The notes under the pieces: model-generated | What the model was told of the DNA's origin: nothing | The model's input: the letters and a program-made list of their open reading frames with translations, nothing else | The model's database searches: none | Shown here: in pieces, positions 1 to 21,344 of the stretch | Position numbering within the stretch: position 1 is the stretch's first letter | How the letters are laid out: every line of letters starts with the position of its first letter | Translations under genes and position numbers: made by a program | Assembly: GCA_014630515.1 (NCBI GenBank) | Contig: GCA_014630515.1_4091.1 | Direction: 5' to 3' (one strand) | Source: a phage | DNA: 21,344 nucleotides

Positions 1-136
1 ATCTACCCTGATAGTTTGTTCCCAATGTAATCAAAAGGTATAACTCCATTCGTTCTACGTGTGTGTCTGTATTATAAATCTTTGTGAAGTTTTTACGTAA
101 CAGTGATTGATATTCTTCTTTATTTAAAATACGCAT
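1..136 (-). CDS. hypothetical small protein, partial (3' part beyond left edge); paralog of 139..335
   Basis: ATG at 134-136 (alternative ATG 140-142 overlaps TGA of upstream gene as ATGA); N-terminus MRILNKEEYQSLL mirrors MRILTKEQHH of 139..335; both genes begin ATGCGTATTTTAA. Confidence 0.5.
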   Translation of the reverse strand, partial: MRILNKEEYQSLLRKNFTKIYNTDTHVERMELYLLITLGTNYQGR

Positions 137-138
137 TT

Positions 139-335
139 TCATAGTTTACTCGTTATATCTTCAATTAAATACCAAATCCAATCGTTGACATACCTTTCCT
201 GAAAGTTAGTTCCAATGAATAGTGCCATAATTAATTCACGCTTATAGGCAATACCACGGTCATGGGACTTATACATTATCATAGCCATGTTATTGATAAG
301 TCTTTCGTGGTGCTGTTCTTTAGTTAAAATACGCA
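139..335 (-). CDS. hypothetical small protein (65 aa), MRIL family
   Basis: ATG 333-335 with AAGGGAG SD 5 nt upstream; track start 366 lies at the transcription start; stop TGA 139-141. Confidence 0.65.
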
Positions 336-366
336 TAGGGACTCCCTTAAAATTATTATCGATCAT

Positions 367-394
367 ATTTTATACGATTCATATAAAAAGTCAA
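367..394 (-). promoter_or_regulatory. sigma70-type promoter for 139..335
   Basis: minus strand TTGACT, 16-bp spacer, TAAAAT. Confidence 0.45.
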
Positions 395-585
395 TAACAT
401 TTTATTCGTAATACCCCTTTATCGAAGTCGCTAAGGTTACCCGCCCTTTAGCCCCCTACGCATTTTGCCATAGTCCAATCCCTTTTATTTCAAAAAAGTC
501 AAGGGATTACCTATGCATTTTTTTAACGCATAATTTTAAAAACGCCTTGACTTTTTTCTGAATCAGTACTAAATCCTTTTACGCA

Positions 586-795
586 TTAATCCTTCGTTAC
601 GCTTACGATTATCTGTGTATCCCCATAGTCCTGCCATACTTCCACGCCAGCCGTCGCCCTGGTTAGTCGTGCTGTCATCTGCTTAATGGTCTTAGGCTTT
701 AGTGGAACCTGTTGCAGTACTGTACGCATAGCATCACTGACATTATCATGTACGCCAGCAATCGTACCTAGAACGCTGTATACTGTATAGAACAT
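586..795 (-). CDS. hypothetical protein (69 aa)
   Basis: ATG 793-795; AGGAGGG SD 8 nt upstream; no promoter between it and 864..1265, so probably co-transcribed. Confidence 0.7.
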   Translation of the reverse strand: MFYTVYSVLGTIAGVHDNVSDAMRTVLQQVPLKPKTIKQMTARLTRATAGVEVWQDYGDTQIIVSVTKD

Positions 796-819
796 ATGTA
801 TGCCCTCCTGATATAGTTA

Positions 820-839
820 AGGCCGCTAGAGAGCGGCCT
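820..839 (-). other. intergenic RNA stem-loop (8-bp stem, loop CTCT)
   Basis: perfect inverted repeat AGGCCGCT/AGCGGCCT between stop of 864..1265 and SD of 586..795; poor U tract, so attenuator or stability element rather than strong terminator. Confidence 0.45.
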
Positions 840-863
840 ATGATGTTTGGTGATGTGTAATGC

Positions 864-1265
864 TTATAGTCCTAAGATAGTGCGTGCTTCGTTACGTTCC
901 GTCCATAGCTGCATGATGTGAGCAAGTAAGTCCTTACTAATGTATCCGGTGTTCATAGCTTCACGGATAGATACATCATAAGCACCGAACCCCGTGCGAA
1001 CGATACGCACATCATTTAGGTTAGTGTTATAGATACCGCCAAGATCAACGGCTTCGAATACTGCATCAACTGAATACTCATTGTTACCATCGTTGAAGTT
1101 TTCTAGTGCAATAGTATTGGATACCGCCCAACGTTTGCAGTTTCCAATGATGCGGCATTGTTCCGGTTGGAGAGTACCATTACTTACAGCGTACTCCAGT
1201 GCATCTTTACCAAAAGTCCGAGCCAGTACTAAAACGTCAGCGAAGGAAGTGATTGAGAAGGTCAT
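864..1265 (-). CDS. hypothetical protein (133 aa)
   Basis: ATG 1263-1265; AAGGAG SD 7 nt upstream; track start 1298 lies inside the 5' stem-loop. Confidence 0.7.
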   Translation of the reverse strand: MTFSITSFADVLVLARTFGKDALEYAVSNGTLQPEQCRIIGNCKRWAVSNTIALENFNDGNNEYSVDAVFEAVDLGGIYNTNLNDVRIVRTGFGAYDVSIREAMNTGYISKDLLAHIMQLWTERNEARTILGL

Positions 1266-1319
1266 GATAAAACTCCTTAATTTAGGAGGGAGAACCATTT
1301 CCCCCTCTCTATGTAAAAC

Positions 1320-1347
1320 ATTATACTTGATTCTAAGTACAATGCAA
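1320..1347 (-). promoter_or_regulatory. early sigma70-type promoter with 5' stem-loop cassette
   Basis: minus strand TTGCAT, 16 bp, TATAAT; GC stem-loop ~1283-1308 then SD. Confidence 0.6.
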
Positions 1348-1354
1348 GTACTTT

Positions 1355-1681
1355 TTACATTTTAATTCCTGGATTCAGGTAACGATGTGATCCGTATTCT
1401 GGATCGGTTTCGGTCCAGTACTGTAAATCGATAGTACCTTTAGCGTTAATCTTGTCTACCAGCTTATTCATCTTACTGTAGACTACTTCGCTAGGGATGT
1501 AGTGTAATCCTTTATTATAGAAGTAGTGGTTAGCTTCACTATCGTTTAAGATATAGCGTGCACCGTTTGCGGTTTGTGCAACAATGAAAGAGTATTCTAC
1601 TTCCCGATCATTACCATCAACAGTAATGCGGTCGAAATTGGTACGGATGAAAGCTTTAACGATAGCGATTGAAGTACTCAT
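1355..1681 (-). CDS. hypothetical protein (108 aa)
   Basis: ATG 1679-1681; AGGAG SD 8 nt upstream; stop abuts -35 of next promoter. Confidence 0.7.
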   Translation of the reverse strand: MSTSIAIVKAFIRTNFDRITVDGNDREVEYSFIVAQTANGARYILNDSEANHYFYNKGLHYIPSEVVYSKMNKLVDKINAKGTIDLQYWTETDPEYGSHRYLNPGIKM

Positions 1682-1734
1682 GGTGAATCTCCTAACTTTG
1701 TGGGCCGTCGCACCATTGCCGCCCTACGAGATAC

Positions 1735-1763
1735 ATTATTGCAGTACTGATATACTTTGTCAA
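1735..1763 (-). promoter_or_regulatory. early sigma70-type promoter
   Basis: minus strand TTGACA, 17 bp, AATAAT (weaker -10); GC stem-loop in leader. Confidence 0.5.
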
Positions 1764-1781
1764 TACTTTTTCTATTAAAAT

Positions 1782-1997
1782 TTATTTACAGAACTGTAGC
1801 CCGACTGTGTTCGGATAGTACACACATCTTTCACGCTTACCGCTAAACGCAGATATCCAGGATAATTTGTATGCCACTGGTTCCGGTGCAAGAGGATTAT
1901 TTGAATAATCGAGAACTTTAACAATTAAACGGTCCCCAACATACCAGCCAGTTGACTCTTTGATACGGTCGATAATTTCTTGTTTGGTTAACGCCAT
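1782..1997 (-). CDS. hypothetical protein (71 aa)
   Basis: ATG 1995-1997 (MALTKQ); track start is a GTG at 2030 inside the leader stem-loop; SD weak. Confidence 0.55.
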   Translation of the reverse strand: MALTKQEIIDRIKESTGWYVGDRLIVKVLDYSNNPLAPEPVAYKLSWISAFSGKRERCVYYPNTVGLQFCK

Positions 1998-2052
1998 TTT
2001 ATATCTCGCTCTTTTGGAGGTGGGCTGCACTATTGCCGCCCTACGAGATACA

Positions 2053-2080
2053 TTATCTCAGTACTGATATACTTTGTCAA
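2053..2080 (-). promoter_or_regulatory. early sigma70-type promoter
   Basis: minus strand TTGACA, 16 bp, GATAAT. Confidence 0.55.
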
Positions 2081-2155
2081 TACTTTTTTGAAATAGTTTT
2101 GAGTACTGGCATTACATCCACCAGCAGATAGTTACTCACCGTTATTAACTATCTT

Positions 2156-2243
2156 ATAGATACTTCTCTGCACCCTGTGGGCTAGTTTTTGTCTATGCGT
2201 ATATAATAGCAAAGGGACTGACCGGAGTCAATCCCTTTTTTTT
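2156..2243 (-). repeat. repeat element A: conserved leader motif, embedded promoter, GC hairpin with T-run
   Basis: core GCACCCTGTGGGCT; TATATAATAGCAAAGGGACTGACCGGAGTCAATCCC hairpin followed by T8 on plus strand; minus-strand TTGACT, 17 bp, TATTAT overlaps the hairpin; near-identical copies at ~4075, ~7076, ~11806. Confidence 0.6.
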
Positions 2244-2254
2244 ATTCTTTTTTG

Positions 2255-2455
2255 TTAGATGATTCTCCAATCTTCTACCAGGATTTTAATATACCGTACC
2301 AGTGATTCGAGTGATTCCACTTCCCGATAATCGGTAGCCGTTTGCACTGTACAAGTACAGCCGATCAAGCCATTGCCAAGCTCTTTGATCTGTACATCGA
2401 TGCAGTTGGCTTTTGCTTCATTCAGTACTGCAACCAATTCGTTAGCGATTGACAT
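2255..2455 (-). CDS. hypothetical protein (66 aa)
   Basis: ATG 2453-2455; AGGAG SD 9 nt upstream; stop TAA 2255-2257. Confidence 0.7.
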   Translation of the reverse strand: MSIANELVAVLNEAKANCIDVQIKELGNGLIGCTCTVQTATDYREVESLESLVRYIKILVEDWRII

Positions 2456-2508
2456 AATGTTTTACTCCTAAAGGTGCGGGAGAACTATTCCCCCGCTCTA
2501 TGTAAAAC

Positions 2509-2536
2509 ATTATACATTATCTTGTAGTACTGTCAA
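2509..2536 (-). promoter_or_regulatory. early sigma70-type promoter with 5' stem-loop
   Basis: minus strand TTGACA, 16 bp, TATAAT; leader hairpin GCGGG..CCCGC. Confidence 0.6.
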
Positions 2537-2543
2537 ATAGTTT

Positions 2544-2801
2544 TTATGAAATATCTTCGATATAGTCGGCCCATGTCATTTGTTCAGTACTATCGAGTGC
2601 ACCAGGATTATTTGGATCAAACCATTCGCCATCCCCTAAGTACATTGCAGCCGCTACCGCTTTATAGCCATTATAGGCGTTATTCCACTGCATAGCACGA
2701 TAGATACGGCCTTTGATTGGTGTCTGTACTGGTAATGTTTTATGGTCTTCTACGTAGGCCATAGCTTGAGGATTTACCCGATATTGTGTGAACTGTTCCA
2801 T
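2544..2801 (-). CDS. hypothetical protein (85 aa)
   Basis: ATG 2799-2801 with GGGGA SD; track start 2858 lies inside the promoter. Confidence 0.65.
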   Translation of the reverse strand: MEQFTQYRVNPQAMAYVEDHKTLPVQTPIKGRIYRAMQWNNAYNGYKAVAAAMYLGDGEWFDPNNPGALDSTEQMTWADYIEDIS

Positions 2802-2826
2802 TATGTTTCCCCTTGTAGTTAGTAAA

Positions 2827-2858
2827 GTTATTACATCAGTACTATCACGCATTGTCAA
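2827..2858 (-). promoter_or_regulatory. early sigma70-type promoter
   Basis: minus strand TTGACA with TGTAAT/TAATAA -10 candidates 17-20 bp downstream. Confidence 0.45.
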
Positions 2859-2876
2859 TAGTACTGAAATAAAACT

Positions 2877-3101
2877 TTAGATTAGATTATTGATGCCGTT
2901 GATGGTAGACTCGCTTTCTTCTTTCTCCCATTGGCGGTAATACTTCCATGCTTCATGATAGGTGGCGATCAGTTCATCTTTTTGATCCTGAGTACATGCC
3001 AGTACTGAATCACTGTAAGCGGTGTTATAGATAGAATCAAATGATTTCTTCTCTTCTGCCAGGGTAGCTACTTCCCGCATCAGTTCATCAAAGTTAGCCA
3101 T
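2877..3101 (-). CDS. hypothetical protein (74 aa)
   Basis: ATG 3099-3101; AAGGAG SD 8 nt upstream. Confidence 0.7.
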   Translation of the reverse strand: MANFDELMREVATLAEEKKSFDSIYNTAYSDSVLACTQDQKDELIATYHEAWKYYRQWEKEESESTINGINNLI

Positions 3102-3149
3102 TTTAGTACTCCTTATTAGTGGGGGAGGATATCTCCCCCTATGTAAAAC

Positions 3150-3177
3150 ATTATACTTTGTTTTACTTACAATGCAA
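3150..3177 (-). promoter_or_regulatory. early sigma70-type promoter with 5' stem-loop
   Basis: minus strand TTGCAT, 16 bp, TATAAT; leader hairpin GGGGGAG-gatat-CTCCCCC. Confidence 0.6.
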
Positions 3178-3184
3178 GTACTTT

Positions 3185-3376
3185 TTAAATTTTATTTCCG
3201 ATATAGTCCGGCCTGTTCTTTTCGGTCATACGCTTAAGCATTTTTTGCATATGGCTTATTGCTTGTAGTGTATCCTCTTCCAGCGATGAATCAAGATAAT
3301 CAGGATCATTCTTCACCTTACAATGATTATGATAGCGTAGTACTGCCAGTACTTTTTTAACTTCTTCTACTGTCAT
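3185..3376 (-). CDS. hypothetical protein (63 aa)
   Basis: ATG 3374-3376 overlaps TGA of 3373..3645 (ATGA), consistent with translational coupling. Confidence 0.6.
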   Translation of the reverse strand: MTVEEVKKVLAVLRYHNHCKVKNDPDYLDSSLEEDTLQAISHMQKMLKRMTEKNRPDYIGNKI

Positions 3377-3645
3377 AATAAGTATTCCACTTCGTTTGCT
3401 TTCAGGTTAGTATCAATCATCAGTGGTTTTTTGTAGTCCACAAAACGATTAGTTTTCTCGATAGCGAAGCCCATATAATCCAGTTTGCTTACAGTACATT
3501 CATTCTTAAAAACTTCTTTCGCTGCATTGATGGCTGATTCAATTGATAACCGCCCATCTAAATTAATGTTACCAAATGATCCACCAGCAGAAGTAGGATT
3601 ACCGTTCATATCTTTAATAATCATAGTAGCGGAGTAGCTGGACAT
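3373..3645 (-). CDS. hypothetical protein (90 aa)
   Basis: ATG 3643-3645; AAGGA SD. Confidence 0.7.
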   Translation of the reverse strand: MSSYSATMIIKDMNGNPTSAGGSFGNINLDGRLSIESAINAAKEVFKNECTVSKLDYMGFAIEKTNRFVDYKKPLMIDTNLKANEVEYLL

Positions 3646-3698
3646 AATTTTGTTTCCTTTTATTGGTGGGGAGAGCTATTCTCCCCTTGATGTAAACT

Positions 3699-3726
3699 AT
3701 TATACAGTACTGATATACTTTGTCAA
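3699..3726 (-). promoter_or_regulatory. early sigma70-type promoter with 5' stem-loop
   Basis: minus strand TTGACA, 16 bp, TATAAT; leader hairpin GGGGAGA-gctat-TCTCCCC. Confidence 0.6.
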
Positions 3727-3729
3727 TAC

Positions 3730-3951
3730 TTAATTACGTTTAAAATGATATGTACCTTTATCATCCTGTACGCCCCATACTGATTTACCATCAACGCCAG
3801 TGATGCCGGATTGCAATTCAATATGGAAACCATTATTATCAACTACAAAAACTTTTTTATTTTCATCCCGATAACATTGATATTCTGAATCAACATTAAA
3901 GGCCGCATCATTCAGAAGATTGGAAGCGTAAATGCAAGTCATTGTAGTCAT
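3730..3951 (-). CDS. hypothetical protein (73 aa)
   Basis: ATG 3949-3951; AAGGA SD 8 nt upstream. Confidence 0.7.
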   Translation of the reverse strand: MTTMTCIYASNLLNDAAFNVDSEYQCYRDENKKVFVVDNNGFHIELQSGITGVDGKSVWGVQDDKGTYHFKRN

Positions 3952-4002
3952 GATTTTATTCCTTATTACCAGGGAGAACCATTTCCCCTCTCGATATAAA
4001 AC

Positions 4003-4030
4003 ATTATACTTGATTCTAAGTACAATGCAA
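4003..4030 (-). promoter_or_regulatory. early sigma70-type promoter
   Basis: minus strand TTGCAT, 16 bp, TATAAT. Confidence 0.6.
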
Positions 4031-4074
4031 GTACTTTTTTAAAATAGTTTTCAGTACTGAATACTTATATAATA

Positions 4075-4166
4075 GATACACTTCCGCACCCTATGGGTCA
4101 GTGAGTTATCTCTCAATGGATATATAATAGCAAAGGGACTGACCGGAGTCAATCCCTTTTTTAATC
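4075..4166 (-). repeat. repeat element B: conserved leader motif, embedded promoter, GC hairpin with T-run
   Basis: core GCACCCTATGGGTCAGTGAG; hairpin AAAGGGACTGACCGGAGTCAATCCC plus T6; minus-strand TTGACT, 17 bp, TATTAT (4124-4152). Confidence 0.6.
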
Positions 4167-4170
4167 TTTT

Positions 4171-4755
4171 TTATCGTGTTACCTTACTTGCTGCCACATC
4201 ACGCTTTTTATAGTACTGATTCCAGATATTGCTGGTTAAACCGTAATCAAGTACTTTAATAAGTCCATTACGATCCTGGCCGATATTCTGTTTTCTGATA
4301 TCTCTTATCGTTAGTGTTGATAATGTATCATCGACGTGTTGTAGTGCATCAGCAAAGCGGTGCTGGCGTTCAATGGCATTACGTTTAATATTGTACTTTA
4401 ATTCGTTGCACGCGTTAACGTGCTTCACACTGCCTTTGCTTGCAGTACTCAACCGATCCATAACGATAAACATATTATCAGGATCGCATAAATGCATATG
4501 CACCTTTGCAAAGTACTGTTTCAACTGAGGGCGGTCATAGTCTAAAAAATTCCATACCTTACATTCAGTTTCATTTTGTTCTACACCCGCATCACAATTC
4601 GCGACCTTAATCACTAACCGATCATTTAAAGCGAATACTATACGGGAAGAACCAGCACCGATGATCTCCAGGCCAGCTAACCGACAAGCTGAAAGGATCT
4701 CTTTGTTGGTTTCCATTTCTGACAGTGTACGGATGAATTTAGTATAATTACGCAT
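4171..4755 (-). CDS. protein-kinase-like protein (194 aa)
   Basis: ATG 4753-4755; AAGGAG SD 8 nt upstream; translation has glycine-rich IGAGSSR, lysine in VIKV, catalytic-loop-like IRDIRKQN and DFG-like VLDYG in the expected order. Confidence 0.6.
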   Translation of the reverse strand: MRNYTKFIRTLSEMETNKEILSACRLAGLEIIGAGSSRIVFALNDRLVIKVANCDAGVEQNETECKVWNFLDYDRPQLKQYFAKVHMHLCDPDNMFIVMDRLSTASKGSVKHVNACNELKYNIKRNAIERQHRFADALQHVDDTLSTLTIRDIRKQNIGQDRNGLIKVLDYGLTSNIWNQYYKKRDVAASKVTR

Positions 4756-4786
4756 TGCATGTTCTCCTTGAGTTAATGAAACTATA

Positions 4787-5029
4787 TTACAGTACTTTAC
4801 TATCAATGGCAACTACTTTTTTAACATTAACGGCGTGGATCACTTCCTTAGTGTTTTTAGTACTGAATACTTTCGCCGCTCCTTGTTCGACCGTGATGCG
4901 ATAGCGACCATTAACATCAACCATATTAATAAAGTCCGGCGTGCTGAATGGTGTTGTTTTACATTTCAGTACTGTTAACAGTTCCACCAGCGATGTAGTT
5001 TCTTTGATACGTTTTTCTAAAGTAATCAT
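4787..5029 (-). CDS. hypothetical protein (80 aa)
   Basis: ATG 5027-5029; GGGGGA SD; 31-nt gap to 4171..4755 without promoter, so co-transcribed; track start lies in leader. Confidence 0.65.
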   Translation of the reverse strand: MITLEKRIKETTSLVELLTVLKCKTTPFSTPDFINMVDVNGRYRITVEQGAAKVFSTKNTKEVIHAVNVKKVVAIDSKVL

Positions 5030-5057
5030 TTTGTTTCCCCCGTGTTGGTATATGTAC

Positions 5058-5086
5058 ATAGTACTAAAACATTTGAGTACTGTCAA
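5058..5086 (-). promoter_or_regulatory. sigma70-type promoter (TACTAT subtype)
   Basis: minus strand TTGACA, 17 bp, TACTAT; upstream stop codon abuts the -35. Confidence 0.5.
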
Positions 5087-5305
5087 TTAGATAATATTAT
5101 ATTTCTTAAAATAAAATGCGTCCTGTGTTGGTTGATACTCAATGCCATTGCCGTTATTGACTTCAACTAATAAACCTTTGTCAATAAGTTTTTTAATAGT
5201 ACGATACCCTTGTTGAAAATTGGTAAAATGTGAATCATTACGAAAGGTATAACCGTGCTTAACTGCTTCATCAATAGTTTTCTTTTCGATTTTAGATAAT
5301 TTCAT
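5087..5305 (-). CDS. hypothetical protein (72 aa)
   Basis: ATG 5303-5305; same promoter and leader as 4787..5029, which produces the identical artefactual N-termini in the track. Confidence 0.65.
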   Translation of the reverse strand: MKLSKIEKKTIDEAVKHGYTFRNDSHFTNFQQGYRTIKKLIDKGLLVEVNNGNGIEYQPTQDAFYFKKYNII

Positions 5306-5333
5306 TTTGTTTCTCCCGTGTTGGTATATGTAC

Positions 5334-5362
5334 ATAGTACTAAAACATTTGAGTACTGTCAA
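5334..5362 (-). promoter_or_regulatory. sigma70-type promoter (TACTAT subtype)
   Basis: minus strand TTGACA, 17 bp, TACTAT; duplicate of 5058-5086. Confidence 0.5.
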
Positions 5363-5613
5363 CGTGATATTAGTTTTATTTTCTTATTATATTGTTGGTG
5401 TTCATATAGGTTTATCTTTCCTGTGTTCTCTATTACTATTCTGTTGTTAGTGTCTACATCGATTACACGCAGTTTCCCGTTGCTTAACTTCCTTGGTAAT
5501 AGGTTACCATTAATAAACTCATTAGCAAGCTGTACGGCCTTTGTGATGATTCTCTGTGGTGCTTTATAGTGTACCCGTAAGATATTATCTTTATATAGTT
5601 GAACCTTAATCAT
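5359..5613 (-). CDS. hypothetical protein (84 aa)
   Basis: ATG 5611-5613; AGGAC SD; lies just downstream of the 5626-5652 terminator. Confidence 0.6.
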   Translation of the reverse strand: MIKVQLYKDNILRVHYKAPQRIITKAVQLANEFINGNLLPRKLSNGKLRVIDVDTNNRIVIENTGKINLYEHQQYNKKIKLISR

Positions 5614-5625
5614 TTTGTTTGTCCT

Positions 5626-5652
5626 ATAAAAAATGCGGGAACTGATCCCGCC
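5626..5652 (-). terminator. rho-independent terminator (minus strand)
   Basis: minus strand GCGGGA-tcagt-TCCCGC followed by ATTTTTTAT. Confidence 0.6.
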
Positions 5653-5674
5653 GTGTTGTTAGTACTGCAAGTTA

Positions 5675-6070
5675 TTAGATAACCTGGCGGCGTTTACTGA
5701 ATACTGTTACACGATTACCCTTACGGTCGTGTCGGATCTCTTTCTGGTTGCGAATCAGTTCACTTGGACGCTTAAGGTTTGCCAGGTGATCCGCGTGAGT
5801 CCATGCGGTGTGGTTTACCTGTACTTTGATATCAGAATCAGCGATAAATTCATCTTGTGCGTCAAGTATTGCCGCCAGCATATCCGCTCGTTTTAGTTCT
5901 GCTGCTGTCAGTACTGGCTCAGGTGAATTCACAATATCAGAGATTTCTTTGAACTGTACGGCCCAGCGTTGACCTTTCGGTGCATCTTTGCCCATGTCTT
6001 TAAATGCTGCTCCTTCCTCGCGTGCAACAATACGGGCAGCTTCACGGGTAGCGTAGAATTTAGTAATCAT
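5675..6070 (-). CDS. hypothetical protein (131 aa), paralog of 18533..18799
   Basis: ATG 6068-6070 with AGGA SD (ATG 6077-6079 also possible); shares ATRE.AR..AR..GA.FKDMG and HDRKGNRVTV blocks with 18533..18799. Confidence 0.65.
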   Translation of the reverse strand: MITKFYATREAARIVAREEGAAFKDMGKDAPKGQRWAVQFKEISDIVNSPEPVLTAAELKRADMLAAILDAQDEFIADSDIKVQVNHTAWTHADHLANLKRPSELIRNQKEIRHDRKGNRVTVFSKRRQVI

Positions 6071-6114
6071 GGTATACATCCTATTAGTTGAGTTAGTACT
6101 ACAAGTTAGAGTCT

Positions 6115-6143
6115 ATTATAAAGTACTATCTGGGCAATGTCAA
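6115..6143 (-). promoter_or_regulatory. early sigma70-type promoter
   Basis: minus strand TTGACA, 17 bp, TATAAT. Confidence 0.6.
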
Positions 6144-6165
6144 ATAGTACTTTAAATGGATTCTA

Positions 6166-6489
6166 TTACATGTCTTTCTTACGTTTTACATCGTGGTAGC
6201 GAACTGTTATTTCTTTGTTGATCTCTTCCTCGATGCGGTGAATAACTTTTTCTTTCGGGTTGAAACCTATAACGGTTTCTTTAATGATCTCCAAGCCCGT
6301 GTATTCGCCTTGTGTACCGTAACCGTATGTAAAGGTTTCGTGTCCCAGGTCTTCCCAGCGGTCGCCAATTAACGCAGACACGTAGCAAGAGTGGTAAGTA
6401 TTGCCGTTCCGATCAGTCCAGCGATTAACTTTAATGTCAAAGGAGGTTACAATTTTCAGTTCTACTTTCTGGGTAAGGATCATAGCCAT
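6166..6489 (-). CDS. hypothetical protein (107 aa), paralog of 13677..14021
   Basis: ATG 6487-6489; shares NTYHS/NTYFS, YGYG and C-terminal DVKRKKD with 13677..14021. Confidence 0.65.
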   Translation of the reverse strand: MAMILTQKVELKIVTSFDIKVNRWTDRNGNTYHSCYVSALIGDRWEDLGHETFTYGYGTQGEYTGLEIIKETVIGFNPKEKVIHRIEEEINKEITVRYHDVKRKKDM

Positions 6490-6545
6490 TTTTATTTCTC
6501 TCTCTTTGTTAGGAGGGGAACCATTCCCCTCGCTTGATGTAAACT

Positions 6546-6573
6546 ATTATACAGTACTAAGATACTTTGTCAA
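6546..6573 (-). promoter_or_regulatory. early sigma70-type promoter with 5' stem-loop
   Basis: minus strand TTGACA, 16 bp, TATAAT; leader hairpin GGGGAA-tgg-TTCCCC. Confidence 0.6.
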
Positions 6574-6576
6574 TAC

Positions 6577-6852
6577 TTAAGTATTGTAAATGTCGTGAAT
6601 AGTGATAAAGTTTTTACGACCGTAAACCTGCAAATCTGTATCAATAAAGTGCTTATCTAGTACATCCTCGACGCTTAACGCGGTGTCGTGGATATCTTCG
6701 TAGAATTGAGGATCTACAATCTTGCTTAAGTCATCCGGCGTTAACTTATCGTTAAGCCATTGTACCGCCTGGATATCTGCATCACGTTTCCATTGTTCCA
6801 GGTTAGTAGTCAGTACTTGTTCGATTTCGTTAGCTGTCAGTAGAATCCGCAT
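6577..6852 (-). CDS. hypothetical protein (91 aa)
   Basis: ATG 6850-6852; AAGGA SD. Confidence 0.7.
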   Translation of the reverse strand: MRILLTANEIEQVLTTNLEQWKRDADIQAVQWLNDKLTPDDLSKIVDPQFYEDIHDTALSVEDVLDKHFIDTDLQVYGRKNFITIHDIYNT

Positions 6853-6885
6853 TTTAATGTTTCCTTATCAGTGGTTGATGTAAGT

Positions 6886-6913
6886 ATTATACTCGTTTAC
6901 TTTCTATTGTCAA
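6886..6913 (-). promoter_or_regulatory. early sigma70-type promoter
   Basis: minus strand TTGACA, 16 bp, TATAAT. Confidence 0.6.
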
Positions 6914-7010
6914 ACTATTTTATCAGGGGAGTTTTTCGTGTGCCTTACTCCTGGGCTACTTAACGGGAAGTTACTTATTTCGTTCCCCGTCCTGATGTAA
7001 AACATTATAC
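6908..7010 (-). repeat. 103-bp duplicated block, copy 1 (non-coding leader between two promoters)
   Basis: identical to 18288-18390; no SD-preceded ORF; contains imperfect GGGAA/TTCCC and GGAG/CTCC inverted repeats. Confidence 0.6.
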
Positions 7011-7031
7011 TTGATTCTAAGTACAATGCAA
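7004..7031 (-). promoter_or_regulatory. early sigma70-type promoter
   Basis: minus strand TTGCAT, 16 bp, TATAAT; transcribes the duplicated block. Confidence 0.55.
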
Positions 7032-7075
7032 GTACTTTTTAAAAATAGTTTTCAGTACTAGCCACCAGCTAACAA

Positions 7076-7160
7076 TAGATACATTTATGCACCCGGTGGG
7101 CTGATTTGTTTCTATGCGTATATAATAGCAAAGGGACTGACCGGAGTCAATCCCTTTTTC
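7076..7160 (-). repeat. repeat element C: conserved leader motif, embedded promoter, GC hairpin with T-run
   Basis: core GCACCCGGTGGGCT; hairpin AAAGGGACTGACCGGAGTCAATCCC plus T5; minus-strand TTGACT, 17 bp, TATTAT (7122-7150). Confidence 0.6.
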
Positions 7161-7168
7161 AATTATTT

Positions 7169-7318
7169 TTAAACTTCTTTCGGGTTGCGATAGGTGATAG
7201 CGTTCGGGTACATTTGTTTAATGTTATTCCATGCCTGGTTAACATTGTAACCACTTGAGCGAATCAGTTGGTTACTACCGACACCTTGAAACACTACTTC
7301 GAATAAGAATTCTTTCAT
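7169..7318 (-). CDS. hypothetical small protein (49 aa), not in ORF track
   Basis: ATG 7316-7318 overlaps TGA of 7315..7488 (ATGA); AGGTGA SD 5 nt upstream; stop TAA 7169-7171. Confidence 0.5.
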   Translation of the reverse strand: MKEFLFEVVFQGVGSNQLIRSSGYNVNQAWNNIKQMYPNAITYRNPKEV

Positions 7319-7488
7319 GCTTTCACCTCGCGATCTGCTTTACCTTTACGCCAGGACATTACTAATTGTTCGCGTTGCCATAAGTCGAGTGATACAAAAA
7401 GTTTTGCGGTATCACTTTTAGGATACTCGCCATTAGTACCTAACCGATAAAACAGATCTTTCAGTACTGATAATTCTACTTGGATCAT
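7315..7488 (-). CDS. hypothetical protein (57 aa)
   Basis: ATG 7486-7488; AGGAA SD 6 nt upstream; track start 7590 lies in promoter. Confidence 0.6.
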   Translation of the reverse strand: MIQVELSVLKDLFYRLGTNGEYPKSDTAKLFVSLDLWQREQLVMSWRKGKADREVKA

Positions 7489-7539
7489 TATACTTTCCTC
7501 TTTGTTGGGAGGGGAACTATTCCCCTTCCGATATAAAAC

Positions 7540-7567
7540 ATTATACACTTTATTCAGTACTGTGCAA
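7540..7567 (-). promoter_or_regulatory. early sigma70-type promoter with 5' stem-loop
   Basis: minus strand TTGCAC, 16 bp, TATAAT. Confidence 0.55.
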
Positions 7568-7574
7568 GTACTTT

Positions 7575-7787
7575 TTAATCTTTCAGCCAATGATCCTGAA
7601 TGAATTTTTCACCGAAGCCTTGCTGCATGGATTGTAACAGTCGTTCACGGTGAGCGGCGGCAAATTGCTCAGTACTATGCGTTACACCTGGTTGATATCT
7701 GGATTCACCATTGGGGGCGATGTATTGTACATCCCACGGTTTAGCGTTAGTATCAGACCATTTACGAACGATTAGTTGACCTTGCAT
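7575..7787 (-). CDS. hypothetical protein (70 aa)
   Basis: ATG 7785-7787; AGGAA SD; track start lies in leader. Confidence 0.65.
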   Translation of the reverse strand: MQGQLIVRKWSDTNAKPWDVQYIAPNGESRYQPGVTHSTEQFAAAHRERLLQSMQQGFGEKFIQDHWLKD

Positions 7788-7837
7788 TTTTCTTTCCTCA
7801 GTACTGGGGAGAATCATTTCTCCCCTTCATGTAACTT

Positions 7838-7865
7838 ATTATACAGTACTGGATTGCATTGTCAA
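7838..7865 (-). promoter_or_regulatory. early sigma70-type promoter with 5' stem-loop
   Basis: minus strand TTGACA, 16 bp, TATAAT; leader hairpin GGGGAGAA-atgatt-CTCCCC. Confidence 0.6.
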
Positions 7866-7871
7866 TAGTTT

Positions 7872-8195
7872 TTATTCACCTTGTTTGAATTTAGTTTTCT
7901 GCATTGATTCCATGATTGCAACTAGTACCGCATGAATCTCGCTTAACGCGGAATCACTGAAAGCATTAATGAATAGTCGATCATTCTCGCGAATATTTTT
8001 AATGTACTTTTCAGCAGTAGTTGCGAATTCATTCAACGGTAGATCAAATGCTTTATCCCATGATGGATGGCGTAATTGTAACAGTACTGGATTATCACGG
8101 TCACCAGGTGAGAAAGTGCCTGTAATGAAACATACACCTGGGATACTTTCGAATTGACAACGGACTTCTTTTGTGATAGTAGTGTGAATATACAT
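7872..8195 (-). CDS. hypothetical protein (107 aa)
   Basis: ATG 8193-8195; AGGAA SD 8 nt upstream; 25-nt gap to 8221..8409, so co-transcribed. Confidence 0.7.
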   Translation of the reverse strand: MYIHTTITKEVRCQFESIPGVCFITGTFSPGDRDNPVLLQLRHPSWDKAFDLPLNEFATTAEKYIKNIRENDRLFINAFSDSALSEIHAVLVAIMESMQKTKFKQGE

Positions 8196-8220
8196 TTATC
8201 GTTTTCCTATTGAGTTAATA

Positions 8221-8409
8221 TTACATATTTTTAATTAATTCTTTATCTAAGCGATAGCGTACATTATTAATGGTAACAGCATTATTTTTAATGCTACGCT
8301 GTACTGGCCCACCAGCAAGAACAAACGTTGCTTTATTGCCCCGAACTATGATAGCACTTCCAGGATTACCGAAATCATCTTGTACTAAAATACTTGATAA
8401 GTTTTCCAT
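8221..8409 (-). CDS. hypothetical protein (62 aa)
   Basis: ATG 8407-8409 lies 8 nt after GAGGA; the ATG at 8413-8415 is too close to the SD. Confidence 0.6.
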   Translation of the reverse strand: MENLSSILVQDDFGNPGSAIIVRGNKATFVLAGGPVQRSIKNNAVTINNVRYRLDKELIKNM

Positions 8410-8455
8410 TTTCATTTCCTCTTAGTAGGGGAAGACGTTTCCTCTTGATGTAAGT

Positions 8456-8484
8456 ACTATAACAGTACTGAAAACTAAATGCAA
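8456..8484 (-). promoter_or_regulatory. early sigma70-type promoter
   Basis: minus strand TTGCAT, 17 bp, TATAGT. Confidence 0.5.
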
Positions 8485-8487
8485 GTA

Positions 8488-8844
8488 CTATGATAAAATC
8501 ATGATAGGATATTCACTATCGATCAGTACCTCGAATCCAAAACCTTCGTACCATTCTTTAAGATTAAAGGCGTTATCTTCTCCCGTATCGCATTCTAAGA
8601 TGATACAATCTGAATCATCGGCGGCATCGATAAAGGCATTCATTAATTCGTTACCTTCACCATTGCCCCGACTATCAGGATCAACATAAAGAGAATCAAT
8701 AAACGCTACACGGTCATAATCAAGATCCGGTGCAATGATTCCACGTTTAACAAACCAGTACTGCAATTGTGCTACTTTGCCCTGTACTTGATAACCAGTG
8801 ATCTCGCCATTGTCAGTAGTACGCGTGATATGATGTATTCCCAT
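8488..8844 (-). CDS. GNAT-family N-acetyltransferase-like protein (118 aa)
   Basis: ATG 8842-8844; AGGAT SD; translation has GNAT motif-A-like YVDPDSRGNGEGNELM and C-terminal WYEGFGFE. Confidence 0.6.
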   Translation of the reverse strand: MGIHHITRTTDNGEITGYQVQGKVAQLQYWFVKRGIIAPDLDYDRVAFIDSLYVDPDSRGNGEGNELMNAFIDAADDSDCIILECDTGEDNAFNLKEWYEGFGFEVLIDSEYPIMILS

Positions 8845-8873
8845 GATTTCTATCCTCAGTTAAGATATAAAAC

Positions 8874-8901
8874 ATTATACACTATCTTTCAGTACTGTCA
8901 A
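8874..8901 (-). promoter_or_regulatory. early sigma70-type promoter
   Basis: minus strand TTGACA, 16 bp, TATAAT. Confidence 0.6.
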
Positions 8902-8908
8902 TTACTTT

Positions 8909-9166
8909 TTATCTCATAGATCTATGCCAACAATTACGCGGATCTCTTTTAAAAGTACTATCATGATCCTCCTGGCAAGTGATACAGTACTTACACCCCT
9001 TAACGGCCTGGCGGCGATTCTCAGGGATTTTATCGCCGCAGTCGAGGCAATGTATCAGTGATTCTATTTGTGCGTTAATTTGCGTTCTAGCGTGGTTAAC
9101 AGCGGCCTGAATCACTGCGTTAATCTCGTCTTGCTCGGCCCCATCTTTTGTGAATCCTACAGCCAT
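8909..9166 (-). CDS. TraR/DksA-family C4 zinc-finger protein (85 aa)
   Basis: ATG 9164-9166; translation has CLDCGDKIPENRRQAVKGCKYCITCQ (CxxC, 17 residues, CxxC with conserved Arg). Confidence 0.65.
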   Translation of the reverse strand: MAVGFTKDGAEQDEINAVIQAAVNHARTQINAQIESLIHCLDCGDKIPENRRQAVKGCKYCITCQEDHDSTFKRDPRNCWHRSMR

Positions 9167-9464
9167 TATTTTAACCTCATTATAAAAATACTATAGTACT
9201 GTAACGCGACAAGTATATTACTTGTTCTTACTTTTTCCAATCCATACGACACGACATATTCATCCCCATATGTGCGGATCACCACACCATGAAAATTTTT
9301 ATACACTTCCACTACTAATCATAACCTTTCGTCTAACCAACTGCATAGAATTATACTACTTTACGCAAATTGATCAAGTATTGATCAGATCATTTTTTGA
9401 TCAATATTAGACAGCTACATTTGTGCACCCTATGGGTTAGTGACGTTCTCGTCTTGATGTAAGT

Positions 9465-9493
9465 ATTATGCCAGTACTGGCATAATTTGTCAA
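9465..9493 (-). promoter_or_regulatory. sigma70-type promoter followed by conserved leader motif (element E)
   Basis: minus strand TTGACA, 17 bp, CATAAT; leader 9421-9460 carries the GCACCCTATGGGTTAGTGAC core; the nearest downstream gene is ~290 nt away. Confidence 0.5.
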
Positions 9494-9497
9494 TAGA

Positions 9498-9695
9498 TTA
9501 TTTTAACTTTTTTCTGTCATTGATTAATGCTTTCAGTACTATACTAATAACTTGCAATGATTCATCAATGACTATGAAATTATTCTCTTTCATTAGATGA
9601 TAGTTACCATTGATTGTATATTCTAATGAGTATTGTTTACGTTTAATTTTTGATAATGTATCAATTTGTTTTTGTACTGATTTCATGCTAATCAT
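9498..9695 (-). CDS. hypothetical protein (65 aa)
   Basis: ATG 9693-9695; AGGA SD 9 nt upstream; no clear own promoter. Confidence 0.55.
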   Translation of the reverse strand: MISMKSVQKQIDTLSKIKRKQYSLEYTINGNYHLMKENNFIVIDESLQVISIVLKALINDRKKLK

Positions 9696-9758
9696 TGTTA
9701 AACGTCCTGTAATGCATTCTAACGAGTTAAACGGTTTAGTACTGGCATTGTATAGGGT

Positions 9759-9794
9759 AAATGATTAAAGCCCACCAGCGTTAACCAGTGGGCT
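9759..9794 (-). terminator. rho-independent terminator (minus strand)
   Basis: minus strand AGCCCAC-loop-GTGGGCT (7-bp stem) followed by TTTAATCATTT; 3 nt after stop of 9801..9944. Confidence 0.55.
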
Positions 9795-9800
9795 ATATTC

Positions 9801-9944
9801 TTACATCTTGCGGATAATCTTAACAGTATCTTTCACCGATTTACCGTTTTGCTGGCATTGCTCGATCATCGCGTATTGTTCTGCGGTCAGATCCTCGCCA
9901 GTTTTTGCCAGTACTGCGTCGATGAATGAATCCAGTGCGATCAT
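9801..9944 (-). CDS. hypothetical small protein (47 aa), not in ORF track
   Basis: ATG 9942-9944; AAGAGAG SD; own promoter 9989-10016; stop TAA 9801-9803. Confidence 0.55.
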   Translation of the reverse strand: MIALDSFIDAVLAKTGEDLTAEQYAMIEQCQQNGKSVKDTVKIIRKM

Positions 9945-9988
9945 TTTGTTTCTCTCTTAGGTTAAGTTAACTACTGTTTATAAAACTT

Positions 9989-10016
9989 ATTATACAGTAC
10001 TATCAATCATTGTCAA
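9989..10016 (-). promoter_or_regulatory. early sigma70-type promoter
   Basis: minus strand TTGACA, 16 bp, TATAAT. Confidence 0.6.
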
Positions 10017-10043
10017 TAGATTTAATAGTACTGGTAATATATT

Positions 10044-10223
10044 TTAGCGGTAGTCGTCGTATGCTTTATTCACCTGGCGAATGTAACTTTCAAAGGCTTC
10101 GTCTACCGTTTCATACTCCCGAACATAATCACCATAGGAAACTACATACATCCCTTTTTGATCTTCAAACGTCATGATGATAGAATCCAGGCCGATGATT
10201 TCAGTTTTTGCGATAATAGCCAT
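10044..10223 (-). CDS. hypothetical protein (59 aa), paralog of 14113..14325
   Basis: ATG 10221-10223; AAGGA SD; track start 10295 lies in promoter; shares MAII start and Y.VS...Y....VD.A..Y block with 14113..14325. Confidence 0.6.
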   Translation of the reverse strand: MAIIAKTEIIGLDSIIMTFEDQKGMYVVSYGDYVREYETVDEAFESYIRQVNKAYDDYR

Positions 10224-10266
10224 TTTAGTATTCCTTAAATTAATATGCGTTGTCTTGATAAAAGTT

Positions 10267-10295
10267 ATTATGCCAGTACTATCAAACGTTGTCAA
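10267..10295 (-). promoter_or_regulatory. sigma70-type promoter (CATAAT subtype)
   Basis: minus strand TTGACA, 17 bp, CATAAT; same cassette as 14065-14093 and 14361-14389. Confidence 0.55.
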
Positions 10296-10314
10296 TAGTA
10301 CTGTGATAATATTT

Positions 10315-10527
10315 TTAGTTAATGATAGTCAGTGTAAAATTGTAATCCCCTGCCTGGTATAGTACTTTATCGCCGAACGTGCCAACACGTTTCATATTGC
10401 AATAGATACCCATAACACTTTTTACATCTTTGATATTCCGAACACCTGTGATATCCTTGTTGAAATTTTCATGATCAGAAAATAAAACTTGTTTTGCATT
10501 TTTCAGTACAGTGCGGATATTAGCCAT
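10315..10527 (-). CDS. hypothetical protein (70 aa)
   Basis: ATG 10525-10527; GAGGA SD; track start lies in leader. Confidence 0.65.
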   Translation of the reverse strand: MANIRTVLKNAKQVLFSDHENFNKDITGVRNIKDVKSVMGIYCNMKRVGTFGDKVLYQAGDYNFTLTIIN

Positions 10528-10577
10528 TTTGTTTTTCCTCTTAGTGGGGAGAATCATCTCTCCCCTTGATGTAAACT

Positions 10578-10605
10578 ATTATACAGTACTATAATCTATT
10601 GTCAA
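10578..10605 (-). promoter_or_regulatory. early sigma70-type promoter with 5' stem-loop
   Basis: minus strand TTGACA, 16 bp, TATAAT; leader hairpin GGGGAGAG-atgatt-CTCCCC. Confidence 0.6.
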
Positions 10606-10618
10606 ACTATTTTTTATA

Positions 10619-10957
10619 TTATTCGAAATCTTCTGGACCGGACTGATAATCATCTTCACCGTATGCACTTTCTAACTTCTCACCAGTGCAATCATCAGTT
10701 AGTGAGTCATCCTCATAGTTCACGTCTACGCCAGTGATGTAAAACTGGCTATCGTCTGGATCATTGAAATTAATTTTTTGGATGTTTACAATAACTGTAT
10801 TGATACCCAGGACACCGCCATCAGCCGTTACAAAGTACTGATAGTTTTCGCAACCGCCTGAATTGAAACCGTAATTAATTTCGGCCCGACCATCATTTAA
10901 ACGCAGTGCCTGGGCGATGAATTCGTTTTCAAAGTTAGATTGAGCGATTGAGATCAT
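10619..10957 (-). CDS. acidic protein (112 aa)
   Basis: ATG 10955-10957; AAGGAA SD; C-terminal third is Asp/Glu-rich. Confidence 0.7.
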   Translation of the reverse strand: MISIAQSNFENEFIAQALRLNDGRAEINYGFNSGGCENYQYFVTADGGVLGINTVIVNIQKINFNDPDDSQFYITGVDVNYEDDSLTDDCTGEKLESAYGEDDYQSGPEDFE

Positions 10958-11021
10958 TTTGTAGTTCCTTGTTTGCTTAAGATGGGACTATTATATAATA
11001 GCCCCGTTGTGTTGTCTAGTA

Positions 11022-11489
11022 CTATTTTACGTTAATTTCTAAGTACTGCTCTTTGATGTTTTCCTGTTGGTAAATCTCGTTTAATGCTTTAAGATCTAAC
11101 ACCTGTTTACCTGCGGCCCGAATATACTTGTTAAGAGTCGCTAACAGCTTCTCAGGCGTGTTTGTAGTCTTACGGGTAGGGATTTTGTCATGTCCCATCG
11201 CGTAGTACTGTTTACGTGGAATAGTACTGATAACGCTGCGGTACGGTTCCATGATCAGCTTGTCTGTGTATTCGTCGCTATCCCCGAACTTCATACCGTG
11301 GATCGCAAAGGTCATCATCATGCGGTCGTTATCGCGGATATTGTGGGGGCAGTCGGCAAGCTCGCGAGTCAGTGACATAGTGATCCCCACGTCGCCACCC
11401 AGCGGTAAAGGTCGGGCGATAAAGAAACCGTTAGGGAATACTTTCAGGAAGTTTTCTTGTACTGCTGCGACGAATTCGATGCTATTCAT
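11022..11489 (-). CDS. hypothetical protein (155 aa)
   Basis: ATG 11487-11489; AGGAA SD 7 nt upstream; leader hairpin GGGGAAA-cgg-TTTCCCC. Confidence 0.7.
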   Translation of the reverse strand: MNSIEFVAAVQENFLKVFPNGFFIARPLPLGGDVGITMSLTRELADCPHNIRDNDRMMMTFAIHGMKFGDSDEYTDKLIMEPYRSVISTIPRKQYYAMGHDKIPTRKTTNTPEKLLATLNKYIRAAGKQVLDLKALNEIYQQENIKEQYLEINVK

Positions 11490-11541
11490 AATTCATTTCC
11501 TTAGTTACCAGGGGAAACCGTTTCCCCTTGCTATGTAAAAC

Positions 11542-11569
11542 ATTATACTTGATTCTAAGTACAATGCAA
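11542..11569 (-). promoter_or_regulatory. early sigma70-type promoter with 5' stem-loop
   Basis: minus strand TTGCAT, 16 bp, TATAAT. Confidence 0.6.
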
Positions 11570-11589
11570 GTACTTTTTGCAAAATACTT

Positions 11590-11772
11590 TTAATCTCTTT
11601 GATACTCACATAACGCCATATCATACGCAATTGACGCTGATTTGAAATCATCGTGACGCTCAATCTCTTTCATGTCTACATAGATGATCCATAGGTTTAC
11701 GTCTTCCTGGCGTATGATAACGGCAGGTTTACCGATGATATGTGATGCCGCTAGTTCGATTGGTTTAAACAT
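11590..11772 (-). CDS. hypothetical protein (60 aa)
   Basis: ATG 11770-11772; AAGGAG SD 8 nt upstream; transcribed from the promoter inside repeat element D. Confidence 0.65.
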   Translation of the reverse strand: MFKPIELAASHIIGKPAVIIRQEDVNLWIIYVDMKEIERHDDFKSASIAYDMALCEYQRD

Positions 11773-11805
11773 TGTAGTACTCCTTATTAGATTGATATAT
11801 TTTAT

Positions 11806-11892
11806 TTACACTTCCGCACCCGGTGGGCTAGTGAGCTATCTCTCAATGAATATATAATAGCAAAATGGCTGACCGAAGTCAACCACTTTTTT
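11806..11892 (-). repeat. repeat element D: conserved leader motif, embedded promoter, variant hairpin
   Basis: core GCACCCGGTGGGCTAGTGAG; hairpin TGGCTGACCGAAGTCAACCA with compensatory changes relative to A-C; T6 on plus strand; minus-strand TTGACT, 17 bp, TATTAT (11854-11882). Confidence 0.6.
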
Positions 11893-12029
11893 CATTTATT
11901 TTTAGCTTTCAGAATCGCCGCCTTTCGCGTCATGCCTTGCTTGATGTACTCCTTTACTTTCGCTTTACGTGCTTTCGCTTTATCTGCTTTCGTTTTAGGA
12001 GTACTGTAAATTAAACCGTTAGGATTCAT
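11892..12029 (-). CDS. lysine-rich small protein (45 aa), not in ORF track
   Basis: ATG 12027-12029 directly follows TAA of 12030..12119 (TAAATG); about one third Lys/Arg; stop TGA 11892-11894. Confidence 0.45.
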   Translation of the reverse strand: MNPNGLIYSTPKTKADKAKARKAKVKEYIKQGMTRKAAILKAKNK

Positions 12030-12119
12030 TTAAATCACCATAAAGAATAGATAGGTTACTAACAATGCCGCGATCAATGCACCGACCAGGGCCGAACTGT
12101 AATAAGCTAATGATTTCAT
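12030..12119 (-). CDS. small hydrophobic membrane peptide (29 aa), not in ORF track
   Basis: ATG 12117-12119 overlaps TGA of 12116..12268 (ATGA); translation MKSLAYYSSALVGALIAALLVTYLFFMVI has one predicted transmembrane helix. Confidence 0.45.
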   Translation of the reverse strand: MKSLAYYSSALVGALIAALLVTYLFFMVI

Positions 12120-12268
12120 TTTTTAGCCTGAAAGTAATGTTTAATTTGTGCGGCTGTCAGTGCACAATTACGCAGGAAGTTTTCTGTATAACTCCTACGA
12201 GTACTGAAAGAAAATTGACCTTTGCCGTTGCCGATAGTAACATCAAACCGAGCGTTGTATTGTTTCAT
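12116..12268 (-). CDS. hypothetical protein (50 aa)
   Basis: ATG 12266-12268; AGGAG SD 7 nt upstream; track start 12298 lies in leader. Confidence 0.6.
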   Translation of the reverse strand: MKQYNARFDVTIGNGKGQFSFSTRRSYTENFLRNCALTAAQIKHYFQAKK

Positions 12269-12318
12269 TTTGATTCTCCTAGTATCGGGGAGAATCATTC
12301 CCCCCCTCTATGTAAACA

Positions 12319-12346
12319 ATTATACAGTACTGAAAACTAATTGCAA
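12319..12346 (-). promoter_or_regulatory. early sigma70-type promoter with 5' stem-loop
   Basis: minus strand TTGCAA, 16 bp, TATAAT. Confidence 0.6.
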
Positions 12347-12349
12347 GTA

Positions 12350-12496
12350 CTATTTTTTAGATTTACGCAAACTTTCTACCATCTCAGGAGTAAGGTCCGG
12401 CGGGTAGGAAACCACTTCATCAACGAAACGTAAAGGGAATACCCCAGCGAAAGGTGAACATGCTTTCTTAGTATTACTCTTTTTTGATGCTTTCAT
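12350..12496 (-). CDS. hypothetical small protein (48 aa), not in ORF track
   Basis: ATG 12494-12496; AAGGA SD 7 nt upstream; stop TAG 12350-12352. Confidence 0.55.
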   Translation of the reverse strand: MKASKKSNTKKACSPFAGVFPLRFVDEVVSYPPDLTPEMVESLRKSKK

Positions 12497-12547
12497 TTCA
12501 TATTCCTTAATTAGTGGGGAGTACTATTTCTCCCCTTCATGTAAAAC

Positions 12548-12575
12548 ATTATACAGTACTGAAAACTAATTGCAA
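12548..12575 (-). promoter_or_regulatory. early sigma70-type promoter with 5' stem-loop
   Basis: minus strand TTGCAA, 16 bp, TATAAT. Confidence 0.6.
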
Positions 12576-12578
12576 GTA

Positions 12579-12821
12579 TTATTTTAAACTTTGTGCGACT
12601 AATTTCGCACGGTCAATCATATACTGCCATTTTTGGATCTCTTCTGGTAGAAAACGATATTCACCAATAACAATAGTGATACACTTTTCAGCCTGGTCAA
12701 TGTATGTAGTATCAATCTCGACTTGAACGGGTACACGTTCGCCGTAATCAGTGCCAGGGATAATGCAATCATTATCATAAGTAACAGTAGTTGCAGTGTC
12801 TTTGATTAAAATTGTTTCCAT
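12579..12821 (-). CDS. hypothetical protein (80 aa)
   Basis: ATG 12819-12821; weak GAGAG-type SD. Confidence 0.6.
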   Translation of the reverse strand: METILIKDTATTVTYDNDCIIPGTDYGERVPVQVEIDTTYIDQAEKCITIVIGEYRFLPEEIQKWQYMIDRAKLVAQSLK

Positions 12822-12875
12822 TATACTTTCTCTCTTTGAGTGAGGCGGGAACTATTCCCGCTCTCGATGTAAACA

Positions 12876-12903
12876 ATTATACAGTACTGAAAACTAATTG
12901 CAA
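12876..12903 (-). promoter_or_regulatory. early sigma70-type promoter with 5' stem-loop
   Basis: minus strand TTGCAA, 16 bp, TATAAT; leader hairpin GCGGGAA-ctatt-CCCGC. Confidence 0.6.
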
Positions 12904-13103
12904 GTATTATTTTCTAAAAAATGATTGTATGCTGCATCAACCACTCTTTCGATAACATACGCCAACGGCACGTATCCAACTACATGACTACAATAGAAAG
13001 GACTACGATTAGAATCATCGTATGCAAATACTTTACCAGGTACGGCATCAATCACATACATATTAACCTTTAAGATGTCAATCTTATCCTGTACAGTAAG
13101 CAT
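12894..13103 (-). CDS. hypothetical protein (69 aa)
   Basis: ATG 13101-13103 lies 1 nt after TAA of 13105..13275; track start is a TTG inside the upstream gene. Confidence 0.55.
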   Translation of the reverse strand: MLTVQDKIDILKVNMYVIDAVPGKVFAYDDSNRSPFYCSHVVGYVPLAYVIERVVDAAYNHFLENNTCN

Positions 13104-13104
13104 A

Positions 13105-13275
13105 TTACGCCGCCTTATCAGTACTGGCAACCGGACGGATACGGGCCATCGCCTGGGCTTGTTCTACGCTGTATTGTTCGTATAGTCTGCATTCTTCCGG
13201 TGTAGGAATAGCATCAATACGTTTCATTGGTTTAATGATGCTTTCAACTTCATTCAGTACTTGATTAACGTTCAT
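13105..13275 (-). CDS. hypothetical small protein (56 aa), not in ORF track
   Basis: ATG 13273-13275; GAGGA SD 7 nt upstream; stop TAA 13105-13107; the overlapping track ORF 13272..13502 is in another frame. Confidence 0.55.
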   Translation of the reverse strand: MNVNQVLNEVESIIKPMKRIDAIPTPEECRLYEQYSVEQAQAMARIRPVASTDKAA

Positions 13276-13326
13276 GGTATAATCCTCAATATAAGCGGCC
13301 TAAATCGACCGCTAACGATGTTTTGA

Positions 13327-13596
13327 TTAATAGGTGTATGGTTGACGCTCAAACAATGATTGCACGTTGTACGCCCCGCTAATGGGCTTTGCTGGTAAAT
13401 CAATTTTATATTGTTCACGCTTAAAAATAATAAAACGGCAATTGTTTTTAACATCAAAATTGATTGAACGTTCCAATAGCTTTCCTTCGTGTACAAATAC
13501 AAGATAACCGCTTGCTACTTGTTTTGTAGTACTGGTTGCAACCATAGACCGACGAACATGAGTACCTGCATCGATTAAAGTACTGATATTTTTCAT
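13327..13596 (-). CDS. hypothetical protein (89 aa)
   Basis: ATG 13594-13596; AGAGGA SD 7 nt upstream. Confidence 0.7.
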   Translation of the reverse strand: MKNISTLIDAGTHVRRSMVATSTTKQVASGYLVFVHEGKLLERSINFDVKNNCRFIIFKREQYKIDLPAKPISGAYNVQSLFERQPYTY

Positions 13597-13634
13597 TATA
13601 CTATCCTCTTAAGTTAATTTAATTTCTTTCCCCT

Positions 13635-13671
13635 ATGCAGACACTATATCAAAGTATCTGCATAAAGTAAA
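13635..13671 (-). promoter_or_regulatory. atypical promoter overlapped by operator-like inverted repeat
   Basis: minus strand TTTACT, 17 bp, TATAGT; inverted repeat ATGCAGACAC / GTATCTGCAT (one mismatch) 13635-13662 spans the spacer and -10. Confidence 0.45.
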
Positions 13672-13676
13672 GCTAA

Positions 13677-14021
13677 TTAAAGATCTTTTTTGCGTTTAAC
13701 ATCAGTTACCGAACTGTAAACAGTGATATTATTGTCACGGCAAAAACGGGAAAGATAAGAACCGCGTAAAAACTCTTTACCTTCCATATTAATAACCTTG
13801 CTAAATTCTTCCATTGCTACAGTGTCAAAGTGATCCCCGTATCCATATTGGAACGGCACGTTTACTACTTCAATAAAATTACCATCAATTTCTACGTCTA
13901 CACTTAAAGAGAAATAAGTGTTACCATATGAAGCCTGGAACCAACGCCGAGCGGCAATATGTACAACTTCAACAGAAGACAGGTTGATATTTTGTGATGC
14001 GATAGTGTTGATGTTAGCCAT
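13677..14021 (-). CDS. hypothetical protein (114 aa), paralog of 6166..6489
   Basis: ATG 14019-14021; AAGGA SD; C-terminal DVKRKKDL. Confidence 0.7.
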   Translation of the reverse strand: MANINTIASQNINLSSVEVVHIAARRWFQASYGNTYFSLSVDVEIDGNFIEVVNVPFQYGYGDHFDTVAMEEFSKVINMEGKEFLRGSYLSRFCRDNNITVYSSVTDVKRKKDL

Positions 14022-14064
14022 TTTAGTATTCCTTAACTTAATATGTGTTGTCTTGATAAAATCT

Positions 14065-14093
14065 ATTATGCCAGTACTATCAAACTATGTCAA
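14065..14093 (-). promoter_or_regulatory. sigma70-type promoter (CATAAT subtype)
   Basis: minus strand TTGACA, 17 bp, CATAAT. Confidence 0.55.
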
Positions 14094-14112
14094 TAGTACT
14101 GTGATAATAATT

Positions 14113-14325
14113 TTACTTACTTTCTTTCGCTGCTTTATGTGTTGCCACTGCCATAACCACATCAGCACGAACAAAGTTAGCAACCGTATCAGTGTAATAT
14201 TTGATTGCATCGTCAACTTCTGCGAACGTCCGATACATACCACACCAAGATACTTTATAACCTGCTTTCACTTGTTCCAGCTTAACCAGTGTTTTGTTTA
14301 CTTTGATTTTAGTAATGATAGCCAT
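14113..14325 (-). CDS. hypothetical protein (70 aa), paralog of 10044..10223
   Basis: ATG 14323-14325; GAGGA SD 9 nt upstream. Confidence 0.65.
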   Translation of the reverse strand: MAIITKIKVNKTLVKLEQVKAGYKVSWCGMYRTFAEVDDAIKYYTDTVANFVRADVVMAVATHKAAKESK

Positions 14326-14360
14326 TTTTTTGTTTCCTCTTAGTTGTCTTGATAAAATCT

Positions 14361-14389
14361 ATTATGCCAGTACTATCAATCTATGTCAA
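14361..14389 (-). promoter_or_regulatory. sigma70-type promoter (CATAAT subtype)
   Basis: minus strand TTGACA, 17 bp, CATAAT; ~70-bp block repeated from 14040-14110. Confidence 0.55.
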
Positions 14390-14408
14390 TAGTACTGTGA
14401 TAATAATT

Positions 14409-14552
14409 TTACTTACTTTTTGCTTTCTTTGATGCTTCAACCTGGTCGGCCCACTCTTTACCCCATACTTGAGCATTATAATGATACTGGCAAAGAGCAA
14501 CGCCCCGCTTTAAACCAGTAATAGATTTTTTACCACATTGACAAGTTTTCAT
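14409..14552 (-). CDS. small Cys-containing protein (47 aa), not in ORF track
   Basis: ATG 14550-14552; GAGGA SD; CQCG ... CQYH spacing suggests a small metal-binding knuckle; stop TAA 14409-14411. Confidence 0.5.
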   Translation of the reverse strand: MKTCQCGKKSITGLKRGVALCQYHYNAQVWGKEWADQVEASKKAKSK

Positions 14553-14601
14553 TTTAGTTTCCTCTTAGTGGGGAGAACCATTTCTCCCCTTGATGTAATG
14601 T

Positions 14602-14629
14602 ATTATACTTTATCTGATTTACTTTGCAA
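14602..14629 (-). promoter_or_regulatory. early sigma70-type promoter with 5' stem-loop
   Basis: minus strand TTGCAA, 16 bp, TATAAT. Confidence 0.6.
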
Positions 14630-14637
14630 GTACTTTT

Positions 14638-14865
14638 TTAATTTAATTCATCCAGGCAAAGGATACGTTCTACACCTAAATCAGTTAAGCTAATAGACGG
14701 CACTTGATAGGTTTCAATGTATTCTACACTAGCGTACTGACCAAACTCATCAACTGACCAGTTATACATTGCAAAATGTAGTTCCGCACCTTTCTTGTTA
14801 GTGATAACCGCTACTACTGCCGCATTGCCAACTGTACCAGATACGCGAGTGATTACGATAGCCAT
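14638..14865 (-). CDS. hypothetical protein (75 aa)
   Basis: ATG 14863-14865; AGGAA SD; track start 14922 lies in leader. Confidence 0.6.
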   Translation of the reverse strand: MAIVITRVSGTVGNAAVVAVITNKKGAELHFAMYNWSVDEFGQYASVEYIETYQVPSISLTDLGVERILCLDELN

Positions 14866-14920
14866 TGTTTTGATTCCTTTGATTTGGAAGGAGAACCGTT
14901 TCCCCCTCTCGATGTAAAAC

Positions 14921-14948
14921 ATTATACGCTAATCTCTTAATCGTGCAA
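14921..14948 (-). promoter_or_regulatory. early sigma70-type promoter with 5' stem-loop
   Basis: minus strand TTGCAC, 16 bp, TATAAT. Confidence 0.55.
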
Positions 14949-15102
14949 GTACTTTTTATTACTTTTTGCAAAATACTTTAAACGCCCTCAATCGCATTCT
15001 AACGACCTTAACGCCACCAGCTAGGGCGACGCATCAGATAATCAGTTTAATGCGTTAGAATCGATTCTAGGCGGTGCTAGTGGACTGGAATACTATAGAC
15101 AC

Positions 15103-15129
15103 AAAAAAGCCCACTGTTTAAGGTGGGCT
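15103..15129 (-). terminator. rho-independent terminator (minus strand)
   Basis: minus strand AGCCCAC-cttaaaca-GTGGGCT followed by TTTTTTGTGTC; downstream of 15151..15633. Confidence 0.7.
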
Positions 15130-15150
15130 AGTGATTCAGTACTTTAATTG

Positions 15151-15633
15151 TTATGCTTCAACTTTGCGATGAGCTTCGATCCATTCCTCGCGAGTCATAC
15201 CGCTTTCTTTGATAGCGTCCAGTACTACCGCAATGCAGTTACCGCGTACAGGAATCATATGTTCTTCCCCGTTATCAAGTACTACAGTAACACGTTCTTG
15301 AATCCATTTTTTAGGTTTAGATTCTGGCTTATCTTCACCATACTTAACCGCCAGGGCTTTATGTGCCATTTCTACAACTACTTCCAGATCCAATCCAGAC
15401 ACCGCCGCCTGGATACTTTCAATTGTTGCTTGCAGTTCGGCTTCACGGGCTTTTTTCTGTTCTTCCAGTTCTGCTACCTTTTTGGCTTGCAGTTCTTTAG
15501 CTTCACTGTACGCAATGTTAAAATTGTTGCGTACTGCTTTCATGGTATCGTTATCCAGGTCAGCCAGCAATTCAGCAGCAATAACAGTATCGTTTGAAAT
15601 CAGTGCTTTCAGGAATGATTTTACATTAGCCAT
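15151..15633 (-). CDS. hypothetical protein (160 aa), Ala/Glu/Lys-rich central region
   Basis: ATG 15631-15633; GAGGA SD 8 nt upstream; long ~120-nt leader. Confidence 0.7.
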   Translation of the reverse strand: MANVKSFLKALISNDTVIAAELLADLDNDTMKAVRNNFNIAYSEAKELQAKKVAELEEQKKAREAELQATIESIQAAVSGLDLEVVVEMAHKALAVKYGEDKPESKPKKWIQERVTVVLDNGEEHMIPVRGNCIAVVLDAIKESGMTREEWIEAHRKVEA

Positions 15634-15756
15634 TTTATAAATCCTCAATTAAAGTTTAGTTTACGTTTATTAGTGTATCAAAGTTTTATCGACGTGTCCA
15701 GTTTTTCGTTCGACTTACTGGCGGTCTACTTAGTGCTCCCCGTCTTGATGTAATAC

Positions 15757-15784
15757 ATTCTACGCCTTTTTGTGGTAATGTCAA
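15757..15784 (-). promoter_or_regulatory. sigma70-type promoter
   Basis: minus strand TTGACA, 16 bp, TAGAAT; followed by a diverged copy of the duplicated leader block (15665-15750). Confidence 0.5.
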
Positions 15785-15832
15785 CTACTTTTTTAAAACT
15801 ATTTTTAAAGTATGCAGTACTACGATAATACA

Positions 15833-15863
15833 AAAACAAAAAAGCCCACTGTATAAGTGGGCT
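15833..15863 (-). terminator. rho-independent terminator (minus strand)
   Basis: minus strand AGCCCAC-ttataca-GTGGGCT followed by TTTTTTGTTTTTG; same module as 15103-15129. Confidence 0.7.
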
Positions 15864-15880
15864 AGTGATTCAGTACTATA

Positions 15881-16180
15881 TTATAAACAATTAATTACGC
15901 CAGTGAATGTAACTTTCTCTGTATCCATTACAGTGACAGAACCGCGTTTACTTTTTGCATCGTAATAGATGGTCGTGCTACCCTGATCATCTTCTTCATG
16001 GTACGGGCCATTAGCAAACATTGCAGGGGCCAGTTCCAGGGATTTGGTAACGATCTCAGCCGTTTCCTCGTTAGTCATTGCAACAGTGCACTGAATGAAT
16101 TTTTCTTTCGGTACATCAACGGAAGCGTTAACAGCGAAAGAGGAAACAGATAAAGCCAGGGCGATGATTGCAGTTTTCAT
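15881..16180 (-). CDS. small secreted or periplasmic protein with N-terminal signal peptide (99 aa)
   Basis: ATG 16178-16180; N-terminus MKTAIIALALSVSSFAVNA has Lys then hydrophobic core then AxA-like site. Confidence 0.7.
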   Translation of the reverse strand: MKTAIIALALSVSSFAVNASVDVPKEKFIQCTVAMTNEETAEIVTKSLELAPAMFANGPYHEEDDQGSTTIYYDAKSKRGSVTVMDTEKVTFTGVINCL

Positions 16181-16230
16181 TTGTATATCCTTTGTTAGTA
16201 CTAGGGAGTATTCCCGATTAGATGTAAAAC

Positions 16231-16258
16231 ATTATACGCATTTAAAAACTATTATCAA
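16231..16258 (-). promoter_or_regulatory. early sigma70-type promoter
   Basis: minus strand TTGATA, 16 bp, TATAAT. Confidence 0.5.
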
Positions 16259-16293
16259 GTACTTTAATATAAAAGTATTTGAAAAAAAAAGTC

Positions 16294-16322
16294 TTGACAA
16301 CTGCATCCAGTACTGGCATAAT
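16294..16322 (+). promoter_or_regulatory. plus-strand sigma70-type promoter
   Basis: plus strand TTGACA, 17 bp, CATAAT; only clear plus-strand promoter inside the gene array. Confidence 0.5.
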
Positions 16323-16328
16323 ACTTAC

Positions 16329-16425
16329 ATAAAGACGAGATAGTCACTAACCCACAGGGTGCATAGATCCGTCTATTAAATGATTCAGTACTGCAAAATA
16401 AAGGGGATCGTTTGATCCCCTCTGT
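16329..16425 (+). ncRNA. candidate small RNA (plus strand) carrying the conserved leader motif
   Basis: starts ~7 nt after the 16294-16322 promoter, contains GAGATAGTCACTAACCCACAGGGTGC, ends at hairpin 16402-16421; no SD-preceded ORF. Confidence 0.3.
16393..16421 (-). terminator. rho-independent terminator (minus strand)
   Basis: minus strand AGGGGATC-aaac-GATCCCCT followed by TTTATTTTG; 5 nt after stop of 16427..16648. Confidence 0.65.
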
Positions 16426-16426
16426 A

Positions 16427-16648
16427 TTACTTAGTAAGATATAAACAAAAATCACCTTTCTTTGCTACGCCGCCAGTGTAACGCGATGAATAGTTAGAAA
16501 CGTCTTGCACTTCTGCAATGACGAGCGTATCATCATTTATTTCGTCGCAAAAACATACTGCGGGATCTTCTACGCCAATATTGTCAGCATGTGCCCGCAT
16601 AGATTTAACCAGTGCTTCAAGCTGGGAAAGAGTAGTGATATTAGCCAT
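16427..16648 (-). CDS. hypothetical protein (73 aa)
   Basis: ATG 16646-16648; AAGGAG SD 8 nt upstream. Confidence 0.7.
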   Translation of the reverse strand: MANITTLSQLEALVKSMRAHADNIGVEDPAVCFCDEINDDTLVIAEVQDVSNYSSRYTGGVAKKGDFCLYLTK

Positions 16649-16699
16649 TGTAAAACTCCTTATTAGTGGGGAGAACCATTTCTCCCCTTGATGTAAACT

Positions 16700-16727
16700 A
16701 TTATACAGTACTGGAAACTAATTGCAA
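16700..16727 (-). promoter_or_regulatory. early sigma70-type promoter with 5' stem-loop
   Basis: minus strand TTGCAA, 16 bp, TATAAT. Confidence 0.6.
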
Positions 16728-16735
16728 GTACTTTT

Positions 16736-16939
16736 TTAATTTAATTGCTTTAAAACATAATCAAAGACACCACGCACATCATTGATCATCGCCTGGCGGT
16801 TAGCAGGTAACGCATCAGGATCGCCACTATCCCAGGCATTAATGAAGCCACCTAAATCATGGAATACTTTATTCCGTAACCCGATCAACTGCAATTCTTT
16901 TTCTTCAAGCTCTTTGATACGTTTAATTAAATCACTCAT
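16736..16939 (-). CDS. hypothetical protein (67 aa)
   Basis: ATG 16937-16939; GAGGA SD overlaps stop of 16957..17241; start region GAGGATTATCTAATGAGT is duplicated at 17241. Confidence 0.6.
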   Translation of the reverse strand: MSDLIKRIKELEEKELQLIGLRNKVFHDLGGFINAWDSGDPDALPANRQAMINDVRGVFDYVLKQLN

Positions 16940-16956
16940 TAGATAATCCTCAGTAC

Positions 16957-17241
16957 TCAATTGTAAGATCCGCAACGGTCGCAGTAGTGCCCGTCCTCGT
17001 CATCTTCTACCACTTGCCCGATGAAATGATCTACTTTCGCTTTCAGGTTATTATAATCGTTTTCTACTTCCTTTAAACGCTTCTGGTAGTATTCCAGTGC
17101 TTTAAGATATGCCGCATCAGTAGTTTTCTCCTGCATAGCTAAATTCATGCCACGCGTTTCATCGTACAGCCAAAAACCATCGGTGCACTCACTTATAGAC
17201 AATGACTTGCTTAACACATTGTACTTTATTACTTTACTCAT
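16957..17241 (-). CDS. hypothetical protein (94 aa)
   Basis: ATG 17239-17241; GAGGA SD; C-terminal CDRCG. Confidence 0.7.
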   Translation of the reverse strand: MSKVIKYNVLSKSLSISECTDGFWLYDETRGMNLAMQEKTTDAAYLKALEYYQKRLKEVENDYNNLKAKVDHFIGQVVEDDEDGHYCDRCGSYN

Positions 17242-17291
17242 TAGATAATCCTCATTAAAGGCGGGAACTATTCCCGCTCTCGATATAAAGT

Positions 17292-17319
17292 ATTATACGT
17301 TAATCTAATTACTTTGCAA
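17292..17319 (-). promoter_or_regulatory. early sigma70-type promoter with 5' stem-loop
   Basis: minus strand TTGCAA, 16 bp, TATAAT. Confidence 0.6.
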
Positions 17320-17326
17320 GTACTTT

Positions 17327-17563
17327 TTAGTGCTTTTTATAAAACATCTCAGCGGTGATATTTTTACCCGTTGGTTGTACTTTATCCAGGATCTTTTGGT
17401 GTGCACTACGCCCGAAAGAATAAGAACCGTAAACCGTTAGCCAGTAGTCGCCATTTTGGTTTACATGTACCGCACAATAAGGAACGCCCCGCGAATCGTC
17501 ACCAATGAAGTGTGATACTGTACCCGTTACGTTTGGCGTTGTAGTTTTGATTTGTTCGATCAT
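17327..17563 (-). CDS. hypothetical protein (78 aa)
   Basis: ATG 17561-17563; AGGAG SD 8 nt upstream; track start lies in leader. Confidence 0.6.
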   Translation of the reverse strand: MIEQIKTTTPNVTGTVSHFIGDDSRGVPYCAVHVNQNGDYWLTVYGSYSFGRSAHQKILDKVQPTGKNITAEMFYKKH

Positions 17564-17621
17564 TTCTCTTACTCCTGGGATATAGGCGGGAACCATTCCC
17601 CGCCATTGATTCAGTACTGAA

Positions 17622-18233
17622 TTAATATTCGATAGATTCTACTACATCGTCGATAACGTTAAATTGATATTCGTTACCCTCAATCAGTCCTACAATGTTT
17701 TCAGTAGTAAACTGGTCTTCATAAGCATTTTCTAAATCACGGTACAGCTTACAAGATAATTCTCGGATAGTATCAGTCAGTAAGTTTTCCAGATCCTCAG
17801 CCAATGCAGCCTGTTTTACAGTTAAATCAGTGTAGCGAGTATCAACGCAACCGCCTACCGTGTTTTCGTGAGCGTAGCGTGATTGGGAACGTTCTACACT
17901 CATTTCCAAATCATCTTCGTTCAATAGGTGACGGATGGAACGATATTTCGTTAACGCCTTAACCTTGCGTAAAAACTTCTCAGCGTCAACGTGGTCAGTA
18001 CTGATTGATGCACCGTCACCTTGCGACCAAAAACCACTGTATTGCAATTCAGCTTCATCTATGCCGTATTCTGGCAGTACTGTTTCTTTATAGTATTCCA
18101 GTACTGATTCAGCAAAGAAATTATCCTCACTTGCACGTTCCCGATCCCGAACCAGTTCGATAGCCGCCGCTTGTTGTTCTGCGTTCAGTTCAGAAAAATC
18201 CATAACGAAAGTAGTAGTAGTGATAGTTTTCAT
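17622..18233 (-). CDS. acidic protein (203 aa)
   Basis: ATG 18231-18233; GAGGG SD; strongly Asp/Glu-rich; largest gene in the window. Confidence 0.7.
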   Translation of the reverse strand: MKTITTTTFVMDFSELNAEQQAAAIELVRDRERASEDNFFAESVLEYYKETVLPEYGIDEAELQYSGFWSQGDGASISTDHVDAEKFLRKVKALTKYRSIRHLLNEDDLEMSVERSQSRYAHENTVGGCVDTRYTDLTVKQAALAEDLENLLTDTIRELSCKLYRDLENAYEDQFTTENIVGLIEGNEYQFNVIDDVVESIEY

Positions 18234-18265
18234 TTTGTAACCCTCATTCAGTAGTTGATGTAAGT

Positions 18266-18293
18266 ATTATACGCTTTTAAAAACAATTGTCAA
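18266..18293 (-). promoter_or_regulatory. early sigma70-type promoter
   Basis: minus strand TTGACA, 16 bp, TATAAT. Confidence 0.6.
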
Positions 18294-18390
18294 ACTATTT
18301 TATCAGGGGAGTTTTTCGTGTGCCTTACTCCTGGGCTACTTAACGGGAAGTTACTTATTTCGTTCCCCGTCCTGATGTAAAACATTATAC
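18288..18390 (-). repeat. 103-bp duplicated block, copy 2
   Basis: identical to 6908-7010; lies between two tandem promoters upstream of 17622..18233. Confidence 0.6.
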
Positions 18391-18411
18391 GCCTTTAAAC
18401 ATAGTTTGCAA
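18384..18411 (-). promoter_or_regulatory. early sigma70-type promoter
   Basis: minus strand TTGCAA, 16 bp, TATAAT. Confidence 0.55.
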
Positions 18412-18444
18412 GTACTTTTTGAAAATAGTTTTTATCTCTTTCAT

Positions 18445-18526
18445 ATAGATACATTCCCGCACCCTATGGGCTATCGCCTTGTGTCCGGCTTGTAAGTATT
18501 ATCTCACTAAGCCGGATAACGGTCAA
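18445..18526 (-). repeat. repeat element G: promoter with conserved leader motif and flanking inverted repeat
   Basis: minus strand TTGACC, 17 bp, GATAAT (18498-18526); inverted repeat CCGGCTT/AAGCCGG brackets the -10; leader has CCCATAGGGTGCGGGAATG. Confidence 0.5.
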
Positions 18527-18532
18527 GTACTT

Positions 18533-18799
18533 TTATTCAAGTACTGCAATCTTTTTAGTACTGTACACAGTAACGCGGTTGCCCTTGCGGTCGTGCTTTA
18601 TTTCTACCACGCGACGCGATACACTATCAGGACGCTTTAAAGCAGATAGCCAGTACTGAATTGATCGGGCTGTACTTTGCTTTACTACGGCCCAACGTTT
18701 ACCACGTTCAGATTGTACGCCCATATCTTTAAACGTTGCCCCGTCCTGGCGTGCTGCAATCCGAGCTAGTTCACGCGTCGCAAAATATGTAATAGTCAT
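18533..18799 (-). CDS. hypothetical protein (88 aa), paralog of 5675..6070
   Basis: ATG 18797-18799; track start is a TTG in the promoter. Confidence 0.6.
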   Translation of the reverse strand: MTITYFATRELARIAARQDGATFKDMGVQSERGKRWAVVKQSTARSIQYWLSALKRPDSVSRRVVEIKHDRKGNRVTVYSTKKIAVLE

Positions 18800-18836
18800 G
18801 CTGTTACCCCTATCGTTGATGTACAAAAAGAACTTT

Positions 18837-18865
18837 ATTATAAAGTACTATCATTTTTTGCGATA
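18837..18865 (-). promoter_or_regulatory. sigma70-type promoter (weak -35)
   Basis: minus strand TATAAT with poor -35; context resembles the 6115-6143 promoter of the paralog. Confidence 0.4.
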
Positions 18866-18884
18866 GTACTTTAAATAAATTCTA

Positions 18885-19124
18885 TTACATTCCAACCATC
18901 GCCGCACGGATCGCAGTAGTGCTATACTTAAAGCCGTCTGGAGTTTTATCTTGTCCAGTCTGTTCTAAAAATAGCATCATATGACGGGCCGCATCATTGC
19001 GATTAGTATTGGCGGCAATAAAGTCCTGGGCCAACCGGTACAATGACTCATCGTTATTAATCCAAAGGCTTACATTCCAATGAGTTTTGTTTTTGTGACC
19101 TAAGAACATTTTTGATTTAGCCAT
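18885..19124 (-). CDS. hypothetical protein (79 aa)
   Basis: ATG 19122-19124; GAGGA SD. Confidence 0.7.
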   Translation of the reverse strand: MAKSKMFLGHKNKTHWNVSLWINNDESLYRLAQDFIAANTNRNDAARHMMLFLEQTGQDKTPDGFKYSTTAIRAAMVGM

Positions 19125-19174
19125 TTTTTAATCCTCTTATATAGTGGGGAACTATTCCCCACCTGATGTAAAAC

Positions 19175-19202
19175 ATTATACGCTTTTAAACTTAGTTTGC
19201 AA
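19175..19202 (-). promoter_or_regulatory. early sigma70-type promoter with 5' stem-loop
   Basis: minus strand TTGCAA, 16 bp, TATAAT; leader hairpin GGGGAA-ctatt-CCCC. Confidence 0.6.
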
Positions 19203-19216
19203 GTACTTTATTAAAC

Positions 19217-19579
19217 TTATTCGTAAATTTTGCCACTGTCAGCCCATACCAGGAAACGAGGCATATTATCCCATGCATCTTGTTTTAAATTTAAACCGTG
19301 TAATACTTCTGTACTTTCCATTCCTGGTACTGGTTTACTATACACCGCGAAATTTTCGCCCATATACTGATAAACCATCGTTAAATCACTGGCGATCATC
19401 TTATGGATCATCGCATCAAGCATCACGGTAGCGGCGTATTGTTCACGCTTAAGCGGCAACATTGTAATAAGTTCCCGATAAGCTGAAATGTGAATTTTTA
19501 CCGTTTCAGCCGGAAGACCTTTCATCTCTTCACGGAAGTTGACCAGGTTAGCAATAATTTTATTGATTTGGGTCGCCAT
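19217..19579 (-). CDS. hypothetical protein (120 aa)
   Basis: ATG 19577-19579; track start 19636 lies in promoter and leader; first gene downstream of the ORF-poor region. Confidence 0.6.
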   Translation of the reverse strand: MATQINKIIANLVNFREEMKGLPAETVKIHISAYRELITMLPLKREQYAATVMLDAMIHKMIASDLTMVYQYMGENFAVYSKPVPGMESTEVLHGLNLKQDAWDNMPRFLVWADSGKIYE

Positions 19580-19635
19580 CGTATTAATCTCTTTTAAAGT
19601 GTAGCGGGAAGTGTTCCCGCTCTCGATGTAAAACA

Positions 19636-19663
19636 TTATACGCCTTTAAACATAGTTTGCAAG
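19636..19663 (-). promoter_or_regulatory. early sigma70-type promoter with 5' stem-loop
   Basis: minus strand TTGCAA, 16 bp, TATAAT. Confidence 0.6.
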
Positions 19664-19898
19664 TACTTTCTACATGTACTTTTAAAATAGTTTTCTTTCT
19701 ATATAGGGGAACTATTATTCAGTACTATCATTCAGTACTGAATCAACCAAATCACTACTACACCCCATAAAACGGCCTCAGACGCATTCTAACGCATTAA
19801 TACACCTAAGCTATACATTTGCACCATTCCAATCATTCCAGGGCTTTACGGGCCGTTTAAACGCGTTAAATTATTTTCAATTATTTTGTTTTTAGGTA

Positions 19899-19926
19899 TT
19901 GACTTGATCCTGAAAAAGCGTATAAT
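19899..19926 (+). promoter_or_regulatory. plus-strand sigma70-type promoter
   Basis: plus strand TTGACT, 16 bp, TATAAT; followed by conserved leader motif GACGCGAGAAAGCGGATACCCCAGGGGGTGGGAAG. Confidence 0.55.
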
Positions 19927-20113
19927 TACTACATAGACGCGAGAAAGCGGATACCCCAGGGGGTGGGAAGATCCGTCCAAAATTCAAGATATAAAAAAAG
20001 GATAGACTCCCGCACCCTAGCAGGTTAACGCACTTTCTCAGTACTGAATTATAGTACCATAGTCCGGCCCAGGATGGCAAGCAAATTAATTAAAACTTTT
20101 TTCATCCAGGGTA

Positions 20114-20141
20114 TTGCTTTATTTTTCCAGTACTGTATAAT
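20114..20141 (+). promoter_or_regulatory. plus-strand sigma70-type promoter
   Basis: plus strand TTGCTT, 16 bp, TATAAT; followed by leader motif GTCGAGAAAGACTCAAGCCCACCGGGTGCATAG. Confidence 0.5.
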
Positions 20142-20239
20142 AGTTCCATCAAGTCGAGAAAGACTCAAGCCCACCGGGTGCATAGTTACGCCCAAAATTC
20201 AGTACTGAAAAAAATTTTTAAAAATATCCGTCCAGGCCG

Positions 20240-20268
20240 TTGACATTGCCCCCAGTTTATAAGATAAT
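20240..20268 (+). promoter_or_regulatory. plus-strand sigma70-type promoter
   Basis: plus strand TTGACA, 17 bp, GATAAT; points into the iteron-like region. Confidence 0.5.
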
Positions 20269-20359
20269 GATTCCAGATTCAGAAAAATCTAACTCCAGAT
20301 ACTGCGGGGAAACTATCCCCACGCGGTAGGGGAACTATTGGAAAAAACAAAATAAAATT

Positions 20360-20480
20360 TTGATTTAGCCGTCTATACTTCCAGACGTGTAACCATCTAG
20401 CCGTTTAGCCGTCCAAACGTCTAGCCATCCAGCCATCCAGAAATCTAGACGTTTAGCCGTCTAGATGGATAGCCATCTTT
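20360..20480. repeat. iteron-like direct-repeat array
   Basis: 7 copies of YAGCCRTY within ~115 bp (TTTAGCCGTC at 20364, 20404, 20452); also CTAGACGT/CTAGATGG and ACTTCCAGAC repeats; preceded by A-rich tract 20341-20360. Confidence 0.5.
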
Positions 20481-20879
20481 ACTTCCAGACTTCTGGAGGG
20501 CTAGACATATCTACGTCCAAAATCCATCCAGGGTAACTACGCCCAAAATCCGTCAGTACTATACCATAGATCTATCTTTTGAAAGGGAGTATTCAGTACT
20601 GCCATCATAGCCCTCACTATGTTACCCTAGGAGGATGAAGACTATCATGTAGTACTGAATACTGTTAGAGGGAATCCACCAGCACAAGCTGGTGGCATAA
20701 TGCTTTAGATTAAAATCAGTACTGACACCATTCTGTTAATATCAGTACTGTTATTACGATTTTCATATGAGGTTCAAAAAGATGTACCACCACAGGAGGA
20801 ACTATCTTTTCTGTACTGTCTCACGACAGGAGGTAGAGTAAATGAATTGTTCGCAGCAACTCATCTCTCTATGTAGAAC

Positions 20880-20907
20880 ATTATACAGTACTGAATCATA
20901 ATGTCAA
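20880..20907 (-). promoter_or_regulatory. minus-strand sigma70-type promoter in ORF-poor region
   Basis: minus strand TTGACA, 16 bp, TATAAT; no ORF over 60 aa downstream. Confidence 0.5.
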
Positions 20908-21242
20908 TAACTTTCTTTCATTATTCAGTACTGATATTCTTGAGAACTACCCGTCTACAAACATCATTATATCCCACAAATCATAAACGTCCCAACGTAA
21001 ATTTCAACTTTCGAAGATCCAACTTTTATTTCATAGGTACTCCAAAATTTTTAGGATCGAGATTTAGGATGGAGTACTAACCAACTTTTTGCTGGAGCCT
21101 CAAGGGGTAATGGAATTTTACCCCGACGGGTAAAAGGGTAATTGTAATTAAGGTGAAAGTAATAATTCAGTACTAATCATTGCGTGATTACTTTTGATTA
21201 CATTTGATGTAATTTGAAAAATGGAAAAGGAGCTTGGAAACT

Positions 21243-21268
21243 AAAAAGTACGGCAGACTTCCTCTGCC
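21243..21268 (-). terminator. possible rho-independent terminator (minus strand)
   Basis: minus strand GGCAG-aggaagt-CTGCC followed by GTACTTTTTAG. Confidence 0.4.
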
Positions 21269-21271
21269 TAC

Positions 21272-21344
21272 TTAGTGACATATCAGTACTGCTACGTTCT
21301 TGATTAAACGTGAACATTCCTGTACTCTAGTACTCACTACTGAT
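21272..21344 (-). CDS. possible 3' end of a minus-strand gene entering from the right edge (partial)
   Basis: open frame from window edge to TAA 21272-21274, followed 4 nt later by the 21243-21268 hairpin; too short to assess. Confidence 0.3.
   Translation of the reverse strand, partial: SVVSTRVQECSRLIKNVAVLICH

Follow-up and report, generated by a model that had tools for sequence, protein, structure and literature searches.

The 21,344-nucleotide stretch of phage DNA analyzed here (NCBI GenBank assembly GCA_014630515.1, contig GCA_014630515.1_4091.1), hereafter called the window, contains four copies (A to D) of an inverted repeat, and the hairpin of element D differs from that of the three others on both arms. 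This raises the question of whether the structure itself is under selection and, if so, on which strand it acts. The original prediction held that the paired changes argue for such selection, and that the hairpin could terminate plus-strand (antisense) transcription while carrying the -35 box of a minus-strand promoter.

Element D and its genomic setting

Using Megablast, the window matched 86 phage records, mostly Escherichia Asteriusvirus, with 88-96% identity in mosaic pieces. The matching phages include 121Q, PBECO4, G17, and TH47, which are Asteriusvirus-type jumbo coliphages (Rak2-like). The open reading frames of the window are nearly all small and on the minus strand, each with a near-consensus sigma-70-type promoter upstream. 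In Pectobacterium phage CBB, the region homologous to the window lies inside a 22.4-kb terminal direct repeat. Terminal repeats of about 21 kb have been reported for Asteriusvirus phages, and in fEgEco12 and CBB the region is located within terminal repeats of 21-22 kb (PMC13070987). The authors of the CBB study considered RpoD-like promoter regions with short hypothetical genes to represent early, host-takeover genes (PMC5259590). The window corresponds to the early-gene region of an Asteriusvirus-type jumbo coliphage, and this region is probably the long terminal repeat of the phage. No tRNA or tmRNA was predicted in the window, and no Rfam family matched it at the gathering score.

On the plus strand, positions 11861-11890 read aaaaTGGcTGAC-CGAA-GTCAaCCActttttt, within which the hairpin of element D is aTGGcTGAC-CGAA-GTCAaCCAc. 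The other three elements share the sequence GGGAcTGAC-CGGA-GTCAaTCCC. The actual loop has 4 nt; a search in which a 6-nt loop was first assumed returned nothing. Compared with A, B, and C, two pairs of D are altered on both arms (G-C to T-A and A-T to G-C) and one pair is the same, while the outermost pair is an A.C on the plus strand, where it is lost, and a G.U on the minus strand. Hence, the compensatory changes reported for D are real, with two doubly changed pairs. The loop of D is also altered, from CGGA to CGAA on the plus strand. All four elements are part of a repeat of 85-130 nt, in which the identity is 91% between A and C and 77%, over 128 nt, between B and D. Their coordinates and those of the neighboring features are listed in Table 1. 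The 45-aa ORF upstream of D also harbors a 15-nt tandem repeat of 2.7 copies (11957-11997, CTTTCGCTTTACCTG on the plus strand), which encodes a lysine/alanine-rich stretch, KADKAKARKAKVK.

Table 1. Coordinates of the four elements and of associated features in the window.
Feature	Position	Strand	Description
Element D hairpin	11862-11889	-	RNA AAAGUGGUUGAC-UUCG-GUCAGCCAUUUU; 12 pairs including 2 G.U; C(UUCG)G tetraloop
Element D promoter, sigma-70-type	11854-11882	-	-35 TTGACT 11882-11877; 17-nt spacer ending in TGC; -10 TATTAT 11859-11854
45-aa ORF upstream of D	11892-12029	-	TGA stop 9 nt before TTGAC; G17 orthologue is an annotated CDS with an annotated terminator directly after it
Small variable hairpin UGAGAGAUAGCUCA	11832-11845	-	Precedes the D leader motif
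D leader motif CCCACCGGGTGC	11816-11827	-	Invariant; about 20 nt past the predicted start
60-aa ORF downstream of D	11590-11772	-	AAGGAG ribosome-binding site; predicted to be served by the D promoter
Element A hairpin AAAGGGAUUGAC-UCCG-GUCAGUCCCUUU	2211-2238	-	Promoter 2203-2231; leader motif 2170-2181; ORF 2255-2455 ends 23 nt before TTGAC
Element B hairpin	4132-4159	-	Same sequence as A; promoter 4124-4152; leader motif 4086-4097; ORF 4171-4812 ends 18 nt before TTGAC
Element C hairpin	7130-7157	-	Same sequence as A; promoter 7122-7150; leader motif 7089-7100; 31-codon ORF ends 8 nt before TTGAC
Leader 12-mer copies	2170-2181, 4086-4097, 7089-7100, 9425-9436, 11816-11827, 18459-18470	-	
Leader 12-mer copies	16351-16362, 19955-19966, 20170-20181	+	

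Conservation of pairing and the acting strand

When element D was used as a blastn query, 98 phage records proved to contain the element, at several places per record, including Klebsiella phages RaK2 and K64-1, Cronobacter phage GAP32, Pectobacterium phage CBB, and jumbo phages of Erwinia and Salmonella. Copies were drawn from stretches of 10-40 kb of nine related Rak2-like phages and from one IMG/VR metagenomic contig. Sites were selected blind to pairing, using TTGAC and a TG-extended -10 box, which yielded 119 promoter sites. The hairpin class was then defined by the end of the spacer and the -10 box (TTTG[CT]TAT and similar) rather than by the stem, and comprised 57 sites, 48 of them unique. 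In 46 of these 48 sequences, the coding strand forms a stem over the -35 box that is 9 bp or longer. With a fixed register and no fitting, positions 1-9 of the 48 copies contained 318 Watson-Crick, 81 G.U, 9 A.C, and 24 other cells.

Covariation was analyzed in an alignment of 35 distinct copies with a 4-nt loop, counted on a 12-pair structure. The 13 copies left out were near-duplicates (7), copies with loops of 5-6 nt that still form the stem (4), and copies without hairpin (2). In this alignment 94.8% of the pair cells were paired, compared with 27-62% in controls with a slid partner arm, and four pairs (columns 9-12 with 27-30) were changed on both sides. The number of double-change cells was 24 versus 2.8 +/- 3.6 after shuffling (0 of 500 shuffles reached 24), and the covariation score was 0.275 versus 0.180 (0 of 500), although these shuffle counts do not amount to probabilities as the copies are related by descent. 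The outer stems included GGGA/UCCC, GUGG/CCAU, GGGG/CCCC, GUAC/GUAC, GGAG/CUCC, and AAGG/CCUU, in addition to GAC/GUC and GGC/GCC in copies with a shifted register. The inner 5' arm, TTGAC, is invariant and its partner arm was only GUCAG, GUUAG, GUCGG, or GUUGG, that is, C or U opposite G and A or G opposite U. Loops were UUCG in 15, UCCG in 8, and UACG in 1 of the 48 unique copies (UNCG in 24 of 48) and GNRA in 2, and were otherwise variable. UNCG loops closed by C-G form a class of extra-stable RNA tetraloops, and both UNCG and GNRA loops are RNA stability motifs.

Two A-type hairpins of TH47 (positions 24276 and 28104 of its stretch) have GTAAG in place of GTCAG, giving a G.A mismatch in the inner stem. 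They are the only clear breaks of inner pairs, and because the TH47 record is marked UNVERIFIED, a sequencing error is possible for these copies.

These data confirm that the hairpin stem is under selection for pairing. The window alone, with a single diverged copy, is too small for statistics, and it is across the 35 related copies that the proposed selection on structure was borne out, with covariation far above both the shuffled and the slid controls. The stems stay paired and the loops vary freely, the opposite of stem positions changing without pairing as often as those of the loop.

As for the acting strand, the minus-strand RNA folds into an unbroken 12-bp stem in A-C as well as in D. 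The fold energy on this strand was -19.5 kcal/mol for A (z -6.2) and -15.9 kcal/mol for D (z -4.8), whereas on the plus strand it was -13.2 kcal/mol for A (z -3.2) and only -6.4 kcal/mol for D (z -1.2; 29 of 200 shuffles were as good). The plus strand is weaker because its C.A mismatch, as well as the A.C end in D, is a G.U wobble on the minus strand. The same asymmetry is found in the aligned copies. Within the inner nine pairs, the coding strand has 62 G.U versus 2 A.C cells; a perfect 9-bp stem is present in 29 of 35 copies on the coding strand and in none of 35 on the opposite strand, where only 80% of the same cells are paired. Moreover, the coding strand folds better in all 48 unique copies (mean of -14.7 versus -9.1 kcal/mol). 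This settles that the conserved feature is an RNA-type structure on the coding (minus) strand. A structure acting on the plus strand, as proposed originally, is not supported by the 3'-arm changes, which are almost exclusively ones keeping the minus-strand G.U, nor by the plus strand of D, which folds about as well as shuffled sequences. Such a comparison of G.U with A.C cells provides a clean and reusable way of assigning the acting strand of a hairpin.

A terminator-like hairpin fused to the next promoter

A consensus scan identified TTGACT-17 nt-TATTAT with a TG extension on the minus strand in all four elements, and the layout is the same in all relatives (nine related phages and one metagenomic contig). 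The 5' arm of the hairpin holds the -35 TTGAC, as had been correctly predicted for the minus-strand promoter, and an A5-8 tract lies upstream of the -35 box in the hairpin promoters. Past the G+C stem, the RNA reads UUU(U)G, C/U, and UAU(U/A)AU, such that the U-tract runs into the TG-extended -10 box. From this layout, transcription from D would start at the A of a conserved CAT, at about 11847, some 7 nt past the -10 box; an upstream RNA terminated at the hairpin would thus share no sequence with the new RNA. TTGAC lies a median of 13 nt past the stop codon of an ORF on the same strand, and no more than 30 nt past it in 54 of 57 copies. In D, the position of the TGA makes the hairpin the 3' flank of the 45-aa ORF.

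The hairpin is already annotated as a terminator or stem-loop in related GenBank records; it is an ordinary feature, of a known kind in a new host group. In the G17 record, the orthologue of D is described as "putative transcriptional terminator, -14.70, ARNold", six bases past the upstream CDS and on the same strand, and the orthologues of A-C are annotated as terminators at -13.00. A copy in the GAP32 record is annotated as "stem_loop, ARNold". The terminator pattern of our scan matched all four elements on the minus strand only. We also calculated a d'Aubenton-Carafa score, which is approximate, uses modern energies, and is indicative only. On the coding strand it was positive in 32 of 56 distinct copies, the four window copies having borderline values of +1.8 to +4.0. 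The U-tract of the window copies is short (3-4 U, then G, then C/U-UAUUAU; T-score of 3.0-3.6), while a U-rich 3' flank is found in essentially every copy and reaches U6 in copies of GAP32, CBB, and Klebsiella phages. Searching Rfam at E values up to 10 returned only sub-threshold matches, on the minus strand, to the 3' terminator ends of sRNA models, which are no evidence of membership. The window copies thus look like putative terminators or attenuators of moderate strength on the coding strand; with borderline scores and a short U-tract, they may be partial attenuators or merely stabilizers of 3' ends.

Taken together, elements A-D probably represent a terminator/attenuator hairpin of the PeSL (promoter-early stem-loop) type, fused to the next early promoter and acting in the coding-strand RNA, with termination and promoter activity both predicted from sequence. 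According to this model, the polymerase coming from the upstream gene would transcribe AAA-GGGR-UUGAC-UNCG-GUCAG-YCCC-UUU(U)G right past the stop codon, and the nascent RNA would form a hairpin of 9-12 bp, capped by a stable tetraloop and with a U-rich stretch behind it. The hairpin would stop or attenuate transcription, or at least leave a protected 3' end. The same DNA would serve as the -35 hexamer (TTGAC, the inner 5' arm), with the U-tract merging into the TG-extended -10 box, and the next promoter would begin a new transcript about 10 nt further on, insulated by the terminator from upstream read-through. Because TTGAC would be fixed by promoter function, the 3' arm could change only as long as RNA pairing is kept (C or U opposite G, A or G opposite U), and the outer stem would be free to covary. 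The covariation is genuine, and it marks a terminator-like hairpin of the coding strand, joined to an early promoter, rather than an antisense terminator.

Four other readings were considered. The first is that the minus-strand hairpin protects or processes 3' ends, blocking exonucleases after endonucleolytic cutting of a polycistronic early RNA, without any termination. Strand-specific conservation and UNCG loops would fit this reading equally well, as would the short U-tract and the borderline scores, and the authors who described PeSLs themselves wrote "terminator/attenuator" (PMC2839356). However, a U-rich flank in essentially every copy would be needless for a mere stabilizer, and strong termination has been observed in a reporter for a comparable PeSL stem-loop (PMC2839356). 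We consider this reading doubtful.

Next comes the reading in which the hairpin is, on the plus strand, an intrinsic terminator of antisense transcription, alone or bidirectionally, and the DNA is the -35 box of the minus-strand promoter. The T6-8 noted after the plus-strand stem is roughly right, since A is followed by T8, B by T6, C by T5, and D, after one C, by T6, and the symmetry of A-tract and U-tract is typical of bidirectional terminators. The approximate score on this strand was +30 for A and +10 for B, positive values that are due to their T8 and T6 runs, but -2 for C and -36 for D, and it was positive in only 9 of 56 distinct copies. This reading also has against it the constant C.A mismatch with further A.C cells in the family, the absence of perfect stems on that strand, its lower stability in every unique copy, and the shuffle-like fold of D. 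The ORF-sized genes are all on the minus strand, and the promoter scan gave no more than isolated consensus hits on the plus strand. The T run itself is explained by the A-tract upstream of the -35 box, which is also found in the hairpin-less promoters of the window. The plus-strand terminator is therefore unlikely as the conserved function: it is not supported for D, and antisense termination could at best be a side role of A and B.

Far less probable is that the inverted repeat acts as DNA, either as a palindromic operator of a dimeric regulator over the -35 box or as a cruciform or N4-type hairpin promoter. The repeat does overlap the -35 box, where a repressor would act, and its TGAC/GTCA arms are palindromic. 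Yet the half-sites are asymmetric (TTGAC opposite GTTAG, GTCGG, or GTTGG), the outer arms swap identity while staying complementary, which a sequence-reading protein would not tolerate, and G.T-type cells outnumber A.C-type cells by 62:2, as is characteristic of one-strand RNA pairing and not of a two-fold DNA site. On account of this one-strand wobble asymmetry, the operator, the cruciform, and the N4-type hairpin promoter were rejected. Finally, chance or hitch-hiking within a repeated element, without selection on structure, would suit the one diverged copy of the window (n = 1) but is scarcely credible given the family-wide counts and controls, the loops that vary while stems stay paired, and the at least six distinct outer stems, all complementary, in several phage genera.

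Leader motif and comparison with known systems

An invariant 12-mer, CCCAYNGGGTGC (CCCAYNGGGUGC in RNA), is located about 20-25 nt past the predicted start of a subset of the sigma-70-type promoters. It is found downstream of 40 of 57 hairpin promoters and of several hairpin-less promoters, on both strands, with 9 copies in the window versus 0.38 expected. In the sources first examined, 74 sites were found, and the motif is conserved in several Rak2-like genera. A small hairpin precedes it, which by eye differs in sequence among copies while keeping its complementarity, and GTATCTAT or CCGTCTAT words follow. In A-C, the 12-mer precedes a second promoter and not a gene. RNAalifold on 48 leaders predicted only a 4-bp hairpin within CCCAYNGGGTGC, with 0 compensatory changes. 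In an exact-pattern scan of IMG/VR, the 12-mer was confined to Rak2-like genomes (about 345-378 kb) and a few metagenome fragments, while a scan with the -10/leader pattern GCTATTATATANNCATNGA returned mostly chance matches, plus 121Q and one 366-kb contig. The motif corresponds to no Rfam family, and a literature search for the 12-mers returned only papers that, from the portions available, appear unrelated to phage transcription. A pairing of the leader start or loop with the downstream GTATCTAT, suggested by eye, was inconsistent between copies and was discarded, as was a tRNA-like or ribozyme nature of the leader, for which neither ARAGORN nor Rfam gave a match.

Candidate roles of the leader motif are factor loading, operator function, and RNA processing. 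One speculative and rather improbable possibility is a three-part cassette restricted to Rak2-like phages, in which the terminator hairpin and the sigma-70 promoter are joined by the leader motif as a cis-acting loading site like nut, put, and ops. This reading is compatible with the conservation of the motif as primary sequence, with its constant spacing from the promoter across several genera, and with its position upstream of the second promoter in A-C. If true, the motif would make polymerases from these promoters resistant to downstream terminator hairpins, so that short immediate-early transcripts would give way, in a timed switch, to long ones that read through. Of all parts of the cassette, only the leader motif might lead to something new.

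Other repeats were observed near these promoters. Motif-bearing promoters face each other at 60-70 nt in GAP32 (6618-6686 of its stretch), in G17 (13273-13341 of its stretch), and in the window (19955-20019), so that the two leaders are reverse complements (CCCAYNGGGTGC-GGAGATCTATCTA ... TAGATAGATCTCC-GCAYCCNRTGGG); this arrangement creates a long inverted repeat, from which short transcripts would converge and overlap. A non-coding array of about 18 units at 20366-20521, with an 8-bp periodicity (NRTCYAGM, e.g., CGTCTAGC CATCCAGC CATCCAGA), adjoins the plus- and minus-strand promoters at 19.9-20.25 kb and may consist of protein-binding iterons. Its CGTCTA and ATCTA words recur after the leader motif elsewhere. 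The main promoter family of the window has at least 23 copies (e.g., 10565-10616, 12306-12357, and 16687-16738 on the minus strand) with TTGACA or TTGCAA, a spacing of 16-17 nt, TATAAT, an A-tract, and AGTACT words. Its transcripts begin with ACAUCAAG. Next, immediately upstream of the Shine-Dalgarno (SD) sequence, comes a G/C-rich 5' hairpin (GGGGAGAAAUGGUUCUCCCC, arms variable), probably a 5' stabilizer or an attenuator. This family appears to form a second PeSL-like subclass, one whose stem-loop lies downstream of the -10 box.

Among known systems, the hairpin resembles Rho-independent terminators in its G+C-rich stem of 9-12 bp, stable tetraloop, U-rich 3' flank, and position right past a stop codon on the coding strand, and in the ARNold predictions for its orthologues. 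It differs from them by a short U-tract broken by the G of the TG-extended -10 box and by a stem that doubles as promoter DNA. In bidirectional intrinsic terminators, an A-tract precedes and a U-tract follows a single hairpin. The window family shares this layout (A5-8, hairpin, U3-6), but A.C mismatches systematically weaken one orientation, for which there is no convergent gene. C(UUCG)G hairpins were reportedly described in T4 intergenic regions by Tuerk et al. in 1988. The present hairpins likewise combine a C-G-closed UNCG tetraloop with a location in phage intergenic RNA, although C(UUCG)G is a general RNA stability motif and no functional class per se.

The closest likeness is to the PeSLs of T4-type phages (Arbiol et al., 2010, PMC2839356; Comeau et al., 2014, PMC4122927). 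A PeSL is a composite cassette that starts at the upstream stop codon in an AT-rich stretch, combines a strong sigma-70-like promoter with a stem-loop that includes G-T pairs, and extends as far as the SD and ATG of a small gene; the stem-loop may be located between the boxes, over the -35 or -10 box, or up- or downstream of them (PMC2839356). With one such stem-loop, lacZ expression fell about as far as with rrnB T1, and PeSLs were described as recombination points for modular gene shuffling, with termination, promoter activity, and mini-circles demonstrated only for RB49/phi1 (PMC2839356). In the nt-1/KVP40 group, the stem-loop is A3-4 G3-loop-C3 T3-4 and the promoter is TTGYVH-N17-TAWWAT (PMC4122927), a consensus that fits the copies of the window family. 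The window elements share with PeSLs the strong sigma-70-like promoter, the AT-rich stretch (A5-8) upstream of the -35 box, and the 9-12 bp stem over that box, with GGGR...YCCC arms and G.U in 66 of 420 cells. They also share the order of stop codon, AT-rich stretch, promoter/stem-loop, and SD with the ATG of a small gene, element D running into AAGGAG-ATG. In contrast, A-C are followed by a leader and a second promoter and not directly by a gene, and 40 of 57 copies have the extra invariant leader motif.

Like PeSLs, the cassette occurs in many copies where small orphan genes cluster, and it is found at the boundaries of insertions, deletions, or replacements between close relatives. Internal ends of homology blocks fell in promoter cassettes (+/-15 nt) in 17 of 28 cases with G17 and 16 of 28 with TH47 versus 15.6% expected (P of about 1e-7), although repeats attract alignment ends. 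A 215-nt block (11592-11806), with the 60-aa ORF downstream of D, is missing at this place in TH47 and sits between the D leader and the next promoter. Both observations are consistent with gene shuffling mediated by the cassettes.

The papers on CBB and fEgEco12 report RpoD-like promoters, ARNold terminators, and terminal repeats; PeSLs and the leader motif are not mentioned in them. In the available literature naming these phages, PeSLs are not described for them, the sole co-mention being one in a jumbo-phage review. The host genome is a Rak2-like jumbo phage (Asteriusvirus) and not a T4-type phage (Straboviridae), and the region is apparently a long terminal repeat. The blastn search with D also matched T4-type phages, namely Vibrio phage VH7D and Aeromonas phage 65, in which AAAGGGTTGACTTCGGTCAGCCCTTTTG lies between a stop codon and the next gene. 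In VH7D, AAAAAAGGGTTGACTTCGGTCAGCCCTTTTGTGTATTAT follows the rIIB stop codon and is followed by an SD and ATG, and the sequence in phage 65 is AAAGGGTTGACTTCGGTCAGCCCTTTTTGCTACTAT. Both are practically identical to the copies in the Klebsiella jumbo phage. Given the jumbo-phage host and the same design in these two T4-type phages, we classified the cassette as PeSL-like in a new host group. Hence, the PeSL type of cassette would extend from T4-type to Rak2-like jumbo phages, where it would punctuate the terminal-repeat early region and match the breakpoints of gene modules, helping to explain the mosaic small-gene content. For annotators, a practical rule would be that these cassettes mark the boundaries of transcription units.

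Follow-up and report, generated by a model that had tools for sequence, protein, structure and literature searches.

Small single-pass inner-membrane proteins of E. coli, such as KdpF (29 aa), PmrR (29 aa), MgtS (31 aa) and AcrZ (49 aa), belong to a class that is often encoded within operons and overlooked by gene callers. At the level of genome organization, promoter-early stem-loops (PeSLs) are paired with ORFan cassettes in T4-type phages (PMC2839356; PMC4122927). In Rak2-like phages, short genes clustered in regions with RpoD-like promoters have been read as early host-takeover genes (PMC5259590).

The window analyzed here, i.e. a whole 21,344-nt stretch of phage DNA, matches 36 Asteriusvirus genomes at 88.6–97.4% identity and, going by its sequence, comes from an Asteriusvirus, a jumbo coliphage of the PBECO4/121Q type, in which it makes up the early or terminal-repeat region of ~21 kb. 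We focus on three consecutive small genes within it (henceforth the trio), which in vB_Ec-M-J and fEgEco12 fall within direct terminal repeats of ~21 kb (PMC13070987).

The array containing the trio resembles PeSLs in its repeated, near-consensus σ70 promoters and polyG/polyC stem-loops amid tiny ORFan genes (PMC2839356), in the position of the trio's hairpin, as in the subclass with the stem-loop downstream of the –10 element (PMC2839356), in the gain, loss or swapping of whole units between close relatives (PMC2839356; PMC4122927), and in the presence of a composite terminator/promoter. Unlike PeSLs, however, it belongs to a Rak2-like jumbo phage, not to Tevenvirinae, and to a long direct terminal repeat, not a hyperplastic region; the trio's G/C hairpin lacks a T-run and is probably part of the 5′ UTR; the repeated element also holds two AGTACT palindromes; and the trio cassette comprises three coupled cistrons versus one ORFan. 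Because of the Asteriusvirus genome and the direct terminal repeat, we consider the array PeSL-like, yet outside the described family. Demonstrable promoter and terminator activity and mini-circle excision also count among the PeSL criteria; the array in the window is likened to PeSLs from its sequence. As a separate observation, the palindrome AGTACT is ~20-fold over-represented across the window and may matter more than the trio.

Layout and predicted transcription signals of the trio

All three small ORFs proposed in a sequence-only reading of the window are present on the minus strand, exactly where that reading had placed them (Table 1); they are tightly packed and probably translationally coupled. 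The two stop/start overlaps it described apply to one junction: at ATGA, the gene 2 start codon (12119–12117) shares bases with the TGA of gene 1 (12118–12116), whereas at TAAATG (12032–12027) stop and start merely adjoin, with a 0-nt spacer and no base in common.

Table 1. Coordinates of the trio and its predicted expression signals in the window
Feature	Coordinates	Strand	Description
Predicted σ70-type early promoter	12319..12346	–	TTGCAA, 16-nt spacer, TATAAT; 10/12 consensus matches
G-run/C-run stem-loop	12287..12306	–	Just 3′ of the –10, at the predicted mRNA 5′ end; no T-run
Predicted SD of gene 1	12276..12280	–	AGGAG, 7 nt 5′ of the ATG; duplex with 16S 3′ tail –8.0 kcal/mol
Gene 1	12116..12268	–	50 aa, MKQYNARF...QAKK; 'GNGKG' protein, PHROG 7119, 121Q gp286
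Gene 2	12030..12119	–	29 aa, MKSLAYYSSALVGALIAALLVTYLFFMVI; predicted single-pass membrane micropeptide
Predicted SD of gene 3	12034..12039	–	GGTGAT in the final gene 2 codons; duplex with extended 16S tail –9.1 kcal/mol
Gene 3	11892..12029	–	45 aa, MNPNGLIY...KAKNK; Lys-rich, PHROG 29913, 121Q gp287
Predicted intrinsic terminator, composite with next promoter	11854..11889	–	12-bp stem, UUCG loop, T-run; found by scans

That standard gene callers would miss these genes was an overstatement: PHANOTATE/Pharokka-type annotations and phAPEC6 call the 29-aa ORF, and the 50-aa and 45-aa genes belong to established PHROGs. Most of the relatives' GenBank records already annotate the latter two genes. 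For the 29-aa gene, annotations exist in at least eight relatives—phAPEC6 (gp520c), SHEFM2K, SD-15_S21, E9.1, JP4, fEgEco12, ELP-22 and WPEC3—and many curated records, including those of 121Q, G17, A4, PBECO4 and SP27, omit it; NCBI and UniRef hold an identical 29-aa protein. The trio consists of ordinary small early phage genes that are already in databases as hypothetical proteins.

The trio promoter belongs to a repeated motif, AGTACTTGCAA...CAGTACTGTATAAT, whose –10 block CAGTACTGTATAAT occurs 25 times in the window compared with 0.34 expected copies. The stem-loop next to it folds at –12.6 kcal/mol, a value that is not significant (z = –1.0; 29 of 200 shuffles as good); for its counterpart in the neighboring upstream cassette z is –2.2, and folds across the copies tested range from –11.5 to –12.6 kcal/mol. 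In 24/24 relatives the G/C stem is kept, with variation in the loop and flanks. At the other end of the trio, the predicted terminator folds at –15.9 kcal/mol (z = –5.6), and its stem holds the –35 element (TTGACT) of the next promoter, after which comes an extended –10 (TGCTATTAT). This element is kept throughout the relatives, where one loop change is compensated, and a stretch of ~50 nt here recurs in RaK2, K64-1 and phiKp_21 at 86–94% identity. Promoter, G/C hairpin, strong SD, three ORFs and intrinsic terminator probably form a single transcription unit. A literature search on the trio region of Asteriusvirus returned no expression, ribosome-profiling, transcriptomic or proteomic data; transcription timing, coupling and membrane insertion are what we infer from sequence.

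Several other ORF calls in this region were rejected. A mechanical call extends gene 1 to 60 aa (ATG at 12298), but this start falls within the 5′ hairpin loop and lacks a properly spaced SD, AGGAG instead preceding the 50-aa start, and in several relatives a 1-nt insertion interrupts the extension's frame. The antisense ORF of 91 aa (12065..12340, plus strand), annotated in UE-S1, was judged noncoding (pN/pS 2.0, with codon position 1 the most variable). Downstream of the trio, a 26-aa ORF (11802..11882), at the same position as a 33-aa ORF of PHANOTATE-type annotations, was considered spurious, given its overlap with the terminator/promoter element.

Conservation and predicted products

The three ORFs, their 50–29–45 order and both junctions (ATGA and TAAATG) are kept in 24/24 related loci, the exception being an UNVERIFIED, low-quality record (CMSTMSU), in which homopolymer indels break the 50-aa and 45-aa frames and the 29-aa ORF carries a 6-nt, in-frame deletion. 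The relatives are close (about 89–97% identical), and retention of a 29-codon ORF is by itself weak evidence. An excess of substitutions at third codon positions is confined to the proposed frames; the other frames have a pN/pS exceeding 1 or contain many stops. Judged by these substitution patterns, purifying selection acts on each of the three frames, and conservation of the frames in related phages, a check that the sequence-only reading had proposed, favors coding. The comparative evidence supports the 29-aa ORF as a real gene. Around the trio, the neighboring cassettes g48, g80 and g60 differ among the 24 genomes in presence and order, and the trio stays intact. The aligned genomes show that the trio moves as a block, while neighboring single-gene cassettes shuffle at the repeated promoter/hairpin elements.

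Gene 1 has a pN/pS of 0.077 (variable sites by codon position 4/2/16), and its product matches PHROG 7119 over residues 1–50 (profile positions 3–52 of 52, i.e. full-length; E = 7.3e-28). A confident AF2 model (pLDDT 92.6) has four short strands and, after them, two helices, and the C-terminus, CALTAAQIKHYF, is predicted to be helix–turn–helix (HTH)-like. The family profile matches multi-HTH and multi-homeodomain proteins via many weak repeats, and hhalign against the Antennapedia homeodomain gave 53% probability over 18 columns; a Pfam match to SAM_SMF scored 20.1 bits, under the cut-off of 27. RaK2-like, rV5-like and Certrevirus phages have homologues, with 42–54% identity for those of RaK2, rV5 and PBES02, and an IMG/VR scan with the 50-aa protein had 121Q as its sole match. 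Compared with the PHROG 7119 annotations examined, the HTH-like C-terminus and the frequent coupling to a transmembrane (TM) micro-ORF in Rak2-like phages are additions.

The composition of the 29-aa product fits a single-pass membrane peptide by Kyte–Doolittle hydropathy, as had been proposed: residues 11–29, the best 19-residue window, average 2.69, the sole charge is the N-terminal K2, and the peptide has no acidic residues and no charged C-terminal tail. It is probably an N-in, tail-anchored-type inner-membrane micropeptide. Gene 2 has a pN/pS of 0.22 and 14 variable sites in total (5/1/8 by codon position), and the replacements across the 24 loci are conservative (K2R, S3T, L4F, L11V, V12I, L15M and T22A). 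Its SD is weak (duplex –2.5 kcal/mol), and its 3′ half is nearly invariant, synonymous sites included. A tblastn search of phages with the peptide gave no match outside Asteriusvirus. Like KdpF, PmrR, MgtS and AcrZ, the peptide has a length of ~30 aa and consists of a single hydrophobic helix behind a short N-terminus that is polar and positively charged, with no soluble domain; unlike them, it is phage-encoded and presumably early, and has no sequence similarity to them and no NCBIfam or Pfam match.

Gene 3 encodes a strongly basic protein (12 Lys and 2 Arg versus 2 acidic residues), in line with its earlier description as Lys/Arg-rich, which matches PHROG 29913 over its full length (residues 1–45 of 45; E = 3.2e-32) and was seen in Asteriusvirus alone. 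Its N-terminal third varies and its C-terminal EYIKQGMTRKAAxLKAK is kept; over the C-terminal 21 codons, variable sites by codon position are 4/0/12. The block ATGGTGATTTAAATG at the gene 3 SD is unchanged in 24/24 loci. The AF2 model (pLDDT 80.8) places helices at residues 14–30 and 35–44, suggesting a highly basic helical hairpin. Assignment as an aureocin A53-type cationic bacteriocin was rejected, as the NCBIfam score of 16.5 bits lies below the cut-off of 27 and the match covers 23 Lys-rich residues, a compositional likeness.

Searches of the three products against Pfam, NCBIfam, PADLOC and PDB sequences gave nothing over threshold; the matches to SAM_SMF, T3SS_ATPase_C, aureocin A53 and endonuclease VII were sub-threshold or compositional. 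The proposal of membrane-active or nucleic-acid-binding effectors had been drawn from composition, and no database or fold match lends it a function.

Among Rak2-like phages outside Asteriusvirus, homologues of gene 1 are frequently followed by a TM ORF. RaK2 and K64-1 carry an unannotated 38-aa TM ORF with a TAATG junction to the 50-aa homologue; in Muenster and RCIP0023, the TM ORF has a TTG start and a TTGA junction. In all four phages, the TM ORF leads into the next gene via ATGA. The pN/pS of this Alcyoneusvirus TM ORF is 0.26–0.46, with similar values in the +1 frame (0.32–0.58). On a metagenomic contig (L032), a 33-aa TM ORF follows a 50-aa homologue of 72% identity, and its peptide is more similar to the window's peptide (P ~ 0.001) and to the RaK2-type peptides (P ~ 0.002–0.01) than are composition-matched shuffles. 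Direct homology of the window and RaK2 micropeptides was not supported (P = 0.56, not significant); TM segments easily resemble one another. Not every gene 1 homologue is paired with a TM peptide: in L034 and L035, a soluble 59-aa protein is encoded downstream of the homologue instead, and the homologues in rV5, PBES02 and L036–L039 have no downstream partner. Where the 45-aa gene stands in Asteriusvirus, RaK2 has an unrelated 101-aa gene.

Proposed expression and alternative explanations

Our preferred reading, to which we assign a probability of about 0.78, is that the trio is a self-contained three-cistron early operon in the ~21-kb terminal-repeat/early region. Host σ70 RNA polymerase would initiate at TTGCAA-16-TATAAT, giving rise to a transcript with the G/C stem-loop first and the intrinsic terminator (11889–11862) last. 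Ribosomes would enter at the strong AGGAG to make the 50-aa protein, and those ending at the TGA of ATGA would most likely restart on the overlapping ATG to make the 29-aa peptide; with its weak SD, the 29-aa ORF probably needs this coupling to gene 1. Translation of the 45-aa ORF would begin right after the gene 2 stop, assisted by a good SD of its own (GGUGAU); a weak own ribosome-binding site is a property of the 29-aa ORF (–2.5 kcal/mol), not of the 45-aa ORF (–9.1 kcal/mol). The predicted products would be a small β-meander protein with an HTH-like C-terminus, a membrane micropeptide and a basic helical hairpin. Going by context alone, they are most likely accessory host-takeover or superinfection-exclusion-type factors of the first minutes of infection, with the membrane peptide acting on or in the inner membrane at a dose set via coupling to gene 1.

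Alternatively, the 29-aa ORF might be no gene, but an 87-nt intercistronic spacer open by chance and conserved through recent kinship and carriage of the 45-aa gene's ribosome-binding site. The many curated records without it, the location of the GGTGAT within the near-invariant 3′ half and the small number of variable sites (14) would all agree with this. Yet the skew of those sites (5/1/8), the pN/pS of 0.22 and replacements that are all conservative and hydrophobic are as expected for a coding frame, as is the in-frame deletion in CMSTMSU. Moreover, Alcyoneusvirus and L032 have a TM micro-ORF in the same place, with stop/start coupling preserved despite a changed start codon, and the promoter/hairpin repeats borne by other intergenic spacers of the window are lacking from this one. 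We regard a mere spacer as very unlikely. Still less probable is that the peptide is a membrane-damaging type I-like toxin (Hok/TisB/Ibs), a holin, an antiholin or a single-gene lysis protein, making the trio a toxin or lysis module. Like type I toxins (Hok, TisB, Ibs, Ldr and ShoB; 19–50 aa), the peptide is small, hydrophobic and α-helical, and it shares their architecture of a ~20-residue hydrophobic helix behind a short polar N-terminus. Unlike them, its ORF comes with neither an antisense RNA gene nor an inert leader and is conserved with the upstream gene: opposite it there is no convincing antisense promoter or sRNA, the nearest plus-strand promoter-like site (12215–12243, 9/12) lying inside gene 1, and the ORF appears to be co-translated within an operon, not silenced by a structured leader. 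A holin is further disfavored by the uncharged C-terminal end, which lies within the hydrophobic helix, by the lack of an adjoining endolysin, the neighbors being tiny ORFans with σ70 promoters, and by the σ70-type promoter in a presumed early region; PADLOC, NCBIfam and Pfam gave no matches.

A different objection accepts all three ORFs as real and holds them to be independently translated and functionally unrelated, their packing due to genome compaction and the recurrence of TM ORFs convergent. The varied downstream partners of the 50-aa homologues (the 59-aa protein on L034/L035; none in rV5, PBES02 and L036–L039), the confinement of the 45-aa gene to Asteriusvirus, with the unrelated 101-aa gene in RaK2, and the lack of direct similarity between the window and RaK2 peptides speak for such independence. 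Dependence of gene 2 on gene 1 is nevertheless indicated by its very weak SD together with the invariant ATGA, the coupling survives a start-codon switch in Muenster and RCIP0023, the trio is never split in 24 genomes while nearby single cassettes shuffle, and L032 connects both peptide types. Full independence seems unlikely.

Significance for Rak2-like jumbo phages

Beyond the operon itself, a wider proposal, which we consider distinctly doubtful, is that the 50-aa HTH-like protein and the stop-coupled micropeptide form a module of two parts, conserved among Rak2-like jumbo phages and expressed early, with the micropeptide as a dosage-coupled inner-membrane effector. Such a module would span Asteriusvirus, Alcyoneusvirus and uncultured relatives, and the micropeptide, acting together with its soluble partner or tethering it, might for example exclude superinfecting phages or inhibit a host membrane protein. 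If true, RaK2, K64-1 and Muenster would carry a micropeptide family that has so far gone unannotated.

In itself, the trio is routine, given the hundreds of tiny early ORFans found in jumbo phages, and it leaves current understanding unchanged. What the analysis adds is comparative support for the 29-aa ORF, omitted in many records, as a coupled gene; a positional link between this ORF and the unannotated TM micro-ORFs of Klebsiella RaK2-like phages; and an account of the region as an array of promoter/hairpin cassettes that shuffle and resemble PeSLs. These results may be of use in the re-annotation of Asteriusvirus and Alcyoneusvirus genomes, and provide candidates for screens of host-takeover or anti-defense micropeptides.

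Layout and predicted expression signals of the three-gene cassette

The three small minus-strand genes are best read as a single early, σ70-driven cassette of three cistrons (genes 1 to 3, encoding 50, 29 and 45 aa), the middle one specifying a translationally coupled membrane micropeptide. The coordinates and peptide sequences that the sequence-only reading had assigned to the three ORFs proved correct. Its description of stop and start codons overlapping twice applies to one junction only: genes 1 and 2 share a true 4-nt overlap (ATGA), but at the TAAATG between genes 2 and 3 the two codons abut with no base in common.

Features of the trio, its surroundings and its counterparts in other phages (window positions unless a locus is named; SD, Shine–Dalgarno sequence, with duplex energy in kcal/mol)
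Feature	Position	Strand	Basis	SD (energy)	Variable sites by codon position (1/2/3)	pN/pS
80-aa gene (g80)	12579–12821
48-aa gene (g48)	12350–12496
σ70-like promoter TTGCAA-16-TATAAT	12346–12319	minus	promoter scan; predicted
G-run/C-run stem-loop	12306–12287	minus
AGGAG, SD of gene 1	12280–12276	minus
Gene 1, 50 aa	12268–12116	minus		AGGAG (−8.0)	4/2/16	0.077
Gene 2, 29 aa	12119–12030	minus		bare AGG (−2.5)	5/1/8	0.22
Gene 3, 45 aa	12029–11892	minus		GGUGAU (−9.1)	4/0/12 (C-terminal 21 codons)
Strong intrinsic terminator, then T-run	11889–11862	minus	terminator scan; predicted
Composite terminator/promoter element	11854–11889	minus
60-aa gene (g60)	11590–11772
Antisense 91-aa ORF	12065–12340	plus
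38-aa ORF, RaK2	L025 850–966
38-aa ORF, Muenster and RCIP0023	L030/L031 701–817
59-aa gene, uncultured Rak2-like	L034 962–1141; L035 611–790

Comparison of the window with 36 Asteriusvirus genomes (PBECO4, 121Q, phAPEC6, G17 and others), from Rak2-like jumbo myoviruses of ~350 kb that infect E. coli and Salmonella, revealed 88.6–97.4% identity. The homologous region of vB_Ec-M-J falls within the 21.5-kb direct terminal repeat annotated for that phage, and the trio of fEgEco12 is found at about 9.1–9.5 kb, within a 21.0-kb repeat reported with confirmatory restriction digests (PMC13070987). Throughout its 21.3 kb, the window is made up of tiny genes arrayed on the minus strand, most of them behind one shared promoter motif, CAGTACTGTATAAT, present in 25 copies (at most two mismatches) vs. 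0.34 expected. Short-gene regions with RpoD-like promoters in the related phage CBB have been interpreted as early host-takeover genes (PMC5259590).

SD strength was calculated as duplex energy with the 3′ tail of 16S rRNA. Because gene 2 is preceded by only a bare AGG, its translation would most likely rely on termination–reinitiation at the ATGA. Gene 3 could use both its own SD and its closeness to the gene 2 stop; since this SD is embedded in the last codons of gene 2, the 3′ end of the latter is nearly invariant in nucleotides. The terminator (12-bp stem capped by a UUCG loop; fold of −15.9 kcal/mol, with z = −5.6 vs. shuffles) forms part of a composite element: its stem holds TTGACT, the −35 of the next gene's predicted promoter, and the extended −10, TGCTATTAT, comes after the T-run. 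This ~50-nt element recurs at 86–94% identity in the Klebsiella phages RaK2, K64-1 and phiKp_21, where it is far better conserved than the genes on either side.

Coding evidence and gene products

Conservation of the frames in related phages, a check proposed from the sequence alone, was borne out when 24 homologous loci were fetched and aligned: all three ORFs are kept throughout, together with the ATGA and TAAATG junctions, the sole exception being CMSTMSU, and substitutions are frame-specific. In that record, labeled UNVERIFIED, single-base homopolymer indels disrupt the 50- and 45-aa frames, and a 6-nt deletion in the 29-aa ORF leaves its frame cleanly intact. Replacements in the 29-aa ORF are all conservative (K2R, S3T, L4F, L11V, V12I, L15M and T22A), and alternative frames show pN/pS >1 or many stops. 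Taken alone, the substitution test on this ORF, with only 14 variable sites among close relatives, suggests coding but is not conclusive. An antisense 91-aa ORF, annotated as a CDS in UE-S1 and stop-free over gene 1 in all relatives tested, was rejected as an artefact of the sense gene, having a pN/pS of 2.0 and most variation at codon position 1.

The 50-aa protein belongs to PHROG 7119, with homologs in the Klebsiella genus Alcyoneusvirus (RaK2 ORF338, 54% identity), rV5-like Vequintavirinae, Certrevirus and Pectobacterium phages, and many metagenomic contigs. Its AlphaFold model (pLDDT 92.6) comprises four short strands, an invariant GNG turn and two helices; searches against PDB and BFVD returned nothing significant outside its own family. 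At the C-terminus, CALTAAQIKHYFQAKK is reminiscent of helix 2-turn-helix 3 of homeodomain/HTH proteins, which we regard as a lead rather than a classification. A family profile built from alignment A3, with the C-terminal motif C-x-L-T-x-x-Q-I-x-x-(Y/W)-F, matched large multi-HTH/multi-homeodomain proteins (P0062, P0068, P0069, P0074 and P0080) many times per protein, the repeated matches being individually weak, and hhalign gave 53% probability to the Antennapedia helix 2-turn-helix 3 over 18 columns. The HTH-like motif hints at DNA binding.

The 29-aa peptide has one lysine (position 2) and is hydrophobic from there to its C-terminus, residues 11–29 giving the best 19-residue Kyte–Doolittle mean (2.69). 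This indicates a single-pass peptide of tail-anchored type, whose N-terminus would lie inside by the positive-inside rule. RaK2-type Klebsiella phages harbor an unannotated hydrophobic 38-aa ORF between ORF338 and ORF339, conserved at 71–100% across nine phage records. In RaK2 and K64-1 (locus L029) it begins with an ATG that overlaps the stop of ORF338 (TAATG), Muenster and RCIP0023 use a TTG overlapping a shifted stop (TTGA), and the junction with the next gene is ATGA in all four. Variable sites number 10/3/11 by codon position (pN/pS 0.26–0.46), the +1 frame being not clearly worse. In KP13-7, the 38-aa peptide is encoded ~1 kb downstream of the ORF338 homolog, immediately after an annotated gene of 333 aa.

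In a metagenomic contig (L032), a 50-aa homolog (72% identity) is followed by a 33-aa transmembrane ORF and a RaK2 ORF339 homolog; this peptide ends in FLFFTLI, that of the window in YLFFMVI. Ungapped BLOSUM62 scores compared with composition-preserving shuffles placed the L032 peptide close to the window peptide (z = 5.1, P~0.001) and to the RaK2 and Muenster peptides (P~0.01 and 0.002), with no significant similarity between window and RaK2 peptides directly (P = 0.56). As the L032 peptide resembles both sides, all these micropeptides probably form one family by transitivity.

Pairing of gene 1 with a transmembrane peptide is not universal: in rV5, PBES02 and four further loci (L036–L039), the 50-aa homolog precedes a promoter and unrelated genes. 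Two uncultured Rak2-like loci (L034 and L035) couple it instead to a soluble 59-aa protein (MIYGYISYNGNFIETSKTERGAKSAATRNG...), so that gene 1 would head small operons with interchangeable second cistrons. The 45-aa gene (PHROG 29913) was found in Asteriusvirus only; its product has a net charge of about +12 and predicted helices at 14–30 and 35–44 (pLDDT 80.8). Pfam, NCBIfam, PADLOC and PDB searches with all three products gave no match above threshold.

Cassette shuffling and the AGTACT palindrome

Flanking genes (window ~10500–13200) were mapped onto 24 Asteriusvirus loci (L001–L024). The order is g78–g80–g48–[50-29-45]–g60 in this window, g78–g48–g80–trio in A4 and ELP-22, g78–g80–trio in PBECO4, g78–g48–trio in most genomes, and g78–trio in 121Q, SD-15_S21, CRJP21 and TH47. 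Among the fetched spans, g60 follows the trio only here and in A4. The trio is unsplit in all 24 loci, with neighboring single-gene cassettes present, absent or order-swapped. Cassette breakpoints coincide with repeated promoter/G-C hairpin elements. In T4-type phages, near-consensus σ70 promoters with polyG/polyC stem-loops (PeSL) act as recombination linkers between ORFan cassettes (PMC2839356, PMC4122927). The window region appears to work like such an array, sharing its modular shuffling, but sits in the terminal repeat of a Rak2-like phage rather than in the described T4-type family.

AGTACT is the commonest hexamer of the window, with 133 copies vs. 6.6 ± 2.9 expected from dinucleotide shuffles (e.g. 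12000–12005, 12200–12205, 12326–12331 and 12346–12351). Eighty-five lie outside the chosen minus-strand ORFs (at least 40 aa), typically two per early promoter, where they flank the −35 and adjoin the −10; the 48 within ORFs are spread over all three phases. Of 24 Ser-Thr dipeptides, 16 use the codons AGT-ACT (3.4 expected), which points to DNA-level selection. Density is similar (6–10 per kb) in RaK2-type and uncultured Rak2-like loci (L025, L029–L038, L040 and L041), and the rV5, PBES02 and L039 loci contain no copy. Along the 121Q genome, AGTACT is dense over about 131–155.7 kb and missing from adjoining stretches. Possible roles are protein binding, recombination or modification of the early/terminal-repeat DNA; a text search of the literature turned up no description of the motif.

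Alternative accounts and significance

A non-coding spacer in place of the 29-aa ORF is less well supported, being contradicted both by the frame-specific substitution pattern and by the recurrence of a micropeptide ORF across genera. The peptide also makes a less convincing type I toxin or holin-like killer, as the locus shows none of the hallmarks, namely an antisense RNA, a charged tail and a neighboring endolysin. Three unrelated, independently translated genes are likewise a weaker account than the coupled cassette, one that stays partly open, given the differing genes that follow 50-aa homologs.

That the ORFs exist was already on record: most entries annotate the 50- and 45-aa genes, and both NCBI and UniRef list the exact 29-aa protein as hypothetical; the exact RaK2-type counterpart sequences were absent from the protein collection searched. 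The novelty lies in the comparative evidence in favor of the micropeptide, in the unannotated RaK2-type counterparts and in the description of the cassette. Judged from context only, the trio may have an accessory role in host takeover or exclusion, and the regional AGTACT motif may merit more attention than the trio itself.

Follow-up and report, generated by a model that had tools for sequence, protein, structure and literature searches.

An operator-like inverted repeat in the early region of an Asteriusvirus jumbo phage is probably the top of a conserved intergenic RNA hairpin lying over a weak promoter

Between two small early genes of a jumbo coliphage lies an inverted repeat that overlaps a promoter-like sequence, and an earlier note on this DNA took the layout for that of a repressor operator. 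The question raised by this locus is whether the symmetry serves as a protein-binding site in duplex DNA or as a structure in the transcribed RNA. The window, i.e., the whole 21,344-nt stretch that was analysed, belongs to the early-gene (terminal-repeat) region of Asteriusvirus in the 121Q/PBECO4/A4 group; megablast returned phage A4 at 97% identity, with 121Q, PBECO4, and approximately 35 further genomes also matching the region, and in records with determined genome ends the locus falls within a direct terminal repeat of ~21 kb. The genes of the window, ~50 small ORFs all encoded on the minus strand, are small orphans, ahead of which there is usually a strong, stereotyped sigma70 promoter together with a 5'-UTR hairpin. 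Neither Pfam nor PHROG assigned a function to any of the five neighbouring gene products or to the 89-aa protein encoded downstream of the gap. The features of the locus are collected in Table 1.

Table 1. Features of the gap between the 114-aa and 89-aa genes and of its surroundings (positions are those of the window)
Feature	Position	Strand	Remarks
Upstream gene, 114 aa, phrog_6246	13677..14021	-	Half of the Asteriusvirus genomes examined carry a 35%-identical allele instead
Strong sigma70 promoter of the upstream gene, TTGACA-17-CATAAT, "type B" cassette	14065..14093	-	
Gap between the 114-aa and 89-aa orphan genes	13597-13676		Early genes, same orientation
Whole predicted RNA stem-loop	13618..13681	-	64 nt, 25 bp in three helices, 7-nt apical loop; first base one position ahead of the upstream stop codon
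Lower helix, 5' side UUUAAUU	13675..13681	-	Includes upstream stop codon UAA (13677-13679)
Middle helix, 5' side CUU	13670..13672	-	Pairs with AAG at 13626-13628; invariant
-35-like hexamer TTTACT	13666..13671	-	Fits T4/PST PeSL consensus TTTACW; same spacing in the P0003 lineage
Upper stem, 5' arm CUUUAUGCAGAUACU	13653..13667	-	Contains first-noted arm 13654-13663; invariant in 12 genomes
Apical loop UUGAUAU	13646..13652	-	Includes TG (13651-13650) and the first three bases of the -10-like hexamer
-10-like hexamer TATAGT, preceded by TGn	13643..13648	-	Predicted start ~7 nt downstream, near 13636, inside the 3' arm
Upper stem, 3' arm AGUGUCUGCAUAGGG	13631..13645	-	Contains first-noted arm 13635-13644; invariant in 12 genomes
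Middle helix, 3' side AAG	13626..13628	-	
Lower helix, 3' side AAUUAAA	13618..13624	-	
Shine-Dalgarno GAGGA of the 89-aa gene	13604..13608	-	10 nt 3' of the hairpin, free of its pairing
Downstream gene, 89 aa, phrog_14550	13327..13596	-	Beta-rich orphan; conserved across Rak2-like jumbo phages

The inverted repeat lies where the earlier note had placed it, with ATGCAGACAC at 13635-13644 and GTATCTGCAT at 13654-13663 of the plus strand and 9 nt between them. The position and spacing of the 10-bp arms were thus confirmed, but the arms are not perfect, as they carry one C/T mismatch on DNA, which corresponds to a G.U pair in the minus-strand RNA. The hexamers TTTACT and TATAGT, separated by a 17-nt spacer on the minus (coding) strand, were likewise found as described, with a TG ahead of TATAGT, and the repeat indeed covers the promoter spacer and the -10 element. 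The note was also right that the site is unlike the standard cassettes of the window, since a hidden Markov model (HMM) of 33 standard promoters misses it even at E <= 1000; the same model matches ~40 sites in the window. A decayed standard cassette, suggested by eye from the likeness of TATAGTgtctGCATaGGGGAAAGAAAT to TATAATgttttACATcaaGGGGAGAAAT, was rejected because there was no HMM match at that threshold. Inverted repeats of comparable grade (10-bp arms, <=1 mismatch, loop of 3-15 nt) occur at 35 loci in the window, compared with 8.25 +/- 2.9 in dinucleotide shuffles, and ~0.03 of this grade would be expected by chance per 80-nt gap. As ~8 such repeats are expected in 21 kb, a chance palindrome in AT-rich intergenic DNA was considered among the explanations of the site.

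On the transcribed (minus) strand, the inverted repeat forms the apical helix of an imperfect stem-loop that spans 13618-13681, from the upstream gene's stop codon to a point 10 nt short of the Shine-Dalgarno sequence of the 89-aa gene. Small internal loops part its three helices (15 + 3 + 7 bp), and the 15-bp upper helix formed by CUUUAUGCAGAUACU and AGUGUCUGCAUAGGG includes three G.U pairs. The 94-nt sense RNA was predicted to fold at -25.9 kcal/mol (z = -4.7), a value equalled by none of 200 shuffles, and the fold of the whole stem-loop gave z ~ -5, a stability that none of 300 shuffles matched. For the opposite strand, the fold reaches just -17.3 kcal/mol because the three G.U pairs of the sense strand become A.C mismatches in the DNA palindrome or on the other strand. 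An alternative pairing of the 3' arm with ATGCAGGTAC (13562-13571, inside the 89-aa ORF), which would enclose the Shine-Dalgarno sequence and the AUG, was ruled out, as comparable duplexes of other lineages were inconsistently placed and the main hairpin stayed the minimum-energy fold. No U-tract follows the stem (tail AUAGGGGAAAGAAAUU), the terminator scan made no call there, and no Rfam 15 family matched anywhere in the window at the gathering score. The terminator scan also found no terminator-like site between the strong promoter of the upstream gene and the hairpin, so that read-through transcripts carrying the hairpin would be expected. The gap after the 89-aa gene (13276-13326) is likewise without a standard promoter and contains a hairpin of its own, AGCGGUC-GAUUUA-GGCCGCU, with one G.U pair on the sense strand and a stability of -15.6 kcal/mol in sense vs -9.0 kcal/mol in antisense; the annotation of GAP32 has a rho-independent terminator at the equivalent place.

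Within the genus Asteriusvirus, 31 of the 39 matching phage records share the central 51 nt at 100% identity. Across 12 aligned genomes, the ~50 paired positions showed no variation, and the apical loop, with three of its seven positions varying, was the sole variable part of the structure. The loop changes comprise G13650T in 121Q, by which the TG is lost, A13649G in CMSTMSU, and T13646C in PBECO4 and CMSTMSU, which turns the -10 into TACAGT. Variable columns restart right 3' of the last paired base (13617, 13616, 13615, and 13613), and in the same 12 genomes variation affects six of the ~22 positions that separate the hairpin from the ATG. Furthermore, the upstream gene exists as two alleles whose proteins are 35% identical and both end in ...VKRKKDL. 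Identity jumps to ~100% at 13690-13703, a few codons before the stop codon, and upstream of ~13703 the genomes form two groups according to the allele of the upstream gene, which places a gene-replacement breakpoint just 5' of the hairpin.

As the stems are invariant within Asteriusvirus, all covariation evidence comes from other lineages. [quoted passage not shown] Six lineages other than Asteriusvirus (the RaK2 group, P0003, P0006, P0009, P0010, and P0011) were compared. The upper-stem sequences are unrelated (TTAGCCATCA, ATTACACCAGTA, ATTAACGCCGTTA, TTATATGCCAGTA, and CTTAATATAGCCAGT), with pairing maintained by paired indels and compensatory substitutions; the folds of the relatives beat their own shuffles (z of -3.5 to -9.6), and the sense RNA was more stable than the antisense in seven of the eight sequences compared. 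In a sequence-only MAFFT alignment of seven relatives, changes on both sides were detected in 12 of 24 consensus pairs, and paired cells amounted to 89%, vs 25-58% with the partners slid by 1-3 columns; none of 500 shuffles of this alignment reached the observed covariation, the consensus structure used for counting pairs having come from the same sequences' own folds. The lower helix covaries across lineages as well (TAATTA/TAATTA, TAATTG/CAATTA, and TAATGATT/AATCATTA), and the helices contain 15 wobble pairs on the sense strand without A.C counterparts, vs five for antisense folding.

Moreover, a covariance model (R1) built from the other lineages only, with no Asteriusvirus sequence, had its top match in the window at 13619-13675 (-), scoring 20.5 bits vs 14.8 bits for the next match. 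At the site the model matched the sense strand only, and it also recovered the site in PBECO4, 121Q, and CMSTMSU. RNAalifold returned no structure from a MAFFT alignment that included Asteriusvirus, because this alignment is structurally inconsistent. The hairpin and the 89-aa gene were found together behind two unrelated upstream gene families. In Eneladusvirus and Mimasvirus the same place holds a GC hairpin and a 14-bp-arm AGTACT inverted repeat instead; in Munch-like phages there is no gap before the orthologue, and a search of IMG/VR for related loci returned 121Q only. Collectively, the structure is most likely under selection. A chance origin is already contradicted by the invariance of the stems in 12 genomes, the covarying structural counterparts in six lineages, and the match of the cross-lineage covariance model; with the fold z of ~ -5 also speaking against it, we regard it as extremely improbable.

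Two further observations concern the genes upstream of the 89-aa gene in metagenomic relatives. In L062 (a Logan SRR11277278 contig), an HNH/NUMOD4 homing-endonuclease-like gene (80-604) lies directly upstream, overlaps the start of the 89-aa gene, and takes the place of the hairpin gap. Two genes upstream of the 89-aa gene, weak matches to Histone_HNS_N (PF22470) were detected in L056 (1-95) and L060 (1-118), and the product in these two relatives could be a DNA-binding early protein.

These data bear directly on the proposed operator, in which a dimeric repressor, either phage-encoded or the 89-aa product itself, would bind the 10-bp arms and block TTTACT/TATAGT. The dyad spans roughly -27 to +2 of the promoter-like site with its extended -10, and its symmetry across the spacer, -10, and +1 is like that of the LexA, LacI, and lambda cI operators; in addition, both arms are invariant in 12 genomes around a variable centre, as half-sites and a spacer would be, and the site differs from the standard cassettes. 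Unlike those operators, the site stands alone in the genome, no cognate protein was found among the nearby genes, its arm sequence differs between lineages, and its symmetry is better in RNA than in DNA. The palindrome was sought elsewhere in the genome, as the earlier note had proposed, and each genome has one copy of it, or two in assemblies that include both terminal repeats; there is therefore no regulon. The arms have been replaced by unrelated sequence, with pairing kept, where the 89-aa protein is still 67-76% identical, which an RNA structure tolerates, whereas an operator would need a co-evolving repressor each time. Conservation and covariation also reach into the lower helices, including the upstream stop codon, beyond any plausible operator, the G.U asymmetry favours the transcribed strand, and in 12 genomes all substitutions within the element fall in the loop, where they affect, among others, the TG and base three of the -10. 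Continuous 10-bp arms with centres 19 bp apart are unusual for an operator.

With respect to a candidate repressor, no DNA-binding domain was detected in the five products of the nearby genes. The 89-aa protein contains neither HTH nor RHH motifs, and its beta-rich model, of modest confidence (pLDDT 67), had no significant match in the PDB (best E = 0.66) and no DNA-binding fold. Thus, nothing favours protein binding to the palindrome beyond the dyad itself, and with a single-copy palindrome, no candidate repressor among the nearby genes, and arms rewritten in other lineages without loss of pairing, the operator interpretation was not upheld and has become quite improbable; the proposal that the 89-aa gene is specifically regulated by a repressor is unsupported, as neither a repressor nor a regulon came to light. 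Among other viruses, 32 IMG/VR contigs match ATGCAGAYAC-N5-12-GTRTCTGCAT, and apart from 121Q they belong to a few unrelated contig families in different contexts, so these matches were set aside as chance or unrelated. Half-sites ATGCAGAYAC with <=1 mismatch number 10 in the window vs 2.25 expected; the eight extra copies are scattered singly on both strands, mostly in coding DNA, and no meaning was read into them.

The site could alternatively be a decayed relic of an AGTACT-bearing promoter palindrome of the type B cassette (CAGTACTAT..ATAGTACTG), without any current regulatory role and maintained solely by hitch-hiking or as a joint for recombination. The arms CAGATACT/AGTGTCTG do resemble CAGTACTG, the hairpins of P0003, P0009, and P0010 contain CCAGTACTG, the next-best matches of model R1 are type B cassettes, and other genera have the AGTACT inverted repeat mentioned above before the orthologous gene. 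A relic would hardly be expected to keep its pairing through many compensatory substitutions and paired indels, or to show no variation at any stem position in 12 genomes where neighbouring non-coding positions do vary, and we consider this origin very improbable.

The type B cassettes themselves (14057-14115, 14353-14411, 10260-10317, 2823-2879, 6107-6165, and 18828-18884) are true DNA palindromes with arms ATTATCACAGTACTAT / ATAGTACTGGCATAAT, 9 bp of which are perfect and ~16 bp of which pair with 2 mismatches. Their arms flank the -35 TTGACA, the -10 lies within the 3' arm, and model R1 gives them similar scores on either strand; they resemble operators more closely than the site at 13635-13671 does. 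AGTACT, a palindromic hexamer, has 133 copies in the 21.3-kb window vs 6.55 +/- 2.9 in shuffles, 48 of them inside called ORFs, and in a 50-kb structural-gene region of phage A4 (L066, 150000-199999) it occurs 78 times vs 15.2, i.e., ~5-fold. In promoters it stands at fixed places (AAAGTACTTGCA; CAGTACTGTATAAT), and close to the beginning of the 89-aa gene it is read in-frame as Ser-Thr codons in all lineages; a literature search on the AGTACT hexamer returned nothing. Four further cassettes on the minus strand (2200-2235, 4121-4156, 7119-7154, and 11851-11886) have TTGACT-17-TATTAT inside a hairpin GGGATTGACTCCGGTCAGTCCC, each followed after ~30 nt by a conserved CCCAnnGGGTGC, of which there are six copies in the window, and the combination may represent a short conserved transcript or leader. 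In addition, CGTTAGAATG-N10-CGTTT(T/A)A was identified in three copies on the minus strand (9698-9724, 14978-15004, and 19768-19794), and in Eneladusvirus and Mimasvirus this motif, as ACGCTTAGAAT..CGTTTTA, is found ahead of the orthologue of the 89-aa gene; it may be a second, non-standard promoter class.

The promoter-like hexamers were compared with two consensus sequences. The site matches TTGACA/TATAAT at 9 of 12 positions plus the TG, and 16 such sites occur in 3.5 kb vs 11.1 expected, so that this sigma70 match is at chance level in such AT-rich DNA. It matches the T4-type early consensus TTTACW-N17-TAYWAT, published for the PeSL promoters of the T4/PST pair (PMC4122927), at 11 of 12 positions. 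At <=1 mismatch this consensus occurs 10 times in the window vs 3.26 expected, and we estimate ~0.006 chance matches per gap of this size. In the P0003 lineage TTTACT-17-TGaTATGCT is present at the same spacing, with a stem of different sequence between the hexamers. The hexamers are conserved only in the two closest lineages, Asteriusvirus and P0003, being absent from the RaK2, P0006, P0009, and P0010 versions of the gap, and within Asteriusvirus both the TG and position 3 of the -10 vary. A middle promoter of the T4 MotA type (TAGCTTTA + 11 nt + TACTTT), seen by eye, had no support from the relatives. A literature search for a transcriptome of any Asteriusvirus or Rak2-like coliphage returned none, and from the sequence the chances that the predicted promoter is active appear evenly balanced.

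Given the observed structure, conservation, covariation, strand asymmetry, single-copy status, and nearby breakpoint, the inverted repeat is probably the top of a conserved intergenic RNA hairpin over a weak promoter, in a layout like that of the promoter-early stem-loop (PeSL) cassettes of T4-type phages (Arbiol et al. 2010, PMC2839356; Comeau et al. 2014, PMC4122927), and not a repressor site. By analogy, the gap may best be read as a PeSL-type composite, in which a sense-strand RNA stem-loop that would attenuate or process read-through RNA is laid over a weak promoter of the T4-early type. PeSL stem-loops lie mostly between the -35 and -10 or over the -10, with G-T pairs marked in them; they act as terminators or attenuators, one of them having lowered reporter expression to the same degree as the rrnB T1 terminator did; and the cassettes flank shuffled ORFans and serve as crossover points (PMC2839356). 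The present cassette follows the same plan, running from the upstream stop codon through an AT-rich stretch, TTTACT-N17-TGnTATAGT, and a stem-loop over the spacer and -10 to the Shine-Dalgarno sequence and the ATG. Its stem-loop occupies the region between the -35 and -10 and extends over the -10, as is commonest among the PeSLs, and like them it has G-T pairs in the stem and a gene-replacement breakpoint (~13690-13703) adjoining it. A sigma70/T4-early-like promoter, with the 11/12 match given above, is predicted within it.

In the corresponding mechanism, we infer that RNA polymerase starting at the promoter of the upstream gene would transcribe the entire hairpin, which would attenuate or terminate the read-through RNA or would be its point of processing or stabilization; either action would shield the 89-aa gene from transcription that arrives from upstream. 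Transcription may then restart from the embedded weak promoter, near the predicted start, giving an mRNA without the hairpin. A repressor would be unnecessary in this scheme, and the conserved cassette may double as a recombination joint for exchange of the upstream gene.

The analogy has its differences. The phage is a Rak2-like jumbo phage and not a classical T4-like one, and the cassette is single-copy with a unique sequence, whereas classical PeSLs are near-identical repeats over ~100 bp; in this window the repeated cassettes are the ~33 standard ones, which are themselves PeSL-like. The single-copy status lowers the case for a classical PeSL, not the case for an element that works like one. 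With its 25 bp in three helices, the hairpin also far exceeds the PeSL stem-loops in length, and it is AU-rich where theirs are polyG/polyC; several related lineages lack the promoter part, and terminator and promoter activity are here predicted from sequence. Compared with intrinsic (Rho-independent) terminators, it shares a stable hairpin directly after a stop codon and differs in having no U-tract, a moderately GC-rich stem, and no call from the consensus scan.

Alternatively, the locus may consist of an RNA hairpin only, i.e., an intercistronic element for processing or stability (of the RNase III type or 5'/3' protective), with the hexamers accidental in its AT-rich loop. RNase III processing hairpins lie between the early genes of phage T7, and such sites are the nearest alternative model of how the hairpin might act. 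The T7 hairpins are likewise long, imperfect, and intercistronic with internal loops, and they lie in a polycistronic early mRNA made by the host RNA polymerase from strong promoters, as may apply here; unlike them, the present hairpin has no sequence similarity to T7 sites, and its cleavage would be hypothetical. Its imperfect duplex totals about 25 bp, in three coaxial helices parted by small internal loops; this reaches the minimum length of an RNase III substrate (~20 bp or more of imperfect dsRNA) and falls within the size range of such substrates. Furthermore, the hairpin is conserved in lineages without the promoter-like hexamers and accompanies the downstream gene behind two unrelated upstream genes, and the standard cassettes of the window also have a hairpin a few nucleotides before the Shine-Dalgarno sequence. 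Accidental hexamers are difficult to reconcile with TTTACT-N17-TGnTAT being kept in two lineages despite a rewritten stem between, or with the 11/12 match to the published T4-type early consensus, and a hairpin alone is thus possible but unlikely.

It was also considered that the hairpin is no generic PeSL stem-loop but an RNA element dedicated to the 89-aa gene, because it follows this gene behind two unrelated upstream genes despite complete rewriting of its arms. Such an element might be specifically processed, or it might be bound by an RNA-binding regulator; if the beta-rich 89-aa protein were itself that regulator, this would amount to post-transcriptional autoregulation of a conserved Rak2-like early gene; we hold this to be a doubtful proposition of low probability.

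Taken together, the composite of hairpin and weak promoter leaves current understanding unchallenged, and its effect is small when taken alone. For an "operator-like" palindrome over a phage promoter, an RNA stem-loop should be the first reading to test. For annotation, model R1 provides a structure-conserved, sequence-variable marker for the 5' side of a gene conserved in this group. More broadly, the early terminal-repeat region of Rak2-like jumbo phages appears to be organised with the kind of promoter/stem-loop cassettes that drive gene shuffling in T4-type phages.

Follow-up and report, generated by a model that had tools for sequence, protein, structure and literature searches.

A small, putatively exported protein encoded by an insulated single-gene unit in the terminal repeat of an Asteriusvirus jumbo phage

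The window, that is, the whole 21,344-nt stretch of DNA that was analyzed, carries a short open reading frame (ORF) that is enclosed by a promoter and a terminator of its own. The features of this unit and its two neighbors, in the direction of transcription, are as follows.

16395..16423, minus strand: terminator hairpin of the upstream gene (gene 16648-16427); dG -19, z -5.7
16231..16258, minus strand: sigma-70-type promoter; -35 TTGATA at 16258-16253, 16-nt spacer, -10 TATAAT at 16236-16231
16181..16224, minus strand: predicted 5' UTR of ~44 nt, the transcription start placed from the position of the -10 element
15881..16180, minus strand: coding sequence, 99 codons plus stop; orthologue of 121Q gp276; phrog_31669, E 1.7e-62
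16124..16180, minus strand: predicted signal peptide, codons 1-19; n-region MK, h-region TAIIALALSVSSFAV, c-region V-N-A, predicted cleavage before Ser20
15884..16123, minus strand: mature domain, ~80 aa, pI 4.5; six antiparallel beta strands predicted (AlphaFold, pLDDT >90)
15833..15863, minus strand: intrinsic terminator of the unit; GC-rich 8-bp stem at 15863-15843, T-run at 15842-15833
15784-15757 (promoter) and 15633-15151 (gene), minus strand: downstream neighbor unit, closed by the terminator at 15129..15108
15098..15129, minus strand: paralogous terminator of the downstream neighbor; hairpin core 15129..15108, a near-copy of the unit terminator

The 901 bases around the ORF shared 95.5% identity with Escherichia phage 121Q and 85-89% with approximately 35 further Asteriusvirus jumbo phages. 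The entire window aligned as the reverse complement of positions 1-21835 of BAU.Micro_ELP-22 and matched the initial ~21 kb of the fEgEco12 genome. PhageTerm defined the direct terminal repeat of fEgEco12 as 20,993 bp, a result that restriction digests confirmed (PMC13070987); the corresponding repeat of Sharanji measures 20,668 bp (PMC11895373). Because of the alignments to the start of BAU.Micro_ELP-22 and to the fEgEco12 repeat, the window is, in essence, the direct terminal repeat (~21 kb) of a 121Q-like (Asteriusvirus) jumbo phage. Every gene in the window is oriented right to left, and the right end of the window is the physical genome end. In fEgEco12, the orthologue of our ORF is g10 (5284-5583), the 10th gene counted from the genome end and inside the terminal repeat, so that each genome has two copies of the gene; the gene would also be among the first ~21 kb delivered into the cell, irrespective of the end that enters first. 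The window gave no matches in Rfam and tRNA scans.

The ORF was confirmed on the minus strand, with an ATG start preceded by the Shine-Dalgarno sequence AAGGA (16192-16188), and its 99-aa product starts with MKTAIIALALSVSSFAVNA followed by SVD. This protein is 99% identical to 121Q gp276 and matched the profile of PHROG 31669, which is labelled "unknown function", over residues 1-99 of 99. 121Q gp276 differs from the window gene in nothing of substance; its promoter, 5' UTR, terminator, and neighboring genes are those of the window, and it is the same gene in a close relative of the window phage. Pairwise dN/dS values among orthologues ranged from 0.09 to 0.19 (with dS up to about 1.8), and the gene is therefore functional and under purifying selection. 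Of 10 orthologues inspected, one had a frameshifted 3' end (CMSTMSU, from a record marked "UNVERIFIED"). Separately, the signal-peptide codons displayed unusually low synonymous divergence, and the palindrome CAGTACTG was in extreme excess.

The sequence-only reading had singled out this ORF as the sole product in the window with a clear Sec-type signal peptide. A hydrophobicity scan across all minus-strand ORFs of the window agreed, in that the N-terminal maximum of 2.47 over 10 residues was the top value among credible genes, and higher N-termini occurred only in ORFs that had no Shine-Dalgarno sequence and overlapped longer ORFs in other frames. The N-terminus has the properties expected for Sec and signal peptidase I, namely, a basic n-region, a hydrophobic core of 15 residues as the h-region, and positions -3 and -1 occupied by small residues. 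A lipobox is absent from the window protein, whose first Cys is residue 31. Signal-peptide residues had pLDDT values <50 in both AlphaFold models, and the signal peptide is therefore placed outside the fold. Export signals were present in all 25 family representatives, 21 of the signal-peptidase-I type and four with a lipobox (P0013, P0020, P0022, and P0023), and the number of mature cysteines was even in each of the 25. That the family switches between signal-peptidase-I and lipobox signals, and keeps its Cys pair, argues strongly, on comparative grounds, that the protein is exported and forms a disulfide in the periplasm. The protein is thus predicted to have a classical cleavable signal peptide and is very probably exported to the periplasm.

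The reading had also described the gene as an insulated single-gene unit with its own promoter and a strong terminator just downstream, and both elements were located. The promoter matches the consensus at 11 of 12 positions and belongs to a repeated module (family D1, copy 16218-16269), of which the window contains at least 23 copies. With more than 40 minus-strand promoters of ≥10/12 matches in the window, having a promoter of its own is the rule here and is not special to this gene. The predicted 5' UTR includes a weak GGGA/UCCC hairpin (16215-16204; dG -5.3, z -0.5, not significant), and the orthologous 5' UTRs have a strong GGGGGAGCGGTTCCCCC hairpin in the equivalent place. The unit terminator consists of AGCCCACttataCAGTGGGCT and then TTTTTGTTTT (dG -12.9, z -2.8), and is one of only two GC-stem/T-run terminators of classical type in the window (15863..15833 and 15129..15108). 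Because such terminators are scarce in the window, the insulation of the unit between promoter and terminator is genuine and sets it apart. The arrangement was conserved among orthologous loci, with the promoter kept in 9 of 9 and the terminator found immediately 3' of the stop codon in 7 of 9, the stem being conserved and the loop variable; fEgEco12 and EJP2 have an extra small gene inserted between the ORF and the terminator. The gene forms a monocistronic unit that begins at its own promoter and ends at its own terminator. A conserved divergent promoter with a candidate small RNA was also observed adjoining the unit.

A second strong terminator, noted earlier at 15103-15129, does exist, but its assignment as the element that closes the upstream unit did not hold. 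Since transcription runs right to left, this terminator (core 15129..15108) ends the downstream neighbor, the gene at 15633..15151. What truly insulates the unit on its upstream side is the hairpin at 16395..16423, in which a stem-loop at about 16423-16400 is followed by UUUAUUUU, and which is stronger than the unit terminator. Its stem differs between the window and 121Q on the one hand and fEgEco12 on the other, and the hairpin still forms (pairing was judged by eye, uncounted). Host RNA polymerase probably transcribes the unit from the near-consensus sigma-70 promoter once the terminal repeat enters the cell. "Early" expression is plausible, as judged from the host-type promoter together with the location in the direct terminal repeat.

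Two AlphaFold runs, based on 8 and 17 sequences, were concordant in predicting six strands across residues 29-98 and an unstructured N-terminus (residues 1-23/24). The strands span residues 29-37, 43-50, 60-64, 67-74, 79-85, and 90-98, and the mature part is, as a high-confidence prediction, an all-beta domain of six strands that has two invariant cysteines. In the 17-sequence alignment, in which distant members share just 26-38% identity with the window protein, C31, G94, and C98 were invariant, and the best-conserved stretches were the hairpin YHEED-xG-STT and the motif G-x-[IV]-T-[IV]-MD. Topological reasoning for a six-strand meander would place Cys31, at the start of strand 1, next to Cys98, at the end of strand 6; since these two strand ends are neighbors, the predicted C31-C98 disulfide would close the sheet. 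No significant fold match to the mature domain was found among solved structures. The best Foldseek matches, LolA-type open beta-barrels, were non-significant (E 0.014 or worse, TM about 0.3), and PDB sequence searches gave just one or two weak, unrelated matches (best E 0.6-0.9).

A word-indexed search recovered Asteriusvirus orthologues only. A profile search run exhaustively against 1.84 billion representatives returned 15 proteins at E values up to 1e-3, 14 of them 96-149 aa long, the remaining one being a 1099-aa protein that was matched over short stretches only. With tblastn, the family was found in 51 phage records, 37 of which are Asteriusvirus-group phages at 68-99% identity. Distant copies (30-39% identity) are present in the Klebsiella jumbo phages Muenster, fENko-Kae01, and phiKp_21, in the Salmonella Munch group (Munch, 7t3, SE_PL, and PHA46), and in Erwinia phage Hallingskeid; the 140-kb Vequintavirinae-type phages SSBI34, A73, A5-4, W70, UPEC06, and LTH01 also have the family. 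In other jumbo phages, the relatives sit in terminal repeats or in arrays of early genes, and the Muenster and fENko-Kae01 homologues are annotated within those phages' terminal repeats. A scan of IMG/VR with a narrower alignment identified one locus only.

Longer relatives, some of them lipoproteins of 152-153 aa, are carried on Enterobacteriaceae chromosomes. They occur in compact prophage-like elements in which a serine recombinase is followed by approximately 12 small genes and then by terS, terL, portal, and capsid genes; yegD is the insertion site of one such element, and one further chromosomal relative is located within a recombinase-flanked island. The E. coli element is rare (1-2 of 5,426 complete genomes). 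In the E. coli, E. fergusonii, and Enterobacter-group contexts (n = 3), translational coupling links the gene to an upstream one that encodes another exported protein; in the Citrobacter element, the upstream gene closely abuts, and its product has no export signal. The exported partners (L016 5699-6004 and L003 5609-5998) have a Cys...Cys layout similar to that of the family. A paralogous origin was not supported by profile comparison, which gave an E value of 0.2 and a probability of 0.3%, or similarity in the signal peptide only. No holin, endolysin, or other recognized function was found among the neighbors of the prophage relatives.

Searches of Pfam, NCBIfam, and PADLOC gave nothing significant for the window protein. 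A match to Pfam DUF4949 (15 bits against a gathering threshold of 31.1; E 0.028) was considered a chance match because it fell below the threshold and came from a single family member out of 17. Across sequence, profile, and structure searches there was no homology or fold match to any characterized protein. The gene is already present in databases as a hypothetical protein, and the family is uncharacterized, with neither a Pfam model nor a solved structural relative. The fEgEco12 paper, the Sharanji paper, and a jumbo-phage review do not mention this gene, promoters, or signal peptides, and we found no published paper linking Asteriusvirus with superinfection exclusion.

What might a protein of this type do? 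The sequence-only reading had suggested superinfection exclusion, lysis timing, or envelope modification as possible roles. Many small periplasmic proteins are acidic, and small exported proteins of prophage-like elements are a known location for exclusion functions. Among known systems, T4 Spackle resembles what is predicted for the window protein in being an acidic periplasmic product of an early phage gene, with a cleavable signal peptide and two Cys. The mature proteins are also similar in size and pI (80 aa and 4.5 for the window protein, 75 aa and 4.6 for Spackle), and each combines a cleavable signal with a disulfide-capable mature part, the disulfide of the window protein being a prediction. 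The two differ in that the window protein shares no sequence homology with Spackle past the signal peptide and has an all-beta predicted fold. Spackle is a compact alpha-helical bundle that binds a basic patch of the gp5 lysozyme, and bacterial beta-sheet lysozyme inhibitors insert an inter-strand loop into the active site (PMC7677548).

The second comparison concerns these bacterial inhibitors. PliC/MliC, as well as PliG, PliI, and Ivy, are small and, as predicted for the window protein, exported and mostly beta-sheet. The PliC/MliC family comprises soluble (signal peptidase I) and lipoprotein forms, and the window family likewise mixes signal-peptidase-I and lipoprotein forms. The loop that PliC/MliC inhibitors use lies between antiparallel strands, and the window family has the conserved hairpin YHEED-xG-STT. 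No Pfam-level homology or fold match to PliC/MliC, PliG, or Ivy was detected for the window protein.

From these likenesses we propose, tentatively, that the protein is an early periplasmic binder that acts in superinfection exclusion or in protection against lysis from without. Host RNA polymerase would read the unit upon entry of the terminal repeat, and the protein would cross the inner membrane via Sec and be cut by signal peptidase I after Ala19. Periplasmic oxidation would then bond Cys31 to Cys98, closing a small sheet or barrel, and the resulting acidic protein would act as a stoichiometric binder that shields the envelope of the newly infected cell from a second attack. This shielding function is favored because of the Spackle precedent for size, charge, and disulfide design and the loop-insertion mode of the beta-sheet inhibitors, and also because soluble and lipoprotein versions coexist, prophage-like elements carry relatives, and the family has spread horizontally from one phage group to another. 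The support for function is circumstantial; it includes the likeness to Spackle in size and charge, which is weak evidence, and the observation that the family moves among unrelated phage groups in the way that accessory exclusion genes do. As a whole, function included, the explanation is one that we regard as possible and somewhat short of likely.

In the favored version of this proposal, the acidic hairpin YHEED-xG-STT would plug a peptidoglycan hydrolase on incoming phage tails. That the hairpin inhibits a tail-borne hydrolase, and is so functionally like Spackle or PliC/MliC with an unrelated fold, is rather unlikely in our estimate. We hold similarly doubtful the broadest formulation, in which the protein would represent a new, structurally unprecedented family of periplasmic superinfection-exclusion factors. 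Under that formulation, a disulfide-closed six-stranded beta domain with an acidic YHEED-xG-STT hairpin would be deployed from jumbo-phage terminal repeats as a first-wave shield and reused as a lipoprotein in prophage-like elements, and, as a convergent Spackle analogue, would block the enzyme with which incoming tails degrade the cell wall or some other step of theirs in the periplasm.

The protein could instead be a host-takeover or anti-defense factor. Its target would be a host protein of the periplasm, such as a protease, a sensor of envelope stress, a murein enzyme, or a component of the Tol-Pal or Lol machinery, and binding would condition the envelope for a long jumbo-phage infection, with no action on other phages. 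Its gene sits in an early array among about 60 small takeover-type genes, the best structural matches, non-significant as they are, were LolA-type barrels, and the family is kept across jumbo genera with <30% overall nucleotide identity to fEgEco12 (PMC13070987). However, those fold matches lack significance, and lipoproteins in prophage-like elements fit exclusion at least equally well; we consider the takeover role improbable.

Another possibility is that the protein blocks a receptor or other outer-membrane protein from the periplasmic side, as T5 Llp and Cor jam FhuA, leaving progeny or rival phages without productive adsorption. Llp is small and is made by a lytic phage; both Llp and Cor face the periplasm, contain an intramolecular disulfide, and act by binding as opposed to catalysis (PMC9586334). 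Llp and Cor are, like the protein described here, small phage envelope proteins, and the four lipoproteins among the 25 relatives would extend the likeness; one of them, the prophage relative P0022, had a faint Cor match (E 8e-4). That match was limited to residues 1-36, the lipoprotein signal, and the window protein itself lacks a lipobox and has no sequence similarity to the Llp or Cor families (PHROG, Pfam). Its gene is, moreover, located within an early-gene array, unlike llp and cor, which lie beside a receptor-binding protein gene. Receptor jamming thus appears quite improbable.

A role in lysis timing, as a periplasmic antiholin or a regulator of endolysin or spanin in the manner of T4 RI, would agree with the predicted periplasmic location, and the T4 sp gene itself was discovered via lysis phenotypes (annotation note of the T4 record). 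The early-type promoter, the distance from any lysis gene, the lack of a membrane segment apart from the cleavable signal, and the lack of recognizable holins or endolysins near the relatives in prophage-like elements all argue against this role, which we judge very unlikely.

Direct descent from Spackle was also considered, that is, that the protein is a true homologue of T4 gp61.3 and likewise inhibits a gp5-type tail lysozyme. The GenBank record of fEgEco12 names the orthologue g10 "protein spackle", and the two proteins are similar in length, signal peptide, Cys number, and pI. In a BLASTP comparison with T4 gp61.3, however, the E value was 2.2, and an hhalign profile comparison aligned just 14 signal-peptide columns with a probability of 23%. 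A match to phrog_1586 ("spackle periplasmic"; E 0.029) was confined to residues 1-40, the Pfam model T4_Spackle (PF25676) matched one of 17 family members (E 0.27), and no Spackle chain appeared among the matches of the PDB sequence searches. The AlphaFold model of the mature domain is all-beta, whereas Spackle is an alpha-helical bundle (PMC7677548). Because only the signal peptides align and the folds differ in this way, the window protein is not a Spackle homologue, and shared descent is extremely improbable. The GenBank label rests on signal-peptide similarity alone and should not be propagated. Finally, the ORF could have arisen by chance, or the gene could be decaying, with an N-terminus that is hydrophobic by accident; small size and nothing else suggests this, and its probability is negligible in light of the low dN/dS, the motifs kept in relatives at 26-38% identity, the confident structure prediction, and a frameshift in just 1 of 10 orthologues.

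A sizeable remaining probability belongs to something else, beyond the readings named above. The protein is best described as one of the small phage-encoded exported envelope proteins and, as things stand, is an ordinary-looking member of that class, well verified and unsurprising to a specialist. In the terminal-repeat arrays of Asteriusvirus and the RaK2-like jumbo phages, almost all genes are labelled "hypothetical". If envelope protection is its true function, this gene would provide the first functional assignment in these ~60-gene arrays, and a second, structurally unrelated answer to the problem that T4 solves with Spackle. It would then also be relevant to the design of phage cocktails, because exclusion between therapeutic phages lowers their combined effect.

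Adjoining the signal-peptide gene, we identified a promoter directed away from it, which belongs, as an inverted copy, to the second class of promoters in the window; TG precedes its -10 element, as in an extended -10. Downstream lie ~95 conserved nucleotides, in which two hairpins were predicted (z -3.1) and which run up to a bidirectional terminator hairpin (16400-16423).

16294-16322, plus strand: inverted copy of the second-class promoter, TTGACA-17-CATAAT
16294-16425, plus strand: divergent promoter, conserved nucleotides and terminator hairpin
9493-9465, minus strand: second-class promoter module in its usual orientation

The divergent promoter copy is kept in the related phages 121Q and fEgEco12 and at five of six other orthologous loci, and the terminator stem varies among phages with its pairing, as read by eye, retained. 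The plus-strand region 16294-16425, beside the signal-peptide gene, is therefore put forward as a candidate for a small RNA or an antisense transcript; Rfam returned no match for it.

A repeated promoter module of ~50-110 nt is found in the window at 23 or more sites (repeat families D1-D8) and is located upstream of most of the small genes. Within the module, the promoter is followed by a GC-rich hairpin with which the transcript would begin (e.g., GGGGAGAACCATTTCTCCCC) and then by the Shine-Dalgarno sequence. The hairpin that precedes the signal-peptide gene is weak in the window phage and 121Q but strong in other orthologues. An 8-bp palindrome, CAGTACTG, occurred 42 times in the whole window versus 0.27 expected from shuffles, and the density of AGTACT was 6.2 per kb for the terminal repeat, compared with 2.3 per kb for 50 kb from the middle of the fEgEco12 genome. 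Many CAGTACTG copies fall within the promoter spacer immediately 5' of the -10 element, with others adjoining terminators, and the palindrome might serve as the operator of a regulator that acts on early promoters.

14589-14640, 16218-16269 and 16687-16738: example promoter-module sites
16308-16315, 16386-16393 and 16706-16713: example CAGTACTG copies

The two terminators at 15833-15880 and 15098-15150 are paralogous modules, each consisting of AGTACTGAATCACT followed by AGCCCAC...GTGGGCT-T6, and across phages their stems are kept while the loops are variable. A further hairpin, AAAGGGATTGACTCCGGTCAGTCCCTTT, sits inside an 85-nt repeat (family D14) and includes the -35 element (TTGACT) of the next promoter, so that terminator and promoter appear fused in its copies.

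2211-2238, 4132-4159, 7130-7157 and 11862-11889, minus strand: four copies of the AAAGGGATTGACTCCGGTCAGTCCCTTT hairpin, with a 12-bp stem

Within the signal-peptide gene itself, divergence was uneven. Between the window and most orthologues, the 20 signal-peptide codons (16124-16180) showed three differences over ~16 synonymous sites, far below the dS of 1.2-1.9 for the mature part. This scarcity of synonymous changes points either to selection on the 5' end of the mRNA or to a recombination boundary.

By sequence comparison, the terminal repeat is mosaic in its gene content, and relatives cover only 49-87% of the window. fEgEco12 has an additional gene, g11, which separates the signal-peptide gene from its terminator, and upstream an additional promoter-gene cassette (g09) that is absent from the window and 121Q.

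L001 (locus) 2767-2997 and 3403-3639: extra genes of fEgEco12
Window 15864-15880 and 16181-16230: mosaic sites compared with these genes

Toward the physical genome end, the window is gene-poor for ~1.7 kb (~19700 to 21344), and the fEgEco12 annotation places no gene before position 1689. This stretch, with the 8-bp array that it contains, may have a role connected with packaging or with the terminus of the genome.

20370-20521: array that repeats every 8 bp, its units resembling CGTCTAGC and CATCCAGC (family D9)

Homologues of the signal-peptide protein also occur in bacterial chromosomes. An Enterobacter/Klebsiella island with a family member (locus L016, 1771-4603) encodes the Pfam domains MC6 and CTD10, both annotated as conflict-system domains, together with two serine recombinases and one N6/N4 methyltransferase. 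Where a family member lies in a prophage-like element of a chromosome, one or two genes directly before it show translational coupling with it. These genes encode further exported proteins, which carry a lipoprotein signal or signal peptide and a Cys near either end.

L016 5699-6375, L007 5624-6462 and L003 5049-6459 (loci): coupled envelope-protein gene clusters

Homology between the coupled exported partners of these elements was not demonstrable. In this arrangement, the family member and its coupled upstream genes constitute a small envelope-protein cluster.

Follow-up and report, generated by a model that had tools for sequence, protein, structure and literature searches.

Why should a strong promoter stand within a dense array of phage genes and point against them? 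We address this question for a short unit in a 21,344-nucleotide stretch of phage DNA (the window), in which approximately 50 small minus-strand genes are arrayed with highly repeated intergenic modules between them. A preliminary description of the sequence had recognised here a plus-strand TTGACA-17-CATAAT promoter followed by a region of approximately 100 nucleotides that carries a conserved leader motif and ends at a hairpin, and all of these parts are present (Table 1). For the product it offered two possibilities: a cis-antisense regulator of the convergent gene 16427..16648 or an independent small RNA.

The 1.4 kb around the unit is 97% identical to Escherichia phage 121Q and 84–88% identical to its counterparts in approximately 40 other Asteriusvirus jumbo phages. 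In the phages vB_Ec-M-J, Muenster, and fENko-Kae01, the homologous stretch lies near the start of the record (within a few kilobases) or in an annotated direct terminal repeat. By these matches, the window is the early or terminal-repeat region of a 121Q-like Asteriusvirus, and its DNA is probably transcribed early. The window has 24 promoter-like sites that match at 11 or more of 12 positions, whereas mononucleotide shuffles lead one to expect 0.91; 20 of these sites are on the minus strand. The four on the plus strand are that of the 16294 unit, one at 4719, which is probably a chance match, and two beyond 19.9 kb.

Table 1. The 16294 unit and its immediate surroundings (positions in the window)
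Feature	Position	Strand	Description
Back-to-back divergent promoter	16231..16258	-	TTGATA-16-TATAAT; promoter of gene 15881..16180; left boundary of the unit
A9 tract	16282..16290	+	UP-element position of the plus-strand promoter; between the back-to-back divergent promoters; read from the sequence
Sigma-70 promoter	16294..16322	+	TTGACA (16294-16299), 17-nt spacer, CATAAT (16317-16322); 11/12 matches
Conserved transcribed element	16327-16378	+	Covariance-model match
Predicted transcription start	16329	+	A of the conserved cAT, 7 nt past the -10; inferred
Hairpin 1	16334..16345	+	GAC (16334-16336), loop GAGATA, GTC (16343-16345)
Hairpin 2 and invariant core	16350..16362	+	A-CCC-ACA-GGG-T, then GC; ACCCACAGGGTGC; family core CCCAYMGGGTGC
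3' box CCGTCTAT	16369..16376	+	Variant of the family consensus GTATCTAT (RTCYAT)
Palindrome CAGTACTG (16386-16393) and A-rich spacer CAAAATAAA	16386..16401	+	Conserved in antisense copies
GC-rich hairpin	16402..16421	both	GGGGATC-GTTT-GATCCCC at 16403-16420, plus an A-T pair
Plus-strand tail CTGTATTACTTA	16422..16433	+	TCTGTATTACTT with the T at 16421 counted; interrupted U-tract
Convergent gene, 73 aa	16427..16648	-	No assigned function; neighbour of the unit, not part of it

Several details of the unit recur in its relatives. The plus-strand promoter has an extended -10 (TGgCATAAT, 16314–16322, with the TG at 16314–16315), and the palindrome CAGTACTG occurs a further time inside its spacer, at 16308–16315. 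The TTGAC of the -35 and the ATAAT of the -10 are invariant across six aligned copies, and an A-rich stretch is kept at the position of the A9 tract in the G17, RaK2, and Munch copies. A CAT is also kept at the same distance from the -10 across the copies of the family, and we infer a transcription start at approximately A16329; hairpin 1 would then begin 5 nucleotides from the 5' end. The leader motif itself, CCCACAGGGTGCA, occupies 16351–16363 on the plus strand. The combination of (T/C)AGTACTG and an A-rich spacer is common to antisense-class copies from several genera, and the AGTACT that flanks the element is a DNA-level motif that is 19-fold enriched and found within genes as well. On the other side of the unit, the divergent promoter belongs to a repeat family of its own (D17).

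How widespread is the element? The window has eight copies of the core motif, six on the minus strand (2169, 4085, 7088, 9424, 11815, and 18458) and two on the plus strand (16351 and 20170); a motif search allowing up to 3 mismatches gives 9 matches against 2.2 expected, 8 of them good. The closest paralog of the unit is 9419–9504 on the minus strand, with 83% identity (repeat I1). We gathered further copies from G17, RaK2, Munch, and IMG/VR contigs (including 121Q, RaK2, and a GAP32-sized genome), 57 at first and then approximately 70 distinct ones, which lie in 121Q/G17, RaK2, Munch, and GAP32-like phages; the hosts of the phages that carry the element belong to four genera. A covariance model (R1) built from 37 paralogous copies matches exactly eight elements in the window, among them 16327–16378 with 57.7 bits (E = 2e-12). 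In 63 of the 71 distinct members, a promoter that matches at 10 or more of 12 positions stands at the family position; among random 57-mers drawn from these loci, the share is 3.75%.

The members share one plan. A strong sigma-70 promoter is followed by the conserved cAT at the expected start, approximately 6–7 nucleotides past the promoter's end, and then by hairpin 1, with a stem of 3–5 base pairs and a purine-rich loop of 6–8 nucleotides; after a linker of 4–5 nucleotides come R-CCC-AYM-GGG-UGC, six variable bases, the RTCYAT box, and, a few bases on, AGTACTG. The element never changes its orientation with respect to the promoter and always lies 5–40 nucleotides downstream of a strong early promoter; the distance from promoter to core varies by approximately 7 nucleotides among copies. 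The 16294 unit has every feature that defines the R1 family: the promoter, hairpin 1, the core, and the RTCYAT box with AGTACTG. Judged by these features, it is one copy of a repeated RNA cassette of RaK2/121Q-like jumbo phages.

The stem of hairpin 1 changes on both sides at once. It reads GAC/GTC in the 16294 unit and GTC/GAC, GAG/CTC, GCC/GGC, GGC/GCC, or AGCA/TGCT in other copies, with AGAC/GTCT, CCAC/GTGG, GCCG/CGGC, CAAA/TTTG, and ACCG/CGGT among the further stems. In the R1 alignment, the three inner pairs are 89–98% Watson–Crick or G-U, with 3–4 pair types each. The covariation score is 0.352, compared with 0.135 for shuffles (0 of 500 reach the observed value) and 0.014–0.056 for slid partners; the alignment behind this score is fitted to the model structure and favours it, which a model-free listing of more than 12 different stem sequences only partly offsets. 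An all-against-all mutual-information scan ranks three hairpin 1 pairs at the top (9–33, 10–32, and 8–34; MI 1.58, 1.27, and 0.62). The same scan shows only hairpin 1 pairs, with no third helix or pseudoknot (hairpin 1 loop with the UAUCU box, or 5' end with 3' box) and no covarying partner for the 3' box. This covariation shows that the RNA structure of hairpin 1 is under selection.

Not every copy displays the hairpin equally well. In the 16294 copy the stem has just 3 base pairs, and the minimum-energy fold prefers an alternative helix, AGACG/CGUCU. We rejected this outer helix, predicted by RNAfold for the 16294 copy, as it is kept neither in the paralogs with a CCGTC box nor in the 121Q ortholog of copy 9424. 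Approximately one quarter of the family members are short forms that have no convincing hairpin 1, only a weak AU hairpin. Hairpin 2 behaves differently: all 70 distinct copies keep its CCC/GGG unchanged, and the pair that closes it is A-U in 36 of them and G-U in the other 34, an alternation that is as expected for pairing in RNA. The CCC/GGG never varies and so gives no covariation for the pairing; it would fit a DNA-level site equally well. On plain MAFFT alignments RNAalifold recovers hairpin 2 only, because indels in the loop lengths misregister hairpin 1 and the terminator, and for this reason we used the covariance-model alignment.

The gene that faces the unit is real: it has an AGGAG Shine–Dalgarno sequence and encodes a protein with 93% identity to G17_00045. 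On the minus strand, the hairpin at 16402–16421 begins 5 nucleotides past the stop codon of this gene and is followed by the tail TTTATTTT, for which the A-rich spacer CAAAATAAA, read on this strand, supplies the U-tract. With a GC-rich stem-loop of 7–8 base pairs, a U-tract, and a place just past a stop codon, it has the sequence hallmarks of an intrinsic (Rho-independent) terminator of 16427..16648, which bears out the shared hairpin of the preliminary description. Our terminator scan missed it, in our reading because the scan rule runs the stem into the T-run. The predicted hairpin energies are -14 kcal/mol for the plus-strand RNA and -16 kcal/mol for the minus-strand RNA, and the same hairpin is the probable 3' end of the predicted plus-strand RNA, i.e., a bidirectional terminator. 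The plus-strand tail, UCUGUAUUACUU, has 7 U in 12 positions and is interrupted (TCTGTATT), poorer than the minus-strand U-tract; in G17 the plus-strand U-tract is worse still. Plus-strand termination may thus be partial or leaky, so that the 3' end is uncertain. The tails that relatives have on their own strand are better T-runs (TTTGTTTT in RaK2, TTTGTGTT in Munch).

Does the unit belong to its neighbour? G17 has the same neighbouring gene as the window, but its terminator stem differs; at the matching position in RaK2 and Munch, there is no gene with detectable similarity to 16427..16648. The module is therefore conserved independently of its neighbour. The same antisense arrangement of promoter, element, spacer, and hairpin is found in G17, RaK2 (two copies), and Munch, always in a minus-strand array and abutting the 3' end of a gene, and the antisense orientation and exact architecture are kept at the orthologous site throughout Asteriusvirus.

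We classified the copies by their orientation relative to the surrounding genes, judged from the ORF content within ±1.5 kb of each copy. Forty-two of 71 copies, and six of the eight in the window (all on the minus strand), point with the genes. None of the 42 sense copies has a terminator-like hairpin within 130 nucleotides, and the next feature is another promoter or a gene. They head multi-gene units that extend to the next terminator. In four of them (2169, 4085, 7088, and 11815), the -35 is embedded in a terminator-like hairpin. Among antisense copies, 14 of 28 have a GC-rich hairpin approximately 23–25 nucleotides after the element, and eight of these 14 also pass the T-run rule; the 16294 unit falls in this antisense-plus-hairpin class. 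The terminator stems vary among the antisense copies (GGGGATC, GGGGAG, GGGAGAC, GGGAAGC, GGGGGC, GGGGA, and CAGTACTGG). Most antisense copies that have no such hairpin stand in convergent pairs of units.

Searches for a familiar identity gave the following results. An Rfam 15 scan of the whole window, with E-values up to 10, has no match at any of the eight copies, and ARAGORN finds no tRNA or tmRNA in the window. Neither strand of the unit has an ORF conserved among the window, G17, RaK2, and Munch. Two candidate frames, a plus-strand ATG frame of 11 codons and a minus-strand GTG ORF of 63 amino acids (16264..16455), are both broken by stops in G17, RaK2, and Munch. There is no match to the element in 5,426 E. 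coli genomes that would suggest host mimicry. A single match in a marine-MAG contig is a chance pattern match that the covariance model does not recognise. Readings of the core as a CsrA site (GGA), a DnaA box, an IHF site, or an extended Shine–Dalgarno sequence were dropped by eye, the key positions being unconserved across copies. The fetched loci contain 19 Fur-box-like sequences, with up to 4 mismatches in 19 allowed, compared with 1.5 expected over all sequence scanned. Seventeen of the 19 come from stretches of RaK2, Munch, and two related contigs, one lies between two convergent units (L003, 24549+ and 24628-), and none is in the window. We found no description of the element in the literature on promoters, non-coding RNAs, and transcriptomes of RaK2, 121Q, PBECO4, Asteriusvirus, and Alcyoneusvirus. 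In the distant relative PA5oct, two abundant non-coding RNAs of the terminal repeat, whose function is not known, have been reported (PMC7318152).

How might such a cassette work? We propose that 16294–16433 (+) is a compact non-coding RNA gene. A near-consensus promoter for the host's sigma-70 polymerase would start the RNA at about A16329. The transcript would open with a structured domain made of hairpin 1 with its purine-rich loop, the CCC-AYM-GGGUGC hairpin 2, and the RUCUAU box; AGUACUG and the A-rich spacer would come next, and the RNA would end, at least in part, at the bidirectional terminator that it shares with the convergent gene, giving a product of approximately 95–105 nucleotides. 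Where the cassette points with the genes, the domain would form the 5' end of long early transcripts; where it points against them, the terminator would close the domain off as a free small RNA. It is tempting to hypothesize that the conserved domain serves as a module by which a protein, from the host or among the early factors of the phage, recognises the RNA. If the domain also heads long early transcripts, then the conserved function should lie in the domain itself. To the reading of the unit as a self-contained RNA gene of approximately 100 nucleotides, which works through its conserved 5' domain and not through complementarity to its neighbour, we give an even chance. Production of the RNA, the efficiency of termination on the plus strand, protein binding, and action in trans all enter this proposal as inferences.

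Of the two possibilities originally offered for the product, the comparative data suit the independent small RNA, given the antisense modules that RaK2 (two copies) and Munch also possess, each with a T-run on its own strand. A cis-antisense regulator of 16427..16648 finds no such backing. The six window copies that point with the genes cannot be antisense regulators, and in RaK2 and Munch the RNA is not conserved together with a target, the convergent genes there having no detectable similarity to 16427..16648. Barring read-through, moreover, the overlap with the convergent mRNA consists of the 20-nucleotide terminator hairpin and does not amount to extended complementarity. The recurrence of the module beside unrelated genes and in both orientations argues for a self-contained small-RNA module instead of a gene-specific cis-antisense regulator, and we favour the small-RNA reading on this comparative basis.

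Could the unit act on its neighbour through transcription itself? Read-through RNA or colliding polymerases might reduce expression of 16427..16648 and of the genes that lie upstream, or the promoter might block read-through into 15881..16180. The convergent arrangement with its shared terminator would lend itself to such interference, the weak plus-strand U-tract here and in G17 makes read-through plausible, and in the convergent unit pairs of relatives that have no terminator between them a collision or an RNA duplex would be unavoidable. But interference needs a promoter alone, yet the transcribed element is conserved, and hairpin 1 covaries within the antisense copies themselves (GAC/GTC, GCC/GGC, AGC/GCT, AGCA/TGCT, and AGACA/TGTCT). 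The good own-strand T-runs of the RaK2 and Munch copies, their unrelated neighbours, and the sense-oriented members of the family also speak against it, and we consider this account unlikely. The element's fixed orientation and promoter-proximal position would also suit a site at which RNA polymerase is modified, of the type of lambda nut/boxB, HK022 put, or qut/ops, where a phage or host factor bound to the nascent hairpins confers resistance to termination; the short RNA would then be the default product, as lambda 6S is from PR'. The sense copies with multi-gene units behind them fit this, hairpin 1 is small and its purine-rich loop (GAGAUA, GAGAAA, or AGAACAA) resembles those of boxB, and a promoter followed by a terminator within approximately 100 nucleotides resembles lambda PR'-tR'. 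Against it, the unit has no boxA (CGCTCTTA or TGCTCTTTAACA; no GCTCTT in 16323–16433), and the stems of 3–5 base pairs and loops of 6–8 nucleotides differ from the 5-base-pair stem and 5-nucleotide loop of boxB. An anti-terminated RNA from the 16294 unit would cross five early genes in the antisense direction and would find no ORF on the plus strand to express, and a density of at least eight copies in 21 kb has no parallel among the known nut, put, and qut systems. A polymerase-modifying site thus seems to us improbable.

Two further accounts dispense with an RNA function altogether. The plus-strand copy might be an accidental inversion or duplication of a mobile promoter–terminator cassette of the PeSL kind, serving as a recombination substrate and a promoter. 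The separation of small ORFan genes by highly repeated promoter and stem-loop modules has this character, the four sense copies whose -35 is embedded in a hairpin have the PeSL layout (PMC2839356; PMC4122927), and G17 has, in a single case, one extra gene with a promoter/leader repeat directly left of the unit. An accident, however, would not readily account for an antisense orientation and architecture retained at the orthologous site throughout Asteriusvirus, nor for the same architecture, at a fixed distance from element to hairpin, in RaK2, Munch, and GAP32-like phages; the covariation of the hairpin reflects selection for an RNA structure, of which recombination between PeSLs has no need. 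We consider such an accident very unlikely. We are equally sceptical of a DNA-level site, in which CCCAYMGGGTGC and the RTCYAT box would bind a DNA-binding protein of phage or host, for example as an operator past early promoters or as an iteron. The 12-nucleotide core is fully invariant, the 3' box (CCGTCTAT, ACGTCCAA) resembles the repeats of approximately 8-base-pair periodicity at 20366–20521 and the ACGYCCAAAAT at 20512 and 20540, and AGTACT is enriched inside genes too, all of which would fit protein binding to DNA. But hairpin 1 covaries as an RNA helix does, G-U pairs included, and the element follows the direction of transcription without exception. Nor is the core a DNA palindrome beyond CCC-N3-GGG, and the spacing from promoter to core varies, whereas operators normally lie at a fixed distance.

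Returning to the small-RNA reading, one may extend it to the family as a whole. These phages might tag the 5' ends of the transcripts that host RNA polymerase makes from its strongest promoters in the first-entering DNA with hairpin 1 and CCCAYMGGGUGC, and might also make free tags of approximately 100 nucleotides from the antisense cassettes; the tag would recruit or titrate a host or phage protein, and the family would form a new class of multi-copy regulatory or decoy RNA. We regard this extension as possible, though doubtful. An RNase, an RNA chaperone, RNA polymerase (for an RNA-based antiterminator), or a defence sensor come to mind as partners of such a tag.

Non-coding RNAs of jumbo phages are almost unexplored, and the present analysis defines an RNA element supported by covariation, with eight copies in 21 kb of probably early-transcribed DNA and a covariance model that is ready for use. 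Should a factor of host or phage bind the element, the way in which such phages organise or protect early gene expression would come to light. Should it be a promoter cassette only, the annotation would still be corrected where ORFs are called across the element, and the modular shuffling of the region would be explained. The family also yields compact parts that combine a strong promoter with a terminator.

How does the cassette compare with known systems? Lambda OOP RNA is convergent with cII and works by complementarity to its target, whose 3' coding end it overlaps. The RNA predicted here is like it in being a short, sigma-70-driven phage RNA directed against an early operon and ending at an intrinsic terminator. 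Unlike OOP, the 16294 unit overlaps its neighbour at the shared hairpin only, and that neighbour is not conserved; its RNA belongs to a multi-copy family whose conserved 5' domain also occurs in the sense orientation. With lambda nut (boxA/boxB) and HK022 put, the family has in common one or more small hairpins within tens of nucleotides of the 5' end of early transcripts. It differs in having no boxA, in the dimensions of its hairpins (in the unit, 3 base pairs and a 6-nucleotide loop where boxB has 5 base pairs and a GNRA-like purine loop of 5), in its copy number, and in its gene-opposed copies. At lambda PR', a strong promoter followed by the terminator tR' gives a short RNA, 6S.

Stem-loops at the very 5' end of an RNA protect it by their geometry from 5'-end-dependent attack by RNase E. 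Stabilisers of the type found in the ompA 5' UTR resemble the present family in that hairpin 1 begins 1–5 nucleotides from the predicted 5' end. Unlike our element, they need no invariant 12-mer downstream, and they would leave the free-standing, terminator-closed copies unexplained. The sibling or sequestering RNAs CsrB/CsrC and Qrr1–5 are alike in that several paralogous RNAs share one conserved structured motif and have strong promoters; the present family differs from them in having neither GGA nor another known binding motif, in having one motif per RNA without reiteration, and in being encoded by phages and doubling as the 5' end of mRNAs, with a partner that is hypothetical.

Closest in genomic terms is the PeSL of T4-type phages, a composite cassette of a stem-loop and an early promoter (PMC2839356; PMC4122927). 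Both consist of a near-consensus early sigma-70 promoter and a GC-rich stem-loop, repeated between genes in plastic regions of small ORFans; for the 16294 family, the single case of G17 hints that a place beside indels between close relatives may be common to both. The picture of a PeSL-like mobile cassette captures well how these repeats behave in the genome. Unlike PeSLs, the 16294 family adds a transcribed domain of approximately 50 nucleotides with a covarying hairpin and an invariant 12-mer, and in its antisense copies the stem-loop comes past the RNA element instead of ahead of the promoter (in the 16294 unit, approximately 80 nucleotides downstream of it). By these comparisons, the element represents a new family of RNA motifs of a familiar kind, the phage small RNA or 5' leader on a promoter–terminator cassette, and its unusual traits are its high copy number and its use in two contexts.

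The AGTACT palindrome is found 133 times in the whole window, where 6.9 sites are expected, and the longer form CAGTACTG 42 times (0.27 expected). It is a motif at the DNA level. Coding sequence holds 47 of the 133 sites, and the palindrome is also placed within promoter spacers, immediately 5' of the -35 box, and 3' of the RNA element. Nearly all small genes of the window (most of the minus-strand genes) share a common 5' module as well, in which AAGTACTTGCAA-N-CAGTACTGTATAAT is followed by TACATCAAG, a GGGGAGAA...TTCTCCCC hairpin, the Shine-Dalgarno sequence and ATG. Its repeat families, D1-D8, have 15-23 copies each in the window. The GGGGAGAA...TTCTCCCC hairpin is a second conserved leader hairpin, separate from the promoter-linked RNA element.

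The E. coli Chi sequence GCTGGTGG is present nine times against 0.28 expected, with eight of the nine sites on the minus strand. Two lie just downstream of RNA-element copies (those with cores at 2169 and 7088), and the sites at 20676 and 20688 form a pair of opposite orientation close to the right end of the window. The Chi sites may shield the terminal region from RecBCD. Near the same end is a stretch without ORFs (19700-21344), which carries an array of repeats with a period of about 8 bp; these repeats are similar to the RNA element's 3' box (CCGTCTAT, ACGTCCAA). A ninth, divergent copy of the promoter/RNA-element unit faces a degenerate copy on the opposite strand as a convergent pair, and both score under the covariance-model threshold.

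Related phages also have units that face each other, about 150 bp apart. Since there is no intervening terminator, the two RNAs of such a pair would be complementary to each other. Fur-box-like sequences (e.g., GAGAATGATAATCATTTAC; up to 4 mismatches) lie between or beside several of the pairs, with 19 matches in the fetched loci vs. 1.5 expected over all sequence scanned; the same search of the window found none. Directly left of the plus-strand unit, phage G17 (locus L001) has an extra small gene, G17_00044, and one extra promoter/leader repeat. This difference fits recombination between repeated promoter/leader modules that generates indels.

Positions of repeats and other features in the window and in loci of related phages (L-numbers)
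Feature	Position	Strand	Remarks
AGTACT, example sites	16308-16315; 16386-16393
Small-gene 5' module, example	16649-16735	minus
Chi (GCTGGTGG)	2118, 3581, 4984, 7062, 8309, 9772, 15014, 20676	minus
Chi (GCTGGTGG)	20688	plus
Periodic array	20366-20521		CGTCTAGC/CATCCAGA; 16-bp unit TCCAGACGTCTAGCCA; ORF-free stretch
ACGYCCAAAAT motifs	20512-20522; 20540-20550		ORF-free stretch
Ninth unit copy	19899-19985	plus	TTGACT-16-TATAAT; CGC-GAGAAA-GCG; CCCCAGGGGGTGG; CCGTCCAA
Degenerate unit copy	about 20005-20080	minus	GCACCCTAGCAGG
Convergent unit pairs	L001 6098/6166; L003 24549/24628; L013 12531/12599; L015 6060/6139; L005 1248/1334	plus/minus
Extra gene and repeat in G17	L001 3384-3810		vs. window 16181-16293
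GC hairpin with -35 inside	2210-2240; 4130-4161; 7128-7159; 11862-11889	minus
CCGGCTT...AAGCCGG promoter	18496-18524		homologs in L003/L015

In one subtype of the unit promoters, a 7-bp inverted repeat (CCGGCTT...AAGCCGG) flanks the -10 on both sides, and its distal arm doubles as the 5' arm of hairpin 1; the repeat could be an operator or form an alternative structure. In four sense copies, which run in the direction of the genes, the -35 TTGACT is embedded in a GC hairpin (AAAAAGGGATTGACTCCGGTCAGTCCCTTT) that would be a terminator for the upstream transcription unit. These four copies are like the PeSLs (promoter-early stem-loop cassettes) of T4-type phages, as composites of a terminator and a promoter.

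Follow-up and report, generated by a model that had tools for sequence, protein, structure and literature searches.

Here, we identify the 1.7 kb at positions 19640-21344 of the window (the whole 21,344-nucleotide stretch of phage DNA that was analyzed) as what is probably a conserved noncoding module at the genome end of an Asteriusvirus jumbo phage. By sequence mapping, we show that the region is the outer ~1.64 kb of a 20.8-kb direct terminal repeat (DTR) and that the virion DNA ends at 21272|21273. The original prediction described an ORF-poor divergent spacer separating transcription blocks. The noncoding character and the promoters on both strands stand, whereas the spacer reading is incomplete, the region being the terminus-proximal part of the DTR that contains the genome end; with the end at 21272|21273, the region is the first ~1.6 kb of virion DNA and, thus, not an internal boundary.

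A noncoding region at the physical end of the genome

The window is DNA of an Asteriusvirus (PBECO4/121Q/G17-like), a jumbo coliphage. The region has 91-98% identity to unannotated DNA of 42 Asteriusvirus records and is covered to at least 80% in 35 of these; the whole window is covered that far in 1 of 215. Several observations locate the genome end. First, position 1 of fEgEco12, a ~95% identical phage, maps to window 21272, and window 434 corresponds with 0 mismatches to the right end of fEgEco12 and to position 1 of G17, so that the DTR spans window 434-21272. Second, the two DTR copies of fEgEco12 (1-20993 and 353741-374733) are identical with 0 mismatches, and the termini of this phage were confirmed experimentally by PhageTerm and restriction digests (PMC13070987). 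Third, ELP-22, E9.1, BF17, and vB_Ec-M-J have their match to window 20300-20570, which holds the met-box array described below, at 703-713 from the record start and, therefore, position 1 of these records is the same site. The window itself resembles a collapsed assembly in which the DTR is flanked by 433 nt and 72 nt of unique DNA, the latter being the following feature.

21273-21344, no strand: unique-sequence flank, which in a concatemer or collapsed assembly lies ahead of the right-hand DTR copy; noncoding, with CAGTACTG at 21284.

These exact genome-end coordinates are of use to annotators of jumbo coliphages, which are therapy candidates.

Only two ORFs of at least 50 aa overlap 19640-21344.

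19892-20080, minus strand: ORF62, 62 aa, TTG start.
20901-21080, plus strand: ORF59, 59 aa.

In an alignment of nine Asteriusviruses, across which the region has a mean identity of 88%, ORF62 has internal stops or a frameshift in six of the nine, while ORF59 has a frameshift or stop in five and has lost its start codon in fEgEco12, A4, and UE-S1. A 44-aa ORF and a 19-aa mini-ORF with a strong SD upstream are likewise broken in relatives. Protein coding by the 62-, 59-, 44-, and 19-aa frames was rejected on these grounds, and because the frames are broken, the five to seven "hypothetical proteins" annotated in some records are likely over-calls, with several pipelines filling the region with such spurious entries. 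A conserved protein-coding frame spanning the region was looked for in the nine-phage alignment and not found, in agreement with the ORF poverty originally claimed. Rfam 15 gave 0 matches for the region at E up to 1, and a scan of the region for tRNA and tmRNA genes found none. Among ten proteins encoded in the DTR, Pfam matches were limited to DksA/TraR, DUF7249, and a weak kinase match; neither this Pfam search nor ORF size (213 aa at most in the window) pointed to pre-early genes like T5 A1/A2.

Promoters on both strands

A scan of 19000-21344 gave 13 promoter-like sites compared to 7.5 ± 2.5 in shuffled sequences. As judged from its sequence, the region is dense in sigma-70-type promoters on both strands.

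19899-19926, plus strand: P1, TTGACT-16-TATAAT, 11/12; points to the genome end.
20114-20141, plus strand: P2, TTGCTT-16-TATAAT, with CAGTACTG abutting the -10; perfect -10, -35 only 3/6.
20240-20268, plus strand: P3, TTGACA-17-GATAAT, 11/12; ~100 nt upstream of the met-box array and pointing to array and terminus.
20907-20880, minus strand: perfect-consensus promoter, TTGACA-16-TATAAT, 12/12, with CAGTACTG abutting the -10.
19662-19635, minus strand: promoter of the first DTR gene (ORF 19217-19636), TTGCAA-16-TATAAT, with AGTAC abutting the -35.
19604-19620, minus strand: type-1 leader hairpin GCGGGAAC/GTTCCCGC, after the promoter of ORF 19217-19636.
21007-20980 and 20995-20966, minus strand: two overlapping weaker promoter-like sites, 10/12 each.

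Three plus-strand promoters had been predicted. Two of them, P1 and P3, are near consensus, whereas P2 combines a perfect -10 with a weak -35 (TTGCTT) and for this reason is missing from the scan list; its build matches that of this phage's own early promoters (TTGCAA-N8-CAGTACTG-TATAAT). The predicted minus-strand promoter at 20880-20907 holds up at 12/12. Situated 365 nt from the DNA end, it faces inward, and its transcript is predicted to begin with a ~15-bp hairpin (20873-20833). Minus-strand promoters beyond those of the original prediction are at 19662-19635, at 21007-20980/20995-20966, and at a -10 at 20053-20048. The promoter/leader stretch of the first gene is a direct repeat of 19142-19209. 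Over the whole window, promoters scoring at least 10/12 number 42 on the minus strand vs 6 on the plus strand.

CAGTACTG is part of many early promoters, in which it abuts the -10 while AGTAC abuts the -35. It occurs at 6 per kb in the region, a ~10-fold enrichment, and at 0.6 per kb in unique G17 DNA (70 kb) vs ~0.01 per kb expected; being over-represented also in the G17 unique DNA sampled, it was rejected as a DTR-specific mark. To our knowledge, it matches no known host-factor site. A literature search found no relevant paper on CAGTACTG and no transcriptome, footprint, or binding study for any Rak2-like phage, including phAPEC6 and CBB.

Two-hairpin leader units

The plus-strand promoters are followed by structured leaders, one of which is faced by a copy on the minus strand.

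19938-19985, plus strand: unit 1, type-2 leader; HP1 CGC-GAGAAA-GCG (19938-19949), HP2 ACCCC-AG-GGGGT (19953-19964), tail CCGTCCAAAATTC (19973-19985).
20013-20053, minus strand: convergent type-2 unit; -10 TATAAT (20053-20048) without a good -35, HP1 ACT-GAGAA-AGT (20042-20032), HP2-like core ACCTGCTAGGGTG (20025-20013).
20152-20200, plus strand: unit 2, type-2 leader; HP1 AGTC-GAGAAA-GACT (20152-20165), HP2 GCCC-ACC-GGGT (20169-20179), tail ACGCCCAAAATTC (20188-20200), then an A/T-rich tract.
20302-20345, plus strand: P3 leader; hairpin CUGCGGGG-AAACUAU-CCCCACGCGG and a block CGCGGTAGGGGAACTATTGGAAAAA kept across genera; predicted fold -22 kcal/mol, z = -3.3.

The two plus-strand units built alike that the original prediction described are real: CGAGAAAG occurs in the window only at 19940 and 20155, with a CCC-N-GGG core and then ...YCCAAAATTC downstream of each copy. 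CGAGAAAG is the loop of HP1. A stem of at least 3 bp around the purine-rich loop is present in 16 of 19 distinct units, with 16 different stem sequences, while the number of such units in 2000 shuffling trials averaged 2.4 and never exceeded 8; stems were counted by an anchored script, as HP1 shifts by one column among the rows of the MAFFT alignment (A1). The HP1 stem is 3-5 bp and the GAGAAA-type loop is 6 nt (range 4-8). HP2, with the general form RCCC-N3-GGGU, is nearly invariant except for one compensatory variant in Muenster (ACGCC..GGCGT). The two-hairpin leader starts at about +5 of P1 and P2, and the HP2 motif has nine copies in the DTR of the window, nine in that of G17, and none in the 70 kb of unique G17 DNA. 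Altogether, the HP1/HP2 element appears from its sequence to be a new structured leader RNA motif that marks early DTR transcription units and is absent from Rfam. In the genome-end gate reading put forward at the end of the comparison below, this DTR-restricted two-hairpin leader would act in cis as a new RNA element of the early program.

Unit 1 and the convergent minus-strand unit together form an imperfect palindrome of ~100 bp (19938-20042), and the RNA 19933-20040 is predicted to fold at -34 kcal/mol (z = -3.6), a stability reached by none of 200 shuffles. The corresponding values for the unit 2 RNA are -11.4 kcal/mol and z = -2.4. The P3 leader has no conserved start codon, with ATT here and ATG followed by 3- to 14-codon frames in other genera. 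Each plus-strand leader is followed by an A/T-rich tract of 25-35 nt (19977-19998, 20192-20226, and 20340-20366).

A tandem array of met boxes

Downstream of P3 lies a tandem array of the MetJ operator type.

20367-20510, no strand: 16 tandem 8-bp met boxes in a single register over 18 slots; consensus A-G-A/C-C-G/A-T-C-T.

By the published sequence criterion, i.e., at least two adjacent 8-bp boxes that each score at least a quarter of the consensus bits and together at least the consensus (Augustus & Spicer 2011, PMC3228920), the array is a MetJ operator in sequence terms. With the published MetJ matrix, it scores 16 boxes and 123 bits against a threshold of 12.58. The next best run in the window is two boxes, 200 random windows reach two to four at most, and the E. 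coli metJ/metB operator, used as a control, gives four boxes and 31 bits. The per-box mean is ~7.7 bits over the 16 scoring boxes (6.8-9.0 in the metJ/metB operator), the periodicity is 8/16/32 bp, and the column counts over the 18 slots follow the matrix, with T absent from position 3, A from position 6, C from position 1, and G from position 8. Whatever its function, an 8-bp tandem repeat can expand by slippage. DnaA boxes (TTWTNCACA) were absent from the whole window, as were Fur boxes.

The distribution of such arrays largely follows that of the host repressor. MetJ is confined to five gammaproteobacterial orders (PMC3228920), and 102 of 103 phage records with such arrays have hosts in MetJ-possessing orders, so that the arrays are almost wholly restricted to phages with the matching host repressor. 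The exception is XbC2, recorded on Xanthomonas, which lacks MetJ. The close relatives of the present phage are all on Escherichia or Salmonella, and relatives' arrays have 13-21 boxes. Among T5-like phages, Aeromonas AhSzq-1 has 28 boxes, Vibrio Pontus 16, and Providencia PR1 nine; in PR1, which has a 10.5-kb repeat, the array is ~770 bp inside the inner repeat boundary. The T7-like phages PGT2, phiKT, and KPV811 also carry met-box-type arrays; that of PGT2 has nine boxes 38-109 nt from the record start, and in PGT2 and KPV811 arrays lie within ~100 nt of the record end. In four genera, 650-760 nt separate the array from the terminus. In Munch and Muenster, Fur-box-like repeats occupy the array slot, and T5 has such repeats in its repeat region 3. 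A literature search found no relevant paper on MetJ with terminal repeats or on AGACGTCT with bacteriophage.

Repeats and hairpins toward the terminus

Between the array and the DNA end, the region holds repeats and hairpins.

20512-20554, plus strand: two ACGYCCAAAATCC repeats flanking the array.
20677-20696, no strand: hairpin CCACCAGC-ACAA-GCTGGTGG, without a clear T-run on either strand; also in Munch.
20792-20799 and 20826-20833, plus strand: two conserved ACAGGAGG motifs, which read CCUCCUGU on RNA from the 20907 promoter.
21041-21090, plus strand: GGTACTCCAAAATTT then TTTAGGATCGAGATTTAGGATGGAGTACT repeats, 94-97% identity across nine Asteriusviruses.
21185-21217, no strand: tandem TGATTACATT, 3.3 copies.
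21252-21272, minus strand: terminal hairpin GGCAGA-GGAAG-TCTGCC plus T-run; terminator-like, starting 4 nt inside the DTR.

YCCAAAATY occurs at five sites, all on the plus strand (19976, 20191, 20516, 20542, and 21041) and including the two ACGYCCAAAATCC repeats; these five lie within 19976-21049 vs 0.95 expected for the whole window and both strands. The G17 position matching the hairpin at 20677-20696 is annotated as a minus-strand terminator (-16.5). The ACAGGAGG motifs are not followed by a conserved plus-strand ORF. Equivalents of the 21041-21090 repeats adjoin the terminus in Munch, XbC2, CBB, and pEa_SNUABM_12, and on the minus strand the DTR boundary reads CACTA|AGTAGGCAGAGG. The last ~300 bp together with the cut-site hairpin are likely the terminase recognition and cleavage region.

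The order of the module is common to Muenster, Munch, pEa_SNUABM_12, CBB, GAP32, and XbC2, i.e., to all Rak2-like genera examined, and in all six except GAP32 the region lies in the first 1.3-1.8 kb of the record. Starting on the side of the early genes, the module runs from the first early-gene promoter through P1 and P2 with their units, P3 with its hairpin leader, the 16-box array, the oriented YCCAAAAT repeats and hairpins, and the perfect inward promoter to the short terminal repeats and the cut-site hairpin. A plus-strand promoter with a type-2 unit downstream, as at P1, is present in Muenster, Munch, pEa_SNUABM_12, CBB, and XbC2; P2 has an equivalent in Muenster in the form of a second copy, and P3-equivalent promoters are present in other genera. 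The minus-strand copy facing unit 1, the 16-box array, and the terminal repeats near the cut site were not recognized in the original prediction.

A working model and its alternatives

The function of the region is what we infer in the following model. Host RNA polymerase would fire from the region's promoters once the DNA enters the cell. The units would act in cis as structured 5' leaders within an early transcription system that extends over the DTR, and they would either be read by an early factor or stabilize or process the RNA. Host MetJ with S-adenosylmethionine (SAM) would coat the array and form a nucleoprotein block ~0.76-0.9 kb from the end, which by its position would separate the terminus-proximal promoter from the early genes, and P3 from the terminus. 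This block would correspond to the Fur-box/DnaA-box repeat region that T5 has at its inner terminal-repeat end, i.e., the injection-stop-signal region. The array has 16 boxes, begins ~100 nt past the -10 of P3, and has no methionine gene nearby; it is, thus, not a classical operator. The plus-strand promoters face a free DNA end or, in concatemers, are antisense to neighboring genes, an orientation that the model leaves unexplained.

Four alternatives were weighed against this model. It is somewhat unlikely that the region serves mainly in packaging (pac), with the array, the YCCAAAAT repeats, and the terminal repeats binding the phage small terminase and thereby placing the cut at 21272|21273. 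The cut site does lie within the region, C-R-CTA|AG is found at each of the two DTR junctions in inverted orientation, the YCCAAAATY repeats all point the same way and are limited to this kilobase, the array keeps its distance of 650-760 nt from the terminus in four genera, and the terminal GATTTAGGA / GGTACTCCAAAAT repeats are kept across genera. However, arrays of this type are also found in T5-like and T7-like phages with packaging enzymes unrelated by taxonomy, sister genera with the rest of the module have Fur-box-like repeats in place of the array, and the array's substitution pattern follows the host MetJ matrix. A packaging role probably applies to the outer ~300 bp, where it is compatible with our working model.

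We consider it unlikely that the promoter-plus-unit modules are independent small-RNA genes, the transcripts of which, ~50-110 nt in length, would act in trans early in infection. Near-consensus promoters found in five genera, the lack of an ORF after them, and HP1 with its compensatory stems and conserved loop, as is typical of a functional RNA hairpin, all fit such genes, and the family members at -4152, -2231, -7150, and +16294 run into a promoter or an antisense gene end rather than SD plus ATG. The 108-nt P1 RNA also folds far better than shuffled sequences; this fold is due to the inverted repeat with the convergent unit and, thus, holds for either strand and for DNA. By contrast, no plus-strand intrinsic terminator is predicted in 19000-21344, and the element has no Rfam match. 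Moreover, the family member at -11882 runs into SD plus ATG ~40 nt on and is, therefore, an mRNA 5' leader, so that a cis-acting leader element fits at least as well as a small-RNA gene. Of the small RNAs originally predicted, a structured and recurrent element with compensatory stems thus stands, whereas the units are probably not stand-alone trans-acting RNAs.

A T5-type injection stop, in which the DTR would enter first from the 434 end and pause at the repeats while early DTR genes are expressed before the rest enters, is distinctly doubtful. The geometry is T5-like in that genes run to the terminus, an untranslated stretch rich in repeats occupies the inner part of the left repeat, and arrays are found ~0.5-0.9 kb in from the boundary; met-box arrays are also shared with T5-like phages. 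In T5, the first-step-transfer shear point at ~9618 (bioRxiv 10.1101/866236) falls in Fur-box-like repeats. Against this, two-step transfer is without report for Rak2-like phages, and the window has no DnaA-box pairs such as those in the IRD'/IRC'-type inverted repeats of T5 and, with a largest ORF of 213 aa, no ORF of the size of T5 A1. Finally, a transcription-primed replication origin built of promoters, a GC-rich hairpin, an A/T-rich unwinding tract, and the 8-bp array as iterons is highly improbable: T7 and T4 origins do consist of a promoter plus an A/T-rich element and each plus-strand leader is followed by such a 25-35-nt tract, but the tracts are also simply upstream elements of the promoters that follow, DnaA boxes are absent from the window, the "iterons" are only 8 bp, match the matrix of a host repressor, and give way to Fur-like boxes in sister genera, and GC skew has no inflection in the region.

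Comparison with known systems

The array shares with E. coli MetJ operators (AGACGTCT consensus) the 8-bp period, the single register, CTAG at the box junctions, the per-box scores, and the substitutions tolerated or forbidden by the matrix (PMC3228920). Natural met operators, however, have two to five boxes and lie over methionine-gene promoters, whereas the phage array has 16 and lies at a genome end.

The leaders bring to mind lambda nut (boxA plus boxB hairpin) and the HK022 put RNAs, which are likewise small structured elements that early transcripts carry within their first tens of nucleotides, with a short-stem hairpin, a purine-rich loop, and a stem sequence free to vary. The leaders differ from nut in the 6-nt rather than 5-nt loop of HP1 and in having a second, GC hairpin. 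Lambda boxA (CGCTCTTA) is absent near the units; the window contains one CGCTCTT, at 2007(+), beside no unit. This resemblance, drawn by analogy, is only a lead.

The left end of T7 reportedly comprises the terminal repeat, the SRL short-repeat array, several strong host promoters, and the first gene. The region resembles it as a noncoding DTR end in which a short direct-repeat array is followed by strong sigma-70 promoters before the first early gene. The T7 repeat unit is CCTAAAG-like and not a met box, the T7 terminal repeat is 160 bp compared to 20.8 kb here, and all T7 promoters but one minor promoter point inward.

The T5 repeat region 3 with its injection stop signal (iss) is also untranslated, rich in repeats and palindromes over 1.2-1.7 kb, and situated at the inner end of a long DTR; it, too, lies upstream of early genes transcribed to the terminus, overruns the repeat boundary, and has clusters matching host-protein binding sites. 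T5 TAAATGAGAATCATTATCATTTG repeats recur in the same slot of the Rak2-like Muenster and Munch, and T5-like Aeromonas, Vibrio, and Providencia phages have met-box arrays as in the window. The two differ in that the window has no DnaA boxes, Fur-like boxes, or T5 A1-sized ORF, while T5 itself has no met-box run longer than two; the link to T5, therefore, runs via T5-like phages of other hosts and via the Fur-like repeats.

Noncoding repeat-rich ends are known in T5 and T7, where their role has been obscure for decades, and the T5 injection stop signal was never defined molecularly; MetJ/Fur-type boxes are concrete testable candidates. Tentatively, and with less than even confidence, we suggest that the unrelated Rak2-like (jumbo myovirus), T5-like, and T7-like phages, with long or short DTRs, place swappable arrays of sites for host metabolite-sensing proteins at a fixed spot as a genome-end gate. 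The proteins reading the gate would be SAM-loaded MetJ here and iron-loaded Fur in Munch, Muenster, and T5, with ATP-bound DnaA as a further one in T5. If this is true, a coat of host protein could gate DNA entry, as the long-sought basis of the T5 injection stop signal, gate early transcription across the end, or titrate the repressor. MetJ-type boxes fill the slot in some phages and Fur-type boxes do so in others, the arrays lie ~0.5-0.9 kb from the repeat boundary in Rak2-like and T5-like phages with a known boundary, and this geometry is common to T5-like phages and 350-kb jumbo phages.

Identity of the DNA and position of the genome end

The ORF-poor region at 19640-21344 is the outermost ~1.64 kb of a direct terminal repeat (DTR) together with 72 nt past the repeat, with good support for both its identity and its anatomy. 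Forty-two phage records align with the 1.7-kb region at 91-98% identity, nearly all of them Asteriusvirus jumbo phages of Escherichia or Salmonella (PBECO4, 121Q, G17, phAPEC6, fEgEco12 and others); for the window as a whole, no record matched end to end, the best being ELP-22 with 87% coverage and 92% identity. The DTRs of these phages measure ~20-21.5 kb (PMC13070987; G17: PMC6563267), and PhageTerm analysis together with restriction digestion confirmed the 20,993-bp repeat of fEgEco12 (PMC13070987). The fEgEco12 genome starts with AGTAGGCAGAGGAAGTCTGCC, identical to the window minus strand read from 21272, and window position 434 corresponds, with zero mismatches, to the last 30 bases of fEgEco12 and to position 1 of G17. 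Both fEgEco12 repeat copies are identical, and position 1 of ELP-22, E9.1, BF17 and vB_Ec-M-J is the same site as position 1 of fEgEco12. Given the end mapping in fEgEco12 and G17 and the agreement of these records, the window is, as judged from sequence, a single DTR copy (434-21272, 20,839 bp) with unique flanks of 433 nt and 72 nt, as in a collapsed assembly. The first gene of fEgEco12, starting at 1689, is the window ORF at 19217-19636 on the minus strand. The two DTR junctions (slash, boundary), CACTA/AGTAGG and, in reverse complement, CGCTA/AGGTTA, have C-R-CTA/AG in common in inverted orientation; this is suggestive, although the shared motif is short.

The original prediction that the region is poor in ORFs is borne out: the ORF listing is sparse, and all frames tested are broken in relatives. 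The region is left without annotation in the majority of matching records. JP4, SD-2_S15, E9.1, WPEC3 and other records have 5-7 "hypothetical proteins" annotated within it; these look like over-prediction because no frame among them is conserved.

Promoters of the region and of the repeat

Features of the ORF-poor region
19899-19926, plus strand, promoter P1
19938-19985, plus strand, leader unit 1
20114-20141, plus strand, promoter P2
20152-20200, plus strand, leader unit 2
20240-20268, plus strand, promoter P3
20367-20510, array of met boxes
20907-20880, minus strand, inward-pointing perfect promoter, 365 nt from the end

A promoter scan recovers P1 (11/12), P3 (11/12) and the minus-strand promoter at 20907 (12/12), in agreement with the original prediction; P2, which had likewise been called well formed, has a perfect -10 box and a weak -35 box and is built like the phage's own early promoters. 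Across the window, sites scoring at least 10/12 number 42 on the minus strand versus 6 on the plus strand. In many promoters, AGTAC abuts the -35 box and CAGTACTG abuts the -10 box. The window contains 42 copies of the palindrome CAGTACTG versus 0.27 expected; the palindrome is over-represented in sampled G17 DNA as well (31 in 50 kb of unique DNA, our loci L001 and L008, versus 0.6 expected), and its density in the ORF-poor region is ~10 times that of the sampled G17 DNA. Eneladusvirus, Mimasvirus, Munch and Muenster also have many AGTACT sites in their terminal regions, and AGTACT stands beside -35 boxes in a T5-like Aeromonas phage.

The remainder of the DTR (434-19636) has ~42 sigma-70-like promoters on its minus strand, almost one for each small gene, and most of these precede a type-1 leader, i.e., ...TACATC, a perfect GC hairpin (e.g., GGGGAGA-N5-TCTCCCC), ACTAA..GGAG and ATG. 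At 2231, 4152, 7150 and 11882 (minus strand), GGGATTGACTCCGGTCAGTCCCTTTGCTATTAT promoters merge a terminator-like hairpin, with the -35 box within its stem, and the next promoter; a type-2 leader follows in four of four cases. Several terminators of -13.0 kcal/mol are annotated in the G17 DTR and may correspond to the hairpins of these GGGATTGACTCCGGTCAGTCCCTTTGCTATTAT promoters. Two DTR genes encode plausible host-takeover tools:

8909-9166, minus strand, DksA/TraR-type zinc-finger protein (Pfam E = 1e-11)
4171-4812, minus strand, protein-kinase-like gene (weak match)

Two-hairpin leader units

The two plus-strand units noticed originally are indeed built alike, as confirmed by sequence check, and were compared by an anchored method using the window copies and copies from five other genera. 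The first hairpin, HP1, lies immediately downstream of the start site and has a stem of 3-5 bp and a purine loop, mostly GAGAAA; the originally noted CGAGAAAG is this loop plus the closing pair. HP1 is present in 16 of 19 distinct units with 16 different stem sequences, compared to a mean of 2.4 and a maximum of 8 in shuffles. Because the stem is free while the loop is fixed, the pattern favours a single-stranded (RNA) structure over a protein site on duplex DNA. The second hairpin, HP2, reads RCCC-N3-GGGT(GC) and lies a few nucleotides 3' of HP1; the motif occurs nine times in the window DTR, nine times in the G17 DTR and not at all in 70 kb of unique G17 DNA. Six HP2-bearing units are on the window minus strand, in the same sense as the genes, and the one at 11882 leads directly into a SD sequence and ATG. 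Three units are on the plus strand, one at 16294 and two in the ORF-poor region. Opposite unit 1 is a mirror-image minus-strand unit (-10 box at 20053-20048), and the two form an imperfect palindrome of ~100 bp, the RNA of which is predicted to fold with -34 kcal/mol (z = -3.6).

The original prediction took these units for candidate small RNAs. The units are real; however, the small-RNA reading is without a 3' end, as no plus-strand terminator is predicted, and an Rfam search gave no match. For these two reasons, we interpret the units as belonging to a new family of cis-acting early leaders; P1 and P2 may also yield discrete small RNAs.

The P3 leader combines a hairpin with a block conserved across genera, and YCCAAAATY occurs at five sites, exclusively on the plus strand and all within this kilobase. 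The RNA predicted from 20907 begins with a ~15-bp hairpin followed by two CCUCCUGU motifs, which are kept in nine of nine Asteriusviruses. The outer 300 bp has repeats conserved across genera, and a hairpin with a T-run begins 4 nt within the repeat. In a concatemer, this hairpin would stop transcription coming from the unique side.

A met-box array in a conserved order of parts

Repeat finders detect a periodicity of 8/16/32 bp over 20366-20520, with in-register 8-mers (AGCCGTCT, AGACGTGT, AAACGTCT, AGACGTTT, etc.) that resemble the operator of the methionine repressor MetJ. Under the met-box weight matrix and thresholds published in Table 3 of PMC3228920, 16 boxes pass in a single register with a total of 123 bits. 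The per-box threshold is passed by just 1% of all 8-mers, the runner-up run in the 21-kb window has two boxes, and runs in 200 random windows were no longer than 2-4 boxes. Moreover, the bases avoided in the array columns are exactly those forbidden by the matrix. As a control, the same scan finds the E. coli metJ/metB operator with four boxes and 31 bits. Relatives have 13-21 boxes.

Distant BLAST and direct reading revealed that the order of parts is kept in Muenster (Alcyoneusvirus), Munch, pEa_SNUABM_12 (Eneladusvirus), CBB, GAP32 and XbC2 (Mimasvirus). In all six but GAP32, the region lies within the initial 1.3-1.8 kb of the record, and the distance from array end to terminus is 650-760 nt in four genera. 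In Munch and Muenster, AAATGAGAATCATTATCATT repeats occupy the array slot instead of met boxes; they differ by 3-4 mismatches or fewer from the 19-bp Fur box (5 and 2 sites, respectively, versus 0.01 expected) and are 91% identical over 35 nt to the repeats of T5 repeat region 3.

Met-box arrays are also present in Aeromonas phage AhSzq-1 (T5-like; 28 boxes, upstream of the A2-A1-dmp genes), Vibrio phage Pontus (16 boxes), Providencia phage PR1 (nine boxes, ~770 bp within the inner boundary of a 10.5-kb repeat) and the T7-like PGT2 (nine boxes, 38-109 nt from the start of the record). In AhSzq-1 (our locus L004), 3860-3890 and 5370-5890 contain DnaA boxes of consensus sequence (e.g., TTATCCACA at 3874) as well as Fur-like boxes; all three kinds of box share a single non-coding region ahead of A2-A1-dmp. 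A search with the Aeromonas array retrieved 103 phage records, with hosts in Escherichia, Vibrio, Erwinia, Aeromonas, Salmonella, Providencia, Yersinia, Pectobacterium, Cronobacter, Serratia and Klebsiella; every host belongs to a MetJ-bearing order (PMC3228920) except the recorded Xanthomonas host of XbC2. Xanthomonas lacks MetJ, yet XbC2 (our locus L018) has a 14-box array. The terminal region of XbC2 is very similar to those of CBB and GAP32, phages of Enterobacterales, and either its host entry or the age of a host switch should be checked. In the literature outside subscription journals, we found no report of such phage met-box arrays.

Functional reading and comparison with T5

We infer three functions for the region: an early factor would read the leader units, MetJ coating the array would form a gate, and terminase would use the outer part as its site.

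A 32-nt block, AATGCGTTAGAATGCGTCTGAGGCCGTTTTA (19768-19798, minus strand), is 87.5% identical to T5 9267-9297 (468-498 of our locus L007; E = 0.002 in a small database). Among Asteriusviruses, the stretch around this block is 96% conserved; the T5 counterpart of the block is in the terminal repeat, directly left of palindrome D.

Repeat-rich, non-coding ends are an already known kind of element in DTR phages. T5 repeat region 3 is the proposed seat of the injection stop signal, and the calculated T5 shear point, ~9618, is inside its repeats (bioRxiv 10.1101/866236). Read in the G17 orientation, the repeat has the same layout as the T5 left repeat, with genes running towards the end and an untranslated repeat region at the inner boundary. 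The novelty lies in the content, namely a met-box array swappable with Fur-type boxes and a leader motif, and in extending this kind of end to jumbo phages.

Follow-up and report, generated by a model that had tools for sequence, protein, structure and literature searches.

The left terminal repeat of phage T5 includes Repeat Region 3, a candidate injection-stop region that contains 9 copies of direct repeat D (DRD, GTGCAAATCCGAC; AY587007; Davison, bioRxiv 10.1101/866236), to which Davison assigned no function. Long direct terminal repeats (DTRs) are also found among the relatives of the phage examined here, as in fEgEco12, whose DTR of 20,993 bp was confirmed by PhageTerm and restriction digests (PMC13070987). 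In published descriptions of RaK2-like genomes the ~1.7-kb non-coding region at the DTR end has been left unannotated. To our knowledge, nothing is known about how infection starts in the RaK2-like jumbo phages or about how their 21-kb terminal repeats are defined. A literature search found no paper on the motif described below, or on MetJ-type or Fur-type arrays beside it or in phage terminal repeats, and queries with the motif strings and the T5 DRD string returned only primer sequences in unrelated papers.

Here, we analysed a stretch of phage DNA of 21,344 nt (GenBank assembly GCA_014630515.1, contig GCA_014630515.1_4091.1; hereafter the window). Its last 1.7 kb aligned with 44 phage records at 80-98% identity, essentially all of them from Asteriusvirus (the PBECO4/121Q/slurp01 group of ~350-kb Escherichia coli jumbo phages). 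The DTR is annotated at 1-21525 in the record of phage vB_Ec-M-J, and since position 1 of that record aligned with window position 21272, window 1-21272 is essentially DTR and the last 72 nt (21273-21344) are unique-region DNA. By these alignments, the DNA of the window comes from an Asteriusvirus jumbo phage and amounts to its ~21-kb DTR, and in records with determined ends the region sits at the very start of the record, within the annotated DTR. Nearly all open reading frames (ORFs) of the window lie on the minus strand and therefore read away from the DTR boundary, and the DNA from 19640 to that boundary is non-coding in every annotated relative. By sequence comparison, this non-coding region carries an oriented cis-element with the core YCCAAAATYC at one DTR end of RaK2-like jumbo phages, of which the 13-mer described below is a longer local form.

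A short oriented repeat beside a predicted MetJ-box array

An earlier note on this DNA had described a repeated 13-mer in four copies, and its positions were borne out by scans of the window with exact and one-mismatch matching (Table 1). Exact matches to ACGYCCAAAATYC were found at copies 2, 3 and 4 (0.00 expected), while copy 1 differed from it by a single mismatch, C at position 1. With ≤1 mismatch there were 4 matches in the window against 0.05 expected, a number reached in 0 of 100 shuffles, and with ≤2 mismatches the window held no matches beyond these four copies. All copies lie on the plus strand; the four span 579 bp with irregular copy-to-copy spacing (215, 325 and 26 bp) and are situated 721-1287 bp inside the DTR boundary (n = 4), with none beyond it. 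The 9-nt core YCCAAAATY gave 5 matches in the window, again all on the plus strand, compared to 0.95 expected, and thereby added a divergent fifth copy, which lies 223 bp from the DTR boundary and has its core TCCAAAATT (21041-21049) in a strongly conserved module close to the terminus (21036-21078). As had been described, copies 1 and 2 lie at the 3' side of two leader units (U1 and U2), and copies 3 and 4 stand in tandem by the array of 8-bp period. Each of the first two copies ends exactly 59 nt past the -10 hexamer of its unit (19921-19926 in P1 and 20136-20141 in P2).

Table 1. Features of the non-coding region at the DTR end (positions in the window)
Feature	Position	Strand	Basis and remarks
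P1, predicted sigma70-like promoter, TTGACT-16-TATAAT	19899-19926	+	11/12 consensus match; directed toward the DTR boundary
U1 hairpin, CGC-GAGAAA-GCG	19938-19949	+	3' of P1; stem covariation
Copy 1, CCGTCCAAAATTC	19973-19985	+	Motif match and 12-genome alignment; most relatives carry TTACGCCCAAAATTC
P2, weaker predicted sigma70-like promoter, TTGCTT-16-TATAAT	20114-20141	+	P1 paralogue, by sequence reading; conserved in 12 genomes
U2 hairpin, AGTC-GAGAAA-GACT	20152-20165	+	Between P2 and copy 2
Copy 2, ACGCCCAAAATTC	20188-20200	+	Exact match; 3' of the U2 hairpin
P3, predicted sigma70-like promoter, TTGACA-17-GATAAT	20240-20268	+	11/12 consensus match; layout kept in other genera
8-bp-period array (the 'iterons' of the earlier note)	20367-20510	none	MetJ matrix; context of the motif, not part of it
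Copy 3, ACGTCCAAAATCC	20513-20525	+	Exact match; adjoins the outer array end, in register
Copy 4, ACGCCCAAAATCC	20539-20551	+	Exact match; 26 bp after copy 3; 'tail' station
Copy 5, divergent, GTACTCCAAAATT	21037-21049	+	Core scan
DTR boundary	21272	none	Alignment to the vB_Ec-M-J start; physical genome end in relatives

Confinement of the motif to the control region, which the note had also claimed, held in a whole genome. In the relative OR844650.1 (351,992 bp), searching with ≤1 mismatch returned 5 matches, namely the 4 homologous sites and one stray at 344244 on the opposite strand, presumably in coding DNA, so that coding regions did not carry the motif at similar density; the 10-nt core YCCAAAATYC occurred 8 times, 4 of them in this region. 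On the counts in the window and in OR844650.1, the motif is real, clustered and confined. The same genome-wide count ruled out a phage middle or late promoter element, as the motif does not recur except for the one stray. Exact 14-mer scans of IMG/VR with TACGCCCAAAATTC and TACGCCCAAAATCC each gave at least 120 single matches in unrelated contigs, which is chance level and uninformative.

The array that had been read as iterons was scored with the symmetrised MetJ weight matrix and thresholds of Augustus & Spicer 2011 (Table 3; PMC3228920), by which a metbox is an 8-bp unit of ≥3.145 bits and an operator comprises ≥2 adjacent in-register boxes summing to ≥12.58 bits. Fourteen consecutive in-register units (20367-20478) passed with 105.9 bits, and 2 more followed up to 20510. 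This array was the sole qualifying MetJ site in the window and the sole long run in a 352-kb genome, and shuffled sequence never produced more than 3 metboxes in a run. Copies 3 and 4 lie immediately past its outer end, where copy 3 continues it directly and in register, and the unit CGTCCAAA of copy 3 is also present inside the array at 20410. The separation of motif and array proposed earlier was upheld, since the array scores as metboxes and no copy of the 13-mer reaches the two-box threshold.

The T5 DRD repeats resemble this arrangement in being short (~13-15 bp) direct repeats on one strand of a large non-coding region at the inner (right) boundary of a long DTR, and in being flanked by boxes for host regulators, arranged in an array, on one side and by the repeat boundary on the other. 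The order here is array (20367-20510), copies 3 and 4 (from 20513 and 20539) and boundary (21272); in T5 it is Fur-like boxes (9470-9650), DRD (9672-9895) and repeat end (10139). Compared by eye, DRD shows a partial resemblance to copy 4, CAAA(A)TCCG(A/T)C, with 11/15 positions alike after one gap. Among T5-like phages, the arrays are metboxes in PR1 (in which the short repeat is ATGCAAATTCCAAAATTC) and Pontus and Fur-like boxes in T5. Overall, MetJ-box arrays were found in Asteriusvirus, GAP32, Serratia BF, PR1, Pontus and the Autographivirid PGT2, Fur-box arrays in Munch, Muenster and T5, and DnaA boxes in T5. The two systems also differ: T5 belongs to an unrelated family (Demerecviridae, as opposed to RaK2-like jumbo myoviruses), the repeat sequences are similar but not the same, the 9 DRD copies straddle the boundary whereas the 4-5 copies here are all inside it, and the locking of two copies to promoters and hairpins is undescribed for DRD.

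A position so near a DNA end could also mean that the motif is a packaging or end-processing signal, in which case the copies would be comparable to the lambda cosB R sites, the SPP1 pacL/pacR boxes and possibly the T5 DRD repeats, and would be bound by the small subunit of the terminase or by some other protein that recognises the end and sets the DTR cut. Oriented same-strand copies within 1.3 kb of the boundary are consistent with this, as are the placement of the fifth copy in the most conserved near-terminus module, kept in Cronobacter phage GAP32, Salmonella phage Munch and one IMG/VR contig, and the T5 DRD repeats, which straddle the T5 repeat boundary in matching order and orientation. 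Known terminase recognition sites, however, lie much closer to the cut (within a few hundred bp) than the four strong copies do, and solely the divergent fifth copy is within such reach; furthermore, a packaging signal leaves the fixed promoter distance of two copies unexplained, and no copy is found beyond the boundary. We consider a packaging role very improbable. Like iterons and the cosB R sites, the motif is a short word (4-5 copies) repeated in one orientation in a non-coding, repeat-rich region beside a functional DNA end; unlike them, its copies show no regular helical phasing, no Rep-type gene was recognised adjacent, the distance to the cut is 0.7-1.3 kb, and two copies are coupled to promoters.

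Conservation of the core at homologous stations

Conservation was assessed in an alignment of 12 Asteriusvirus genomes with 81-99% identity across the region. At copy 1, ACG, CCG or GTG preceded an invariant YCCAAAATTC in these genomes (alleles TTACGCCC, ATCCGTCC and TTGTGCCC, each followed by invariant CCAAAATTC). Copy 2 was near-invariant, with an extra A in UB and a C to T change at the final base in UE-S1, and copy 4 was almost invariant, CCCAAAAT being identical in all 12 genomes. Copy 3 was the least constrained and was degenerate in 3/12 genomes (121Q, UE-S1 and EJP2). Because the 5' ACG differs among alleles and among genera, the conserved unit is YCCAAAATYC, often preceded by TAC-R, and the alignments identify this as the functional unit, with the 5' ACG only partly constrained. 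The copies reported as a 13-mer by the earlier note were thus real, although the unit chosen was longer than the one conserved and the divergent fifth copy had been missed.

The leader units U1 and U2 are paralogues in which the upstream 80 nt are identical at 46 positions (57%) and the downstream flank at 7/14, compared to 16/16 in TTACGCCCAAAATTCA, which carries the motif and is the only such identical block between them. Similarly, when 8 sequences of the U1 loop were compared among Asteriusvirus, Kaldavass-like phages and GAP32 (at least 3 genera), no 9-nt block other than CCAAAATTC was invariant, and the remainder of the loop varied. A third U-type paralogue, on an IMG/VR contig, keeps TTGCGTCCAAAATTCAT, and both U-type paralogues of a 371-kb IMG/VR contig retain the core.

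In other genera, the core was kept after U1 in Erwinia phage Kaldavass, which lacks the tail copies; after U1, after the array and near the terminus in GAP32; after the array in Serratia phage BF; and after the array and near the terminus in Munch. The tail station of copy 4 reads GTACACCCAAAATTC in GAP32 and Serratia BF and GTACACCCAAAATCT in Munch. The core was retained at homologous stations even in genera whose flanks could not be aligned. Purifying selection on the motif is supported by its identity between U1 and U2 and by its invariance in the U1 loop. The copies are not all essential, given that copy 3 has degenerated in three of the 12 aligned genomes and that the tail copies are missing from Kaldavass.

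The same comparisons bear on the idea that the motif has no function of its own, and that its copies are either what segmental duplication left behind (U1 duplicated into U2, a 26-bp tandem duplication at the array edge, and the remains of a P2-like promoter surrounding copy 4) or degenerate outlying units of the metbox array. Several observations would be expected of relics: the clear paralogy of U1 and U2; the presence of CATCCAGGGTA at two places, one 5' of P2 and the other separating copy 3 from copy 4 (family D18); and, for copy 3, its place in the array register, the unit it shares with the array and its decay in three genomes. Relics would not be expected to stay identical at 16 of 16 positions while the remainder of the duplicated units diverged, nor to persist at the same stations across unalignable flanks, and the MetJ matrix rejects every copy, adjacent pairs all falling below the operator threshold. 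We give this explanation very little credence.

Predicted promoters, hairpins and a possible role in RNA

Each of the first two copies follows a predicted promoter, and a third promoter, P3, would give a transcript that crosses the array and then copies 3 and 4. P1 and P3 were found by a promoter scan, for which P2 was below threshold; from their sequences, we infer that all three are active toward the DTR boundary. A candidate extended -10 promoter on the minus strand over copy 4 (TGGTATAGT) was dropped, as it was not conserved in GAP32 or Serratia BF.

Downstream of both P1 and P2 are two small hairpins, the first of which has the purine loop GAGAAA and a stem that covaries among paralogues and genera (CGC/GCG, GTC/GAC, CGG/CCG, GGAG/CTCC and CGA/TCG). 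In U1, an inverted repeat of 8-18 bp closes a ~40-nt loop after the small hairpins, and copy 1, at approximately +41 to +53 from the predicted P1 start, lies between its arms (19953-19970 and 20008-20026). RNAalifold placed copy 1 in the unpaired loop of this long hairpin, in which 3 pairs had compensatory changes and several G-U pairs were workable solely in plus-strand RNA. U1 folded better than shuffles (z = -2.9 and -3.5). U2 did not (z = -1.15) and has no long stem, and no comparable hairpins were found at copies 3, 4 and 5. A permissive Rfam 15 scan of 19500-21344 gave only chance miRNA and snoRNA matches (E ≥1, far below gathering scores).

The motif might accordingly act not as DNA but in the P1, P2 and P3 transcripts, as a single-stranded loop or linker that is bound by an RNA-binding protein, processed by an RNase E-type enzyme or contacted by an antisense transcript of the locus, and that would release or regulate small structured RNAs from U1 and U2. 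RNase E prefers RN↓WUU, which the AA↓AUU of the motif fits. Such a role is a live alternative because the motif is on the transcribed strand throughout, copy 1 lies in a covarying hairpin loop and copy 2 is equally spaced from its -10 box; the covariation of stem 1 extends across genera, and the folding scores and G-U pairs of U1 are likewise in line with it. Against it are the three copies that lack hairpins and the weak fold of U2, the Fur box, a DNA site, that sister genera place in the U1-type loop, the lack of an Rfam match, and the finding that no complementary target for the motif, with G-U pairs allowed, exists elsewhere in the 352-kb relative; an unpaired position within a conserved structure, as in the seed of a small RNA, was seen for copy 1 only. 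We regard an RNA-level role as somewhat unlikely, although it is the strongest of the alternatives to our preferred reading.

The layout of U1 and U2 recalls the lambdoid nut boxA/boxB sites and HK022 put in combining a promoter, small hairpins with purine loops and a conserved single-stranded word, which we offer as an analogy only. The lambda nut layout is a boxB hairpin plus a linear boxA. No match to the boxA consensus was present here, and hairpin and linear element stand in the opposite order.

A candidate DNA site for a transcription boundary

The core occurs in three contexts (a hairpin loop, an array edge and a near-terminus module) and always on one strand; the common factor is the DNA sequence rather than one RNA structure. 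Several known classes of site were compared with it. As a degenerate metbox, the motif was ruled out by the MetJ matrix: core-bearing units failed the cut-off (TTACGCCC -0.49, CTACGTCC 1.0 and AAAATCCA -5.4 bits), incidental flanking 8-mers barely passed (ATCCGTCC 4.63, ATCCATCC 3.24 and ATCCGTCA 3.38 bits), and the best adjacent pairs at the 5 copies (3.98, -1.14, 9.57, -7.66 and -0.9 bits) were all below 12.58 bits. The pair of 9.57 bits belongs to copy 3, which borrows the last box of the array; the best pair that does not borrow is that of 3.98 bits. A Fur box was likewise rejected, as matches to GATAATGATAATCATTATC at ≥14/19 of 19 bp were located in the window at 3289, 3295, 10318 and 17046 and none in 19640-21344, and so was a DnaA box (TTWTNCACA, either strand), with no match in 19600-21344. 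Compared by eye with the consensus sites of IHF, Fis, CRP, ArgR, PurR, Lrp, AllR, MlrA, SlmA and sigma54, among others, the motif resembled none convincingly. Pfam searches of the ten nearest early ORFs yielded only domains of unknown function and no DNA-binding or initiator domain, with limited sensitivity for small phage proteins.

The slots in which the motif lies are occupied by recognisable regulator boxes in sister genera. Serratia BF, Munch and Klebsiella phage Muenster have a Fur-box-like sequence in the loop after the U hairpins (14-16/19 to consensus), and in Munch and Muenster the position of the array is taken by Fur-box-like repeats in place of metboxes. Fur boxes in the loop slot, together with the adjacent array of MetJ or Fur boxes, mark the region as a hub of protein-binding sites, and it follows from the sister genera that the slots of the 13-mer hold true double-stranded DNA sites for proteins there. 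The operators of the host repressors Fur and MetJ, as promoter-distal roadblocks, are like the motif in being short DNA words that are confined to a regulatory region and occupy the same slots (the loop after the U hairpins and the array edge). They differ from it in that the motif is asymmetric and fails the metbox, Fur and DnaA tests.

Our preferred reading, to which we assign a probability of roughly 45%, is that the motif is an oriented double-stranded DNA site at which a putative protein would block or mark transcription heading for the genome end. The evidence for it is indirect and comprises the clustering and conservation of the copies, their placement on one strand in three contexts, the identical -10 spacing at P1 and P2, the Fur boxes in the loop slot of sister genera and the matching order of elements in T5-like phages. 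A sequence-specific protein other than MetJ, Fur or DnaA, encoded by the host or the phage, would recognise the element as double-stranded DNA. One site would lie behind each of the three predicted outward promoters, with copies 1 and 2 at approximately +41 to +53 from P1 and P2 and copies 3 and 4 as a pair past the MetJ-box array downstream of P3, and a further copy would stand close to the end. Once bound, the protein may act as a roadblock to transcription heading for the end, or delimit it, and do likewise for transcription from an end-proximal inward promoter; at P1 it may control whether transcription extends into the downstream arm of the long hairpin.

Some features sit less easily with a DNA site. 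The site is asymmetric and its spacing irregular, unlike typical dimeric operators or helically phased iterons; no candidate binder was seen among the ten nearest early ORFs, and no consensus tested matches. Moreover, every copy is on the strand that P1-P3 would transcribe, and copy 1 is in a predicted loop, which a role in RNA fits equally.

If the preferred reading of the motif as a DNA site were extended, long-terminal-repeat phages of unrelated families would keep a modular 'landing pad' for DNA-binding proteins of the cell beside a genome end. The motif would be the word on which a third factor docks there, the T5 DRD would be the functional counterpart of the motif, and the combined sites would tie the entry of DNA, the protection of its ends or early transcription to the metabolic state of the host. 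We put this forward as speculation that is probably wrong in this broad form. What is new here is a conserved, oriented word mapped at three fixed stations and distinct from the neighbouring MetJ- and Fur-type boxes, which supplies a concrete bait for a search for its binder as well as defined targets for mutagenesis. Should the binder prove to come from the host, the region would be a compact case of a phage that, at the end of its chromosome, reads or titrates several regulators of its host, and it would also offer a way to test ideas on the T5 injection-stop region, whose repeats have long been unexplained.

Putative MetJ operator array in the terminal repeat

The 8-bp-period array, described as iterons in the earlier note, scored as 14 contiguous in-register metboxes (MetJ operator units) and 2 more (105.9 bits) with the published MetJ matrix. 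MetJ operators in E. coli are generally described with 2–5 boxes. Comparable arrays of 8–21 boxes were present in 12/12 Asteriusvirus genomes examined, as well as in Erwinia phage Kaldavass, Cronobacter phage GAP32, Serratia phage BF and two IMG/VR contigs. Among T5-like phages, PR1 had an array of 9 boxes and Pontus one of 15, and the autographivirid PGT2 had 9. In phages with known ends, the arrays lay near a terminal-repeat boundary or a record end. No published report of phage metbox arrays was found in the literature on MetJ boxes and phage terminal repeats.

Features located in the window and in related phages
Phage	Feature	Position	Strand	Remark
Window	Early-ORF cassettes (examples)	19124-19202, 19600-19662		
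Window	U1	19899-20026		promoter + hairpin unit
Window	U2	20114-20200		promoter + hairpin unit
Window	Metbox array	20367-20510		
Window	GC-rich hairpin	20679-20698		CCACCAGC-ACAA-GCTGGTGG
Window	Sigma70 promoter	20880-20907	-	TTGACA-16-TATAAT, perfect consensus
Window	Near-terminus module	21036-21078		GGTACTCCAAAATTTTTAGGATCGAGATTTAGGATGGAGTACT
Munch (L005)	Fur-box-like array	3060-3430		consensus match
Muenster (L004)	Fur-box-like array	3055-3600		consensus match
T5 (L269, AY587007)	Fur-box-like array	9470-9650		consensus match
T5 (L269)	GTGCAAATYC(GAC)-type repeats	9672-10409		
Pontus (L258)	Same-strand repeats by box array	400-455		
PR1 (L257)	Same-strand repeats by box array	595-640		

Promoters, hairpins and palindromes around the array

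The paralogous units U1 and U2, each made up of a predicted promoter (P1 or P2) and hairpins, had stems with compensatory changes across paralogues and genera, whereas the GAGAAA loop stayed constant. Over the first 52 nt of U1, Asteriusvirus and Salmonella phage Munch shared 92% identity, cf. ~29% ANI for the rest of the genomes. Both units are possibly small structured RNAs or leader elements of the put/nut type. At 20240-20345, a hairpin, GGGGAAACTATCCCC, was also observed 3' of the third predicted promoter, P3, and its pairing was kept despite changed sequence in Munch, EJP2, Kaldavass, Muenster, GAP32 and BF. This hairpin was followed by a conserved CGCGGTAGG(G/C)NAGCNAATGGAAAAA and then by an A-rich tract running into the array.

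The window contained 42 copies of the palindrome CAGTACTG, most densely at 19640-21344; a 352-kb relative contained 204, with the top bins all falling within the terminal repeat. The palindrome overlapped promoter spacers (CAGTACTGTATAAT) and may be an operator or promoter-associated element; AGTACT lay just upstream of the -35 box of early promoters. Each small minus-strand early ORF was preceded by a near-identical cassette in which AAAGTACTTGCAA-N16-TATAAT was combined with a 5' hairpin, either GGGGAAnnnTTCCCC or GCGGGAAnnnTTCCCGC, and with a ribosome-binding site.

Elements near the terminus

The terminal-repeat boundary mapped to 21272, which places the final 72 nt of the window in the unique region. 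The minus-strand sigma70 promoter, 365 bp inside this boundary, was directed inward, toward motif copies 3 and 4, the array and the early genes; speculatively, this orientation would fit transcription-driven DNA entry of the T7 type, provided that the boundary end enters first. The near-terminus module, which contains an inverted repeat as well as two copies of TTTAGGAT(C/G)GAG, was kept in GAP32, Munch, Kaldavass and one IMG/VR contig. The GC-rich hairpin, kept in Munch with a different loop (CCACCAGCTTAAGCTGGTGG), is probably the counterpart of a terminator annotated in G17.

Regulator boxes in related phages

In T5-like phages, same-strand GTGCAAATYC(GAC) repeats adjoined the box arrays, and the PR1 repeat, TGCAAATTCCAAAATTC, included the exact core of the window's 13-mer motif (YCCAAAATYC). 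Fur-box-like repeats (AAATGAGAATCATTATCATT; 15–16/19 vs the Fur consensus) replaced the Asteriusvirus metboxes in Salmonella phage Munch, Klebsiella phage Muenster and phage T5, and in the T5 annotation the array coincides with 'direct repeat C' and palindromes E–I of the candidate injection-stop region. Judging from these sequences, the host regulator whose boxes are carried appears to have been swapped among related phages.

Follow-up and report, generated by a model that had tools for sequence, protein, structure and literature searches.

The inner end of the terminal repeat of an Asteriusvirus-type jumbo coliphage carries a long direct-repeat array that is, judged on its sequence, a super-sized tandem met-box array, composed of predicted binding sites of the MetJ type with the consensus AGACGTCT. 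It was found in a window of 21,344 nucleotides (the term is used here for the whole stretch of DNA that was analysed), and its probable reader is the host methionine repressor MetJ. Arrays of the same kind are present near the genome ends of unrelated phages, and this suggests that phages use a host repressor in a way not described before, through terminal met-box arrays. To our knowledge, met boxes are known only as two to five copies before methionine genes, and a literature search of incomplete coverage returned no paper that links MetJ or met boxes to phage genomes or that describes terminal arrays of 14–36 copies.

Organization of the array

The array spans positions 20367–20510 and is built of about 18 contiguous 8-bp units, held in a single register with strict 8-bp periodicity. 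Copy-to-copy spacings are always multiples of 8, with periods of 8, 16, 24 and 32 in Tandem Repeats Finder and spacings of 8, 16 and 40 in a direct-repeat search. The array has two parts:

20367..20478, no strand assigned: core array of 14 contiguous 8-bp units, all above the published threshold for a single met box. Units 1–7, in order from 20367, are AGCCGTCT ATACTTCC AGACGTGT AACCATCT AGCCGTTT AGCCGTCC AAACGTCT; units 8–14, in order, are AGCCATCC AGCCATCC AGAAATCT AGACGTTT AGCCGTCT AGATGGAT AGCCATCT.
20479..20510, no strand assigned: array extension of four further in-register units, TTACTTCC AGACTTCT GGAGGGCT AGACATAT.

The extension holds two good boxes (8.63 and 8.57 bits) that alternate with two weak ones, and this alternation of weak and strong units is also kept in phages G17, fEgEco12 and SHEFM2K.

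A first-pass annotation of this DNA had described an iteron-like array at 20360–20480. The array is real and was drawn too short, with units running on to 20510, and the repeats then listed are all present: seven copies of YAGCCRTY (at 20366, 20398, 20406, 20422, 20430, 20454 and 20470), three of TTTAGCCGTC (at 20364, 20404 and 20452), CTAGACGT at 20445, CTAGATGG at 20461, and ACTTCCAGAC at 20377 and 20481. The repeat-finder check that it proposed for the periodicity yields a regular 8-bp phase, and not the irregular spacing that it had named as speaking against an array.

The YAGCCRTY motif by itself is not diagnostic. Sixteen more plus-strand copies lie outside the array in the window, and because 15 of these 16 coincide with in-frame Met-Ala codons (ATG-GCT) of ORFs on the minus strand, seven of them exactly at a listed ORF start, the motif on its own marks Met-Ala codons of the genes in the terminal repeat. 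The tandem 8-bp arrangement is unique within the 21.3-kb window. The tetranucleotide CTAG occurs 29 times in the window versus 73 expected, and five of the 29 are inside the 160-bp array. A TAG every 8 nt shuts all three plus-strand frames across the array, and TAG and TAA shut the minus-strand frames. ORFs have been annotated across the array in several records; they are almost certainly spurious, and the gene calls of those records are affected.

Similarity to the met boxes of MetJ

The met box is the 8-bp operator unit of the methionine repressor MetJ, and its optimal form is AGACGTCT. MetJ is a ribbon-helix-helix (RHH) protein that binds as one dimer per tandem 8-bp box and requires at least two adjacent boxes. 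The scans used the half-metbox weight matrix for MetJ that Augustus & Spicer published, with their thresholds, under which a single box has at least 3.15 bits and a site, defined as at least two boxes adjacent at exact 8-bp spacing, has a total of at least 12.58 bits. Sixteen of the 18 in-register units of the array pass, 14 of them consecutively, with 3.8–10.7 bits each and 105.9 bits in total, and no qualifying met-box site is found elsewhere in the 21.3-kb window. The best site in 300 shuffles of the window reached at most 20.5 bits, versus the 105.9 bits observed. A control scan of 8 kb of E. coli K-12 recovered exactly the metJ/metB operator (four boxes, 31.2 bits) and the metF operator (four boxes, 24.9 bits).

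For a comparison of base preferences, the units of 12 phage arrays were pooled without filtering (203 in register, or 406 half-sites) and set against 832 natural half-metboxes. The rank order of the bases at the four half-site positions (AGTC, GATC, ACGT and CTAG) is the same in both sets and the frequencies are similar; because the same matrix had served to locate the arrays, the agreement of the top base at each position is in part circular. Inverted variants of the unit, AGCCATCT and AGATGGCT, occupy one common register, as is expected for a symmetric dimeric reader. There are two departures from the natural pattern: C stands at position 3 of one half-site in ~50% of units versus 10% of natural boxes, and T at position 5 in 20% versus 4%. 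Many boxes would thus be sub-optimal for MetJ, and another reader whose specificity overlaps that of MetJ is conceivable. Taken over the matrix scan and the base preferences, MetJ is probably the protein that reads the array.

The array is not located as met operators are, over or beside the promoter of a methionine-related gene and typically within ~75 bp of the gene start. It therefore shares the type of binding site only, and is not a functional member of the met regulon.

Position in the phage genome

By alignment, the window is essentially one entire direct terminal repeat (DTR) of ~21 kb from an Asteriusvirus of the PBECO4/121Q/G17-like kind. It is 95–98% identical to the Asteriusvirus jumbo coliphages PBECO4, 121Q, slurp01, G17 and fEgEco12. 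The DTR of G17 is 20,668 bp long, with both ends 100% identical; position 1 of G17 aligns at window position 434, and the far DTR boundary is at ~21272. The terminus of fEgEco12, which has been confirmed by PhageTerm and restriction digests, is an exact alignment to window position 21272. Because the ends of G17 and fEgEco12 align at 434 and 21272, the window spans about one whole DTR. The features surrounding the array are as follows:

19217-19636, minus strand: 139-aa ORF, the last DTR gene.
19637..21272, no strand assigned: terminal non-coding region with the array (~1.6–1.7 kb), from the last DTR gene to the DTR boundary.
20240..20268, plus strand: candidate sigma-70-like promoter, TTGACA-17-GATAAT, aimed into the array; an 11/12 consensus match only.
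20340..20366, plus strand: A-rich tract GGAAAAAACAAAATAAAATTTTGATTT, immediately before the first box.
20514-20525 and 20540-20551, plus strand: two CGYCCAAAATYC motifs directly after the array, from a repeat search.
20880..20907, minus strand: perfect sigma-70 consensus, TTGACA-16-TATAAT, with CAGTACTG just before the -10 hexamer.
21272..21273, no strand assigned: DTR boundary, the physical genome end, ...CTGCCTACT / TAGTGAC..., from the fEgEco12 and G17 alignment.

The credible genes of the window, ~54 small ORFs, are all on the minus strand. Only short ORFs of 44–62 aa are found in 19637–21272, the single one of at least 60 aa being a 62-aa ORF at 19892–20080, and 121Q and G17 have no annotation in the corresponding region. 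The array is 762–905 bp inside the DTR boundary; the gene nearest to it is ~730 bp away and is not a met gene. BLAST gives one place for the array in records with an unresolved DTR and two in DTR-resolved records, and on these counts, together with scans of 66 kb of G17, there is one array per DTR copy.

The A-rich stretch and the upstream plus-strand promoter reported in the first-pass annotation are both found, the latter as a match to consensus, and the array begins ~100 bp downstream of the promoter-like site. An A-rich run also precedes the array in phages CBB, GAP32, XbC2 and BF. The minus-strand promoter-like sequence at 20880–20907 reads inward from the genome end, via the array, to the DTR genes. 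Two other copies of CGYCCAAAATYC are located at 19974 and 20189, and a related motif, ACCCAAAATTCAG, comes after the array in Mimasvirus and Eneladusvirus. At 0.8 kb from the physical terminus, the array may have a role at the genome end, loosely in packaging or entry.

Arrays in other jumbo phages

The number of passing boxes varies within the Asteriusvirus phages, from 10 in SHEFM2K and 14 in G17 to 16 in both the window and 121Q, 17 in fEgEco12 and 21 in EJP2. These arrays differ by whole 8-bp units and the register is held throughout, the only frame break being a 1-bp deletion in an UNVERIFIED record. An in-register array of 15–17 units is also present in Mimasvirus (CBB, GAP32 and XbC2) and in Eneladusvirus (BF and pEa_SNUABM_12). 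It is 660–810 bp from the physical end in CBB, XbC2, BF and pEa_SNUABM_12, whose records start at the end, and ~3.5 kb from the record start in GAP32; a repeat of 22,456 bp is annotated in CBB. With the array region as BLAST query, only the array part was matched in Mimasvirus and Eneladusvirus, and the array is thus the part of the terminal non-coding region that is retained in the three jumbo genera. In 34 kb of XaC1, a distant relative from Xanthomonas whose DTR is laid out in the same way, the scan gives no met-box site.

Changes by whole repeats among close relatives are what replication slippage would produce, and the array could be read as a neutral minisatellite without function. We find this reading scarcely credible: the array is the part of the terminal non-coding region that is kept across three jumbo genera, it is rich in the CTAG that is otherwise avoided in the window, and the same degenerate consensus recurs in unrelated phages.

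Arrays in T5-like, T7-like and uncultivated phages

Arrays of the same type recur outside the jumbo phages:

AhSzq-1 (Aeromonas), T5-like: 28 boxes, 221 bits, in a non-coding gap between convergent genes, ~2.8 kb from A2.
Pontus (Vibrio), T5-like: 15 boxes, ~4.5 kb from an A2-like gene.
pVp-1 (Vibrio), T5-like: 9 boxes, ~3.3 kb from A2.
PR1 (Providencia), T5-like: 9 boxes, 88.5 bits, 770–841 bp inside an annotated LTR of 10,461 bp.
PGT2 (Escherichia), T7-like: 9 boxes, at positions 38–109 of a 260-bp DTR.
Uncultivated viral contigs, various: up to 36 boxes, several near an end of the stretch retrieved.

The PGT2 array is located upstream of the first annotated gene. The T5-like carriers encode homologues of A1 and A2, and array polarity relative to these genes is not the same in PR1 as in the Vibrio and Aeromonas phages. 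In PR1, AhSzq-1, pVp-1 and Pontus, consensus DnaA boxes (TTATCCACA) are found 50–150 bp from the met-box array, and because a cluster of DnaA boxes is the hallmark of the T5 injection-stop region, whose architecture Davison describes, the T5-like arrays appear by analogy to sit in the equivalent of that region. The distance from the array to the DTR boundary is 0.04–0.9 kb in all lineages with known termini.

Many arrays, in jumbo, T5-like and T7-like phages alike, have the common start ...CATTT AGCCGTCT AAACGTCT. These shared starts may mean that some arrays have spread by horizontal transfer and not through independent selection; such spread would leave fewer independent origins, and would make an argument from host range weaker.

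Replication, partition and RNA functions

The first-pass annotation had offered an iteron array, a replication origin and a partition site as interpretations. The more general part of that proposal, a phased direct-repeat array that binds a protein, is supported, and the specific models are not. Iterons have a period of ~17–22 bp, often in helical phase, versus 8 bp here, and no Rep or initiator family is found by Pfam among the 54 DTR ORFs. As to a partition site, the DTR ORFs include no Par-type family (parA/parB, ParG, ParR or omega), and no related array is present on the 72,556 plasmids searched.

An origin would have the repeats bind an initiator, the A-rich tract unwind, and the promoter serve for transcriptional activation or as the source of an R-loop primer. 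The promoter, the A-rich tract and the array do stand in that order, in a region that is non-coding and conserved. Such an origin is nonetheless very unlikely, given the 8-bp period, the lack of DnaA boxes anywhere in the window and of an initiator gene nearby, a GC skew that is uniformly negative over the window with no inflection, and the lack of a plasmid with a related array. Arrays of this type also occur within the 260-bp DTR of the T7-like PGT2 and, in T5-like phages, in the region that resembles the injection stop; we know of no replication origin that has been mapped to either place. The origins of T5 itself have been mapped near the genome centre, according to work cited by Davison (bioRxiv 10.1101/866236).

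Promoter-like sites face the array from both sides, and the array could be transcribed into a non-coding RNA that acts as a structured RNA or sequesters a protein, for instance by way of CsrA-type GGA motifs in a minus-strand transcript. The transcript from the promoter through the array has a fold z-score of -4.0, and GGAUGG motifs on the minus strand derive from the AGCCATCC units. The z-score is discounted, however, as quasi-palindromic units give such folds in any case; neither Rfam, run at a permissive E-value, nor ARAGORN had a match in the array region, and the promoter context varies by lineage, the array lying between convergent genes in AhSzq-1 and before the first annotated gene in PGT2. 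We regard a function as RNA as extremely improbable. A CsrA sponge was considered and rejected: GGA arises only from units ending in C, and there are few such units in most arrays.

Hosts and the candidate reader

The reported hosts of the array-bearing phages belong to Escherichia, Salmonella, Klebsiella, Erwinia, Serratia, Yersinia, Pectobacterium, Cronobacter, Providencia, Vibrio and Aeromonas. MetJ is restricted to the Enterobacterales, Pasteurellales, Vibrionales, Aeromonadales and Alteromonadales, and metJ is present in E. coli K-12. All reported hosts are in MetJ-bearing orders with one exception, that of XbC2, which keeps the array though its reported host, Xanthomonas, lacks MetJ. The GC content of XbC2 is 37.5%, versus ~65% in this host, and its similarity to phages of enterobacteria exceeds 50%.

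A phage-encoded reader is unlikely, because no MetJ homologue was found in phages by tblastn against 50,697 phage records (only three bacterial records matched), and no RHH, MetJ or Arc family was found by Pfam among the 54 DTR ORFs. No comparable array is present in 5,426 complete E. coli genomes.

A different small, symmetric DNA-binding protein might read the array and serve packaging recognition or terminus formation; candidates are an unrecognised phage RHH protein, the terminase small subunit, or another host factor. Such a protein would account for the position of the arrays 0.04–0.9 kb from DTR boundaries wherever termini are known, for the excess of C at position 3 that is unlike natural met boxes, and for the array of XbC2 in the face of a reported host without MetJ. 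We consider it a doubtful proposition, though. The T7-like, T5-like and T4-related jumbo carriers are of different families and genera in the taxonomy of their records, so that a shared phage reader is unparsimonious, and the negative searches for RHH, Arc and MetJ families just described also count against it. The full base-preference fingerprint is that of MetJ, and no factor other than MetJ is known to us in these hosts to read 8-bp boxes in contiguous tandem.

A possible MetJ filament at the genome end

With MetJ as the probable reader, the array could act as follows. Once the array DNA is in the cytoplasm, MetJ dimers with the corepressor S-adenosylmethionine (SAM) would bind, one per box, and would polymerise cooperatively into a filament of ~14–18 dimers over ~140 bp. 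This filament would be located 0.8 kb inside the DTR boundary at which the virion DNA physically ends, and the resulting nucleoprotein block would act in cis on a process at the genome end. Candidate processes are staged DNA entry, insulation or roadblocking of terminal promoters from the DTR genes, protection of the end, and concatemer processing. T5-style staged entry is one example, in which the DTR with its small host-takeover genes would enter and act first.

The joint claim, that a cooperative filament of host MetJ and SAM forms on the terminal phage DNA and acts in cis, stands at about even chances in our estimate. Its two parts are graded separately: MetJ as the reader is probable, and a role in cis, if MetJ is the reader, is somewhat to fairly likely; multiplied together they come to even chances or slightly less, and we have rounded slightly up. 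A cis role is favoured because the place near the DTR boundary is conserved in three phage architectures, because the T5-like arrays adjoin DnaA boxes in an injection-stop-like region, and because derepression of met genes seems an unlikely pay-off with ~30 boxes per infecting genome and with a host genome that T5-like and T7-like carriers shut off and degrade early.

The main rival to this cis reading is a MetJ sponge in trans, in which the arrays would titrate the repressor and derepress the met regulon, including metK, the pay-off being more methionine and SAM for phage protein synthesis and DNA methylation. The evidence for the identity of the met boxes serves a sponge equally, and the box count is far above what an operator needs. 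The number of boxes is free to vary among close relatives (10–21), which fits dose over geometry; placement in the DTR doubles that dose, giving two arrays per virion genome and hundreds after replication, and several SAM-dependent methyltransferases are encoded by the XbC2-type relatives. On the other hand, one infecting genome brings only ~30 boxes, and titration could matter only after replication. Early in infection, T5-like and T7-like phages stop host transcription and break down host DNA, and carriers of the array are found among them. A sponge has no need for a conserved distance to the genome end or for neighbouring DnaA boxes, and metJ, through boxes of its own, is autoregulated, which buffers titration. 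We hold a sponge to be unlikely.

A wider form of the cis reading would be that several unrelated lineages of virulent DTR phages recruit host MetJ to giant terminal met-box arrays, with the SAM-dependent filament as a checkpoint or anchor at the genome end. The lineages would be the Rak2-related jumbo myoviruses, the T5-like siphoviruses and the T7-like podoviruses, infecting enterobacteria, vibrios and aeromonads, and the route may have been convergence or transfer of the element. We put this generalization forward tentatively, as rather unlikely in its full extent.

If MetJ binds, the arrays would represent a new class of phage–host interaction, with a metabolic repressor and SAM as a structural or sensing component on incoming DNA. 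Phage DNA entry, or the handling of the terminus, would then depend on MetJ and SAM status as a host factor, and the T5-like arrays would provide a molecular handle on the long-unsolved problem of the T5 injection stop. The array would also be an experimental entry to the role of the large conserved non-coding DTR ends in jumbo phages.

Comparison with known systems

The closest relatives of the array in sequence are the met operators of E. coli and Salmonella (metJ/metB, metF, metA, metE/R, metC, metK and metNIQ), which likewise consist of contiguous AGACGTCT-type boxes at exact 8-bp spacing and tolerate the same substitutions at each half-site position. Natural met operators have 2–5 boxes, with four each in metJ/metB and metF by the same scan, whereas the phage array has 14–18 here and up to 36 elsewhere. 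Unlike the operators, it is in a terminal repeat 0.8 kb from the end, with no met gene and no promoter overlap, and C at position 3 is ~5 times commoner than in natural boxes.

The TP228 ParG sites (ACTC boxes) resemble the array in having many short, contiguous or near-contiguous boxes, direct or inverted, that are read by a polymerising small RHH dimer, and the omega heptads of pSM19035 are also short box arrays read by polymerising RHH dimers. In contrast to these ParG and omega arrays, with boxes of 7–8 bp, the phage array has another box sequence and no par or RHH genes nearby; those arrays are on plasmids, whereas the carriers of met-box arrays are virulent phages without a plasmid stage.

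In T7, short repeat arrays, SRL and SRR, reportedly flank the terminal repeat. They are said to be, like the met-box arrays, short direct repeats at or in the DTR of a virulent phage, and the PGT2 array is likewise inside a DTR; their unit and period are reportedly different, with no link to MetJ.

The position of the array is reminiscent of the injection-stop region (iss) of T5, also known as Repeat Region 3 (Heusterspreute 1987; Wang 2005; Davison, bioRxiv 10.1101/866236). Each is a large untranslated region, rich in repeats, that closes the inner side of a long DTR, and each has a cluster of host-protein sites ~0.7–0.9 kb inside the repeat boundary, predicted ones in the case of the array; in T5 the DnaA box lies at 9510, and 10219 is the last position of the LTR. 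A met-box array is lacking in T5 itself, where the matrix scan gives only two marginal 2-box sites. Its iss has paired DnaA boxes within the IRD'/IRC' inverted repeats, whereas the window is without DnaA boxes, and the role of the DnaA boxes in the T5 injection stop is a hypothesis. The array thus appears analogous in position to the DnaA-box cluster of the T5 injection stop, and two-step injection in Asteriusvirus is a conjecture drawn from that analogy.

Content and putative promoters of the direct terminal repeat

One complete direct terminal repeat (DTR) makes up nearly the whole window, which extends beyond it by 433 bp at the left end and by 72 bp at the right. The window contains about 54 small open reading frames on the minus strand, and sequences resembling promoters and terminators often stand between them. 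Pfam searches identified a ParE-like toxin domain, a DksA/TraR zinc finger, a GNAT acetyltransferase and a few DUFs, and returned no match for the remaining reading frames; the gene set resembles a host-takeover module. The palindrome CAGTACTG is dispersed across the DTR in 42 copies (e.g. at 20128 and 20886), accompanied by many additional AGTACT sites. In nine cases it lies immediately upstream of a TATAAT-like hexamer (CAGTACTGTATAAT, an extended -10), and eight of these nine pairs are on the minus strand, the gene-coding strand. The copies preceding such hexamers look like an element of the early promoters of the DTR genes.

Chi sites and the genome ends

In the window the E. coli Chi sequence (GCTGGTGG) is strongly over-represented in one direction: eight sites are in reverse orientation (CCACCAGC on the plus strand) versus roughly 0.1–0.3 expected, and there is a single plus-strand site.

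2118, 3581, 4984, 7062, 8309, 9772 and 15014, reverse orientation: Chi sites
20676–20695: perfect hairpin CCACCAGC-ACAA-GCTGGTGG, 580 bp inward of the right physical end

The reverse orientation is the one to which RecBCD responds when it enters at the left physical end (about position 434), and the plus-strand site, at 20688, forms the 3' arm of the hairpin and is oriented for RecBCD entry at the right physical end. The hairpin has been labelled a terminator by the annotators of G17, an Asteriusvirus relative. The G17 DTR has the same Chi polarity (9 versus 1), there are no Chi sites between 20.7 and 30 kb of that genome, and the Mimasvirus relative XbC2 has a Chi site 222 bp from its genome end. 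Together, this polarity and the end-proximal site in XbC2 suggest that both genome ends are protected via Chi.

Repeats and gene calls around the met-box array

The terminal non-coding region has four copies of a further repeat; two of these come immediately after the met-box array.

19974, 20189, 20514 and 20540: CGYCCAAAATYC

Relatives in Mimasvirus and Eneladusvirus have a related motif, ACCCAAAATTCAG, after their arrays. Several GenBank records (PQ330092, OR699181, PP886230, PQ390715 and others) have 'hypothetical protein' genes called over the array and its non-coding flanks; these are mostly PHANOTATE-type calls of 30–70 aa, and are probably spurious.

Arrays in other sequences and comparison with known phages

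Met-box arrays are larger and more uniform still in uncultivated viral contigs (for example in sequences L040, L041 and L033).

L040, 7257–7544: array
L041, 4513–4784: array
L033, 8201–8304: array

One array has 36 copies of AGATGTCC/AGATGTCT (356 bits), another, in a contig of T5-like size (119.9 kb), has 34 units, and a third has 13 copies of GGATGGCT. In CMSTMSU (L030, 1593–1703) a 1-bp deletion splits the array into two registers of seven boxes each, which may reflect a sequencing mistake and not a real difference, as the record is flagged UNVERIFIED.

Xanthomonas phage XaC1 (L032, 1–1540) shares the layout of the window, its DTR end being 1.5 kb of non-coding DNA with abundant AGTACT motifs, but lacks a met-box array and has two copies of a different repeat, TAATTAGCATCCTAAT, in this stretch. 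The T5-like phages PR1 (L014), AhSzq-1 (L005), pVp-1 (L006), Pontus (L015) and AhSzw-1 (L037), whose hosts are Providencia, Aeromonas and Vibrio, have DnaA boxes that match the consensus perfectly (TTATCCACA) and often come in pairs, at a distance of 50–150 bp on one side of the met-box array. These phages thus have predicted sites for two host DNA-binding proteins together in their injection-stop-like region.
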